A stretch of 64,000 bases of DNA. It comes from Caecitellus pseudoparvulus (Eukaryota > Protista > Bigyra: Bicosoecida). Position numbers and translations under genes: made by a program. Shown in pieces: positions 1-64,000 of this stretch. Within the stretch, counting starts at the first letter, position 1; every line of letters starts with the position of its first letter. The stretch spans positions 248,001-312,000 of the forward strand of contig CBFFRQ010000062.1 in the NCBI GenBank assembly GCA_965644315.1. The letters are read 5' to 3'. The notes beneath the pieces are model-generated. The model ran no database searches. It saw only the letters and a program-made list of their open reading frames with translations, and had not been told where the DNA came from.

Positions 1-1581
1 CTTTGAAGAGGTGGATGCACGTGTTCCATGCAAGCACTGCTCCAGGAAGTTCAACCCTGACCGCATCGCCAAGCACGAGCTCATCTGCGGCAAGGTGGAC
101 AAGAAGAAACGCCGGCCCGTGAAGGCAGACAAGTGGCGCCTGGAGGGCACGGACTTTGCAGAGCACTACGACAAGGACCGTGCCGCGGCGGACGCCGAAC
201 GTGTCAAGGCAGCCAAGGCTGCTGCCTCCGAGAAGTGGCGTGCGGAGCACGCACAGTTGCAGGAGGTGGCAGCGGTGTCTGCAGGCGGAGGTGGTGCCGC
301 CGCCCCCGCCGCAGCCACCCCCGCCATCGTCATCGACGGCGCCCCAGCCGAGCCCCTCCCATCGCCCACCCCCCCTGCCGCCGCCCCAGCGCCCCCCTCC
401 CCCGCCCCTGCGGACACGGGCGCGGACACGGGCGCCGGGGCGGCATCCCCTCCAGCCCCCGCCCCAGCCCCCCCCAGCACTGCACCTGCAGCACCAGTCA
501 CGGGAGATGGCCCGTCCAGCCCTGTGGCAGCAGCGGAGGGGCAGGGGGGTACAGCCCCCCCTGCACCCCCCCGCACCAAGCTTCGAGTGGGGGACCGCGT
601 GGTGACAGCGGATGGGCGGAAGGGCGTGGTGCAGTTCAAGGGGCCCGTGTGGGGCCTGAAGAAGGGCAACTGGTACGGCGTGGAGCTGGACCAGGCCCTG
701 GGCAAGTACGACGGTAGCTTCCGGGAACAGAAGTACTTCGTGTGTGCCCCCAACCACGGCATCTTCATGCGGGCATCGGGGCTCACTTCCCTGGCACAGG
801 AACAGGCTGCCGAACTCGCTGCTGCGTTGCAGGAGGAGAAGGACGCCGCGGCCAAGGCGTACGAACAGCAGAAACGCGTGCGGGAGCGCTTGGCTGCCAA
901 GGCTGCTGCGGGGGCCTCCTCTGCCCCCCCAGCGGCAGCGGCAGCGGCAGGGGGGGGGCGCCGTGGACCCAGTGGGGGGGGTGTGAGGGGGGGCGGAAGA
1001 AGGCGGCCCCAGGCAGCCGCCCCGGCAGTGGCGCCGCCAAGCCTGGCATGGCCTCCAAACTGCGCACCAGCACTGCATCCTCCCGCCCCGCTGGCAGCGG
1101 CGCGGCGGCAGTTCGCGGGTTGGCGGGCACCTCCCGCCCCGGCAGCGGCCGGCGAGCGGCCGTGCCCCGCCGCAAACCAACGCCCTCCACGGGCCCCTCC
1201 CCTGCGGAGGAGGCTCGCAAGGCCCGTCTGGCAGCTGACGCAGACATGCTGGCGGCACTGGAGGGGCGTGCCCCGGCCCCGACCCCTGCCCAGGCTGCTG
1301 CGGCGGCGGCCAAGGCCAAGGGGCGGGTGACACGACCCACGTCCAGCGGGTCCACAGGGGGGGGTGGACGTCGGTTTGCAGGGGGGGGTGGGCGTCTCGG
1401 TGCGGGAGGTGGGCCCACCAAGCCCAGATCTGGCGCCACCCGCCGCCCGGCTGCAGGCGCCAAGGCGGGGCAGACCAGTGGCGCCAAGGCAGGCGCCAAG
1501 CCAGCGGCGGGCTCCACGGCCAAGGCTGGCATGAGTGACAGGGAGAAGCGGGCGGCGTACTTTGCAGCGCGCATGGGGTGA
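1..1581 (+). CDS. C2HC zinc-finger + CAP-Gly domain protein (5' partial; reading frame broken in G homopolymers at ~950-993)
   Basis: CKHCSRKFNPDRIAKHELIC is a zf-C2HC_2 (ZC2HC1-like) motif. LRVGDRV..GVVQFKG..WYGVELD..GKYDG..KYFVCAPNHGIFMR is a CAP-Gly domain. The C-terminus (KKAAPGSRP..MSDREKRAAYFAARMG*) is protein-like only in the 742..1581 frame. Confidence 0.8.
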
Positions 1582-2323
1582 AGGGGCCTGTGCACGCACC
1601 GGGGGGCGGTGTGCAGCGGCCCGTGGCCAGGTGTGAGAGCTCACGAATGCACTGCAGTGTGCTGCTTGCGGGGTTTGAGCGGGTTGCGTTGCATTGGTTC
1701 CCTGAACGTATGCTTGATGTACAAGGCACTTGCCTGTACCTGTCGAGGGGCACCCGTGGAGGCATGCGTGCAGCATGGTGCATGTCGCGGGCTGGCGACG
1801 AGGAGGCGAGGAGAGGGTGGAGCCAGTGCGCCACCTTCCGCTCGCGTGGAACGCTTCCGAAGCTTCCCGCACGGTTGCCGAGGGGGGTGCTCTGACCGCA
1901 GCAAACGCGTCAAGCTTCCAAACCTTCAGCTCCAACAATCAACCAAACCCCCCACCTGCAGTTTCAGCAGCCTTCCTGCGGCACTCCCCTCCCCTCCACG
2001 CCTGTGAGTCTGCCTGCGTGTTTGTGCAGCTTGGGCGTGCGGCGCATGCGACGTGTTCGCCTCCAGGCAGCAGAACCTTGCAGCGCGCGCGCGTGCTGCA
2101 CACAAACTGCCCTCATATGTGACACATTGAAGTGCACTGCATGTTTCTGCTGGAGTGAATGCAGCGGCGCCATCCCGTGCACCTCTGCGCCCCGCTCCAT
2201 CGCTCGCAGCAGCAAGCTTCGTTGGTTCGGCATCAGCCAAGGAGGCACATCACCAAGCTCCCTAAACCCGGCAGAGCCAGGTGGCAGATACGTCGCAAGC
2301 ATTGTCCCTTTTCGTCGGAGAAA

Positions 2324-3145
2324 ATGGCCCTTGCTTCCCTTCCCGCCTCCTCCCCTGCGCGCGGCGCCTCTCCTGGCGTGCAGGTTGCTTCGTGCCTGGA
2401 ACACCCGCGGGTCCATCACAGCCCCGGGCGCACCTTCCTGGACGCACAGATGAGCGCCCGGCTGCAGTATCGCCAAGCATGCAAAGCTGGGGACACAGCC
2501 CGTGCGCTGGAGCTGCTGACTTCGAAACACCTCGACCCCGCCATGTCTCCCCGCGGTGACGCTGTCGGCATCCTGCTGGCAGCTTGGCACGGCCACATGG
2601 ACACTGTGGAGGCACTGCTGCAGCATGGAGGCGCCCCTGGTGACCTTGCCTCCGCCCTGTCCATCGCGTGGAAGGGCACCTGCTACTCTGGTGCGCTGGG
2701 CACCTTCAAGGCCTTTGTCCAGCTCTGCAGCGCGCTGCAGGCGCACCCCGCCGCGGTGCTCCCTTGCGGCACCCGGGCCACACTCAAGGCAGCCGAACAA
2801 GGGGATGAAGCCCTTGTAACGTACCTGCTGTCCCTGGGCCGCGACGTCGCGTGGGCTGCCGATCTTGCAGGCGCCGCACAAGACGCCTTCAAAACGGCGC
2901 TCGGCACGCAGCACCTCGACGTCGCCGCGGCCATCCTGCGCCAAGCATCAGCCCAAAAGTACAAGTCCATGCTACAGTTCCTGGCTAAGGCTAGCCAGGG
3001 TGCTGACGGCGCAGAGGTGCGGAGCCTGCCCGGCGACATGGCAGCCCGGGCAGCAGAGTTGACCCGCCCTTGCCCAGACGACTTGCTGCGGGAATGCGCT
3101 GCGCTGCACGGGAACGAGAGTGTCTTGGACGCCGACACCCTGTAA
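2324..3145 (+). CDS. Divergent ankyrin-repeat-like protein
   Basis: Ankyrin-type helix pairs LLAAWHGHMDTVEALLQHGG, LKAAEQGDEALVTYLLSLG and ALGTQHLDVAAAILRQ. ATG at 2324 follows an AAA context; the start is uncertain (alternative ATG at 2450). Confidence 0.55.
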   Translation: MALASLPASSPARGASPGVQVASCLEHPRVHHSPGRTFLDAQMSARLQYRQACKAGDTARALELLTSKHLDPAMSPRGDAVGILLAAWHGHMDTVEALLQHGGAPGDLASALSIAWKGTCYSGALGTFKAFVQLCSALQAHPAAVLPCGTRATLKAAEQGDEALVTYLLSLGRDVAWAADLAGAAQDAFKTALGTQHLDVAAAILRQASAQKYKSMLQFLAKASQGADGAEVRSLPGDMAARAAELTRPCPDDLLRECAALHGNESVLDADTL

Positions 3146-3690
3146 ACCTTGGGAAAGCCCTGACTGAAGGATGAGCATCCCCGTGCTCGTGCAAGGGTGC
3201 GCAGGCTTGCTTTCTTCACGCGCTGAGCCGCAGATTGAAGCCACATGGCGTGACGGCCAGCAGGAGCCACCCCATCCGAGCGCATCGAAGAAGTATGCCT
3301 TTGTGTGGTGCTGGGAATCAATGCAGTGCTGCGTTTGTCCGCATAAACTGAACGTTTTCTTTCACAATTTGAAGGATCCTGCTATTCGCCCGTCAAACTT
3401 CACATTGTTTTTATTTATTAAGACTGTGGAGAATGTCTGATCATGTGCAGTTCCCGTTTTGCGCAGGCAAACTGAAAATGTCTTTAATTTTCACACACAA
3501 CTCATCATTCACCCAATCTCCACCTGTCTACTCCAGCGTGCCACCCTCATCAGGCGGGTTCGTGTGCTAGGGGTCAGTTCTGTGTCACTGCGTGAGGCCA
3601 GGCCCAGGCGCCACGCCAGCTGGCCGACCTGCCCAAGGTTCGAGCCGTCCCTGAGCAGCTGCAGCAAGCAGGCACAGCTGCACGTGAAGG

Positions 3691-6013
3691 ATGAGTTCAG
3701 TGCATTTCCCTGGCGACAGCCTGCGCTCTGCAGCCAGCCGTGTGGACGACTACACGCCTGAGCGACGCAGCGGGCGCATGAGTCGCCGCGACATCGCCTC
3801 CGCTCTCAAGGCGTCGGCAGTGGAGCCGGCGTCCCCGCCGCGCCACGCAGGGGGCTTCGCCTCTGAGGCAGACAGCCACATCGCGCGCAGCGCAGGCGCG
3901 GGGCGGCTCACGTCGGGCACTGGCCATGCGAGCTGGCAGGGCGGCACAGCAAGCCGCGGCGCGCTGAGTGTCGCGGGCGACGGTGCGGGCACTTTCAGCC
4001 CGGCAGGCGCCAGCGCCCAGCGGTCCCACGTGGAGTACTACGAGCGCGAGTTGACGAGGCTGCAGTTGGAGTTGGACCGCGCCATGGACAAGCTGAACGA
4101 AGAGCGGCGTCTGCGTCTCAGGTGCGGCGTGGAGCCTGGCGTGGTGGCGAGTGCCTGGCGCACACGACGAGCCCCCCTGCCGCCCCCTTCGCAGCCAGAC
4201 ACTCCGCAACAGCGAGCAAGGGGACGAGTTGACTGCCGCAGAGCGACGGGAGCGCGCGCTGCGTGACGACGTGGCGTCCCTGCGGTCGTCGTCGGCAGCT
4301 GCGACCAGCGAAGCCGACCGCCTGCGCGACGAGGTGGCCCGCTCCGCCAAGGCCCACGCCGCGCTGCACAAGCAGCTGCAGGAGGTGGCTGCCGAGGGCG
4401 AGGTGTACCGCCAGCGCTGCGCCGAGGCAGAGGCCATGGTGGTGTCGCTGCGCACACAGGTGGCCGAGCAGGCGGCGCGCCTGGCCACCCAGGACAGCGA
4501 CCTGCGCAGTGCTGCGCAGACCTCTGCTGCGGCGGCAGAGGAGGCGCAGGGGCAGGCGTCCCAGCTGGCGGACTACAAGCGCCGCTTGCAGGCGGAGGCG
4601 GTGCAGGTGGGGCAGCTGCGGGGGGACCTGGACGAAGCGCGGGAAACTCTCGCGAAACGCGACAGCACCGTCGCGTCCCTGCGACGGCAGTTGGAGGAGG
4701 CCAGTCTGGGCGCCCAGGCGTCAGCTGACGACTTGGCCAGTCGTGATCGGCAGTTGGCGGCCTTGTCCGCCAAGCTGGACACCGCCACCAAGAGTCTCAA
4801 GAGCAAGGAGCGGCGGCTGGGCGAGGCGACCGACGCGCTGGAGACAGCCAAGCGGGCGGCGGCGGCGGCGACGTCGCAGGTGGCGACGCTGACGGCCCAG
4901 CTGGCGGCGGCGCGCAGTGAGTCACAGGACCGCGACAACGCCGTGCGTTCAGCCCAGGCAGCCACCGCCGCGCACTCCCAGGCTTCCAAGGACCTCAAAG
5001 CCGAGAACGAGGCGCTGCAGGAAGATGTGCAGCGCCTGACGCGGCAGCTGGCACACATCACGTCCCAGGCTCGGAACACGGGCGCCTTGGCGCGGGAGGC
5101 GGCCACGAAGGGCGTGCAGTTGGAGGAGCGGCACGCCGTGTTGAAACGCAAGTACGGCGAGATGAAACGCCGCGCCAAGGACGAGGCCACGGCCCGGGCC
5201 GCAGCGGAGGCGGCCGTGCTGACCCTGCGCACGGAGTTGGAGCGTCTGAGCAAGCTGCACGGGCAGGTGCTGGACGAGGTGCGTGCTGCTGGCCTGAGTG
5301 CGGTGGAGGCGGTGCAGGAGTCCAGTGCGGCGACGCTGCGGGCCATGGCGGCAGAGTACACCAACCGGGAGGGGGAGTTGCGCACGCTGCTGTCCGACAC
5401 GCAGGACGCGCTGCTACACACACGGGACGTGCTCATCGCCACAGGCAGCGCAGTGCCCAGCCACCCCCCCCCCTCCAGTGCTGGGGACAAGGCGCTGACC
5501 CGCCCCAAGCACAGCCCTGTGCGGCATGGTGGAGCACGCCCACCCCCCTCCCGCGCACCCACCGCTGGCCAGGCGTCTGTACCGACGGGCAGTCCCGGGC
5601 GGACTGTGCCGCCACTCCCCAGGGAGGTGGGCCCACCTGCCCCGCAGCCCGCCACCCCCCCCACCTCCGCCTCCCGTCGCTTCGTGTCGCTGGGGGACGG
5701 CTCCACCACGGGCGGGCACGGTCTGCCCGCCACGGCGCGCCTGAGGCAGGATGGCTCCGCTGAGGTGCTGGACCTGCCCCACACACCCGGTCGCAGCGGC
5801 GGCGGCGGGGGTGGCGGCGGCAGCCCAGGCAAGGTCCCCGGCGCCGCTGAGTTGCAGGCTGCCGCTGACTCTGGCATCGCGGACATCGCCAGTGCGGGGC
5901 AGGGCGCCTCCAGCGAGGCCCGGCAGCTGCTGCAGCGCACGACAGAGGCGTACCTGCGCCTGCTGCAGTCGCCCACCTACAAGACGCTCACGGCGCCCAC
6001 ACCCCACGCATGA
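3691..6013 (+). CDS. Long coiled-coil protein with Pro/Ser-rich tail (centrosomal/cytoskeletal-like), 2 exons
   Basis: ORFs 3691 and 4151 join in frame through intron 4122..4194 (GTGCGG..GCAG, phase 2). Heptad-rich A/E/L/Q/R sequence. Confidence 0.75.
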
Positions 6014-6053
6014 ATGCATTCCGCGACAGTGCACCCGATCAGCCCCCCTGCCC

Positions 6054-9000
6054 TCACACGCCCACGGCCTGCTTGGTCCAGTTCTTCCCCGCCCCCTTGA
6101 AGGCGCCCTTGCCCAGGGCCCAGGACAGGCAGTGCCCCTCCTTCACCGCCGCCTGCAGGACCCGCCCAGCCACCAGCCGCAGCACCACCGTGCCATCTGG
6201 ATTCCCAGCCGCCTTCAGGGCAGGCGCCAGGTCCTGTGCGATGGTGCCCGGCACCACCCGTGGCAGGGCGGACGTGACATCCTTGGCACCCACCTTGGCG
6301 CTCAGCAGGACGGTGGCTAGCCTCTCATCGCCACCCTTGGCGCTGGTCAGCAGCTGGCTCTTGTCTAGGAACGCGATGTTGGCGCAGCCCTCAACCTCCA
6401 CCTCCTGCTCCTCCCCCGTCACCGCGAAGACGGCGAGGGTCTTGCGCGTGCCACGGATGGGGTCTCCCCCCATGGCGCCGTTGGTCACCTTCACCTCCCC
6501 GCCCACCGGCACAGTGGTGCCCAGCTTGGGCAGCGCGGAGGCGAACTTGCCCTTGGCGCCATACTGCGCCGAGATGAGCGCGAACACCTTGCCCTCAGCG
6601 GGCTCGTCCGACAGCCCTGCGTCGGCCTGCCAGTTCCGTGCCGCGCGGGCCAGCTGGCCCTTGCCGCTGCCCACACTCCACTGCAGCGTGTCGCCTTCAC
6701 GCACGGCTGCCGTGTGCACGGCGCCCACCACCAGCGTGACCTGGGCCCGGTCAGTGGGCTTGGGCAGGACGGACGACAGGTCCAGGGGGTCCGCCTTGGT
6801 GCCCACCTTGGAGTCCACATCCACAGTCACATCCTTGCCACCCACCTCCACCTTCAACACCACGCTGGCGTGCAGGTACCCTGGCAGGCCCTGCAGAGCC
6901 GGCCCCGCCAGGCGCCTGGGCGGGGGCAGCACGGCATCCGACCCCTTGATCACCGTGGTGACCTGCTTGCCCACCACCGCGAACACGGTGAGGGTCTTGC
7001 GCGTGCCACGGATGGGGTCTCCCCCCATGGCGCCGTTGGTCACCTTCACCTCCCCGCCCACCGGCACAGTGGTGCCCAGCTCGGGCAGCGCAGAGGCGAA
7101 CTTGCCCTTTGCACCGTACTGCGCCGAGAGCAGGGCCAGGGTGGGCACGCTCTGCGCCGCCTGCTGCCGAGCTGCACGCTCCGCTGCTCGCTTGCCCTTG
7201 TGCTGCTCCCGCTTCGCTGCCAGGGCAGCCTGGGCCTGGGCCAGCTTGGCTGCCGCCGTCTCCACGGCCGCCTTGGCTGCCGCCGCCTCAGCGCCGGGGG
7301 CTGCCTCCAGCGCCTCCTCTGCCTCCTCCAGCTCCGCCTCAGCCACCTTCACGGCGCGGCGTGTGCCGGGGGTGGGCGCCTTGCCCCGCACCTGCCCCAG
7401 CACGTCCTTGGCAGGCAAGCCCCCCTCCTCCCCCTCGCTGTCGGCACCCTCCTCCCCCTCTGACGCATCCGAGGCAGAGTCCGAGTCAGAGGAGTCCACC
7501 TCGGCCGCACCAGCCCCAGCGGCTGCCGCCCCCGCCCCCCCTGCAGCTGCCTTGCGTGCCGCGGCAGCTGCCGCCTTGGCCTTGCGCCGCTCAGCCCGGG
7601 CAGCCGCCTTGGCCTCGCGTGCGGCCAGCTTGGCGGCACGCTCAGCCGCCTTGGCGTCCTCCTCTGCAACCAGGGCTGTGTGCGCCTGTGTGCTGGCCTG
7701 CAGCTGGGACAGCAGCAGGCGGTGGCCCACCGTGCCCCGTGCCTCTGGGGTGTCAGGCAACGCCTCCAGGTCCACCAGGGCCACCCCGGCCGCCACCAGC
7801 CCGTCCTCCGCTGCAGACATGGCCTCGCTATCGTGTCCGCCACACGCGTCTGCCACGACGCTCACGAGGAACCCCGCCTGCACTGCGGAGAGGGCGGTCG
7901 CCGCGACGGTGCTCTCCATGCCCAGCCCCGCCACCACCACCTCCCCGACACCCGCCTCCTGCAGCGCCTGCACGGCCTGGGACCCCGGCGCCAGGGCGGC
8001 GAGAGACACGTCCCCTGCGCCCCCGGCTCCCAGCTGCACCGTCACCACCTTAGACGTGTCCAGGGAGGCAGGCACGCTGGTGCCGTCCGTGCCGCTGACG
8101 CAGTGGGGCGGCAGACACCGGCCCAGGAAGGCAGGCGGCACCCCGGTGCCTTCGGGCAGGGGCTGGCTGCCGGAAGTATCGAAGGCGCTGTGCTGCTTGT
8201 GGTTGGCTCGCAGCACCAGCAGGGTCATGTCCCACCCCACGTCGCGCAGGAGGTCCAGCTTGGGCAGCAGGTCCGCCCCGCCCTGCACTGCCGCAGCGCC
8301 TCCAGGCAGCAGGTCCTTCTGGGGACACACCAGCACCAGGGCCCGCTTGCCAGGCGCGGCGAGACCCTCCTCGCCACCGGCCCCGGTGCTGGCAGTGGCC
8401 AGCTTGGCCAGGGCTGTGCGGAACTCCTGCACTGCGCCGCGCTTGCGGGGGTCCGCTGACAGCACCCGCATGATGTCCTCCAGGGCGGCCGCTCGTGTGG
8501 CGCCCCAGGCGGGCACGGTGGCCCCCGCCTGCACCACGAGGGCCTCGCACACCCCCTGCCACCGCCCACGCCGCTTGTCCAGCCGGGCTTGCACCTTGCC
8601 CGCCTTCTCCACCACCCGGCAGTCCGCGTCTGCGAGGGCAGAGGGAAAGGGGCGCCCGGCAGCCTGGGCGGCGGTGCGCGCCTTGGCCACGTCAGCAGGC
8701 AGCACGGCTGGCTCGGTCCACGCCTGCAGTCCGTGGCGGTCTGCCTCCACCATGGCGTACGCCCACTGCAGCAGGGCGCTGTCCAGGGCGGTGGACCCAT
8801 CCTCATCCACCGCGTCGGGGTCCAGGGCGGCAGCAGCCCCCTCCGCCCCCCGCGCCGCTGCCCGGGCCTCCTTGGCCAGCACCCTGATGAGGTGCAGCCT
8901 GCCGGATGCCGCGGCGGCGTGCAGGGGCGTGATGCGCCCCTCGCCCCCCACGCAGTTGACATCCGCACCCCCCTGCACCAGCGCCCGCACCACTGCGCCT

Positions 9001-12000
9001 CGACGCCGCACGTGCTTGGCGTTGCAGGCCCACAGCAGGGGCGTCTCACCCTCCACCTCCTCCTCTGTGTCACACCCCGCGGCAGTCAGCCACTTGATGC
9101 CGTTGTGCCCGCCCACCATGACAGCCAGCCACAGCAGCGGCAAGGGCGTGCCAGGCTTGTACTCGCTGGCGTGGGGCATGTGCGTGTACACCCGCCGCGC
9201 CTTGCCAGGCTTGCGTGGGTGCGCAGTCACGTCGTCGGGAACCGGCGCATCCTCCAGCGCCACGGCCTTGGCCAGCACGCCCGCCCGGGCCTGCACGGGG
9301 TCCTTGCCCGCCGCCCCCGCCGCCACGCGCTCGTTCACCCACTGCTCCAGCAGGGCCGAGTCCATGAACACCCACGGCGCCAGGGGCAGTGGCGAGGGCA
9401 TGGGCACGGGCTTGCCTGGCACGGCAGGCTTGCCCCCGCCCTTCTTGGCCTTGCGTGCCACCTTGCCAGACACCTTGCGCAGGCGGCTGCCCGGCAGGGT
9501 GTGCCGTACGCAGGCGGCGCCGTCGGCAGACCCGCCGGGCGGCGAGGTGCTGGACGGCACATCCACTGCGAAGAGCCAGACGGGCGCGCCCGTGCTGTCT
9601 GCGCCAGCCTGCACCCCCACCACGACGCCACGCTGCCATGCGCCGTCACCCGGCAAGCACACCTCCACCGCTGCTCCGACGCGGAACGCCGGCTTGCAGG
9701 GCGGTGCAGGTGCGTGCTGCCGGGGCGTGGCCCCATCCTTTGACGCGTCGCTGCGGGCACTGGGCTGGGGCGGGGCGGCGGCGAGGGGGGGCGCCTGGAC
9801 CGCCCGCCGCACCTCGCCGGCACCCACGGCATGCTGCCCGCCCAGCTTGAAGCCAGGCTTGGCAGCGTAGGCGGCGTGCACCTCCACGGTGTACCCCGTG
9901 GGGCGGGGCGAGGCGCCCGTGCCGTCCCCAGTGGCCGCCCCCTGCGTCACGGCACAGACCGTAGCTGCGTACCACTTGTTCTTCAGCTCCACTTCCACGT
10001 CGTCCCCCACCTTGAACACGGGGGGTGGCGGCGGCAGGGCTGCCTTTGCCTCCTTCAGGGCAGCCTTCGCCTCCGCCAGTGCGTGAGTGGCTTCGTCCAG
10101 CTTGGCGTCAGAGCGGGCCTTGGCATCCACCAGGCGTTCGTACGCCTTGGCCAGCTTGGCGTCCTCGCGGTCGTCTGCAGCCGCGGCTTTCTGCGCCTCC
10201 TTCAGCTCTGCCCGCAGCTCCTTCACGGTGCCCTGCAGAGCGGCCACCTCCTCCTTGGCGCTGTCCAGGCGAGCTTGCGCCTTTGCCCCCGCTGCCTCCG
10301 CGGCATCCCCCCGCTTGTCCGAGGCCGCCTTCTCCCTCTGCAGCGCCTTGAAGGCCTTCTCAGCCTCCGCGTCCTTCGCCGCGTCGGCCTTGGCCTCTGC
10401 CCGGGCCGCCTCCAGCGCCGCCTGCGCCGTGGCCAACTGAGCGGCCGCCTTCTCCACCGCCCGCTCCGCCTTTTCCGCCCGGGCCTCTGCCGACGCAGTG
10501 GCCTTCTGCGCCTCCCGCAGCACCTTGGCATCGTCCTTCTCATCATCCACCAGCGCCCGCTGAGCCTCCTTCAACTCAGCCCGCAGGCCCTGCAGCTCAG
10601 CCTTGTGGGCAGCAGCAGCCTCCTTCGCTTCGCCCAGAGCCGCCTCGGCTCGCTCGGCGCGCCCCGTGGCCTTGGCCAGGTCGGCGCCCACCGCCTTGCC
10701 CTCCCGGGTCAGGCGGGCCACCTCCTGCTGCAGGCTGGCCGCCTCCTGCCGCAGCTGCTTCAGGGTCGCCGTCTGGCTGGCGGCAGTGGTGCCTGCCGCC
10801 TCCAGCGCCGCCTTCAGTTCCGCCACCTTGGCGTCACGGGCATCCGCCTTGGCCTGGGCCGCCTCCAGGTCACGCTGTGCTTTCTCGTACGCCTTGGTCA
10901 ACTTGGCGTCGGCACGGTCGTCTGCAGCCGCGGCCTTCTGCGCCTCCTTAAGCTCTGCCCGCAGCTCCTTCACGGTGCCCTGCAGAGTGGCCACCTCCTC
11001 CTTGGCGCTGTCCAGGCGTGTCTGCTTCGCCGCGGCATCTGCCGTTGCCCGCTCCAGCTGGGACTGGGCACGCTCCACCTCCCGTGCGGAGGCTGCCGCC
11101 GTCCGCTCCGCAGCAGCCACTTGCTTCTGCAGCCCCGCCACCTCGCTCTGCAGGGCCTTGGCCTCCGCCCGCGCCTCGGCAGTGGCTGCCTTGGACTCGG
11201 CGCTCTTGGCCTCTGCCGCGTCGGCGCGACCCTGCAGTTGCTCCACCTTCGCCAGTGCCTTCTCATACGCCTTGGTCAACTTGGCGTCGGCACGGTCGTC
11301 TGCAGCAGCTGCCTTCTGCGCCTCCTTCAGCTCCGCCCGGGCAGCCTTCACCTCAGCCTCCTTGGCAGCCAGCGCCGCCTCAGCCTCCGCCTTGGCAGCC
11401 TCTGCGGCAGCTAGCTTGGCAGACACCTTGGCCACCTCGGCAGCAGCTGCCGTCGCCTGCTGGTTGGCCGCCTTGGCCTCTGCCTCTGCACTCGCCAGCG
11501 CCTTGGCCTGCGCCGCTGCCGCTGCGTCGGCCGCCTTGGCCTCTGCCTGCAATGCCGCCACCTGCTTGGCCTGTGCGGCAGCTCGGCTGCGCAGCTCCTT
11601 AGCATCCGCCACCGCCGCCGCGAGCTCCTGCCGCACCTTGGCCAGGGCAGCCGCCGCGCCGTCCGTCTCCTTGGCCTCCTCTCGCAGCGCCGCCACCTCC
11701 TCCTCCAGCTCCGTGTTGGCCTTCTCCAGGGCGGCAGAGGCGGCCAGGGCAGCCACCAGCTTCTCCTCCGTCACCTTGTCGGACGAGTCGTCCTCACGTG
11801 CCTCCTTCTTGAGGCGCTCCACCTCCGCCTCCAGCTGTGACGCCTGCTTGGCTGCGGCGGCGGCCTTGCTCTTCTCTGCGTCAAGCCCCGCCTGCGCCTC
11901 CTTCAGCTGCTTGCGCAGGGAGTCCGCCTCGCTACGGGCCGCAGCCAGGTCCAAGCCAGCCTTGGCCAGAGCAGCGTCATCTGCCGCGTCATCGGCCCGG

Positions 12001-13380
12001 GCCGCCTTCAAATCTGCTGCAGCCTTGGCCAGGGCAGCGTCATCTGCCGCGTCATCGGCCCGGGCCGCCTTCAGGGCCGCCTCGGAAGACTGCAGCTGGC
12101 CCCGCAACTTGGCAATGTCGGACCGCGCCGCGGCGAGCTGCTCCTTCAGGCGCTTTTCCTCTGCTGACTCAGAGGCAGCCTTGCCCCGCAGCACAGCCAC
12201 CTCCGCCCGCAGGCCGGCGATGACTGCGTCGTCAGAGGCATCCTCCTTGGCAGCTGCCGCCTTGACTTGAGCGAGGGTGCTGCGCAGCTCTGCGACGGTG
12301 GACCGCAGGTCGTCCCCCTCGGACCGCAGGGCCGTCATGGCTGTCGCTGACTCGGCCACCTTGGCAGTGGCGTCGATGGCCTTCTCCATGGCCTCGGCAG
12401 CCTTCGCGTTGGCCCGCGCAAGCTTGTCCTGCAACGCGTCCTCCTCGCCACGCAGCTTGGTCACCGTGGCGTTCAGCGCGGCACGGTCGCTCTTGGCCTC
12501 CTCCGCCTCTGCCCGCGCCTTGCGTGTCTCAGCTTGCGCCTGCGCCACCTGCTGCTTCAGGTCAGACACCTCCTCCTGCAGGCCAGACACCTGGGACTGC
12601 AGCTGCTTCGCCACCATGTCGGAGGAGGTGCCCAGCTGCTCCACCTCGGCGATCTTCGCCTCCAGGCGCTTCTTGGCGTTGGCCGCCTCCTTCTCGGCGC
12701 CTGCCAGCTGGCTGCGAGCCTCGTCCCGCTCACTGCGCAGGCGCTTGACAGCGGCCGCGGTGGAGGCTGCAGACGCATTGGCAGCGTCGGCAAATGACGC
12801 CATCTGGGACCGCATCTTCTCCAGGCGGTCTTGCGTCTGGGCCTGTGAGAGTGGAGGTGCGCGGAGCGTGTACGGAGGGGTTGCTGCGCGAGGTCGCAGC
12901 GACCTCCGCCACCCACGCCACGATGCAAGCACGGGCGTGGCGTGGGCCACCTTGGCGGCGCAGCGTGCATGCGTGGCGCCGTACCAGCTCCTCTTTCGTC
13001 TCCTTCACGTCCTCCTTGTAGCCTTCCACCTGCTCCGTGAGGGACTTCTGCGGGCGAGGCGGAGGGGCAAGTTGCTGTGGGGGCGTGCGTGCCTGGCGAC
13101 ATTGCGCAGGCTCCCACGCACGATGTTCTGGTTCTTCCGCGTGATGTTTGCCTGTGCCGTCTTCAGCTTGGCCTGCAGGGCTTCCACCTGCTGCTCCGTC
13201 GACAAGCGAGTGCCTTGCACGCTGCCAAAGCCACCCGACTTGGGTCCACTCGGACTACGAGCTGGCAGGCTCGGCAGCGCACCCGTGCTGGAACTGCCGC
13301 CGGAACCTGGCGCAGGGAGGCCTGCCCGAGCCAGCGCCCGCGCAGCTGCTCCATGAGCACCCACGCCCGCCATGCGCATG
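6054..13380 (-). CDS. Giant multidomain protein: ~1000-aa coiled coil, two Tudor/SH3-like barrels, ankyrin repeats, inactive nicotinamidase/isochorismatase-fold domain, C-terminal duplicated beta-domains (DUF3395-like)
   Basis: ORF 6054..12950 is extended by introns 13048..13121 and 12843..12984 (GT..CAG, phase 0). Motifs: FKVGDDVEV..WYAATV; FRVGAAVEV..WQRGVV; GETPLLWAC, TPLHAAAASG, DGSTALD; KRALVLV.PQKDLLPGG..PPHCVSGTDG..VVVAGL..VVADACGG; SAQYG..GGDPIRGTRKTL twice. Start ATG is 13380 or 13373-region. Confidence 0.85.
6420..7129. repeat. Near-identical ~154-bp intragenic duplication (6420-6573 and 6975-7129)
   Basis: Both copies read ..agggtcttgcgcgtgccacggatggggtctccccccatggcgccgttggtcaccttcacctccccgcccaccggcacagtggtgcccagc.. 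with only a few substitutions. Confidence 0.9.
10140..12075. repeat. Dispersed and tandem coding repeats in the coiled coil (ELKEAQKAAAADDRxDAKLxKAYE x3; KAARADDAADDAALAKA x2, 63-nt unit)
   Basis: Similar nucleotide blocks at ~10140-10275, 10885-11020 and 11260-11340, and a tandem pair at ~11955-12075. Confidence 0.85.
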
Positions 13381-13732
13381 TTGAACGGCATGGCGCTCGG
13401 TGAGGTGCTGGCGCACGTGCGAGTGTTGCGACCGCAGCAACTTCCGCAAGCTGCAGCAACTCCGGCAACCGATACCCGCTCTCACGCAGTGGCTCGCTGC
13501 TGCAAGTTGAGGCAAGGGGGACGGGCACTTATACAGTAAAATGATCCCCAGGCAAGTTTATACGCCGAGGAATTTTGGCTGAAGAGGAAAGTCGATCCAT
13601 TGCAGGTGGTCGGCGACGGACGAGCGCTGAGGAGTTGGGGGTTCCGGGGGGGTCCTCTCGGACACGCCCTTTCAGTCCAGGAACTGTCTCAAAGCGGGGC
13701 CAGCTGTTGCATCTTTGAGCACGGACCGCGCG

Positions 13733-16054
13733 TCACGCGAGTGCAGCGCGCAGCAGCATCACATTCCGCCTCATGCCCCACAGAGTGTCATGCGCCTCTT
13801 TCTGATAGGGAGCAAGAAAGGCCTGCACCCACTTTGGCGCTGCCGCCCCTCGTAAGCGCAGGAGCGTGAGGGCCAGGTGCACGAGCGGTGCTCGCGTGCT
13901 GTCTTGCATGGCGAGCTCGTCACGCCCCTGCGCGTCTTGGGGGCCAGACCACAGCAGTGCCGCGGCTTGCTCCACAGAAAGGGCACGCAGGGTGACAGTC
14001 TGGGCCTCCTCACCTGCCTCCCGGCCCAGGCTCTCCCACAACACTGTGTTGGCCCCAATGCCTGCCACTGTCTCCGTCATGCCCAGCTCAAGCTGCGCGG
14101 CCGACAGCCTGCCTGGTGCGCCCTGGGACCAGCGGGACAGCGCAAGCACACGGGCAGACCGTTGGGCAAGCACAAGCGCTGCAGTGTACCTGCTGGCAGT
14201 TGGACCGTGGGTGGCTTGGTGCGCGTCTCGTTGCCCCAGGAGCGGGTTGGCAAGGCACAGGTTGGCAACCAGGCTGTGGGGGACACAGGCGGGTGTATCG
14301 GGGCCATGCTCCGGCAGGCGCTCCCAGGACAGCAATTTGTTTGCAAGCCAGGCATCGCCTTCTTCCACTGCCAAATCAAGCCAGGGGCAGAAGCCGTCGG
14401 GGTCCAGGGGGACGGTGCGAGGGCAGCACGTGAGCTGGTGCAGCGTGGCCGCGTCGACGGCGACTTGCAGCGGCGTGGAGCCGTCTTCCTTGGGGATGTT
14501 CGGGTCAGCGCCCGCGTCCAGCAGAGCAGCCATGCAATGTATGTGGCCTTTGAAGGCGGTGCAGAACAGCGGCGTGCGCTGTTCGCAGTCAGCCAGGTTT
14601 GGATCACAGCCAAGGCGCAGCAGCGTTCTGACCGCATCTGGGTTGTCAACTTGGCAAGCCAAGTACAGGGCAGTGGCCCCTAGAGGGCTTTGATGGTCGA
14701 CGTCCACACCAGCCGCGACGAGCGCGGGAATGCACCGGTGGTTGCCTGGTCGGCAGACACAGTTGGAGATGGTGGACTGGCCCCACTCGGACAGTTGCAG
14801 GGGGTCTGCTCCTGCCTTCAGCAGCAACGCCAGCACGTCATCCGCATCACACGTTAAGCAAGCGAACATGGGCCCGAACTGACCGTCATCCACAGTGGCG
14901 CACACGTTTGCCCCCGCCCCCAGCAGTTCTGTGACGCATTCCCTGTGCCCCCCTGCACAGGCATGCATGAGAGCTGTGGAGCCAGCGGTGCACCGCGCAT
15001 CCACTTCAAGCCCGAGTTGAAGGAGCGCTTGCAGCAGCACAGTGTCGCCGCGCTTGGCCACGTCGTGGAGGAGCGGAATCCCGTCTGCATCCTTCAGAAG
15101 CTTTGCCTTGTCTGGTGCCATGCACAGCATCTGCAAACACAGCTCGGCAGGGGCACCACAGGTCACGGCCACAGTGAGTGGGGACGGGCTGGCATCCGAG
15201 CAGCCAGTCAAGCACGCCGGGCATTCCCGCAGCAGCAGCTCCGCAGTCTCAAAGTGTGCGTTGGACAGTGCATAGTGCAGCGTATTGAATCCATGCTGCT
15301 GCCGCTCACGAGTGGCATCTGCCCCGTGAGCAAGCAGCAATCGAACCATGTCAGGGTCTTTCGTCGCGGCATCCAACGGCGAGAAGCCATCGCGCACCGT
15401 TTGGTTGGGGTCAGCCCCCGCCTGCAGCAGCACACCCGCATTGCCCAAGAGCCCGTGCGACACTGCCATGTACAGGGCAGTGGGCGCCTCCGGGTCATTC
15501 TGCAGATTCACGTTCGCGCCGGCAGCGAGCAGTGTTTGCAGGAGGTCGGCCTCGGGCAGGACGCTGGCGGAGACGAGCGGAGGCCATGTGGACCAAGGAG
15601 CACCATCCGCGTTCGCACCCGCTTCCAAGAGTGCAACGGCCATCCCCTGCTGTCCCTCGGAACAGGCGGTGTTGAGGGCGGTGCGCCCAGCGTGGTTTGT
15701 CGCTGCCACGTCCGCGCCGGCTGCGAGGAGGGCGCCGAGCGCACCGGCGTTGTGCCCTTCTGCAGCAAGCATGAGCGGCGTGTTTCCATCTGCTGGGAGC
15801 GGCAGGTCTGGGTCAGCCCCTGCTTCCAGGAGGGCGTGTGTTACTTCCCTGCCCGTTGGGAACAGGCAAGCGAGATGAAGTGGAGTCCAGAGGCCTGGTT
15901 GCACATCTTGGAAGCCATGCAAGGGGGTCTGTGCGTTCAAGTCCACTCCAGGCAGGAGTCGTGTCACTTCCTGCAGATTGCCGGCCGTCACCGCTGCGAA
16001 CAGGTGCGCCGACGGCTCGCGAAGGCCATCTTGGCGTTGGACACTATCAGCCAT
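13733..16054 (-). CDS. Ankyrin-repeat protein (~14-15 repeats) with unrecognised C-terminal region
   Basis: Repeated TPLH/TAL..A..G....V..LL..GAD.N consensus across a single-exon 776-aa ORF. Confidence 0.9.
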   Translation of the reverse strand: MADSVQRQDGLREPSAHLFAAVTAGNLQEVTRLLPGVDLNAQTPLHGFQDVQPGLWTPLHLACLFPTGREVTHALLEAGADPDLPLPADGNTPLMLAAEGHNAGALGALLAAGADVAATNHAGRTALNTACSEGQQGMAVALLEAGANADGAPWSTWPPLVSASVLPEADLLQTLLAAGANVNLQNDPEAPTALYMAVSHGLLGNAGVLLQAGADPNQTVRDGFSPLDAATKDPDMVRLLLAHGADATRERQQHGFNTLHYALSNAHFETAELLLRECPACLTGCSDASPSPLTVAVTCGAPAELCLQMLCMAPDKAKLLKDADGIPLLHDVAKRGDTVLLQALLQLGLEVDARCTAGSTALMHACAGGHRECVTELLGAGANVCATVDDGQFGPMFACLTCDADDVLALLLKAGADPLQLSEWGQSTISNCVCRPGNHRCIPALVAAGVDVDHQSPLGATALYLACQVDNPDAVRTLLRLGCDPNLADCEQRTPLFCTAFKGHIHCMAALLDAGADPNIPKEDGSTPLQVAVDAATLHQLTCCPRTVPLDPDGFCPWLDLAVEEGDAWLANKLLSWERLPEHGPDTPACVPHSLVANLCLANPLLGQRDAHQATHGPTASRYTAALVLAQRSARVLALSRWSQGAPGRLSAAQLELGMTETVAGIGANTVLWESLGREAGEEAQTVTLRALSVEQAAALLWSGPQDAQGRDELAMQDSTRAPLVHLALTLLRLRGAAAPKWVQAFLAPYQKEAHDTLWGMRRNVMLLRAALA

Positions 16055-16254
16055 GCTGTCCAAGACTCGGAATGAGCCGGGGTTGGCGCGAGGTACAATT
16101 CAATGAGAGAACAAGGGTCGAATTCTGTTACCATCGCAATCAGATCGGGGGATTTGGCGTCGACCGCTCATTGTCGTGGATGTGGGTGGTGCGCAGAGTT
16201 TCATAGGATTTGCCAAGCCTTTGCCCTGTCGGCTGATCTGTGCGGAAGCGATGC

Positions 16255-17610
16255 ATGGCGAGTGAGGGGCCTCCTGAGGGCGAAGGCAAATCGTGTAAGG
16301 ACTCGTCTCGCTGGTGTGCATTGGCAGACAACTTTCTCAGGAACTTGTCCTCGGTTCAAGGCGACGTTTCGCCTGCGTTTCTCCCAGCAGCTGAGCGGCT
16401 TCTCGGCGGACCACAGGCGCAAGCATGTGAGAAGAGCGCACACATTGCGAGTGATGAAGTGATGCAGGCCATAGGAGACGGGGTGCTCCAGCTCCCGGAT
16501 GAGCAGGGCTTGTGGAAGTCCCTTCTCGCAACGCGGTGGGTTCGAAAGGTCTGCCGAGAGGTGCAGGGCACCACACTTGGACAGGGGTACACCCTGCTGA
16601 CGACCTTGCAGAGCTTTGTGTCAATTCGAATCGCGCAGATTCATGCGGCATGCCCGCCGCGCTTTGAGAGCCACCACGTGGCGGAGAGGGCGCTGAAGGA
16701 GGCGGCGGTCTTGCTGCAAGCGAGCAGCACGGCCGAGCAGCTTGCCAGCATGGCGGCAGCGGGGTCACCGAGTCAAGAGGGGCACAACGCATTGCAGTGC
16801 AGGGTCGAAGCGGTTGCTTCGTTGCTTGCAGTGCCGGTCGTACCGCCCACACTCGCGTCGACACCGCGCCCCACACCGGGCCTGTATCCCCAGCCGGCCC
16901 CCTCTGCGGCACACTCACACGCACAGACAGACATGCAGTTTTTACTGCACGGGCATGGTGCAGCGGGGCACCAAGTGCATGTCCGCCGCTGTGCCGTCGC
17001 CTGGCTGGCGGCAGGGCTGCAGGCTGCGCGAGCGGGGGGCAGCGGCGGCTGGGCACTCCTGCGCCGTCTGCCGCTGCCCCCCGCTTGGGCGTGCTGGGAT
17101 GCGTGTGAGGCGGGGGATGCCCAGGCAGCGCTGCAGCTGCAGCACGCTGTGTCTGGCCCTGTGCTTGCAGCGCTGCTGCACCACGACGGCGCACTGTGGC
17201 AGGCAGCAGACTTGTGTCTACAGCTGCACCGTGCAGTGGCTGCGCTGCCGCCACGCACCGCACCGGACACGGATGGTGCCGAGGCACTCCCTCAGCCCAC
17301 ACTGGGACCCGCACTCCTGCAGCTGACCTGCCCCACAGCGCTGCTGCTGCACCTTGCCACGGGCCTGACCCCGGGCGGGCTCGTGGAGTGCGCGCTGGAT
17401 GACAGTGGCACTGGCCTGGCAGCCTTGACGTGCCTGCTCAAGCTGCTGGCGCACGCAGCCTCCCAGGCACAGCCCGACACGGTGCACGATGCTGTGCGTG
17501 GGGTGGTGTCTGCGCTTCTGCAGCAGGCACCAGCCAGGCCAGTGGCGGCGCTCCTGAAGCGCTGCTCCGCAGTGCTAGCTCTGCCTGCACTGCAAGCACA
17601 CACGCCTTGA
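16255..17610 (+). CDS. Hypothetical helical protein, possible divergent Lines (LINS1) homolog
   Basis: Order and spacing of HDGALWQAADLCLQL, CPTALLLHL..LVECALDD..LTCLLKLL and PVAALLKR resemble remembered Lines_N/Lines_C motifs (DDDMLEAA; NPH.FL..LLDFL..YLKLL; P.ALLK). The similarity is weak. Confidence 0.45.
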   Translation: MASEGPPEGEGKSCKDSSRWCALADNFLRNLSSVQGDVSPAFLPAAERLLGGPQAQACEKSAHIASDEVMQAIGDGVLQLPDEQGLWKSLLATRWVRKVCREVQGTTLGQGYTLLTTLQSFVSIRIAQIHAACPPRFESHHVAERALKEAAVLLQASSTAEQLASMAAAGSPSQEGHNALQCRVEAVASLLAVPVVPPTLASTPRPTPGLYPQPAPSAAHSHAQTDMQFLLHGHGAAGHQVHVRRCAVAWLAAGLQAARAGGSGGWALLRRLPLPPAWACWDACEAGDAQAALQLQHAVSGPVLAALLHHDGALWQAADLCLQLHRAVAALPPRTAPDTDGAEALPQPTLGPALLQLTCPTALLLHLATGLTPGGLVECALDDSGTGLAALTCLLKLLAHAASQAQPDTVHDAVRGVVSALLQQAPARPVAALLKRCSAVLALPALQAHTP

Positions 17611-17965
17611 AAGAGTCTTCTTGCATTGTGAGCGCCCGTTGGAAGCTGGTGCAAGGCTTGGGTCGCTGAGCCTCCAACGCCAGGTGGCAGGGGACCTCCA
17701 GAGGGCCTCGCCTGCGGCTCACAGGCGAGCACTGTGCTGCTTCCGCGCGCCACAGTGAGGGGAGGGCGGCGCCGTGCATGCGCTGTGTGGCGCTTCGGCA
17801 GAAAGGAGAGCGCTGCAGCAGAAGCTTGCTTTCACGCCAGCTGCCCTGTGCCCGCCTGCGACCAGTTGAGAAGGCAGCTAAATGCAACCACCAGGCGAGT
17901 GGCACACAATCCACGATGCACAAATCATGCCATGGAGCCGGTGCAAGCCAGCACCAGCAAAGAAC

Positions 17966-18343
17966 TCATGAGAAAATGCGTGCGGTATTTGATGCTTTTG
18001 CTGGCGCACCCACTGGAGGCGCAGGAAGCTCTCCGTTCGCCTCCATCTCAGCATAGGCAGCCTCATAGCAGGCAGAGGCAATCGGCCCCACTCTGTTCCC
18101 GTGCGACTCCGCAATCTGGCGCGCCCGAGCTGTCAGCCGGGTGACGAAGGCCGTGGCAATGGCTGCCAACGCGGTCGCCACCTCCTGCGGCACTTTGTCT
18201 GAGTGGAAGTAAGACGCCACCATGTCCGCAACTTGGTTGGGGTCAAACGTGGAGTTCAGCTGGAGCTTGATCCTCTCCAGGTGTTCCTGTGTGTCGCCAT
18301 CCTTGCCCTCGTCGTAGCCAGGCAGTGCACGTTCACTCGGCAT
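17966..18343 (-). CDS. TAF11: TAF11 (TAFII28)-like histone-fold TFIID subunit
   Basis: STFD..QVADMV..VPQEVATALAAIATAFVTRLTARARQIAE..GPIASACYEAAY aligns with the TAF11 histone fold (SAF.K..IK....VSQNV.IAMSGI.KVFVGEVVE.A..V.E....PLQPKH+REA). Confidence 0.7.
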   Translation of the reverse strand: MPSERALPGYDEGKDGDTQEHLERIKLQLNSTFDPNQVADMVASYFHSDKVPQEVATALAAIATAFVTRLTARARQIAESHGNRVGPIASACYEAAYAEMEANGELPAPPVGAPAKASNTARIFS

Positions 18344-18591
18344 GGTGGCACCGGCGCTGCTTTGACTGCCTGCCCACTCCCTGCACTAGAAGTCAAGGGG
18401 AAAGCCTCGCAAACACGTGCTGCATTCAGGTCCGCCTTGGACAAGCACAGCGATGAACGCGGGGTGGTTGGAGTTTGGAAGAAGCAGCGGACTGGCACCA
18501 CACTCAACCTCGCACCCCCAAAACACGGTCACTGTGGAAATGCCTCGCCCCCACAGCTCCACCCCAAGCAGCTCCTCAACTGCTTGTGACC

Positions 18592-21500
18592 ATGCACTCA
18601 CTCCAGGCGGTGCTGGCCCTGGCCAGCATCGCTGCAGCAGCGGCCTCTTCGCCGCTCTGCGCGACGAGCTGCGGAGCCACGCCTGCTTGGCAGCGTCCTG
18701 CTGATGGCACCGTGCCACCGCCGCCGACGCAGACGCCTGTGTGGGACTACGCCTACCCCATGACACCACAAGGGTGGTATTCGTTCCCCTATGGCCAGCC
18801 TCGGCGAGCGGCAACCCAGGCTGCAGTTGGCAGCGTTTCCACGGGGCGAGAGTTCGCTTCGCAGTACTACCTGTGGGGTGCCCCTATGTCAACACCCCTG
18901 GTCCCAAACACACTGGGTGTGGACGTCTGGTATACACTGTCGTTCAGCTTCCGGGCCTCCGAGCACAACAACGTGCGTGGCGTGGCTAGGTGAACTGCAC
19001 TTGCTCTGCACTCAGCACTTTCAGCTCGCTGCACACCTTGCTCCTCTCGCAGGCGGGATCCACTGGGGAGCCAGCCATGCTGCCTCGACTGGACATGCGC
19101 CTGGCGACGCGGGACCCAGAGTCCCAGAGCCAGCTGAACTGGCAGGGAGACAACGGGTATGCCGAGATTGAGGTGCAGAGCCCTTCTGGCGCAGCAGTGG
19201 CTCGGGAGGCATCCTTCGGGCCCTTGAACGACATCCCTGCCACGACACAGTGGCAGACGTTCACAGCCACCTTCCGCCCAGTGTCCCCTTGCGCGAACTG
19301 CAGCCTGTTCCTGCACATTGAGCAGCACACGTGGACGCCGGGGCACCTGGGCGGCAACGAGTACTTCCTCGCCAACGTCACCCTGCACCGGGCAGCGCAG
19401 GCCATCCCCCCCAAGGACCTGTGGCCCAGCGCCAAGTTCAGGGTGGCTGACATCTACAAAGCCCCCACCCCTCCTGACTTGGGCATGCCCCCCAGCATGT
19501 GCCCTCACTCGCCACCTCCTGGACTGCCCCCCCTCCAGCTGTGGCATGAGGCCGCCACCTGGGCAGGCGGCTCGGTTCCTGCCGCGGGCAGCAGCGTCAC
19601 CATCCCCACCGGCAAGCACGTCATCATTTGCTCTTGCTCCCTGCCGCCGCCTGCGACGCAAGCGGCGACCCCCTTTCCCCTCATCACCGTGCAGGCGGGC
19701 GCCAGCCTCATCTTCGACGACGCGCCCATCCACATGCACGTGGGGTCCATCGTGGCCACTGGGCACGTCGCAGCCGGCAGCCCCACCTGCCGCCACGACC
19801 ACCCCCTGTCCATCACCTTCCATGGCGACAAAGCCACTGTCCTGGGCGCCAGCCCCGACCCCACCAGCCAGCACAGCAAAGGTCTCGTCGTGAGCGGGTC
19901 AGGCTCTCTGAACCTGCATGGGCGCCGGTTCTTCCCGACCTGGACACGCCTCCTGGCCACCGTGGGCCGCCAGGACCGCCACGTGCGCCTGCAGGACCCC
20001 GTGAACTGGGAGGTGGGCCAGCGCATCCTCGTGACCACCTCCACACACCTGGATGGGCCCACCGTGCACCAGAACGAAATCCGCACCATTGTCGCCATCA
20101 GCCCTGACGGCACAATGCTGTTCGTGGACGCGCCCTTCAATCACCAGCACTGGAGCGGCGAGGAGTACCAAACCGAAGTGGCCCTCCTCGACCGTGTCAT
20201 CACCCTGCAAGGGGCGGCTGACGACTCCAGCACAGCCACCGGGGCTTTCGGCGGGCATGTCATGTGGACTGGTGGGGCCACAGGCAAGGTGTCCGGCACG
20301 CGCTTCCTGCGCATGGGGCAGACGAACCAGCTGGCACGCTACGCAGTGCACATGCACGTGCTGGGGGATGTGAACGGCACCAGCTGGGTGTCAGACTCCG
20401 CCATCGAGCAGTCCTTCTACCGCTGCATCGTCGTGCACGGCACGCACGCCTCCCTGGTGAATGAGAACGTCTGCTACGACGTCGTGGGGCACGCCATTTA
20501 CATGAGCGAGGACGGCGTGGAGGAGCGCAACGTCATCACGTACAACCTGGCAGCCCACGTGCACACCATCGGGCGCCCGGCAGCGGGGGGTGGGCAGGGC
20601 GGGGAGACCTTCGACGCAAGCCCCAACCTCATCAACCCGGCGGACGCGGCAGCCGCTGGCTTCTACATCACCAACGCGTGGAACGTCATCAAGGGCAACG
20701 CTGCAAGCGGGGGCTGGACCGGCTTCTCACACCCTAACCTGCCCAAGTACATCGGCGTCTTCTCCGGCTCGGACCCGCCCGCCAACATGGCCCCCGACAA
20801 CCGCCCAACCCTGCAGTGGGTGGGCAACACCGCCCACTCGTCAGGCTTTGACTGGAGCCGGGGCAGCTGCGTATATGTGGGAGGGCACTTGTGGCACGAT
20901 GCTAATCGGGGTGGCCTGTTGCGGTATCAGTCTGGGCGCCGCAACCGCCAGACGCGCACGCCAGCCGGCGGAGAGGCGTGGATGGTGTTCCAGCACACCC
21001 GCGTCTGGCTGTGTCAGCGCGGCACGAACCACTGGGGCGACGAGATTGAGTTGCGTAACTACGAGGTCACCGACTCCTCCCGAGCGGCAGTGCTGTTCGG
21101 CGAGGCTCTCATGGCAGATGCCGTCATCACGGGGCGGTCAGGGAATCCCCAAGCCACCATGCCCCGCACTGGCTTCCAAGCCTACGACACGTGGGTGAAG
21201 ACGCTGCTGTCCCGAGTCACCTTCCGCAACTTCAACTCCACCCTGGGCGACTACGTCGTCTTCGCCATGACGCACTCCCCCGAGTTCAAGCCGCAGTTCA
21301 TCAACGCTGCCCGGGACATCACGTGGGAGAATGTGGACCGCCCGGCATACTACTACCACAACGCACGCCCCCCCCTCTCCACGGGCTCTTCGCGCATGTA
21401 CTCCTGGCTGAACCCTGACGGCAGCCTGGTGGACCGCCACGGGCCGTGGATCGTCGGCAGCCACACAGACTGGTGGCACCTGGACGACGCCACCTGCGAA

Positions 21501-24488
21501 TGGGACACGGACTGGTCCATCTGGCTCTGTAAGCAAAAGCCGGGCCGCAGCATCGCCTACTTGAACATCCACATCCCAGGCCGCATGCAAAACAACGCGA
21601 ACCCGCCTGAGAACTACCTCGGGTACATGTCCACACTGCGAGCGAACCGTAGCATCCCCTTCACTCAAAACCCTGGCGTCACGGGCATCGCCGGCGAGTC
21701 AGGGTGGTACATGCGGCAGGATGCGGGGGCGCCAACCTTCTGGACCATCCAGTCCATGCAAGTGCAACGTGGGCACTACGTTCCCCTCGCAGTCAAGTAC
21801 CCAGCCGGCACCACATTCGTCGTGCACATCCTGAACAGGTGGCGCACATGGCCCCAGAACCAGCGCTACACCGTGCCCCAGCTGCAGTCGCGTGCAGCCA
21901 TCTTCACAGACGGCGAGGCGGGTCTGAAGTCCGTCGCGCAGCTGCCCACATCCTGCACCGGTGAGAAGCTGGGATCAGCGACTCTGTGCACGGAAACTGA
22001 CATGGGCGCCCTGGGCCCTGGGTGGTTCTTTGACGGCTCCTTCTTGTGGCTGCGCCTGGTGCAGCCATCGTACTACTTCGACACGTCCTTTGCAGGCACC
22101 TACTCTTGGAGCCGGGAAGGGCTGACCGTCTTGGACATCGAGGGCGCCTTCCACTACGAAATCACCGCCACCTGCCCTCCCGGCACGCTGAACGGGGACG
22201 GTAGCGCATGCGCCGTGGCAGACTCCATCCCTCTCGATGGACAGCCCATGCCAGGGGACATTGATGTATCAGACGACGACGCGCCGTGGCAGCCACCGCC
22301 CAGCCCCACCAGCACACCCCCAGCCGTGTCCCCCACCCCCTCTGGCTCGCCTGCCGCGCCATCGGCCTCCCCTTCCTCCCAGGCATCATCCACCCCCCTG
22401 GCAACGGGCCCATCCACCCCGACCCCCATGGCGACGGGCCCATCCACCCCGACCCCCGTGGCAACGGGCTCATCCACCCCGACCCCCATGGCAACGGGTC
22501 CGTCCACCCCGACCCCATCTGCCTCTGGCCCGGCTAGCCCCAGTGCCCAGGCCACAACTTCCCGCTCCCCAGTGCCTACGCGCCAACCCCACGAGTCCCC
22601 GACTTCCTCCCCATCAGGTGTGGCCACGGGCTCGCCCACAATGAGTCCCGCATCCACCCCAGATTCCACGGCGACGGCAAGCGCCTCCCAGGCAGCCTCG
22701 CCCACAAGTGCGGCAACCACCACGCCCGAGGCGACCACATCACCAGGGGCAACCTCCGCATCCACCCCCATGGCCTCCCCCCCGCCCACCTCCACTCCTG
22801 AAGCCTCCACTTCTCCCGCCAACACGCCTGCCGCATCACCAGAGGCGACCTCTGAGGCGTCTCCGTCTGCTGCCCCCACCACTGACGTGTGTGCGGACAA
22901 GCAGGGCATGTGCAGTGGGCATGGGCAGTGCCAGCCCCACTCAGCAGGCACTGCCAGCGCAGGGGAAGGCGGCTCTGGGGCCTCCACCATCCCGGTGTGT
23001 GCCTGCTCCACCGGCTGGACTGGCTTCGACTGCTCTCGACGGGTGCCTCCCGCGAGCCGTGACGGCTCGACCAGCAGCATGGCAGTGGACCAGGGCGCCA
23101 CGCTGGCCGACCTCAACGCGGAGCTGTGCGCCAACGGACTGCCCGACCACCGCACCCTGACAGCAGGCACTGCCGAGAACGTGTTGCACGTGGAGGCTGA
23201 CATCGACTGCGGCGGCGCAGCGGCATGGGCGCAGCGGACAGGCAGTGCACCCGTTGGCTGTGCCGCCCGCTGCAAGCTGGGCATGAGGTGCTTCGCAGAC
23301 AGCGACTGCTCACCGCCCGGAGCAGACCTCACCCACGCCTCTGCCCACGTCTGCCGCGTCGTGCCCGACGACCTGCGAGCCGGCTTCGCCGCGCCACCCG
23401 CCCTGGAGGCAGACGCCTTCCCCCGCGAAGTACCGGGTCGCTGTGTGCGGCTGGGGCATGCCCAGGATGGACTGCGTTCCCTGCACCTGCGGCTGTGGCT
23501 ATGGGGGCTGGACCTGCCCGACGCTGTCGCAGCTGACCTCTCTGCCCTGCTTCCAGGTGCCCTGGCCAGGGCCCTCACGGCCGCGGGAGTGCGGGCAGGG
23601 CGTTCCACACACCCTGCCTGGCAGCAACTCATCTCGCTGGCTGGCCTGGGTGACGGAGCACCCTCTGCGCGGCAGCTGGGCTCCAAGCCAGTGGCGACCT
23701 TTACCGACGACTTTGCGGCGGGCGCCGCCAAGGAGGGTGGCCCAGGCGACGTCCCAGACACCTTCACAGACTCCTGGGCAGCCCAGGAGACACAGCAGGG
23801 GGGAGAGAAGAGCGAAAACCCCCCCCTCGCATACTTCACGGACTCGTTTTCCCCCACGTGGGCTGCACCCGAGGCTAGGGCACTGCAGGGGGCCCCCGCC
23901 GCAGCACTGCAGGTGACAGTGCAAGTGCAGGCGCCTGGCGCTGGTGTGTCGGATGCCGACCTGCTCGCCTTGGCCTCGTCTGCAGTGGACAGTGGGGATG
24001 TGCACCGGGAGTTGCTGGCGGCACAGCCTGGCTTGCCCGTGACGCGTGTGACGTCCAACGCTAACAGTGCAGGGGTGGCCGAGGTGGGGGCTGCTCGAGG
24101 GGACGGCGCCACCCCCTCGGCTTCCCCCTCCCCCTCCCCTGAGCCAGGGGCTGCAGCCGGCAGTGGCACCTCCTCCAAGCCCTCCGGCATGGACGCGCTG
24201 GGCGGCCTGGCGGGCGTCATGGGCATCGTGGCTGGCGTGGTGGTCATCGCCATCGTCGTGGCGGCTGTGTTGTGGCAGCAGCGGACGGCGCCGCGAGGCC
24301 GCTTCGCCAGCACAGCTGCGCGCGCAGTGCCCAAGACCGGCGCCGCTCAGTCCCCTGCTGCTGCCCCCCGCCGCCCGTCAGTGATTGGCGACACGGTGAA
24401 CCCGCTGGTCAGCGCCGGGCACAGCGGCGCCTCCACCCGTAACAGCCGCATGTCCCGCATTCAGCGTGCACAGGGGCCGCAGGTGTGA
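18592..24488 (+). CDS. Type-I membrane G8-domain/parallel beta-helix protein (CEMIP/TMEM2/fibrocystin-like), with N-terminal CBM-like domain, S/T/P stalk and EGF-like domain
   Basis: Signal peptide MHSLQAVLALASIAAAAA; intron 18973..19052 (GTGCGT..GCAG, phase 0). G8 motifs W.....W..G.VP..G..V.I and GL.V.G.L.LHG..TWTRL..W.VG..I; GQ...L.RY..H.H; RC+.+HG; EDG.E; EGF-like CSGHGQC..C.C..GWTG.DC; TM GVMGIVAGVVVIAIVVAAVLW. Confidence 0.9.
22390..22517 (+). repeat. 30-nt tandem repeat x4 encoding TP(L/M/V)ATG(P/S)STP
   Basis: The unit gacccccatggcaacgggcccatccacccc is repeated with variation. Confidence 0.85.
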
Positions 24489-24705
24489 GGGCGGTGGCCT
24501 CAGCACTTGCCGCAGCGCGCGTGTGTGTGTCTGTTTTCTCACTATTCTGTCCTGCTCACCGTGCAGCTGGCTTGCGCGTGGCAGTGGGTGGCAAGTCTCA
24601 AATGCAACTTGCCGCAACACAATCAGTTGAGCATGCAGTGCCCCATCGTGATCACCCCATTGAAGCGTGTGGCGCGGCCATCGATTGACGCTTGCGCGAC
24701 ACACC

Positions 24706-25418
24706 ATGCAGGCTGCACTTGCAGCGCTGCAGGAGGTGGGAGCGGAAATGGCAGAGCTGAAGGCTCACTGCAAACAAGCAGATCACCTGTCTCAAGCCAT
24801 GGTGGACGTTGTGGACGTTTTTTCAAGGCTTGAGGGCGGGCTCGCAGTCCAGAGGGCGTGCCTTGCGCCAGGCACGCTGTTTCGGGCACAGAAACCAGGT
24901 GCGGCGCCGCGTGAAGAATCCCTCCCCTTGCAAGGAGCATACACCCACTCGCTTACTTTACAGTTGAAGCGAAAACCGCTGCGGTTGAGGGACAGGGCTC
25001 GGCAGCAACCCACAAGGAGCGAGGCAAGCCGAAGGTGCGTTTGCGCGTAACGCCAGCGAAACTTGCTCCAACACCGCCTGTGCCCCTGTCGCAGCGAACA
25101 CTGCAAGACGCCCTTCGAGCATGCATTCCATCCAAATTCCACACCCCCACGGACCTGGATAATCTCGGCAAGCTGGTCAAGCTCGCCAAAGAGCGGCGTG
25201 GTGCAGCCAAGGCCGGCCCCGCCAGTGACGCCGACGAGGGCATCACCCTTCGGGATGCGCACGGTGCCACTGGGCGGCCCATGATGGCCTGCAACGCATA
25301 CCTGTCAGCTCTTGTGGCGGGGAAGTTTCTGGAGCGCCGCACGGGCGGCGGGCGCCGCAGCACTGGCATTTCCTTCCACTGGGTGCCGCCTCGCCAGCGC
25401 GGCAGCAGGAAGCACTGA
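24706..25418 (+). CDS. Putative DASH/Dam1 complex subunit Dam1-like kinetochore protein, 2 exons
   Basis: Intron 24899..24963 (GTGCGG..ACAG, phase 1) joins the ORFs. N-terminal L.E+..L+....L...+..+...FS.L..GL.+...C pattern resembles the Dam1 coiled domain. C-terminal IP.KF..LD.L..G+TL.D..C..YL.ALV..K.L.R..G..F.W resembles the winged-helix-like tail of fungal/oomycete Dam1. Confidence 0.5.
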
Positions 25419-25436
25419 GTGCCCACGTCCAGGCCC

Positions 25437-26322
25437 TTACCCCACCGCCATGCGCTTGCGGCCTCGTGCTCTCACCGCGGAGAAGCGCCGCTGCACGGCA
25501 TCTGCGCCTGTCACAGCCCCCATGTACGCGGCCAGCAGCACCTTCCACGCCCCATCCTGCTTTGGGTGAGAGCTGGTGAAGGCGCGCTCAAGCACGTACA
25601 AGTCCACGCCGAGGTCTTCCTGGGAACGGTTGGTGTTGCGGGAGGCCAGGCCAAAGTCGATGAGGGTCACTGCGTGGTCCCCCGGCGACACCATCACGTT
25701 GGAGGTGGTGAGGTCGCCGTGCACAATGCCAGCACTGTGCACTGCCGCCACAGCCGTGCCGATGGCGCCCGCCAATTCCCGCAAGGTGCTGCAGGCTGCT
25801 GCTGACGGTGCAGCGTCAAGGCTGGAGCCGCCGGCAGGCCCAACTTCGACGGCCCCCGTGGTAGTGACCCGAAATGGGGCGTCCAGCCCCGCCCCTGCCG
25901 CATCCACCGCCCGGAATGCACTTGCCGCCGTGACACCGTCCACCTTGGACATGATGACGATGCCCGCTGCGTCGTCGGCGTGCAGCAGGGTAGGCGCAGG
26001 AATGCCCGCCTCTGCGCACCGCTCCAACGCCCGGTGCTCAGCACGGGTGCGGGCTTTGGTGAGCTTGCTGTCGAGAGCCGGGTGGCGGTATGCCTTAGGA
26101 AACCTCCACTTGATCACGGCTGGGCTGCCTTGCCACTCCCCTGTGTACACTCTCTGTGGGGGTGCAGTGGCAGGTGGCATGGGGTGCACCAGGCGCCGCC
26201 AGCACGAGTGGGCCGAGACGCACCGCCTCAGCGCCCTGAGAAACAAGTGTGGAGGAGGACAAGAGCGCTTCATACGCTGCTGGGACCCTGTCCCCGACCT
26301 GTACATCACTGGCGGCCGCCAT
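25437..26322 (-). CDS. BUD32: Bud32/PRPK (TP53RK) KEOPS atypical kinase
   Basis: SQGAEA|RVY (intron 26154..26223), K.RFPK.YRHP.LD.KLTK.R, HGDLTTSN, IDFGL, ED.GVDLYVLERAF.S.HP, VR.RGRKR. Confidence 0.95.
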
Positions 26323-26629
26323 GGTCTGAAGCACAGGCGCCTTTGCGTGTCGCTGCGGAAATTGGATGCCTTGCCAACTAGCAGCAGCTGTAGCAGCGTG
26401 CTCAAATCAAAACAGTCCGCCAATGCACTGCAATCCACATTTTTGGAAATTGAACATTGTGAGTGTGAGCTCATGTGCCCCACTTTGCCCTCTGTGGAGT
26501 TCGGGGGTCCTCGTGCTTCATCCTCCTAGCAGAGCACAAACTTTGGGTGCGGGTCTGCTTCAGAACTCACCTCTTCGAGTCTTTCACAGACGCCCAACAC
26601 AGTAGCATCTTTTTAGACTTTTGCGCAAA

Positions 26630-27332
26630 ATGGCAGCCGCATCTGCCCCCATTGAGGTCCGTGTGCAGCCCGCGCTGTCCAGTCTGGCATGCGGAATTCT
26701 GTGCATCCTCCCTCATCGCCCACCTGTACAGGTTGGCACTGCCTTCCCGGAGGTCACTGTGCACAAGGTTGGGGAGGAAATTAAGACTTCTGGCAGTACG
26801 ATGGAGGGGTGCGTCTTTGCTGCGGCTCTGGCAGCTACTGGCATCCGATTGCTGCATGCACGAGCTCTGACCCCGCCGCGCAGGAAGCTGGTGCTCGTGG
26901 GAGTGCCTGGCGCCTTCACACCCACCTGCCACCTGAAGCACCTCCCAAGCTATGTTGAACAAGCTGCCCAGTTCAAGGAGGCGGGTGCCAAGCTCGTCTT
27001 CACGTCTGGTGAGTGTGCTGGCGCCGCCGGTGTGACCTTGCACCGAGCACGCCCGCCCACCCAACGACTGTGCAGTGAACGACGCTTTCGTCATGAAGGC
27101 ATGGGGTGCTGCCACAGGTGCTGATGAAGCCGGCATCGACATGTGGGCTGACCCCAAGGCAGAGCTTGCAAAGGCGCTGGGTGTGGATTTCGAAGTGCCT
27201 GCTCTGGGCGGCGTGCGCTCGCAGCGCTACGCGGCGTTCGTGGAAGACGGCACCGTGAAGCACCTTGCCTTGGACAAGGGGGACGAGAGCAGCTTTGCAG
27301 CGGCCATGCTGAAGGTTGTGAAGGGGGAGTAA
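26630..27332 (+). CDS. PRDX5: Type II peroxiredoxin (PRX5-like)
   Basis: [15 protein letters not shown]|[12 protein letters not shown]....AKALG, RSQRYA..V.DG. Introns 26657..26731, 26809..26883 and 27009..27075. Confidence 0.95.
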
Positions 27333-27527
27333 CTGGCACCTTCCTCCGGCGGCGTGCCAGGGTTGAACGACCGGGCTGACCGGCACTGCCATGAGTCGCT
27401 CACAATCCAACACTCCACAGAGCCCACAACCCATGCATGTCTTGCCCATGCCACTGGCTGTGCGCCCAGTTTGTCGCCCCTGCTCCTCTTGGGACTAGGC
27501 TGGGCCGTGCAATTTCCGCAGCCAAGC

Positions 27528-29847
27528 ATGACTGCCGCATTCAGTTCCCCTCCGCGGGTGGCTGCCAGCGGCTCCAGGCGCAGCACCACTCCCCAACGCC
27601 ATGTGTTCCATGAGCCCCTGGTGATTCGCCCCATGAGCCCCATGCGCCGCTTTTGGGGAGGGACTTGCCGTGCCATTGCTGTTGGCTTGTTTTGGCTGCT
27701 GGTGGCACTGGTTGCCTGCCGCATCCTGCTGCCTGGCGTGTTCAAAGCTGGGGCTGCCTTGGCCCCCACTCCTCAGCCAGTCACGGTACCTAAGAAGCAG
27801 GCTGATGGCACGACGGTGAACGTCCTGTCTCCCACCCACGAGGCGCTGCTGTCCGGCATGGGCGCCTGCGGCATCACTCAGGATGCCGCAACCTGTCCCT
27901 TCGCTTCCGCCTCCGACCTCGCAGCCACCAGTGCTGCCTTGGGGGCGGTGGAAGAGCGGGTGAGGGGCATGCAGGCGCTGAAAGAGCAAGTGGAGGGGCT
28001 ATCTGGTGCTCTCGATGCCCTAAAAGCTTCAGGCGTGGACAGGGACGGAGAGGTGCGCAAAGCCCGCCGCTTGTCGCTGCGACCTGGCGCCCGTGCAAAC
28101 CGCTGCTAGTTTGCCGCATGAACGTGCCGCTCCTGGCATTCTTCGCCTATCTCTGTGTTTGCAGACTAAATTTCAGCTGGAAACCTTGAAGGGGCATCTG
28201 GAAGGCAAGTTGGCGCAGGCCGTGGAGGAGCTGGAGAGCAAGCTGAAGACAGCCATTGAGCTTGTCTCAGCAAACTATGAGCAAGCGGCAGGGACGGCCG
28301 CCATGGCCTCTGCAAATAACGATGGCTTAGACGAGAAGCTCTCCTCGGTGCAGGCTTCCGTGGACGGCTTGTCGTCGGACGTGGACAGCCTCGCGGGGAC
28401 TGTGTCTGGTCTGCAGGGCGACGTGGCCACGTTCAAGGCAGCCGCCGAGGCGGCAGAGGCCGCCGCCAGCGCTGCGTCCAAGCAAGCGTCAGAGGCAATA
28501 GGGGCTGCGCACGCTGCCCAGGAGTCCCTGACTCTGGCCTCGGCCACGGTGTCAGCGACCGCCAGCGACGACCAGCCCCCCACGCCCGTTGCAGTGGAGC
28601 CCGACGAGGCAGCGCTCATCGCCACGGTCACTGAGCTCGCACAAGCGCATGTCGGCGAGGCAGTGCGATCGAAGCTGGCAGCCGAGACCGGCAGTATCTC
28701 CGACTCTGCCAAGCAGATGGTGGCGGACGCTGTACGGGAGGCGCTGGACTCCGCTGATGTGGCTGCTTCTATCCAGGTGGCCGTGCAAGGCGTCGTTGCG
28801 GATGCGCTGTCGGAAGGCTCAACTGCCCGAGCCACGCTGGATGGCGCGGCACGGGACGCTCTCATGAGTGCCATCCAGGGCAGCGGCTCCATTCCCGAAG
28901 TAGCGGAGGCTGCGCAGGCTGTGGCCAAGGAGGCTGTCGCCGCAGCCCTGCCATCTGTTGTGCAGTCTGCGTCTGTTGACGAGGCTGCCAGGGAAGCAAT
29001 AACGACTGCTCTGCAGCCAGCTGCGGCTGAAGCGGCCACTGGCGTCGTGGAGAGCACCCTCGCTCCTTGGGTGGAGGAGGCGAAGGCAAGCCTCACTACG
29101 GCGGCTGCGACGGCTGTGGCTGATGCAAGCGCCACCCAGGCTTCCACTGGACCTGCTGCAGGCGATGCATCGGCCTTGGCGCGGCAGTTCCCAGCGTCGC
29201 TTGCCCTGGCGACGCTGGGCGCCTTTGTCGAGGTGGGGCCTGGCACAACCGGCACGGCCCTCTTGGAGCAAGCCAGCGCTGACGTGCTGCAGCACTGTTC
29301 CACGCCCATTGCAGGAGAAGGCAGGCCTTCCGTCATTCGGGATCTTCTGAACGCCGCCTCGCCAGGTGATGCGGTGTACAGCAGCGGTGCAGGCTTGCCC
29401 TCAGCGCAGGCCGTCGCCAAGTGCCGCGCGGCGAAGCAGCTCACTGCGCAGCACTCACTCCCCTTTGGCAAACTGGCTTCGTCCAACCCAGACTGGCTTA
29501 CCCTGGGCACTCGACCTGTGCCTGGGGAGGCGTGGGTGGTGGATGCTGGCCAGGCTGAAGTGACCCTGCGACTTGCGCAGCCTGCAGCGCTGGCACGTGT
29601 TGGGCTGCTTTTCCCTACCAAGTACCAGGCACACGAAGAATCACAGTGCATGCCCTCCTCCGTGACCTTGCAGTGTGTCGACGGTGACAGGCCTGTTCCG
29701 TATGCGAGTGGCACCCTCATTGCTGACCCTGAGGCAGGTGAAGCGTGGGTGGACGTGGAGGCGGCATCCCAGTGCATGCGCTTCAAAGCGACGTTTTTCT
29801 CGAACCAGCAGCGCATTTGTGTGTACAGGCTTGTCTTGCAGGCTTGA
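27528..29847 (+). CDS. SUN-domain inner nuclear membrane protein (TM, coiled coil, divergent C-terminal SUN)
   Basis: TM AIAVGLFWLLVALVA; coiled coil; LALATLGA.V; PGEAW...G...VTLRLA.P; C-terminal SNQ..ICVYRL.L (SUN consensus SN.G....TCIYRFRVHG). Intron 28053..28164. Confidence 0.7.
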
Positions 29848-30372
29848 CCGCCCTCCTCAGCCAGCCCGAATGCACGGTTCCCGCCCAGCGGGCCAACATG
29901 TGGTGTGACGGTCAGCGTTGGTGATCGTGCATTGTCAACGCTCGCCACATTCACGAAGAGGCTCTCACTTCACTTCACATCACACCACATCACTCACAGG
30001 CCTCAAACAGTTGTTTGGTTGCGCAGCATCTGCCACTGCAGCGCTCAATTCCATAGCCATGGCTTGTAGACTTCCACCCTACGAACTCAAGCTGCAACGG
30101 CCCCATGCACAGTGCAGCACAGCACCAGCTTGGGCAACCAGACAACATGATTGACACCTGCTGTTGCATCTTGGATATCTGGCCGGCAGAGCAGGCGTTC
30201 TGCAATGAACGTCGGCTGCAGATTGCTGCTGCGGAAATCGACTCGGCTGGGGCAAGCTCTCCTGCTTGGCCTTGCCTGGCTTCCACAGGCCTCCTGAGGC
30301 ACGGACAGCACCAACATCCTCCCATCACTATCAAAACGCCCGGGGGGACGAACTGTTGCAGTTTGCAGAGCC

Positions 30373-33300
30373 CTACAAAACCCGGCGAGGCTTCGCTCTA
30401 CCCTTGGACCGGCTGCGAGACTTGCCCCGTGACCGGGCGGCAGCTTGTGGGACGAACTGTCCAAGCCCCTGATGGGCCCGCCTGGCACCCCCCGGAGCCG
30501 CCTTTGCATCTGCTGGTGCCTTACTTTCACCCCTCCCTTTTTGTGCTTGCTTGCGAGCAGCAAGCACTTTTTCGCGGGCATCCTGGGCGGCACCTCGCAT
30601 CAGGCGCATTGTGTTTGCTTTGTCCCCCGTCGTCACACGGGTTGTCACTTTGATGTCGCTCGTGGCCTGCTTGAGCGTGTCCAAGTAGGCACTATTGCCA
30701 TCGCCGTCACCCTGCCGCTTGGCGCTGCGCAGGGGCGAGAACATCATGAACGCACCGGCACTCTCCGGCTCTTTTTTGGTTGGCTCGTGGCTTTGCCGAC
30801 CCGCAAGCAGCGCAGCCAGCATCAAATCACGCTTTATGTCTGGTTCTTCAGCGTCCATCAAAGTTGCCCGTGGGTGCTGGATGGAACCCAAACCAGGGGA
30901 TTGCACGCCGCCGTTCCCCGCCAGGGTGCTTGCAGGCGCTGCTTGGCCGTGCGCACCGTGGCCGGGCACAGCACTGGTCAGCACCCGTGTGCTGCGGGGC
31001 CCAGTGGTGAGTGGCGGAGCTGCTTCGCCTCTAAGGCCATGGGGGCCCCTTGCCGCAGAACGCTGGAGTGTTTGCAGCGGCATGGTCGGGATCACTAGCT
31101 CTTGACTGTTTCCAGCCCTGAGCAGCATTGGGTGAAGTGCATGGCGATTGCGTTTCACCCAAGCTGCAGTGCTGAGCGGATCAGCACTGCTTCTATGGCT
31201 CTGTGGGGTGCGCGCGTACTCCAGGCCTTTTTGCATGGCTGCAGCATGCTGCGCAGGCGATGAAGGCACGTGCCGACCGCCAGAGTTTGCACTTGTCCCT
31301 GAGCCAGCTCCTGGGCCTTGCTTGGGCCGAACAGCAATGGTAGCGTCGGGGTTGAGGACTCTGCGCAAGGCAGACGTGTCTGGCTTGCGCAGCAGCTTGT
31401 CCAGACCTTCCTGGATTGTCCCTTTGGCTCGGGCCAGGCCGGAGTACGCCCACCGACACATGCGTTCAAGCCAGAGCGCAGGGAGCATGAGCCAGAGGCA
31501 AACTGCTATGGGCACCCAAAGTTGTGCCCACAGTACCCATGCGATGGAGGTTAACGTCAATTGAGAAGGCACTGCCTCATCCTCGTGGGGAATGTCAAAC
31601 GCGGCAGCTGTTCGCGCGCCGCCCCCCTCTGCTCGAACAGTCCACAAGTACAGCAGAATACGAAGCGACACTTGGCCCAGCGCAGATGCCAAGACCAGGC
31701 CTGTAGTCAATGAGCGGGTCAGCGTCACCAGTTGCAGGCGCTTCACAACTGCACGTTGGCGGAGTGCACTGCGACGGTGCGCTGCCGTCGCTCCAGCAGG
31801 CAGGACCACAACATGAGAGAATTTGGACCTTTGTTCAATGTGCTGGAACATATTGAAGGGACGGAAGTACGCATAGGAGCACACAAGTGCACAGAGAAGC
31901 GCGCACATGGTGAACATGCGAGGCACAATGCTGGGCAACAAGACCGGCAAAAGGGCGCAGAAGCAGACGAGCAGGTGCCACACTGCATGCCACCACCACA
32001 GAAGGGGCCTGCTCCACCCCCACAAGAACCCGTGTTCCCGCCAAGCTTGCTGCCGCCCTCGCACAACACCACCGCCAGCCTGCGCAACGGTGGCCATCAC
32101 TCCCTGTACCTTGAAGTGCCTTGACGATGCAGCACTGCTCGTGGCGTACGCACGAGACAGGGCTGCGACTGGGCCCACGGCGACAAGCCCGATGATGACA
32201 ATGGAGCAAATTCGTAGCAACCACCGCTGTGCCGGCCCTGTGTGGGTGAATCCAATCCGCAGAACCCAGTCCCCCTTCAAAGTTTCTACCTCCGGGAACG
32301 CAGACGCGGCGGTGGCAAGAATAAGACTCGGCCCGGCTGCCCAAGATAGCATGACCAGTGCTCGGTGGAGGGCGTGCCACACCCGCTGCAGCGTCTGTGC
32401 CTGCTCGTCAACAACTCGCGCCCAAACAGACATGATACTCGCGATGAGTGCAGCTGCCAGCGCGAAGCCAGCGCCTGCAAGGGGAAGCCACAAAGATGCA
32501 GTGCCATCTCGCTTCATCAAACAAGCTGCATCAAAGGTTGCAGGCGAGAAGACGCTGGGAAGTCCAAGCATGGCATCAGTGAGAGATGTTGCGCCTTCCC
32601 CGCCTCCCCGCACAGCGTTCAACACGAAGCAAAGCTGCAAGTGCAGCAGCAGCATCCAGGCTGCGAAGGGGCGCAGAGTAGGGTCGACCCTAAAGCGCAC
32701 CGCCTCCTCGAGGGCTGTAACCCCGCGCTTGATGCTCATTGTTGCCAACTGTACAGCATCTGAAGCGATGCTGTGTGCTGCTGTCACTGCAAGAGCGGCT
32801 CCCGACTCCATGTGCACCAGCCTGACGCCCAGCAGCTGCATGGAGGGAGCCGTGCGCCAGCTGATCCCAAACACCGAGTACAGCGCCAAGCCCAAGATCC
32901 CAGCAACAATCACAGCTGCTACTGCGTTTGCAAAAGGCCGACAACGTGCGCAGAGGCCTGCGACACCATGCGACGCCGGGAAGTGTCGCCAGCCGCTCAC
33001 GCAGCGCGAGCACAGGCCCAGCCGAGGCTCGTGCCCGGGCGCACATTCAGTGTTGGTCATCTTTGCACTGCACCTGCCCAGTGAAGGTGATTGATCAGTT
33101 GCGCTCCGGCAAGCCAGAACGTTGTAACAAGTTTTGGCGCTGAACGAGCCGATGGAGCCAGAGTGGAATCGGTAGCCCGTCACAACGCGCCCGTGTCCTC
33201 GGCGGCACTCCACGCCCTCGCCACATGGTACACACTGGGCAGCACCACATAGTGATGTAGTTCCACTGGGGCAAACTTCACAGACACCAGGGTCGAGCAC

Positions 33301-36300
33301 CCCGCGAAGCGTGGACGTTTGAGAGAAGCTGCCTGAAGGGCACGGCTCACAGCGTAGAGTTGCCGAAGAAGCCGCAGCCAGCGCTTGTGTTGAGTTTCGA
33401 GCATGCCCAGGCGCACACTCACAAGTGAGTCCTCCGTTGCCATGTGTTGCTCCCTGCCTCGAGCAGTTTGCTGGCAGCACCTGCAATGTCAGGGGCTCCG
33501 AGAGAGCGCTGCAAAGCCCACCGTCGTCGCCTTGAGCACTTGCATCACCCCACCACCAAGAGTTGTGAAGGTTGCTTGTTGGTGCAGGTGGCTGCCTTGG
33601 GTACAAGACAACAGCTAGGCTCGTATTGCCTACAGCTCGCACTTTCAAGTCGACGGAAACGTGCCCCTCAGGTGTCCCACCAGTAACGATGGGGAGACGG
33701 CTCACCCCTGCTCCGCAGAGGGGACCCGACAACTCTCGCCTGCCCTCACCCACAGCCACAACATCGAGCACCCTATCCGCCAGAATGCTCTGAGGTGTCA
33801 GTGTTGTTCCACCCCAGTCTGCAATGTGTGCTGTGAGAACGGGCACCTGTGCTGGAAGCGGGAGCAGCGCTGGAGCATCGTCAAAGCTGACCGCGACCGC
33901 GGCTTGTGTCAGCGTGGAATGTTGAACTGAAGCAGCACCAGCGCGCACCGCCACTGTGACAGGAACAGTGATCTGTTCCTCTGTTGGTCCACCAGGGCTA
34001 CTTGCAATGGCAAACACCACGTGGGCGTGAGCGGAGCCCTGTTTTGGGAGCCCGTCTCCAGCAACACTGATCTGCCACGATACATCCTGGCCAACGGGGA
34101 CCATTCGCTCAGTAGACAGCGCTGTTGAGTTCTCGCCCGTCGTAAGCCAGCCGCCGTGAAGCACTCTGCGGTCCAGGTGCGGCTTGCTGGTTGCCAGCTG
34201 GCCCACGTCAATGCCTTCGAGAGTCCTTGCAGCTTGGTACACGATGCTGCTGCGGATGTACACAGCATTGCTGGCATGGTTTTGGAGCAGTATGTCCCCG
34301 CGAGCACTGGGGCCACCATGTTCTGGTCGCCGAGTCAGCCCCCGCACATGCACCGAAGGTGGGCACGCGCTCACAGACCGTTGCAGCAGCTGAACTGGAA
34401 CACGGCGAGGGTCAACGATACCCGCCAGCTTGCGAGCGAATATGTATGTGGACTGCAGTCCTGCCCCGAGGGAGGACCCATTGAAAGCTAGCGTTATCAC
34501 ATGAGATGTGAAAGGGGCAATGCTCGCATGAACGCATCTGAAAGTCGTGTTCGTCTCAAGGCCAACGTCAGGTGCGCATGCCACTGACAGACCCTGCAGG
34601 GCCACTTCCAGCCATTGCAAGTCTGTGGGCACCGCCATATGCACCGTCATTGAGACATGCCCCGGGTTTCCTAGGACCACGCTTTGGCTGGGCACGATGC
34701 CACCTGGTGCGGACTGCACCAGCACATGACTAGGGCGAACGACTGGGGCCAAGGGCAGCACTGACACAACAACAGGCAGAGAGAGTCCAACTGGTTGGTC
34801 TGAGGTAGCGTCCAGGGCAATCAAATCAAACGCATACAGGCCTGGAACGCGGGACGACAGGGGCGCCCAGCTTGCCACAAGCTCAACAGTATGTCTAGCA
34901 ACTTGCTCCTGTCCTTCCACGCTGAGTACTGTGGAGGAATTAAATGAGAGGCTAGGGAAACCAAGCAAAGCTGTCTCGTGCTCGTTCACACATTCATGCA
35001 CGGCTGAAGCTTGGATAGGGTAAATCCAACATTCTGATGTTGTAGGCCCCGAAAGGGCGCCATCTGACCGCAGAGACAGCGTTGCCGACGCATTCCGTCC
35101 GTATAAGGTGACAGTGGTCGTTGCCGTTGCAGACCACTGCTCCAGAGTGATCAAAATGCCGCCTGGAGAGCCAAGGCTTGTATGCCACAGTCGTTCACCA
35201 ACACCAAGGGGGACGACGGTTTGACTCGGGGACGTTGTGGGTGTTGCACGTGCGACGCTGCTTTGCGATGGGGAACTACTTGAAGAGGCACTGGCTGACT
35301 GTGAAGGGCTCCTGCTGCTTGATGGCGTGCCGGTGGAGGTGGGCGTGCCTGACGTGGATGGTGTACCCGAGGGTGTGCCAGTGGGCGACACAGACGACGT
35401 GGCCGAGCTCGTGGAGGTGGGGGAACGCGTAGTGGAGGGCGTCGCGCCATTGGATGGCGTGGGCGTGCCTGTTGCAGCAGCAGTGGGCGTACCTGATGTG
35501 GATGGCGTGCCGGTGGAGGTGGGCGTGCCTGATGTGGATGGCGTGCCGGTGGAGGTGGGCGTGCTTGACGTGGATGGTGTACCCGAGGGTGTGCCAGTGG
35601 GCGACACAGACGACGTGGCCGAGCTCGTGGAGGTGGGGGAACGCGTGGTGGAGGGCGTGGCACCACCTGACGGTGTCGATGTGCCTGTTGCAGCAGCAGT
35701 GGGCGTACCTGACGTGGATGGCGTGCCGGTGGAGGTGGGCGTGCCTGATGTGGATGGCGTGCCGGTGGAGGTGGGCGTGCCTGATGTGGATGGCGTGCCG
35801 GTGGAGGTGGGCGTGCCTGATGTGGATGGCGTGCCGGTGGAGGTGGGCGTGCCTGACGTGGATGGTGTACCCGAGGGTGTGCCAGTGGGCGACACAGACG
35901 ACGTGGCCGAGCTCGTGGAGGTGGGGGAACGCGTGGTGGAGGGCGTCGCGCCATTGGATGGCGTGGGCGTGCCCGTTGCAGCAGCAGTGGGCGTGCCTGA
36001 TGTGGATGGCGTGCCGGTGGAGGTGGGCGTGCCTGACGTGGATGGCGTGCCGGTGGAGGTGGGCGTGCCTGACGTGGATGGCGTGCCGGTGGAGGTGGGC
36101 GTGCCCGATGTGGATGGTGTGCCGGTGGAGGTGGGCGTGCCTGATGTGGACGGCGTGCCGGTGGAGGTGGGCGTGCCTGACGTGGATGGCGTACCCGAGG
36201 GTGTGCCAGTGGGCGACACAGACGACGTGGCCGAGCTCGTGGAGGTGGGGGAACGCGTGGTGGAGGGCGTCGCGCCATTGGATGGCGTGGGCGTGCCCGT

Positions 36301-39300
36301 TGCAGCAGCAGTGGGCGTACCTGATGTGGATGGCGTGCCGGTGGAGGTGGGCGTGCCTGATGTGGATGGCGTGCCGGTGGAGGTGGGCGTGCCCGATGTG
36401 GATGGTGTACCCGAGGGTGTGCCAGTGGGCGACACAGACGACGTGGCCGAGCTCGTGGAGGTGGGGGAACGCGTAGTGGAGGGCGTCGCGCCATTGGATG
36501 GCGTGGGCGTGCCTGTTGCAGCAGCAGTGGGCGTGCCTGATGTGGATGGCGTGCCGGTGGAGGTGGGCGTGCCTGATGTGGATGGCGTGCCGGTGGAGGT
36601 GGGCGTGCCTGATGTGGATGGCGTGCCGGTGGAGGTGGGCGTGCTTGACGTGGATGGTGTACCCGAGGGTGTGACAGTGGGCGACACAGACGACGTGGCC
36701 GAGCTCGTGGAGGTGGGGGAACGCGTGGTGGAGGGCGTGGTGGAGGGCGTGGCACCACCTGACGGTGTCGGTGTGCCTGTTGCAGCAGCAGTGGGCGTGC
36801 CTGATGTGGATGGCGTGCCGGTGGAGGTGGGCGTGCCTGATGTGGATGGCGTGCCGGTGGAGGTGGGCGTGCCTGACGTGGATGGCGTACCCGAGGGTGT
36901 GCCAGTGGGCGACACAGACGACGTGGCCGAGCTCGTGGAGGTGGGGGAACGCGTGGTGGAGGGCGTGGTGGAGGGCGTGGCACCACCTGACGGTGTCGGT
37001 GTGCCTGTTGCAGCAGCAGTGGGCGTGCCTGACGTGGATGGCGTGCCGGTGGAGGTGGGCGTGCCTGATGTGGATGGCGTGCCGGTGGAGGTGGGCGTGC
37101 CTGATGTGGATGGTGTGCCGGTGGAGGTGGGCGTGCCTGATGTGGATGGCGTGCCGGTGGAGGTGGGCGTGCCTGATGTGGATGGCGTGCCGGTGGAGGT
37201 GGGCGTGCCTGATGTGGATGGCGTGCCGGTGGAGGTGGGCGTGCCCGATGTGGATGGCGTACCCGAGGGTGTGCCAGTGGGCGACACAGACGACGTGGCC
37301 GAGCTCGTGGAGGTGGGGGAACGCGTGCTGGACGGTGTTGCGCCATTGGATGGCGTGGGCGTGCCTGTTGCAGCAGCAGTGGGCGTGCCTGATGTGGATG
37401 GTGTGCCGGTGGAGGTGGGCGTGCCTGACGTGGATGGTGTGCCGGTGGAGGTGGGCGTGCTTGACGTGGATGGTGTACCCGAGGGTGTGCCAGTGGGCGA
37501 CACAGACGACGTGGCCGAGCTCGTGGAGGTGGGGGAACGCGTGGTGGAGGGCGTGGCACCACCTGACGGTGTCGGTGTGCCTGTTGCAGCAGCAGTGGGC
37601 GTGCCTGACGTGGATGGCGTGCCGGTGGAGGTGGGCGTGCCTGATGTGGATGGCGTGCCGGTGGAGGTGGGCGTGCCTGACGTGGATGGCGTGCCGGTGG
37701 AGGTGGGCGTGCCCGATGTGGATGGCGTACCCGAGGGTGTGCCAGTGGGCGACACAGACGACGTGGCCGAGCTCGTGGAGGTGGGGGAACGCGTGGTGGA
37801 GGGCGTGGCACCACCTGACGTTGTCGGTGTGCCTGTTGCAGCAGCAGTGGGCGTGCCTGACGTGGATGGCGTGCCGGTGGAGGTGGGCGTGCCCGATGTG
37901 GATGGCGTACCCGAGGGTGTGCCAGTGGGCGACACAGACGACGTGGCCGAGCTCGTGGAGGTGGGGGAACGCGTGGTGGAGGGCGTGGCACCACCTGACG
38001 GTGTCGGTGTGCCTGTTGCAGCAGCAGTGGGCGAGCCTGACGTGGATGGTGTGCCGGTGGAGGTGGGCGTGCCTGATGTGGATGGCGTGCCGGTGGAGGT
38101 GGGCGTGCCTGACGTGGATGGCGTGCCGGTGGAGGTGGGCGTGCCTGATGTGGATGGCGTGCCGGTGGAGGTGGGCGTGCCTGATGTGGATGGCGTGCCG
38201 GTGGAGGTGGGCGTGCCTGATGTGGATGGCGTGCCGGTGGAGGTGGGCGTGCCTGATGTGGATGGCGTGCCGGTGGAGGTGGGCGTGCCTGATGTGGATG
38301 GCGTGCCGGTGGAGGTGGGCGTGCCTGACGTGGATGGCGTGCCGGTGGAGGTGGGCGTGCCTGACGTGGATGGCGTGCCGGTGGAGGTGGGCGTGCCTGA
38401 CGTGGATGGCGTGCCGGTGGAGGTGGGCGTGCCTGATGTGGATGGCGTGCCGGTGGAGGTGGGCGTGCCTGATGTGGATGGCGTGCCGGTGGAGGTGGGC
38501 GTGCCTGATGTGGATGGCGTGCCGGTGGAGGTGGGCGTGCCCGATGTGGATGGCGTGCCGGTGGAGGTGGGCGTGCCTGACGTGGATGGCGTGCCGGTGG
38601 AGGTGGGCGTGCCCGATGTGGATGGTGTGCCGGTGGAGGTGGGCGTGCCTGATGTGGATGGCGTGCCGGTGGAGGTGGGCGTGCCTGACGTGGATGGCGT
38701 GCCGGTGGAGGTGGGCGTGCCTGATGTGGATGGTGTGCCGGTGGAGGTGGGTGTGCCTGATGTGGATGGTGTGCCGGTGGAGGTTGGTGTACTTGAGACA
38801 GACTGTGTGGCTGTTCCAGAGGGTGTCACTGTTGAAGAGGTTGTTACTGTTGGCGAACCACTTGCTGTAGGGGTTGGCGAGCTTGTGGGTGTGGGAAAGC
38901 TCGTGATTGTGGCGGAGAAGGTGGGAGGTGGTGTTGGAAAGGGAGTTGGTGGGCTCGATGGAGCCGACGATGGTGAAGGAGTGGAACCTGGCCCTCCACA
39001 CTCTGGCCAGGGGCATGTTGGTGTTCCGTGCGTGGGTTGACAATTGATGCATGGGTTACATGACTCAGCCCCCCCACCGTTGTTGGCGCTTTGCTGGTAC
39101 GTGTTGGGCGGGCACCTCTTGCACTGCAAGTGGGAGCAGGGTGTGGAGTGGACGCTGCGCGCCATCTGCCTCCAAGCAGTGCTTACGGTTGGAGGTATGT
39201 AGCAGTTAACAAGCCTTCTAGCTCGATTTTCAACATTATTGTCGAGGAGCACCTGCGCAGGGTGAAGAGCACGAGGGAGAAGCGTGGTTCGCTTGTTCTG

Positions 39301-39738
39301 CCCGAAACAGCGCTTCTGTTTGGTTGCGCACGTCTTCCATGCGGCGAATACGACAAATATCTGTCCCTAAGCAGTTGCCATTGACTTGATAGTACCCTTC
39401 AGGGCCTGCGGCAGCAGCGGGATGCTCGGAGTGAGAAGTGCCAAGGCACGCGTCGATGGTGTGGCGCCCGTAAGACACGTACAGCAACAGCCGACTTGCC
39501 CTGAACTACAGGGCTGAATGGTCGTGGAGGACAATTCTCTGTTCCAAGCCTCAAAGTACTCCCAGTAACTGGATGAGTCGGGATCGTCGCTGCCATCGGC
39601 AGAGGCAGGGTTGCGGTTGAAGCTGTCGGCTGGGGCGAGCGTGGTGGCCGGCTGCGTGCTTCGCTCCGCGGTAGCGCCCTCATAGGCGTTGCTAGCAAGG
39701 AAAGCTACCAGTCCGGAAAGGAACAGAAGCGTCTTCAT
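30373..39738 (-). CDS. Giant (~3,000 aa) surface receptor-like protein: signal peptide, TNFR/GCC-like Cys-rich head, ~1,200-aa Thr/Ser/Pro/Gly mucin stalk, beta-sandwich domains, Cys-rich repeats, multi-pass TM region, disordered tail
   Basis: MKTLLFLSGLVAFLASNA. Introns 39406..39482, 39253..39331 and 39124..39186 give CCCPEGYY..CKRCPPNTYQ..SCNPC. Also CEPCPSGSFS..CEVCPSGT..CVPCGEGVEC..C..GH..LC..C..GW, followed by 8-10 hydrophobic segments. Confidence 0.85.
35320..38790. repeat. Higher-order coding minisatellite: 36-nt unit (TPTSTGTPSTSG) interleaved with 11 copies of a ~120-nt module (AAATGTPTPS[G/N]GATPSTTRSPTSTSSATSSVSPTGTPSG)
   Basis: Unit gatgtggatggcgtgccggtggaggtgggcgtgcct; ~21 uninterrupted copies at 38030-38790; variable numbers of units between modules elsewhere. 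Confidence 0.97.
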
Positions 39739-41353
39739 CTCTTCCTGGTGTGCGGAGGCAGGGGGCTCGCTGCCTGTGGCGCTAGTCGCCCACAGTGAAG
39801 ATGGTGTGAGCGCGCTGAAGTGGGAGCCACCCCGCCAAACCGACAGTGCGCTTGAAGGTGTTCGAGGCCCAACTACCGAGATGCTAGCCTCTAGGCATGG
39901 GAGCAGAGGTTGAGGTGTTGGATCGTTTGGCACTGCGCAGCGCTTGTCATTGCTCCGCTTGCCGTGGGAGGGGGGCAGTGGTGTGTGTGTGTGCGGACGC
40001 ACGATTCCCCTCCAGCGCGAGCTGCTCTTCTTAACCCCAGGAATTAGCCATCCTCTTCTCGTGCAGGCTGGAGGGCTTGATTTCATCGTCCCGGTGTATT
40101 CCACCGCACTTGCACGCGGGCAGTGGGGAGCAGCCTCTGTAGGTGCTGCGGCAGCGCGGCATGTTCTTTCGCGCTCCAACTTCGTCTTGTGCAGCGCGCA
40201 GCAATGCGGCTACGGGACTTGTGCAGGTGGCCTGGAGCAGGTCCAGCCTTGCTGCTGGGGACTCAGTCTCGTGCATTTAGCCCATGGAGCGCCCCTTCCT
40301 GCAAGCACGATGGCTATGGATGCGGGTAAGCGGCAAAGTGCTCTTCGCCGGCGGCCGTGTCGCAGCGAACCCCTGCCAGAAACACAGGGAGCATGGAGTT
40401 AGGCTCCACCAGCATGCAGCGCTGCCTATCGCACGCTGGCAAGGTGCGATCCTTCCCCCATGGCACCCTATGCATGCCATTGCTTGACGGTCCATGCACT
40501 ATGCCGAGCAGCAGCGCCTCGTGTGGCGTGCAGCTGCTGGACTGTGTGCAGCCTTTCGCGTGCGCCTTGCAAGAGGGTTGCTCCTGCTGCTGCGTCCACT
40601 CTGACCAGCTTCTGGATCCCTCTTTGGTGGCTGGGGCTCTAGGCGGGGAGTAAAGAGTGCGTCTTGGCGCGTGTGCGCCCGGCCAAACCACTCTGCAAGC
40701 CCACGTTTGACGTGCTACCTCGCAAGCCGGTGGGCGGGAGGGAGCAACCGTGGTGCACTGCACTTGCTCGCTGGCGCAGCTGCAGCGCTTGGCCATGGCG
40801 CGGGCTAGAGGAAAGCATTGCAGGCGACTGACTGGCGGCACGACATTACGTGGCTTTACGTGTTGTCCACTACCACAGGTCCCGGAGAGAGGCTGTGAGA
40901 GCCAGTTTTAGGGGCCAGCTACTGGCCTCATTCGAGGCAAGCCCACACACCATGCGACTTGCTTTGAATGCAGCAGTCTGCCAAGTGCACCTTGGAGCAA
41001 AATGATGATAACTGGAGACTTGCTCCTGGGTGGAGTTTGTATCGCAGGGAACTGGGGCCTCATGGTCGTGTCAGCGCATGCACCAGCACGATGCAGTGAG
41101 AGGCCAGGCTGGAACCTCATTTCGCAGTCGGGCAACAATACAGAAATGAACAAATCAACGCATGCGAAGCTTCTGGCGCTGAGGTTGGCGCCGCCATTGC
41201 TCATGCACTCCACTGGCGCGACTCTTACAGCAGGTGGAAGTCCAGCAGCGGCTCAAGTCCCTTCAGAGGCGGCAAGACCGCCTTTGGTTCTGAAGGTCGC
41301 ATGCTTGACTTTCCGCAGTCAAGCTTGTGAGACCCCTGCTTCTGAAGTACGCT

Positions 41354-44300
41354 ATGTCGGCAAAACGAAGGTTCACCAAGCTGCGCCGGGTCATTGAGCG
41401 GCACTTTGACAGCAATGTGAGCACAGCAGCCCAGGCGTGCAGCGCCGTGCCCATGGGGTAGCAGCGAGCTGTGTTCTTGCGAAAAGGCTGATGCGAATCA
41501 CCCAGGTCTGTGCACGTGCACCCCCCCCACTGTGCCGCAGTTGCTGTTGGAAGCGCCAACGAATAGCGGCGCCGCGGGACAGTCCAGCGCAGGGCAAAGC
41601 AGTGCTGCCACGCCTTTGCAGCCTGCACAGCCGCTGGTGCCTCCCGGGAAGGCAGTTCCCATAGGAGACATCCTTTGTTGGGAAGACGTTGCAGCTTTGA
41701 CCCGTAGCCACGATGATGGTGCGTTCTGCGACGCAGGCATGCTGGATGAGGCGTGGTGTACCTGTCCGCAATTTCCGCATCCGCGCAGTTGTCAAGTGTT
41801 TAGACGAGTCTTTCATCTGCCAAGTTTCCCCTAAACGCACACACGTTGGTTTATACCCGCCTGATGTGCGTGCTCAGTTTGTTCAAGGGCAGCTGGCGTT
41901 CTACTTCTCGGACGAGCACTATGAAAGTCGAACGTACCCGAAACAGTACGCGGACGAGAATGGCTTCGTGCGCATCCGGGAGCTGTCGCAGTCAGGGCGC
42001 CTGCGAGCGATGGGTGCCACCCCAGCCATGGTCGCACAGGCGGCAGCTGCGTGCTCCTTGACTGTCCTTGCGCCTGACGCTCCTCCTCGCCTGCGCAAGG
42101 CCACACGCCACGAGCGAATCGCTGCAGCAGTGGTGCAGCTGCTCGCCCCCGAAACCGACCCCATTCGCTCCAACATTGCGCCGGGAGGGGATGCCCAGCT
42201 ATCAGACCAGTTCATTCGGGAGCACTGCAGTGCAACCCCCGGCGGGCTGCTGCGCCTGCGCCTGGTGGTGTCGTTGCCCCCGTTGGAGAATTGGGGCGCC
42301 ACCCCTCGAGAAGTGGCTGCTGCACTCACTGGCTGGGGCAGCGACGCACAGGCCCAGCGCGGCGGGGAGGCCAGCATGCCCAGCGAGCTGTCTGTCGAGG
42401 CAAAGGAAGACGGGGTGCTGCTGGCGGCTGCGGTGCCTTTTGACGCCATTGCGCGAAGCGACACCTGTCCCGTTCTGCTGCTGCACGTGCAGTCAGGGGA
42501 GCCCCCTTCCGAGGCGCGCAGCCTTCCAACCTCTGCTGCAGCCTCGGCCGTATGGGATGAGTGGGGTGTGTGTCTGGATGAAGGTGCGCGTCGCCGCATT
42601 GAGGCCATGGGAGCGGCTGTGCGAGCCGCGCGGGCTGAGGCGGCGGCCGCCCCACCCCCCCCTGCACAGCCGCCATGTAGTCAGCCCAGCAGTGCCACAA
42701 GCATGACCGGCGGGGACGCTGGGAGGTCGGCAGCTGCCTTGCTGGCAGGGGGCGCCGCTGTCGCTGCTGCGGCGCAGCGCATGGCGGCTGGGTCGGGGCA
42801 GCCGGGCGGCGAGGGGCGTGGCCTGTACACCTCTGTGGCCAGTCCTGGGTACATGCACGCTGGTCACTCGGCAGGCGTGGGTGTGCAGCTGCCCTTGCCC
42901 ATGGCCAGTCTGCACGGCTACGGGCAGCATGGCATGGCGATGATGATGGGCAGGTACCCCCACACAGTGGAGCGCGGGCAGATCCCTGACCTGCACCAGG
43001 CAGTGCAGCGCCCCCCTCCCCCTGAGCAGCAGGCAGTGCAAGCCCCCTCTGTGCCCGATGTTGTGGAGCAGGTGCGCTCGACAGAGCCTGGTGCTGACGT
43101 GGCCTTGCTGCGGCCCATCGTGCACCAAGTGGCGTGGCTGCTGTCCCCTGCTGTGCTGGTGGCTGATCGGTACCTGCAGCGGCAAGGCAGGACAGTTCAG
43201 GTGGACAGGGCTCAGTGGGTGCAGTGTGCTGCTGGCGACAGCGCCGCTGACAAGCGTGTGGGGTGGGCATTGGAGGACTTGGCGGCACACCCGCAGCTGG
43301 AGCTGGCGTTAACGGCAGCGCTGGCATCTATGTCTGATGACCAGCGACTGGACACAGATGACCCTTCAGCTCTGCTGCGGGTGGCGCTGGAATGGGGAGT
43401 GGAGCAGCTGCCAGTGTTTCTGGCACCTCCTGCCACTGCCACGGAGGCTCTCATGGTGGTTCTGTGTGGACCCTTCCCACCCCAGCGCCTGTGGACAGCC
43501 GTGGAACCCCAGCTTTACTCCGTTGCGGTGAACGAGCGAGGCTTGGGGGGCGGCGGGGAAAGCGAAGCTTGGCCCCTCGGCCGAGCAGACGAGACCACTC
43601 GGGGTCGTGTTTCAGGGTCCGATTCAGGGTCGGGCAAGGAGGGCAGTGGTGAGCGTAGCCCCGTGTCCATGAAGCTGTCCCCTTGGCACCTGGGTGTGGA
43701 TGCAGTTGGGGGCTCCTCGGTGCAAGTGGTCGTGGCACCGGCTGCGGTGGATGCGCTGGGCGGTGCGGAGGCGGTGCTGGATGCCCTGTCCACAGGGCGT
43801 GATGACACCAGCGCAGCCTCCACGGCCACCCCCACCTTCCCAGCTGACGCGCGTTTCATGGCCAGGGCTGCCAGCGGCGAGAGTGCCGACCTACTGGAGG
43901 CCACGGGTCTGGAGGAGGACGGCACCGCAGAAGGCTCCTCCATCCCCCCCCCTCACCGCGGCCTGCCGACACTGAACACGACCAACCTTCCTCGATTGCA
44001 CTCTGCAGGGTCCTCTGGCTCCCTCTCGTCAGAGACCAGTGGCGTGTGGGGCGGTGGCGCAGGTGGCCGGTCCATGCGATCGGGGGCAGTGCACATGGTC
44101 AGCCCCAGCGCCCGGGCCCTGCTGTCACTAGGGGGGACGACTCGCAATGTGAAGCGTGCAGACCGCCTGAGCATCAGCAGCGCCCCCGATGCGGCGCCTG
44201 GCGGGCACCCCTTGTACAGGTCCCACTCTGCTCCAGTCATGGGGGAGGGGTCAGCCCGGCGGGGGTCATGGGACGGGCGCACAGCGGGCATCGCCTTCCC

Positions 44301-46224
44301 AACTGCGCTGTCAGGGCCGCCGGACACTGACGACGCCTTGGCAGCTGCGGCAGCTGGTCTGCCCAGCACCGCGCAGTGGGCGACCCACACCGCCCGGCGT
44401 GGCAGCTTTGCCGCCGTGGACGAGCAGCAACAGACCCCCCCCTCCCAGCCGGCGCGGCAGTATGAGAGCAGCCAAGCAAGTTGGCACACAGCCATGAGCC
44501 CTGGGTCGGACGACAGTGATGGCGATGAGGGGGGCGACGATGGCTCTGCCCGGTCCGTTGCAGACTTGCTGCACCGCTCCCACAGCGGCGAGCACACCCA
44601 GCTAGCCCACGCGCTGCGGCATGCGGCAGTGGGCATGCAGCGCAGCATCGCGAGTGAGGGGCCGCCGCCTGGCCTAAGCATCGTATCACCTACGCCCGAC
44701 GCCCTGGTGCGCAGCCACTCCACGCAGTTGTCCAGTGACACGCCTCGCTCGGCCCTGGATGGCATCTCGGGGGAAGCCATCCCCTTCAATTCTGCCGGCT
44801 GGCTCAGCCCCAGTGCTGCCCATGCAGCTGGCACTGGACTTGGTCTAGGTCTTCCTTCTCGGGATGCCGCTGCCTGGAGTGCCCCCATGGCAGGGCCGGC
44901 ACAGACCTCCCTGCAACGCGTGCGCTCAGCCGAAATCCCGTTCATGGTCGCTGCGGCAGCGCTAGGCACGCCACTGGGCACCCCTCGCATGGCAGCTGGT
45001 TTGGGTGCGGAGGGTGGGGAGGAGGAAGGGGGTGTCGGGGAAGGGGGTGAGTCCCTCACTGACTCCGTGCGGTCCCCCACGTCAGTGCAGCCCCCCCCGC
45101 GCATCCTGGTGCTGCCTACGCTCCCCAGCAATGGACGCCCCGCATGGGATTTCTCAGCCATGTCCTGGAATGTGCTGGTTGACGCGCTGGCCGCAACGGG
45201 GGGCGAGACGGCCTCAGCACTGGCCACCAAAGTGTGGTCTTTCCGCGGCCCCCGCATCAAGAAACACCTACTTTACCACTGTCCCGACATTCTCGCACTA
45301 CAAGAGGTGCAGTGCGATGTGGCCGCCCACAGCCGTCAACGCCTTCGTTCTACGGCGTGGCCGGGGGTGTATGAAAACATCGGCTGGCGTGACCCGGTAC
45401 CGACCGGCGCTGCCTCCCACGCCACCTGGTTGGGCCGGGCCTTGCATGGTGCCGGGTACGATGTGTGCTTCGCTCCGCGCTGGGTGACCGGCAGTGTACG
45501 AAGCAAAGCATTCAATTTCGGCAACACAATCGCCTGGCGCAAGGCTGAATTCGAAGCTACTGCCATGTACAGCGTGCACTTGGCCCAGGCAGTCGCAGCT
45601 GTGAGCTCTCAGTGCGCTGCTGCACTGCCCAGTGATGTGTACCCGCAGGTCACACCGGTGGCCGTCTTGCGACACACCCGCACCGGAGCAGTACTGCTGG
45701 CTGCCTCCACCCACCTCAACGCCAATTGGCGCCAGCCCCACACGCAGCTGCTGCAGTGCGCTGGGCTGTCAGCCGCCCTCGCATCCCTCGCGGAGCACCA
45801 CTCCGCCTCAGCGATTACCTGCCTGGGGGACTTCAACAGCCTCCCCACGCACGCCTGCTACGAGTGGATGCTAAACTGCAGCCTGCTCGGAGACCACCCC
45901 ACCGTGAAGGACTTGGCGAAGTGCGGCCTCCTGCCTCCAGGCCAGCGTTTCACGGTGCCAGGGGTCGAGCTCACCTTCACGTCGGCGTATGCGCAGTGCA
46001 TGGGTCGGGAACCAGCCTACACCAACTACGTGCAGGGCTTCGAAGGCTGCTTGGACTACCTGTGGACCTGGCGCCTGGTGCCCATCTCCACGCTGAAGCC
46101 GCTGCCCGACGCCACCATGACTGCCTCGGGGTACCTTCCCAACCACCAAATCCCTTCAGACCACATCCCCTTGCTGGGTCTATTCAGGTTCGTGGATGGG
46201 GACCTCGTCACTGGTGGCCTCTAA
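41354..46224 (+). CDS. La-motif (LAM) x3-4 + CCR4/nocturnin/Angel/PDE12-type EEP phosphohydrolase fusion protein
   Basis: Introns 41417..41540 and 41719..41788 extend the 1503-aa ORF to MSAKRRFTK. Best LAM: QLAFYFSDEHY..Y.K...DENGFVRIREL....RLRAM..V..A. EEP motifs SWNVL, PDILALQEV, N.I.W.K..F, STHL.., GDFNS, SAY..EP.YTNY..F.G.LDY, LPN..IPSDHIPL. Confidence 0.85.
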
Positions 46225-47326
46225 TGCTTGCGCCTCGTCGCCAGGGCTGCCGCTGCAAGCTGCAGCAGCAAGCCACTCTGTCCTGTATGCTGCCGCCGCT
46301 GCGGCCCATTCACCAGCGGAGTGGCATGCCGGGCATTGGAAGGAGCTTGGGATGAGAACGGTGGTTGGAGTGCCAGTCAGACTGTGCCTGGCCAGGCACA
46401 GCCAGTGGGCTGTAGCTTCACACTGTGGGCATTGCCACGTGGGCCGGCCCATCTCACCACACACACAACACACCCGAGGCTGTGTGGAAGGGACAACAGC
46501 CCCCTCCACTGCTGCTTCCATCTCCCCCATGCTGCTGGCTTCGTCTTCCGCCTCATCCGCATCCGTTACGGACCCGGCCGAGCTGCCAGACCTCTCGCTG
46601 CCGGAGGTGGCGGTGGGAAGGCAACCTCCTGCTGCCCACGACCCCAAGATGTCTGGCACCGCTTCACTGCCGCTCCAAGATTGTAACAGCTCGGGGGTGG
46701 TGTGTAGCACAGTGGCAGGGGGGGGGCCACCAGGCAGGCCAGCAAAAGCCTGCGGTGGGCTGGGGTTGTGTGGGCTGTTCCTTTGCTGCGGAAGCGGGGC
46801 GGCCTCACCTTCACATGCCTTTCGTGCATGATTGCGACCGTCAACTGCATGTGGCACCAGGGAGCGCACTTGAGCAGGAAATGCAGCTCCCTCAGCCGTG
46901 CCAGAGCACCACGCCGAGAGCGCGGAAATTGACGCCGCACCTCTCTGAAGTGCACGCTGCGATCTGGGTGCTGCCCTGCTCAGCGATGGGAAGCTGGGAG
47001 TTGCTGATGAATGCAGCAAAGGTCTAAGTAGCTACACGCCACTCACATGCCCACTCGAATTGCAGGCCGACGGTTTGCGAGACAAACCCACGCACAACGG
47101 CAACAAATGACCAAGGCTGTCTCTTGCGTGTGCGGCGAGCCCCAGCTGTCACTTCGCCATTGTGCTGCCGCAAACGGCGATAGGGAGACACTGTGAAACC
47201 AATGTATGTGGCTGTGCTGCCCACTCTCGAAAGGCTCTCCAAACAATACACCATGCTCGGCGCTTGCTTCAGGGAGGCTGCCAGTGCCTCCACATGCTTG
47301 CCTTGCCGGGCGGCCACTGCTGCCAT
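46180..47326 (-). CDS. SLX1: SLX1 GIY-YIG structure-specific endonuclease with RING/PHD-like Zn finger
   Basis: VYCL.S..TYIGFTV.P.RRLRQHNG...GA.RT....PW, LQFEWA|WQHP. Introns 46976..47046 and 46750..46808. CCVC..CPQC...H..CLA..CPAC.....W. Confidence 0.93.
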
Positions 47327-47404
47327 GTGACAAAATGCAAGCAAATGCCAAAACATGCGAACCAACTGTGGCGTGCTTTTCTTGCCACCAAAAATATATG
47401 CGTC

Positions 47405-48135
47405 ATGGAACCTCTGCAGGCAAGCCACAGGTGCGATTCGCAGCACATCAAAGCGTGCCTGCACTTTGATGACCCCGCGCCGCCTCCACACTCACGGACA
47501 GGTTTAAAGATGCGTTTGCACGCTTTGCTTCCTTAGACCCCTCTGCCCAAGTGGCCCACGCTGCAGCCGCAGCAGCTGCTTCCAAGCAAGGCAGCGAACA
47601 TGAAGCGATTGAGCTGCCGCAAAGTGCACTGCACCAGGACACCAGGCAAGAAGTGCACAGCGCTTTGGTGGTGGTGTTCAAGCACCTAGCATTCCACGCA
47701 GCCAAGGTGGATCAAATTCCCACTGCTGTCTCAAACCTGGGCGTTGACGATGCAAGCGTGAGTGTGACAGCGAGCGGCCAGGACTGAGGTGCCCTGCACT
47801 GGCTTGCGCTGTCGCTCCCCACTTCACAGCTCACAGTCCTGGGGGACGAATGGGCAAAGCAAGGCACAGCCCTCATCGCGGCTTCCAAGAAACTCGCCTT
47901 GGGCACTCCTTGGATTTGCACCGACGTGGGGAGTCAGCTCAGCATTTGCCTGGGCTCGGACGCGGCAGCCAAAGCCAGTGACATGGCTGGCATGCTGCGC
48001 CTGCAGCTTCGCCAGGGGGCACAGGAAGGCGCCCCAGAGAAGCAGATCATTACCCAGATGGGACAAGAAGAACTGTACCAGTTACTGGTGCAGTTGGACA
48101 AGGTGCAGCAACAGCTTGACGCGCTGTCTGGCTAA
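47405..48135 (+). CDS. COMMD10: COMM-domain protein, COMMD10-like
   Basis: Introns 47431..47501 and 47758..47829 give a ~195-aa protein. C-terminal ..MGQEELYQLLVQLDKVQQQLDAL matches COMMD10 (ELFDFYNKLETIQAQLDSL). The COMM Trp is replaced (DVGSQL vs .VGWQL). Confidence 0.75.
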
Positions 48136-48190
48136 CCTGCGGCGCGGTGCAATGCACGCTTCACTCGCGACCACGCGGTACATTGCAAGC

Positions 48191-50209
48191 TCACTTGTGC
48201 GAGAGGGCAGATTCGCTTGTCTTGCCCTCGCCCCCAGCCAATGCTTGCGCGTGCACGCGCGAGTACCGGTGAAGCCGCACTGCGTCAGCAACATCCCTTG
48301 CCTCACCGCACCCCAACAGCCACTCACGGAAGTGCGCTTGCACCGCGGTCTGCACCTCGGCCATTTGCTCACCGTTCAGTCCACTTTCCAGGGCCAGCTT
48401 CCGCAAATGCGCGAACCCACCCCAATGCGCCCCATCACTGGCCTCGTGGAACGCGGTTGGCACAGGCAGCAGGGGGGTGAATGCCAGCTCGGCGTCGGAG
48501 CCGGCAGAGAGGCTTGGCACGACAGTCATGCTCCACTCACGGGCCTCCATGACTGTGTAAGGCTTCGGTGCAGCCTCAGATGCGGCGACAGCCAGCACCT
48601 TTGGCTGCCGCCAGTACTCTGCCTCGGCATCGGCAGCCTTGCCATCACCCGACCCTGAGCTCGCGCCAGTCTGCAACGGCAGAATGCCGACACTGGCCAG
48701 ATGTGACGCAAGGGAAGGATAGTGCACGTTGAAGGGCGCCAGTACGATCTCACGGCAATCTCCAACAATGCTGGGGCTGCTGGAGCACCACGAGTACACT
48801 GTGCACCCAACACAGTTCACGAGGCGGACGCGGGGGCAAGCGACAATAACGATGCATGCTTGGCAAGCCTGCAGTGTCACCACCTGGGATGCAGCCGCCA
48901 CGACCAACGTGCACCGGGAGCAGCCCCGCAAGGATGCCATGCGCACAGGACGAAGGCAGTACACCTTGCTCTCCACGCACGCCTCCACCCGCACATCCAA
49001 ATCCGGCTTACACAGGGCACTGTCTGCCTCGCTCATGACACTGCCGGGAGTGCTGCCACCGGCCGCACGCACCGAACGAACCGTGCCATTGGAGGACACA
49101 ACGTGCTCACCCCAAACAGCCACCATGCAGCGCCCAACATTGGACACAACAGCTGGTAGGATGGTGGGCGTGATGGACACCCCAGGCACGCCACCAGAAG
49201 ACCTGGATGGCGCAGCTGGGGGGCTGGCAATGCCCTGCCGTGCCGTGTTTGACACGTTGGTCAGTAAGTCGTTCACACTCAGGTCCTGCTCAAGAAGCGT
49301 CAGCAGGCTGCCCACAGTCAACGGGGCCGACGCCTCACCTCCGTGCAGCGAACGCAAGGCAGTGGCCAGACTGGAATACTGCTGCCCAAAGGTAGGCCCA
49401 GCCCCGAGAAGCAGGCCCAAGGCAGCTTCGTCCTCAGGGCCGAGTGCCAGCGCGGCCACTGACGCCACCCCATGCAACCCCCGCATGTACGCCTCAATGC
49501 ACGACCCCAAGTGCTTCGCCACGAAGGCTGTGCGCTGCGCGACGTCCAGTCCTCGGTGCTGCAGCGCCGCAGCACGGGGAGACGCCGCGGCACCAGGAGA
49601 TGAGGGCGGCGCTCCAGGCGACCCTCCAGGTGACAGCTGGTGTGGAGGGGCACGACCACCACCAAAACCAGCTGGGGATGCGGGGCTACCTGGGGAGGCA
49701 GCCCCACTGGGGGATCGGCCTTCAGCACCAGGCCACGCGGCAGTCATGTGACCCTTCGCTCCGCCGCTGCCCGTGGGCCGAGAGAAGGCGTGCACCAGGG
49801 CAACAATGCAAACTCCCAGGGCTGTGTAGTGGGATTCCTGCGTCAGCGCCTGGATATTGGCCATAAACCTGCACGCAACAGAACCAAAAAACCCTGCAAG
49901 CCGTGCAGCTGTGATCGCGCCAGCGCCAGACGTACGTTTCCGTCACTGCTCCATCCCACTTAAGCTTCGACGAGCAAACAGCAACTATGTCAGAAGGTCT
50001 GTTGGAAGGTGGAATCAATACCGTGCGCAGGCCCTCTCTCGCTCGCCAAGCCGCACGCCATACCTAAGTCGGCCACCCTCGGCACGCCGCCCAAATTCCG
50101 CGATGGCTTCCAGCACTTCCTCAACCGAAGGCTGCTGCTCTGCCCGGCAGGAAATACCATGCTCAAAGACAGAATCAACAACCCACACCTTCGAACTGGC
50201 TGAACTCAT
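48191..50209 (-). CDS. TBCCD1: TBCC-domain-containing protein 1 (C-CAP/cofactor C-like beta-helix)
   Basis: N-terminal WV..+FEHG; beta-helix V.VE.C.ES.VY...P+R..SL.GC..CTLV..C.RV.L.NC..CT.Y....S.P.I.GD.R.I.LAPFN..Y..L; C-terminal FREWL..G..RD+.D. Introns near 50063-49999 and 49935-49869. Confidence 0.85.
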
Positions 50210-50419
50210 GGTGATGGCGAGTCAGGAGGCGTGGTCACGGACGACAGCACCTCCAACGGCACACAGCCCACCTGCCACTCACTGCACTCGATACTCGCCT
50301 CACAGAGCCGTCCACCAGTTGCAATGGAAGGGGGAATACGAGTGCAAGGAGAAGTGCGCAGGAGCATTTGAACGATACAGTTGTATCCATTAACGGCCCC
50401 TGGTTTCTGCTTACCTGAC

Positions 50420-53300
50420 ACATCGATGGCGACAAGGGAGCACATGCCGATGCCCAGACAAGATCACAACAAACCAAGCGCACACACGTCGTTGCCAACA
50501 TATAACGAGCAGCACTGTGGACGTGACCACAAATGCCTAACCAGCATCAACAAGCACGCGTTTTCACGCGACCAACCAAACAAGCTGCCAGCCTGCCGGA
50601 GCGAATCAAATGCTCAAGCGCAACAGCCTAAACTCCACATGAACAACCCGAGAAACACCTGGACGGCACAACCAAGCCATTGCATTCTGATGTCGAGCAG
50701 CCAAGCACAACCATGCATGACAAGCGTAGTGCGCAAACAGGACAAATCAACAGCCTGATGGATGCATTGCCAGCGATCTAAACGCTGGAGCGAGCCACAT
50801 TGCAAGCAACACACAAAACTCACAACTTGCTTCGCAAAACACAGAATTCAATGCCATGCCGAAACAGAGGACTAAACTCTCAAGGTGGAACAGAGTCTGA
50901 AGCGACAATGCTTGTTTAACATAAAGTACAGGGCAGCTAAAGTACAAAAGTATTTCTTGACAGCACATAACGATACAGTTTATGGAGCGTTCCACCCTTC
51001 CACACTCCACAAGTAAGACGGCGGGAAAGTTGATAGTCCTCTAGTGCAATAATTGCTTCTTTTTAAGTGAGCAGAGGAGTCTATGTCAGTGGTTGTTTCG
51101 TATAGCTTCCAGCTCAGAAACTGAAGTGAAAACCGAAACCACTTGCATGCAGAGCAGGTCAATATTGCCGTTCTCAAGCCGGAGTCTAGTTGCCGCGCGT
51201 ACCATGCTTCAAAACTGATCAGGCTCAAACCTGCAAGTGCCCAAGACTCTTCTTCAACCCCTTTGGTTCTAACGAAGACATAAACCTGCTATACATAAAC
51301 AGCTGTGATCCCTTCCCAACTATACCAAACTACTTCGTACTCTTAGTAGTTGCCTGCACATTTTTTCAATGCTACACTGTAGTATTGAGTAAATGATGCT
51401 TAAAACTTGAACTTTATTGATTCACCTCTTCTGCTCGTTTTTGCGCACATGTAATGGTCGGTTACCATTGTGCTGGCTGAGCCATTTTGCAGCTTGCATA
51501 TGATTTGACGAGTATGTTTCTTGACGGATCGCCCGTTCGAGGGTAGCTCAAGACGAGACCGTCAAGGTGGCCCGAATCACACTAACGAAGCCCGCCGAGT
51601 CGTTGAACACACCAAACACCCCGTCTAGTGCCTGTTCCAGTTCGATGGGGAAAAGCACAAAGATTAAACCTACACAATTGAGCGTCTCTGCATTAAATGT
51701 CCGTAGGTGGTTTGTGGCACCACCCCCCTCGTTTCGCCCCTGGTACTCATGCAGAACGCTCCTTTGCCGGAAGGCAAAAGCATTCGAAGGTCAAGTTACA
51801 CATGAGTCGCTGTCGCACCTCACGTTTTGGTTGCCGTTAAGAAGAAGTGGATGACTCCTGTTACGGAATACTTCTCGAACGGAAAAATGGAAGCTGCTCA
51901 TTTCGAGAGTATGTCCGAAGCGTACGCTTCTATACCAGCATGAAAGTTAGGGACAAGCTTACGTTGTCTTCCCGATACAAGAGTCTTTCGTACTTGAATT
52001 ATGCAATGCTTCATTGCATAGGAAGATATCAGTTTCTTCAGTACTTCTCAGCGTGTGGTGCTTGTGAGAAGCATGCAAGCCCACGTGTTCACAGTTCGGT
52101 TCATATGTTTGAGCATTTGGCAACAGTTTGCCAAGGAAATTGTCTCACTTTCCACGGTCTATGCGTGAAGAGTTCACGCATCGAACCTTCACATGAACAC
52201 AAGTTCTGTGTCGGGCCAGGTGCAGAGTGAATCGAGTGCTGTGCTCGACCAAGCTCTTTCATTTTCCATTCACAAGTACTTGCATGAGCAACCCACAGAG
52301 CATGTCTGTAGACACGATGAATGATTGTACCTTAGAATGACAGGAAGTTGTATCAATTGCTTGTACTAGGTATTTGCACAATACATTGTGCATCATTGTA
52401 CTTTGTTGAGTGTGTGGTACGAGGTGAAGAATTCGAGAACTTTTGCAGGTTTTAACGAAGTGCTTTGCTTTTCAGATGCTTAGGAGAAAGGGGATTGCTT
52501 AACTCAAATTCTACCTGTAGTTTATGCAACAGTACTCATTCACCTACCGGGCAAAGATAATGGATTATTTCATTATGTTAGAGAAGTACCAGATGCAGAT
52601 GCGCATTCTCGATTAGAGGCGGGACACCTGCAATCGATTTTTGGCAGCTACGCAAAAGGCGGTTTTCATTTTGCGTGTGCAAGGACTCCCGGCATACTTC
52701 GTTCTACTTCAAGCTTATAGTATTTTTTCGGCTTGGAGAATGCGCCTAATTCGTTGCTGTTACATCATAGGTTCCGTTTCAATGACGACTGTCTAGTTTT
52801 ACGCTGCAGTAGCACATCTTTCCTTGAGTGTGGCCATGGAACATGAAAGAGTTATTCTTATGCGTTTGAAGTAGACTATTTTCCCATGTCAATGCCTGGA
52901 GGAATCTCTTCGGTGATCGTTTCTCAGCAAGGGCTCAGCTCGACGCAGCAGCTCCAATGCTCAAGTCATTTTGTAATTCAGTCGGGGAAAGACAGCTTTT
53001 TTTCCCCAGAAAGAAAACAGCTAGGTACATTTTAGGATGGAACGGTAGGAGGATGTTTCTTGTTTTCGAATTTCTGGCTTCGCTTTTGGGCATTGCTGTC
53101 AGACAACTTGGGTACATTGCAGCTGTGCTTTTCCTTCATGCACACTGATCCTGTGCGCGTGTTGCTTTCGCTGAGTTCGAATTTGTGAGTATCGGACCCT
53201 CCTCAGCTATTATTTTGAGGTTCCGCTGTTTCTCAGTCAGAGTGGCGGTTCAAAACACTCAGATACGCCTGGAAACTACTTCAAGAAACTTTGCACCGTA
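50420..53300. other. Gene-free low-GC island (roughly 40-45% GC, locally <30%); candidate regional centromere / replication origin
   Basis: Hand counts: 16/60 GC at 51361-51420 and 21/60 at 52321-52380, against 60-70% in flanking genes. No credible ORF. It is the longest intergenic gap in the window and lies between divergent genes. The function is inferred. Confidence 0.5.
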
Positions 53301-53320
53301 GAAAGTCTTCACACTGAGTC

Positions 53321-54803
53321 ATGGCTGCTGCTTCACTTGCAAGGCGCCTCGCCAGCGTTGCTGGCGCGCGCTTTGCCCGGGCTCAGGCGCCAGTTTGCGT
53401 GGGTGTGTGGCAAGGCATTCGGGCTCCAGCATCCCGAGGGTTGAGCACAAGTGCTTCGTTTGACGATGTCGTGACTGCACATGGACCCACTATTGCTGGG
53501 CATTCAGACTCCAGTGTGAAGCTGGAGTTCTACGGGCTGTACAAGCAAGCAACCAAAGGTGACGTCAACACGGGTAAGTTCCGCAGTGAGTGCGGTTGGA
53601 TGCAGCAATGCGACATGTCCAGGCTTCCCCTGCACGCAGAGGCACCTTCCATGCTCTCATTCGTGGACCGTGCCAAGTGGGATGCATGGAATGCTGTGAA
53701 AGGTGCGTGAGGGCCTGTCTCGTGGTGTGTGTTTGGCCTGGTGCAGTGCAGTTGGGTCGTGACCACGCCATTGAATATTCCGCTCCGGCGCCATTTCAGG
53801 GTTGTCGAAGGAGGACGCGAAGGCAAAGTACGTTTCTCGCGCGCTTGAGCTGTTTGGTGATGTGGGCAGCAGCGGGGGCTCCGCGGCTGCAAGCAAGGAT
53901 GAGGAGTACACACAGTGGCCTGCCTTCGCTGCACACACCGCGCCAATGCTGCCAGCTGGCACATTCGAGGGACAAGTGGCGTTCATCACCGGCGGTGGAA
54001 CTGGGCTCGGGAAAGCCATGGCAACCACGCTGAGCAAGCTGGGTGCTAAGGTTGTCATTGCGTCACGCAAACTGCCGGTGCTTGAGTCCGCTGCTGCCGA
54101 GATTTCTGCCGAGTCAGGCGGGGAAGTGCTGCCTGTGGCGTGCGATGTGCGAGACGTGTCTGCTATCAAGGCCGCCCTGGATGCTTGCGAGGCCAAGTTC
54201 GGGTTGCCAACTGTTGTGATCAACAACGCGGCTGGCAACTTCATCTCGCCAACTGAGCGCCTGAGTTCAAACGCGTTTGGCAACGTAGTGGACATCGTGC
54301 TGAAGGGCACAGCGAGTGTGACGCTGGAGGCAGGCAAGCGCTTGATTGCCGCCAAGCAGAGCGCAACGTTCCTCAGCATCAGCACGACGTATGCTGACCT
54401 GGGGTCTGGGTACGTGACCCCTAGCGCCGCTGCCAAGGCAGGCGTTTCCAACATGGTCAGGTCTTTGGGGTCCGAGTGGGGAAAGTATGGCCTGCGCTTT
54501 GTAGGCATTGCCCCCGGCCCCATTGAGACAGAGGGGGCTTTCAGTCGCCTGGACCCCACTGGGCAGTTCCGGCGTATGATGATTGCCCGCCTGCCGAGCA
54601 AGCGCCTCGGGGAGACTGGTGAGCTGGCGAACTTTGCCTCGTACTTGGTTTCACCGTATGCGGGGTGGATCACAGGGCAGGTGTTCACGTTTGATGGTGG
54701 AGAGAGCACGTTCATGAGCGGCGAGTTCAATGAGCTGGAGCGGGTGACAGAGGCGCAGTGGGACAGCATCGAAGCCATTATCCGGGGTGGGAACAAGAAG
54801 TAA
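53321..54803 (+). CDS. DECR1: Mitochondrial acyl-CoA-binding domain (ACBP) + 2,4-dienoyl-CoA reductase (DECR1-type SDR) fusion
   Basis: Arg/Ala/Ser presequence ..[27 protein letters not shown]....RAKWDAW..VKG+SKE.A..KYV. DECR1 [43 protein letters not shown]+YG+[14 protein letters not shown]. Introns 53574..53639 and 53703..53799. Confidence 0.93.
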
Positions 54804-54822
54804 GCGGCATGCAAGCAATGCA

Positions 54823-57422
54823 TTACTCGGCCAACGGCACGGGCACGGTGGTGTCCTTCTTGTGGTGGTACTCGGTGCGGTATGCACCCAGGGCCCAGAT
54901 GGGGAAGACGTTCCGGTAGGACGTGTACGTGATGCCGCAAGTGCGGTTAAACACCCCCGCCACAGATTGCTGCGGCCAGTCTCCACTGGTGCGCTGCAGT
55001 CGCATGAGGAAGCGTACCCCTGCTTCCACAGCCTCCACGTGGCTGGTCTGTGCCTTGATGAGGCCGAGCAGGGCCCAGGCAGTGTTGAAGGCAGTGCTCT
55101 CTCGCGACACGTAAGTCTTGCGGACACAAGAAAGGTACGATTCCCCCCAGCCACCATCAGGGTTCTGTTTGGAAACGAGGAAATCACAGGCCTTGGCGAG
55201 GGCCGGAGCATCTTCTCCCGAAGGGTCGCCTGCAGCCACCATGGCCTCCACCCCGAACCATGTGCCATACGTGAAGCAGACACCCCAAGAACCGTAGAAG
55301 GAGCCATCTGGGCGCTGCTGCAAGCGTACGAAGTCCACACCTCGCTGAATGGCTGCGGTGATCTCTGCTGTGCGGTGAGACGGGTGCTGCCCCTGGAACT
55401 GGGTCAGTGCGGTGACGCACGCAGACGTCAGTTCAGTGTACGTGTAGTCAATCATGATGTCCCCAAAGACCTCTGCAGGGTTCAGCCACTCAAACCAGTT
55501 GTAGCCTCGGTTGCGCTCATATGTTGCCCAGCCGCCATCGGGGTTCTGGAACTCCAGCACCAAGTTGACGGCGTCGAACATCCTGGCAGGTGGAATGCGG
55601 GCGACAGCGGTGCCCATGCGATGAATAGCCATGACCCCCTTCAAGCCCTCGCTGGTGCAGTCAGCGATGGGCCAGCCGTGGTCATTGGTGCTGAATGGCC
55701 AGCCCCCCTTGGAAATGATGCGGAAGAAAGCTTCCCTGTTGGGGACGTCTTCCTTGCTCTGCGTCGCGTCGAAGAAGCTGTAGGCACGGGCCAGCGTGTC
55801 CGACACCCGCTCTGCCATGCCCGTGGCTTCCATGGCTTGAATGGCAAAGCCCGTGTCCCACAGCTGGCTACCGTTGTACCCTTGCATCTTGACCCCGTCC
55901 TCAGCAACCCACAGGTAGTCCCAGATGCGGGCTACGTGCTTGGAGAACTCAGGGCTGTCTCGGCCGAATTCGTGATATGCGACCAGCATGTTCATGACTT
56001 TGTTGACTGGCCCGATGTCCACAAAGTTGGTCTGCTTGTCTTCTTCGTGGCAGTACTGTGCGGCAAAGCGCAGGGCAGGCTCACGGAGCATTTGCAGAGG
56101 GGCTCGCTCGTAGTACTTCAGCACTTCGAAGGCGGCATCCATGATCTTGGTGTGGGGGGAGTACAGGTCGCGAGGGCAGATCGTGTTCCGTGCAGCATCC
56201 CAATCGACTGCGGCATACTCGACAGGGTACAGTTCTTTCTTCAAGGCGACCTGCAGGGGCCCTTCAGGCGCGGCTGCCCGGGCACCGTACAGGTAGCTCA
56301 TGGGCAGGTACACCATTCGGGCGTGGCACCACATGCGCCAAGGGTGGAAGGGTGACCAGCGGGGGAGCAGCCACAGCTCGGGGGGGATGCTGTTCAAGCC
56401 CTGCCACTCGTACACACCAAAGACGCACAGCCAGAACTTGCACCAGGAGGGCGCAGTGGTGGCGCCGCCGTGCTTATGGATGAAAGCCCGCGCTGCCGCC
56501 ATCTCGACAGACTCGGCAGCCATGCCGAGAGTGCGGCACGCAACGTACTGCATGACTGTGCCAAACATGGTGCTGGGACCTTCCATGTGCAGTCCCCAGC
56601 CACCGTCCTCTTGCTGGTGGTTCTTCATGTACGTCAGCATACCATCCACGTGCGCCGCTGACAGCTGCACGCCAGTGATGTGGCACACCATGACAAGGCC
56701 AGGCAGGAGGAAGAACGGCCCCCCGTAGTCCCCCGCCCAGTGACCGTCGTCGCTTTGTAGATGAGCGTAAAAATCCAGCGCCTGTGCAGTGGTTGGGAGG
56801 TTGGGCGTGTGACGGGGTGCCGGTTGGCAGGCACCACCACCACCACTCACGCTGCTGATGGCATCGTCCACCGACAGGGAGCCTCGCGCGCCGCGCTGTG
56901 GGGCTTCGACATCCAGTCCGCTGCCTTCCAGCATTTGAGCCCGCAGAATCTTGTCGCCCGAGTTCTGTGCAAGGTGTCGGCCGAGGGAAGGCGTGCGAGC
57001 AGGGCAAGGCTGATGTGCGGATTTTCGGCTCTCACCTGGTTCGAGCTGGCATCAAACGGCTCGTAGGGTGGCGAGGTATCTGCCGCTTGGCCAGTGGGCA
57101 CCCAGACCTGCCGTCCGATGAGGTGCCCTGTGAGCTCGCCGCCCGTCAGGCCGTCTTCGCCTGGGCAATCCACAGTCCCTGGCTTTCCGTGGCTGCCTTT
57201 GAACTCCCACCCGTGCGCCATACGCAGCTTCTTGGAGTTGGGAAGCGGGGGGTTGTCATCGATGAATGAGTTCCAAATGGGGTTCACACCGGAGCCATAG
57301 CTTGCCGACTTGCCGCACTTCAGGGCTCCGCAGGCATACGCCGTCACTAGCACACCGAAGCCGAGCAGCGCGAGTGGCACAGCCACTGCTGGGCTCGCCA
57401 AGAATTCTAGCAAGCCCTGCAT
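54823..57422 (-). CDS. CAS1: Oxidosqualene cyclase, cycloartenol synthase type, with N-terminal signal-anchor extension
   Basis: GRQ.W, DGHWAGDYGGP.FL.PG, MWCHAR, MQGYNGSQLWD, HGWPIADCTSE and QW repeats (Q.PDGGWGE). Tyr/His/Ile at the positions equivalent to AtCAS1 Y410/H477/I481. Introns 56965..57035 and 56782..56850. Confidence 0.95.
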
Positions 57423-57660
57423 GGTGGAAGGAGCAAGAGTCTGCTGAGTCTGGGTCCCTTTTTCTCAAAGGTCCCTTGTGTATATTGAGGTTGTTTTGAA
57501 TCACACGGGGGTTGTGCTTGGTTGTTTCCTGCGGAATTTGGCCGGTTGCCTTCTGACACCACTCGAGGTGCAATTCAAAATCACTCCACCACGCTCGCAA
57601 AGCAGGGACAAAGCCCAGCGCACAGTTCATGTCTAACTTCTTCACCCTGAGCATTCCCCC

Positions 57661-59397
57661 ATGCGCGTCGCTCTGCTCTTGTGGACGCTGGCTGGTGCTG
57701 CATGCGCTGCAGCATCACAGACCACCTGGCACTTGCATTGGATGGCACCTTTCTTCAGGTTCGTGCCCTTGTGCTGTTTCTGTTTGGGCGTAGGCAGAAA
57801 TGACTTCCATCTGATCGCATGCTCCACAGTGGAGGAGGGTATTGCTCGGAAGCCATTGCGTTTGCCTCGGGCCTGGCCCAAGCTGGCGTGAGCCTCTCCA
57901 TTGACCAGGTGGGTCGCTGCCCCTACAAAACAAGCGCACACCCAATGCATGGGGTGTCTGTTCGCCCATACACAGCATGGGGATTCCTTCTCACGGGCTT
58001 TTCTCTCGGGTCTGGACGTCCACGTCCGGAAGGAGCTGTTGGCCCTCTACCACACGCCGCTTCCTGTAGACAAGCCCACCATCGTTGTCTGCCACTCAGA
58101 ACCGGGGGCATGGCACCCGGCGCACTACCACACAAGCATGTGCCCTCTGTCCAGCGCCGCCATCACCATCGGCCGGACCATGTTCGAGACGGACAGGGTC
58201 CCCAACGGCTGGCCACCGCGCCTGCAGCGCATGGGGGAGGTGTGGGTCCCAACTCAATTCCACGCAGACATCTTCGTCCGCAGCGGCGGCGTGGACCCTT
58301 CCCGCATTCGCGTCGTCCCTGAGGCGGTAGACACCCACCGCTTTGACCCTGCACTGCATAGCCCTCTGCCGCCGCATGAGCTGCGCGTGCCAAGCGACAC
58401 GTTCAACTTCCTGTCTGTGTTCAAGTGGGAGCATCGGAAGGGGTGGGATGCGCTGTTAAGCGCTTTCTGGGCCGAGTTTCGCGGGGACGAGCGAGTTGCC
58501 CTGCACGTGCTGACGTCATCCTACCACAGTTCGGGTGACTTTTCCAGCGCCGTGCAGCTGCACCTTCGCCAGGCGCACGACTGCCAAGGTATGGAGCAAC
58601 GAATGGCAGAGCAGCTGGCCCACGCGCGTGATGGGCGTGGCTTTGTGGGGCGTGCTCCCAGTGCCTTGGATCCTTCTGCAAGGTTGCATGACTTGGAGTT
58701 GCAGAGGGGTGGGGAGGGTCACGTGTGGCACCCAACCTGGTGGTGTGTGGACATGGATGAGACGCATACCCATGCTGTTGCGGAGACACGCGTCATGCAC
58801 GTGCATGCCAATGCGACTGATCCTGCCGCCGTGCACGTGCCCACCGTGCACATGCAGGGCACGCCCCAGACGGTGCAGCTCGGGGAGGGCCAGGTTGGTC
58901 TCTACTTCAGGCGCCCGTACAGCAGCTTACCACAAGTGCGGCTGGTGCCGACCATAAGTGATGCTAAGTTGCCTCGGCTGTATGCCTCTGCTGATGCGTT
59001 CGTGTTGCCTTCTCGGGGGGAGGGCTGGGGGCGGCCCCACGTGGAGGCCATGGCCATGGGCCTGCCCATCATCGCCACGAACTGGAGCGGGCCCACGCAG
59101 TTCATGACAGAGGAGAACTCTATCCCCCTACCCACAGCAGGGCTAAGACCTGTTCCAGACGGTCCTTTTGCCGGGCACCTCATGGCTGAGCCCTCCAGCA
59201 CACATCTGCGCCAGGCCATGCGAACTTTGAGAGACGACCCGCCCCTCGCGCGAAAGCTCGGCAGCCAGGCGAGGGAAGACATGTTGCGGCAGTACAGCCC
59301 TGCTGCGGTGGCTCAAATCGTGCAGGCTGAGCTGGATCGGGTTGTGCACGCAGCAGGGCTTTCCAGAGAGCACCAGCCTGCACGTGAGGAGTTGTGA
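57661..59397 (+). CDS. Secretory-pathway GT4 (GT-B) glycosyltransferase
   Basis: Signal peptide; APFFSGGGYCSEA; GRTMFETD.+P; WVPT.F; FLSVFKWE.RKGWD.L; DAFVLPSRGEGWGRPHVEAMAMG.P.I.TNWSG (EX7E). Introns 57759..57829 and 57909..57975. Ends REEL. Confidence 0.92.
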
Positions 59398-59804
59398 CGA
59401 GTCCGCTGCACATGTACCCCTCAGCAAGTCAGCTTTCCCTTCCGTGCCCATAAATTTAATGTCACAAACACGCCAAACGCGCTCTTCTCGTGGGGTTAGC
59501 TGCTTCACGTGTCGATCTTTCCCCACTGTCCTGTCGCAAGGATCCTTCCAGTGGTGGTGCGAAGCACTGCTACTCCTGGCACTCCTCAGCGACACGTCTG
59601 GACGTTGCGTTTGCACGGCAAGGTACAGGCCACCAACCTCCTCTCGGAAGGGTACGTAGGCACGAGCCATTGACACAAGCAGGATTGGCATGTGACCCAC
59701 GCTGCCCAGGCACAACCCTGAAGCTGACCGCAGGGCATGTCGCGGAATTTGCGCACACTCCAACACGCTCCATGTGCAACGCAGGTTCTCCTGCTCTCAC
59801 AACC

Positions 59805-60452
59805 ATGGCCGCCGGTAGCGCAAGCACAGAGCTAACAGTGCACTTAATCACACTGGGTAACAGTGGGGTGGGGAAGTCCAGCCTGCTGCTGCAGTACGAG
59901 GAAAACCGGTTCAGCCCTTCATACATTACCACCATTGGTATCGATGTCACAAGCCGAACTGAAGATCTCAAGGTGGACCCGGCGGGAGATCCCGTGCGGA
60001 CGCAGGTGAAGTGCTGGGACACAGCGGGCCAAGAGCGCTTTCGATCCATCAGCAAGCAGTACTTGAGGAAGTGCCAGGGCGCGATGCTGGTGTACGATGT
60101 CACAGATGCTAGCACGTTTGAAGCTGTTGGAGGCTGGATGGAGACGCTGGGTGGCAGCGAGGGCCTTCGCAAGGGAGCCCCCTTGGTACTGGTCGCAAAT
60201 AAGGTGGACATGGTTGACAAGCGCGTCGTCAGTGAAGAGGCTGGGCGCAGCGCAGCCGCCAGCATTGGCAGTGGTGTGCCGTACATTGAAGCCAGCGCTG
60301 CCACCGGCGCCAACGTCCGTGAAGCATTCATCCTGCTTGCTACCGAGGCCGCAAAAGTGCGCATGGGCCGCGCGAAGCCTTCAGCAGCACCCCCCACAGT
60401 GAAGCCCAAGGCGGGCGGCTCCACAAGCTCAGGCAAGAGCTGTCCTTGCTGA
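59805..60452 (+). CDS. Rab GTPase (divergent Rab1/Rab8 group)
   Basis: GNSGVGKS, YITTIGID, WDTAGQERFR, YDVT, NKVD, E.SA; C-terminal CPC prenylation motif. Confidence 0.93.
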   Translation: MAAGSASTELTVHLITLGNSGVGKSSLLLQYEENRFSPSYITTIGIDVTSRTEDLKVDPAGDPVRTQVKCWDTAGQERFRSISKQYLRKCQGAMLVYDVTDASTFEAVGGWMETLGGSEGLRKGAPLVLVANKVDMVDKRVVSEEAGRSAAASIGSGVPYIEASAATGANVREAFILLATEAAKVRMGRAKPSAAPPTVKPKAGGSTSSGKSCPC

Positions 60453-60457
60453 GGCCG

Positions 60458-61354
60458 TCACCGCTCATCTTGGGCGTACCGCTCGCTGAACTTGCCCATG
60501 CCCGGCTGCAGAAAGCCAGTGTCGGGACTCAGGCCGCTGTCGATTGTGGCCGTGGTCACTTGCACCTCCTTGAAGCCGCGCAGCATATCTGCAACCTCCG
60601 GGGACATGGTCAGGGCGATGACGTGGATGTGGTCCTGCTCCATGCCCTGAGCGAGCAAAAAGTCAAGCGCCCCTTTCAGCGTCTTGCCTTGCCCTGACAC
60701 AGGCTCCAAGATTAACACATGCCGCTTGGCGAGGTCTGCGGGCAAGTTGTGGCGGGCCACCTGCTTGGCTCCCTCTGCCCCGCGCTCCATCCAAATGAAT
60801 GCCATCTCCAAGCCGGGCACAGCTGCCCTCAGGTTCTTCTCCATGAGCACACCATCTGCGGTGATTGTGACGCCGAGCAAGTTGCTGTCGTCTTCGAGCG
60901 CAAGGCCCTGGTAAGAGTTGCCGTGGGGAGTTTCGACCTCCACCTCCTCAGCTGGCAGCTGAGAAAGCGCCTGCTCCACTAAGACGGTTGCTAGACGGTC
61001 AGAAAAGTGCTTGAAGTGTGCGGCTGCGGGGAAATGCGCACAGGGTGCCGCTTTGCGTACTTCAGCGCGACGGCGTGTTGCTGGTGATGGTGCACCCGAA
61101 ACTCCGCACTGGCACGTACGGGAAGTTCGCTGGTCCCTCAGCCGCGTGACCATCATTTGCACTGAATCAGATTCAAGGGCCATGACGTTGACATTGCTGT
61201 GGAACTGCTTCCAGAACTCTGCCTTGAGCCCGTCGCCAATCGCGTCACAGGAGGAGAACTCGGCTTCGGCAGATGCGGTGCGTGGTGCAAGGTTGGCGAA
61301 GCACCCCCAAGCAGAGACCGCCGCCGCTGCAGAGAAGGCACGCGAAGCTGCCAT
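60458..61354 (-). CDS. Uracil phosphoribosyltransferase-like protein with degenerate active site and probable mitochondrial presequence
   Basis: T.LRD..TS, F....DRL...L.E.AL..LP...V.V.TP.G..Y.G, LP.D+..R.VL+L.P, TA.ID..L..G++.PG+G.F..RY. In-frame intron about 61025-61119. Confidence 0.8.
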   Translation of the reverse strand: MAASRAFSAAAAVSAWGCFANLAPRTASAEAEFSSCDAIGDGLKAEFWKQFHSNVNVMALESDSVQMMVTRLRDQRTSRTCQCGVSGAPSPATRRRAEVRKAAPCAHFPAAAHFKHFSDRLATVLVEQALSQLPAEEVEVETPHGNSYQGLALEDDSNLLGVTITADGVLMEKNLRAAVPGLEMAFIWMERGAEGAKQVARHNLPADLAKRHVLILEPVSGQGKTLKGALDFLLAQGMEQDHIHVIALTMSPEVADMLRGFKEVQVTTATIDSGLSPDTGFLQPGMGKFSERYAQDER

Positions 61355-61458
61355 GGCCTGTCAGCTTAGCAATGATACACAATGGCGACTCTTGCTTGTG
61401 TCCAGGAGCGCGTGGCCAGGGTTGAGGTTGGTAGAGTGCTTGGTTTGTGGGAGGGCGT

Positions 61459-63205
61459 TCAAGTTGCTACTTGTCCGTGGCGCGCCAGCACAGCCACCTT
61501 GCCAGAGTCAAACCAAGCCACAATCCCCGACAGTGACATCGAAGCTGTCTGGACGCTATCTTCTGGGGCCACTGCCGCTGTGCATAACTCTTCCGAGCAG
61601 GCACCTGGGCCTGGCGGGTCAACTGCTGGCGGAAGTTGGGCAGCTTGCCAGAGAGAGCGAAGGCGCCCACTGGTACGGCGGCCAGCCTGCGAAGCGGCTA
61701 TGTCGTGCTTGACCGCCACTAGACCGGTGCTGGATGTTGAAGCTGAGGGTGCGGTGCTGGGAAAACTGCCTGCGATGACAGAAGGCAGCCAGGTCAATCC
61801 TCGGCACCGCCCCGCGGAGCAATGGATCACTTGCACAGGCTGCAGGGAGTGTGCACCACCACTGTCTGAAGAGCAGACACGGAAAATACGAAGGGACGTA
61901 TCCCAGCAGCCTGCAGCGAGCTGACACCCCCCCTGACTCCACGCAACAGCTCCGACTCCTGCAGCCGGCAATTGGGTGTGTGACTCGAGGCTCAGCCGCA
62001 CGACTGGGGGGGCTTGCAGCTGCGAACGAGTGGACGCCGCCTTGGAGAGGGAAACACTCACAAGCGCAAGCTCTCTGTGGGATCCGCCAACGACAGCCAA
62101 GCCATCGGCGGCTCCGGCATCACAAGTGGCTGTGCCGGCAACGCACATGCCACCGCCAGCCAAGGCAAGCACGCTGGCTGGCGGGGTGGCGGCAAGGTCT
62201 GCAAGCCTTGGTGCTGGGAGTCTTGAGTACTCTGTCACCCCTGTCGCTGATGCCAACGCTCGGGACAGGGAGCTGGCCTTCAGCTCTCTAGTTGCAGGCA
62301 CGGCCTGCTTTGAGAAATCCAGCCCACCTGCAGCATGTCCGATGGGGGATGCTTGTGGAGCGTCAAACTGAGCCAGGAACGCTGCTTGCGAAATGGGCTC
62401 GCCCCACGCTGCAGCAGCCCCTAACAATGCGCCGCTTGGCAACAACTGGTGTGCATGCGCAGACTTGTTGGTTGGCTGGCCGACATTGGGGCCAGCCTGC
62501 ACCCAGTGTGCGGCCAGCAGCCCGGACTCATGCACAGATAAAATCACCGCCCCAGAACTGTCGAACTGCACCACATCCATGCCCATAGTCAAGCCAGCTG
62601 GCAGAGCTTCCACGGCAGGCGGAGAAGCAGCACTCTGTGAGCGGAGCATGGCTGGCCCAGCGGGCTCCTGCAGCTGTAGCGGCTCCGATGCAGGCAGAGC
62701 TAGGTCCCAAACTGCACAGACATCTGGCGATGTACTGTGTGGGGCAGCAACTAGCGTCTGCTGAAGCAGTGAGAATGCGCAAGCTCCGGCGAAGACAGAG
62801 GCGAGCGGTGAGCCGATTGGAGTGCCTTGCCCGAGGGGTTTGAAGCCTTCGTCAACCTGCCACAGAGTAATCTCCCCCTCCCGCCCATGTGTCCATACGA
62901 AGAGGGGGTCGGGTTTGGTCCCAGTGCCGGGGACTTGGCCAACCCCAAGCACGGCCTGCGAGTGGGCTTGCCATGAAGCCAGTCGGAGCATGGTCAAGCC
63001 ATCCCACACCTCTAGGCTTCCACTTTGCAGCCTGCAAGCCAAGGAAGGGAAGGTGGCGCACAGCATGATGAGCAACACAACTGGACCAAGGAACTACGCA
63101 CCCGATGAGGAGTGTTGGGCTCTCCCTCCGCTGCAGCACGCAGCAAGCTGTGGCCTGCTGTGCGCAGGTCAAGGAAGCAGCCACCCTGAACTCGCCGAGC
63201 GCCAT
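61459..63205 (-). CDS. WD40 protein, GNB1L/ASA1-like
   Basis: LLIG|LQSGSLEVWD (intron 63032..63101), WQAH, THGREG.I.LW, E.G.L, GV..VAW..G.QLAAGCWD..LRIF. Confidence 0.7.
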
Positions 63206-63384
63206 GTGCACACTTTGCCATCTAACAAAATGTCCACAACAACGAAGACATTGGACCAGGCTGGATCCACGGCTACCTTGCCGCCGTGCTGTTTTGAGCG
63301 CCCTGAGTGCAAAGTGCCAGGGCAGGGCAAGTGCCCAATTTCCGCAGCTGCATGGTTGACTTCCTCCTGGCGTCCTGAGTCAGC

Positions 63385-64000
63385 ATGGCAGGGTTGCGAT
63401 GCAGGTGCCGCTTCGCATCTCGTATGACACCGCTCCAGCGTTACTCCCTGAGTCCATATGCCAAGTGGAAGCACTTCGGCCAGTGGCCGTGGCAACTCAC
63501 CTGGCACCTGTTGCTCATCGCGCTGAGTACCTACCAAGTGGTGGTGTTCAACGCTGTCCAAGGAGTGTCTCGTCGCGCAGTGGGCATCCACTTTGCCAAG
63601 GCATTCTTTCCTGATGACTATGCTCAGTTCAACGGGGACGACGCGGTGCATCCGTGGAAGCACTACTTCATCTTCACATGGGAGGATCTTGTCGGAGACA
63701 TGTCTCTCGCTCTGCACCGGTACTACGCCATGCCTTCAGTCGGCCTGACGCCCATGACAACAACAGCTGCAACTGAAACCAACACGTCTTTGACTCGCTT
63801 GCCGCCAGGCCTGCTGCGCGGGTGGGCTGTGGGCAGGTATGGGCTGGCAGCACCGAAGCTCACCTTGACGCTGTTCAAGCAGAGCCCCTCGGAGCTGCAC
63901 GACAGGAGGAGGATATTCAAGCCGAGTGATACTCAGGAGCATGTTTTCAGTGCAGTCCATCCCGCTGCAGATTTGCAGGGCCTGCTCACGTCTCCTGAGC
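63385..64000 (+). CDS. Mucolipin/TRPML-like channel, 5' part (runs off the window; absent from the ORF track)
   Basis: Manual translation from ATG 63385/63424 gives RYSLSPYAKWKHFGQWPWQLTWHLLLIALSTYQVVVF..HFAKAFFPDDY..IFTWEDL..ALHRYYAMPSVGL. This matches the TRPML pre-S1/S1 region (MSP..K+...G..P.KL..Q++.I...T.Q+++F) and the start of the luminal domain. Confidence 0.75.
   Translation, partial: MAGLRCRCRFASRMTPLQRYSLSPYAKWKHFGQWPWQLTWHLLLIALSTYQVVVFNAVQGVSRRAVGIHFAKAFFPDDYAQFNGDDAVHPWKHYFIFTWEDLVGDMSLALHRYYAMPSVGLTPMTTTAATETNTSLTRLPPGLLRGWAVGRYGLAAPKLTLTLFKQSPSELHDRRRIFKPSDTQEHVFSAVHPAADLQGLLTSPE

Follow-up and report, generated by a model that had tools for sequence, protein, structure and literature searches.

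A divergent La-motif array joined to a Ccr4-type nuclease in Caecitellus pseudoparvulus

La motifs (LAMs) recognize and protect the 3' ends of RNA; to our knowledge, every description has them paired with an RRM or, in the case of LARP1, on their own. The nuclease Ccr4 requires the CCR4-NOT scaffold, and its LRR docks it on Caf1. Within a 64,000-nucleotide stretch of the Caecitellus pseudoparvulus genome (contig CBFFRQ010000062.1; hereafter the window), the initial annotation joined both kinds of domain in one spliced gene. We asked whether this is a single gene, whether its LAMs and nuclease are genuine, and what such a protein might do.

The gene spans positions 41354-46224 of the window on the forward strand, with three exons and two introns, and encodes a product of about 1558-1560 amino acids:

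Exon 1: 41354..41416, + strand; start codon at 41354, the first ATG in frame downstream of a stop; 21 amino acids forming helix alpha-1 of LAM1
Intron 1: 41417..41540, + strand; 124 nt, GT..AG
Exon 2: 41541..41718, + strand; a low-complexity insert followed by the central part of LAM1 (family consensus GxVP(L/I)..L..F)
Intron 2: 41719..41788, + strand; 70 nt, GT..AG
Exon 3: 41789..46224, + strand; the remaining coding sequence, with the stop codon at 46222-46224

Exon 3 lies inside an ORF of 1503 codons without a stop (41713-46224, + strand), for which a chance origin is excluded because about 2.5% of random codons would be stops at the GC content here. Both introns were found spliced in contigs from seawater metatranscriptomes. 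The joint of intron 1 (donor GTGAGC at 41417) was present as 41416>41541 in contig X2, record 9, with flanks of 217 nt and 167 nt. That of intron 2, whose splice signals are GTGCGT and CGCAG, appeared in contig X1, record 2, as 41717>41788 with a shorter flank of 27 nt; we placed the cut one base further right. Across exon 3, metatranscriptome contigs matched the genome colinearly in numerous places and contained no additional joints. Two syntenic orthologues, of 1932 and 1943 amino acids, have the same layout, and both upstream exons are conserved in their loci. These results confirm a real, expressed, single spliced gene, as initially annotated. Because no metatranscriptome contig reaches from the LAMs to the EEP domain, its single transcript is something we infer.

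The nuclease forms the C-terminal end of the ORF:

CCR4-type EEP domain: 45133..46197, + strand; ORF residues 1141-1495
Catalytic codons, + strand: N 45169, E 45304, H 45712, D 45829, N 45835, D 46054, D 46159 and H 46162

The Pfam family Exo_endo_phos (PF03372) matched residues 1150-1484 with 25-30 bits, including a score of 29.9, over the cut-off of 24.5 bits, and all eight EEP catalytic residues (N1153, E1198, H1334, D1373, N1375, D1448, D1483 and H1484) were present and invariant in both orthologues. A Pfam search detected no LRR (at E values up to 1), RRM or zinc finger in the protein. Thus, the intact EEP domain, here of CCR4/PDE12/Angel type, and the missing LRR of the initial annotation were both upheld. 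Searched against the PDB, a nuclease profile of the window clade matched PDE12 (E = 1.6e-14), CNOT6 (4.5e-14), ANGEL2 (5.9e-13) and nocturnin (5e-7), and on its own does not separate the first three. By contrast, a profile of the broader family described below matched yeast Ccr4 best (251 bits, E = 2.7e-73), followed by CNOT6/6L and PDE12 at about 197 bits (about 1e-56 for CNOT6/6L) and by Angel2 and nocturnin at about 167 bits.

The architecture turned out not to be confined to this gene. Among 1.84 billion representatives, the top non-self matches of the nuclease profile were La-bearing proteins, and Pfam La was found in 20 of the 76 best matches (E down to 2e-38), with between one and three significant La stretches preceding EEP in individual members. 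With a family LAM profile, two or three abutting LAMs plus EEP were recognized in roughly 25 clusters, and three in about 15. In all, at least 25 clusters (50%-identity representatives from metatranscriptomes, metagenomes and EukProt) in public data carry canonical La motifs ahead of the same nuclease subfamily. Examples are P0103, P0047, P0006 and P0011; JGI auto-annotation calls some members 'Ccr4'. Family members have 600-800 residues and neither an LRR nor an RRM. Immediately before the EEP domain they carry as many as three La motifs that are significant in Pfam and abut one another, three being the most frequent number; in the short members, La and EEP lie together on one contig of transcript size, about 2.2 kb. 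The array is separated from the nuclease by 20-100 residues in the family, as against about 900 here.

The EEP domain aligned with that of the family with a probability of 100% (hhalign, E = 1.3e-46), and the eight residues N, E, H, D, N, D, D and H are among the invariant columns of the family. In a nuclease tree, 25 of 25 La-bearing rows fell in one half, whereas the remaining 60 rows, with P0004, the one LRR-CCR4 identified here, contained none. The nuclease of the gene lies in the half opposite to P0004, but the split uniting the La-bearing rows had an SH-aLRT of only 76-80%, and the branch leading to the window clade is long (1.63). By sequence comparison, we assign the gene to this wider protist family as a divergent and much extended member. 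A literature search found no paper describing a La-motif array with an EEP nuclease, in line with the earlier statement that no LARP or CCR4 family of this kind was known; the family is unnamed and appears undescribed.

Up to four La-motif units had been proposed. Their positions were right in every case, and the units differ in standing:

LAM1 C-terminal wing: 41789..41859, + strand; a helix plus a beta-hairpin
LAM2: 41860..42117, + strand; ORF residues 50-135, a bona fide La motif
LAM3: 42106..42429, + strand; ORF residues 132-239, divergent, with an insertion of about 13 residues after helix alpha-1
Unit 4: 43099..43482, + strand; a conserved block, WLLSPAVL..D.YLQR ... DLA.HPQ.E.AL

LAM2 is certainly a genuine La motif, with the LAM winged-helix fold in its predicted structure. 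Pfam La (PF05383) matched ORF residues 59-111 with E = 2.6e-8 and 34 bits, the gathering score being slightly higher at 37.1 bits, whereas units 1, 3 and 4 had no Pfam match. The family LAM profile matched LAM2 with E = 1.8e-10 (hhalign probability 96.5%). In the AF2 model, LAM2 matches the LAM fold, a winged helix with the extra helices alpha-1' and alpha-4; it superposed on the LARP1 LaM with Z = 12.2 and an rmsd of 1.6 Å over 81 residues, and on all La/LARP structures (La, LARP4, LARP6 and LARP7) with Z = 10-12. At 72-74% identity to the orthologues, it is the most highly conserved part of the protein.

The neighbouring units were recognized through the array as a whole. A match of 178 columns (hhalign, 97.9%) runs from the C-terminal half of family LAM-a through LAM-b to LAM-c, in agreement with a MAFFT alignment; over these columns the C-terminal part of LAM1, LAM2 and LAM3 are colinear with the family array. 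The AF2 model had a pLDDT of 82.9 and a pTM of 0.75. LAM3, colinear within this tandem alignment, is a well-supported La motif: it matched family LAM-c (hhalign probability 86.8%, P = 4e-6) and was modelled with the LAM order of helices and strands (core pLDDT 87-94). Among the structure-search matches listed for LAM3, however, there were only generic winged helices (Z = 5-7), and its identity to the orthologues, 34-36%, barely exceeds that of the linker. LAM1, divided by both introns, is probably a La motif. The exon 1 peptide (65-74% identity in the syntenic orthologous loci L001 and L002) matched positions 5-15 of the family LAM profile, exon 2 (57% identity over its C-terminal 30 amino acids in L002) matched positions 35-55, and the wing, which aligns with the C-terminal half of LAM-a in the 178-column match, was modelled as a helix and two strands (residues 1-23, pLDDT >90). 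Unit 4 is uncertain and may be a degenerate LAM remnant: the block is kept in both orthologues, and hhalign aligned 26-32 columns only (probability 34-63%, P = 7e-5 to 4e-4), with P = 0.13 for a second colinear piece. Two LAMs are therefore solid, a third is probable and the fourth is unproven. Neither the Pfam search nor the AF2 model, which has a winged helix and not an RRM after LAM2, contained an RRM after any LAM. Tandem La motifs without an RRM are thus well founded here, and the La module (LAM plus RRM) is absent.

The 3'-end pocket of human La comprises Q20, Y23, Y24, D33, F35 and F55. In LAM2 these positions read Q, F, Y, R, Y and S, with R at D33 and S at F55; Q, F/Y, Y and F are retained on helix alpha-1. 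LAM3 lacks Q20, Y23 and Y24 and retains only D and F, and LAM1 has V, R and H at the positions of Q20, Y23 and Y24. Among 14 proteins of the wider family, each LAM slot retains D33 in 9-12 cases and Q20 in 4-8. As no LAM of the protein keeps the full six-residue pocket, we do not regard this member as an established 3'-end reader.

Between array and nuclease lie about 900 residues, mostly low-complexity or disordered and including unit 4:

Linker: 43510..45087, + strand; ORF residues 600-1125, Ala/Ser/Gly-rich with a few conserved short motifs

The linker had no Pfam match and is about 31-33% identical to the orthologues, with conserved islands at GTGLGLGLPS, VAAAALGTP..TPR and LL.R..SG....L..ALR.AAV..QR. 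The sites for 14-3-3 or PKA listed previously do exist, but RxxS motifs showed no significant enrichment (8 were counted where 4.7 were expected, P = 0.08), only about three of the seven listed are retained as RxxS in the orthologues, and the motifs behind the proposed phospho-switch are not clearly above chance. R[RS]xS occurred 5 times against 0.9 expected (P = 0.0035), a pattern picked after the data had been seen. Phosphoregulation of the linker through these motifs is therefore weakly supported.

Compared with Ccr4, CNOT6 and CNOT6L, the protein has the same EEP fold and every catalytic residue (N, E, H, D-x-N, D and D-H), but the LRR of Ccr4 is absent, a La-motif array occupies its place, and the nuclease and the LRR-CCR4 P0004 fall in opposite halves of the tree. 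An EEP deadenylase type without an LRR also exists as plant-type CCR4, to which a separate EEP paralogue on contig C30 of the same genome is assigned from its sequence (a weak MYND-like zf-C6H2 match of 20.6 bits); the window gene lacks zf-C6H2 and is a distinct paralogue with La motifs. PDE12, Angel2 and nocturnin belong to the same EEP clade, PDE12 and Angel2 being about equal to CNOT6 with the window-clade profile and all three scoring below Ccr4 with the broader one; we know of no La motifs in any of them. On the La side, LAM2 is nearest in sequence and structure to LARP1, fission-yeast Slr1 and budding-yeast Slf1/Sro9 (three-sequence profile: Slr1, E = 0.002; LARP1, 0.15), and neither they nor this protein have an adjacent RRM. 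Unlike LARP1, the protein has no DM15/HEAT module, its LAMs are in tandem, and D33 and F55 are replaced in LAM2; whereas LARP1 and LARP4 protect tails, a nuclease is attached here. The winged-helix fold is common to genuine La, LARP4, LARP6 and LARP7, but no RRM stands behind any LAM here.

We favour the reading that this divergent La array with its Ccr4-type nuclease is an active 3'-5' exoribonuclease guided by its own LAMs, and consider it probable. The nuclease would be a Mg2+-dependent, Ccr4-like enzyme whose most probable activity is deadenylation, and would be brought to RNA by the array in place of an LRR tether to CAF1/NOT. Owing to the long linker, it could get to the 3' end of an RNA that is bound by the array or by partner proteins. 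LAM1, with its insert and two introns, a well-conserved LAM2 and a divergent LAM3 would make up the array in this lineage, followed after about 900 residues by the nuclease. A self-targeting 3'-end enzyme acting outside CCR4-NOT, as first proposed, is a reasonable reading because the La motifs are tandem and lack an RRM, the EEP domain is intact and no LRR is present. We put forward more tentatively, as a possibility we rather doubt than expect, that the family is an undescribed and widespread marine-protist class of autonomous reader-erasers, in which RRM-less tandem La motifs would capture a 3' end or tail and pass it to the nuclease of the same chain independently of CCR4-NOT, here with a possibly regulated linker of about 900 residues between the halves.

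The same architecture might instead act on a substrate other than poly(A), such as the oligo(U) tails of Pol III transcripts or snRNAs, 2',3'-cyclic phosphates as with Angel2, or 2'-5' linkages as with PDE12. Genuine La LAMs read UUU-3'OH, family LAM-c matched LARP7 and genuine La best in a PDB search, and the window-clade profile scored PDE12, CNOT6 and Angel2 almost equally. We nevertheless regard such a substrate as unlikely, since the broader profile prefers Ccr4/CNOT6 (251 and 197 bits) to Angel2/nocturnin (167 bits) and LAM2 is nearest to the poly(A)-binding LARP1/Slr1 type. PDE12 is mitochondrial, and the protein has no N-terminal targeting peptide, because it begins directly with helix alpha-1 of LAM1, which argues against a PDE12-like mitochondrial role. 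Very unlikely is a small-molecule or lipid phosphatase, comparable to nocturnin acting as an NADP(H) 2'-phosphatase, with the LAMs as unrelated baggage: nocturnin shares the EEP clade and is matched by the profiles, but it is the weakest CCR4-clade match (E = 5e-7 for the window-clade profile; for the family profile, 167 bits where Ccr4 has 251), and an RNA substrate is favoured by the fusion to RNA-binding motifs, which recurs in about 25 clusters.

The degenerate pocket residues in every LAM of the window clade would fit a loss of 3'-end binding, the LAMs serving as protein-binding or structural winged helices while partners bound to the linker target the nuclease, perhaps in a phosphorylation-dependent manner. 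The very long linker with conserved short motifs, three of them RxxS, and the excess of R[RS]xS, albeit selected post hoc, point the same way. However, there is no overall RxxS enrichment, no other part of the protein is as conserved as LAM2, which retains its helix alpha-1 residues, and the LAMs of LARP1 and yeast Slf1/Sro9 bind RNA with the aid of neighbouring regions (PMC7928011); we hold this loss to be distinctly improbable. That the fusion is an artefact, through misassembly or read-through of adjacent La and EEP genes, could be argued from the RNA contigs, none of which reaches both ends, and from the low complexity of the middle 900 residues. It hardly deserves weight, as the frame is open over 1503 codons, the ORF is likewise continuous in two independent metagenome assemblies and a Logan contig, and short family members carry La and EEP together on contigs of about 2.2 kb.

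On the favoured reading of a LAM-guided deadenylase, the fusion of a La array with a Ccr4-type nuclease suggests self-contained selection and shortening of RNA tails. The family recurs in ocean metatranscriptomes and is therefore expressed in abundant marine protists. It also provides a natural setting in which to test LAM function in the absence of an RRM, and would extend the classifications of both LARPs and deadenylases. The member in the window illustrates drift within this architecture, with degenerate pockets, a LAM split by introns and a huge linker around an intact catalytic centre.

The + strand reading frame at 41713-46224, in DNA of 57-71% G+C, is open for 1503 codons. Stops make up ~2.5% of random codons at this composition, and chance is therefore excluded as the origin of such a frame. 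Translated comparison with two related loci revealed two small conserved exons upstream, giving a three-exon model in which the splice signals of both introns are canonical:

41354-41416, + strand: exon 1, beginning at ATG 41354
41541-41718, + strand: exon 2, conserved in the translated comparison with the related loci
41789-46224, + strand: exon 3, the long exon

The predicted protein has ~1558 aa, a figure that comes from the gene model; the exons, including those encoding the first La motif (LAM1), were analysed one by one. Four public runs were compared with 41200-46400 (5201 letters). One seawater metatranscriptome contig joined 41416 to 41541, and a second joined 41717/8 to 41788/9, both at GT..AG; further contigs were colinear with the long exon and had no additional joints, and none of the contigs from the four runs covered the whole gene. 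A reading as two separate genes, one for La and one for the CCR4-type nuclease domain (EEP), was rejected. Between contigs and window, ~8% of positions differed across the 5' leader and 0-3% across the coding sequence, and these mismatches point to close relatives in the sea, not the sequenced strain, as the source of the transcripts. Within 41200-41416 (5' leader and first exon), contigs of two seawater samples carried the same 17 differences.

Pfam matched only La and Exo_endo_phos in the window ORF (residues numbered in the 41713-46224 frame). The La match at residues 59-111 (E 2.6e-8, 34 bits) just missed the gathering score of 37.1 bits, and Exo_endo_phos at residues 1150-1484 scored 25-30 bits, over the 24.5-bit cut-off; no LRR, RRM or zinc finger was matched. 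An LRR-type or MYND-type CCR4 identity was rejected. PDE12-like mitochondrial targeting was also ruled out, because the protein begins with LAM1. We ran a nuclease profile, made from the window protein and its two orthologues, against solved structures, and it matched PDE12 (1.6e-14), CNOT6 (4.5e-14), Angel2 (5.9e-13), yeast Ccr4 (5e-12) and nocturnin (5e-7). These profile matches place the nuclease among EEP enzymes in the CCR4 clade, in line with the initial annotation. The intact catalytic set claimed there was also confirmed: all eight residues (N1153, E1198, H1334, D1373, N1375, D1448, D1483 and H1484) are present, and they are invariant in both orthologues.

The orthologues (1932 and 1943 aa) come from marine metagenome assemblies and have the whole layout in common with the window protein, at 41% overall identity. 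At both loci a convergent SLX1 (GIY-YIG) gene comes next, followed by a PP2C gene; since SLX1 also lies downstream of the La-EEP gene in the window, the two metagenome proteins are syntenic orthologues. The order La-EEP, convergent SLX1, PP2C is kept at 12215-17421 of one orthologous locus (L001) and 7601-13102 of the other (L002).

Identity of parts of the window protein to the orthologues
LAM2: 72-74%
LAM1, C-terminal piece: about 61%
Nuclease: 54-55%
Unit 4, the fourth La-motif-like unit: 38%
LAM3: 34-36%
Linker: about 31%

In the window, SLX1 is found as two ORFs:

47024-47491, - strand: GIY-YIG part, in a different frame from the SLX1_C part
46180-47019, - strand: SLX1_C zinc-finger part, abutting the GIY-YIG part

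A short intron presumably lies between them near 47020; the SLX1 orthologue in L002 is called as a single 475-aa product. If the stop of the SLX1 C-terminal-domain ORF is real, its end overlaps the last 45 nt of the convergent La-EEP coding sequence (46180-46224).

When the nuclease profile was searched against 1.84 billion representative proteins, the score fell from 679 to 147 bits below the orthologues. Among the 76 best remaining matches, 20 contained Pfam La (best E 2e-38), 3 contained LRRs and 3 the plant MYND-like zf-C6H2. Members of the La-bearing family are 560-1160 aa long, most of them 600-800, and carry between one and three significant La stretches N-terminal to the nuclease. A family LAM profile, built from La-bearing relatives with the window clade (the window protein and its orthologues) left out, detected two or three abutting LAMs of ~90 residues each in roughly 25 clusters, about 15 of which have three, and the nuclease begins within 20-100 residues of the array. 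The La-EEP fusion is thus no one-off but recurs in all these clusters. Each of the three family LAM slots matches solved La/LARP motifs. The sequences derive from transcript-sized metatranscriptome contigs, JGI and ENA metagenomes, one NCBI metagenome assembly, MERC and EukProt, and JGI auto-annotation labels some of them 'mRNA deadenylase subunit Ccr4'. Word-index protein searches with the window alignments matched only the query itself, and the ESM Atlas, searched by features and shape, yielded EEP and LARP clusters of the ordinary kind alone, and none of at least 50 members combining La and EEP.

We computed a maximum-likelihood tree from 108 nuclease domains; its 25 La-bearing rows, window clade included, all fell in one half, and the other 60 rows, with the LRR-CCR4 protein P0004 among them, contained none. 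SH-aLRT support for the split uniting the La-bearing rows reaches only 76-80%, and a long branch leads to the window clade. La-less rows in the La-bearing half are mostly truncated N-terminally or have an N-terminal region without a Pfam match. Literature searches combining La motif or domain with CCR4, EEP, nuclease or deadenylase did not find this architecture, though it may already be noted elsewhere, for example in InterPro architecture tables. A survey covering La and LARPs throughout the eukaryotes (Deragon 2020; PMC7928011) mentions neither nuclease fusions nor tandem LAMs, and within the literature searched the claim that the family has no published description stands.

Up to four La-motif-like units had been proposed for the window protein. 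LAM2 is certainly a genuine La motif, matching the family LAM profile (E 1.8e-10; hhalign probability 96.5%) as well as Pfam. An AF2 model from the three-orthologue alignment alone was unusable (pLDDT 37.5); with family members added, 23 sequences in all, the model reached pLDDT 82.9 and pTM 0.75. In this model LAM2 (residues 25-108) superposes on the LARP1 LaM with Z 12.2 and an rmsd of 1.6 A over 81 residues, and on La, LARP4, LARP6, LARP7 and Slr1 at Z 10-12. LAM3 is well supported: it matches the third family slot (hhalign 86.8%, P 4e-6), and the N-terminal stretch is colinear with the C-terminal half of LAM-a, LAM-b and LAM-c, the family's three slots (hhalign 97.9% over 178 columns), an alignment that MAFFT reproduces. 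Its predicted helices and strands follow the LAM order, helix alpha-1 being followed by ~13 inserted, disordered residues. For LAM3 the structure search returned only generic winged helices (Z 5-7), since it aligns each chain a single time and the La entries went to LAM2. LAM1 is probably a La motif split across exons: exon 1, exon 2 and the start of exon 3 match profile positions 5-15, 35-55 and 60-79, pieces that are colinear on the profile and each weak alone. A short conserved stretch replaces the usual N-L-x-x-D-x-F-L segment and is followed by a low-complexity insert; in the model the exon-3 piece forms a helix and a hairpin with pLDDT above 90. Unit 4, a possible LAM, aligns only over its first 26-32 residues (probability 34-63%, P 7e-5 to 4e-4), and a second colinear piece gave P 0.13. 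Taken alone, units 1, 3 and 4 had no Pfam match.

Residues 27-58 of the family member P0049 weakly matched the N-terminal winged helix of Tpt1/KptA in Pfam (27.7 bits), and residues 26-106 of the window model (LAM2) matched a Tpt1 structure at Z 8.0. The winged-helix shape common to LAMs and this tRNA 2'-phosphotransferase could mislead automatic annotation.

The linker (ORF residues 600-1125) is Ala/Ser/Gly-rich. Phospho-regulation through it, as initially suggested, is weakly supported: the 8 RxxS sites compare with 4.7 expected (P 0.08), and the orthologues retain about 3 of the 7 sites originally listed in RxxS form. For R[RS]xS, a pattern chosen after the fact, the count is 5 and the expectation 0.9 (P 0.0035). 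A phospho-switch is speculation. Reading the window-orthologue alignment disclosed no PAM2 motif in the linker.

The window gene is the only La+EEP gene of the 30.6-Mb assembly, which also contains:

Contig C30:68266-69459 (locus L006, 1098-3965), - strand: ORF of 956 aa with EEP and a weak MYND-like zf-C6H2 match, likely a CCR4
Contig C94:91964-92203 (locus L007, 1171-1680), - strand: small La-domain ORF (Pfam 53 bits)

The C30 ORF (EEP 77 bits; zf-C6H2 weak at 20.6 bits, under cut-off) is likely the plant-type canonical CCR4 of this genome. Given this separate arrangement, the window enzyme is an extra paralogue, not the organism's canonical CCR4. The C94 ORF, with its La domain at the very start, probably represents a single exon of a La or LARP gene of conventional type.

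Against solved structures, the family nuclease profile matched yeast Ccr4 best (E 2.7e-73, 251 bits), ahead of CNOT6/6L and PDE12 (~197 bits) and Angel2 and nocturnin (~167 bits). The window protein is best explained as a Ccr4-kind RNA 3'-exonuclease. Poly(A) would most likely be its substrate, because Ccr4 is the closest match of the family nuclease and LAM2 finds its nearest match in the poly(A)-binding LARP1/Slr1 type. We mapped onto the LAM profile the six residues of human La that bind the RNA 3' end. Across the wider family most LAMs retain D33 and about half retain Q20 and the aromatic residues; no LAM of the window clade has the full set. R replaces D33 and S replaces F55 in LAM2, LAM3 keeps only D33 and F35, and helix alpha-1 of LAM1 carries V, R and H. 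Because all these pockets are incomplete, the proposed role of the window protein as a 3'-end reader was not established. Behind poly(A) cleavage we rank, in falling order, other RNA 3' ends as substrate, degenerate LAMs serving as a scaffold, and a nuclease that acts on something other than RNA. Overall, the observation made in the initial annotation stands and its interpretation stands in part, the function being one that we infer. As a putative Ccr4-kind exonuclease, the window protein carries a La-motif array where Ccr4 has its LRR-Caf1-Not tether, and this array, in the same chain, would act as the targeting module in place of that tether. The gene is a divergent member of a recurrent, apparently undescribed family of La-array/Ccr4-nuclease proteins.
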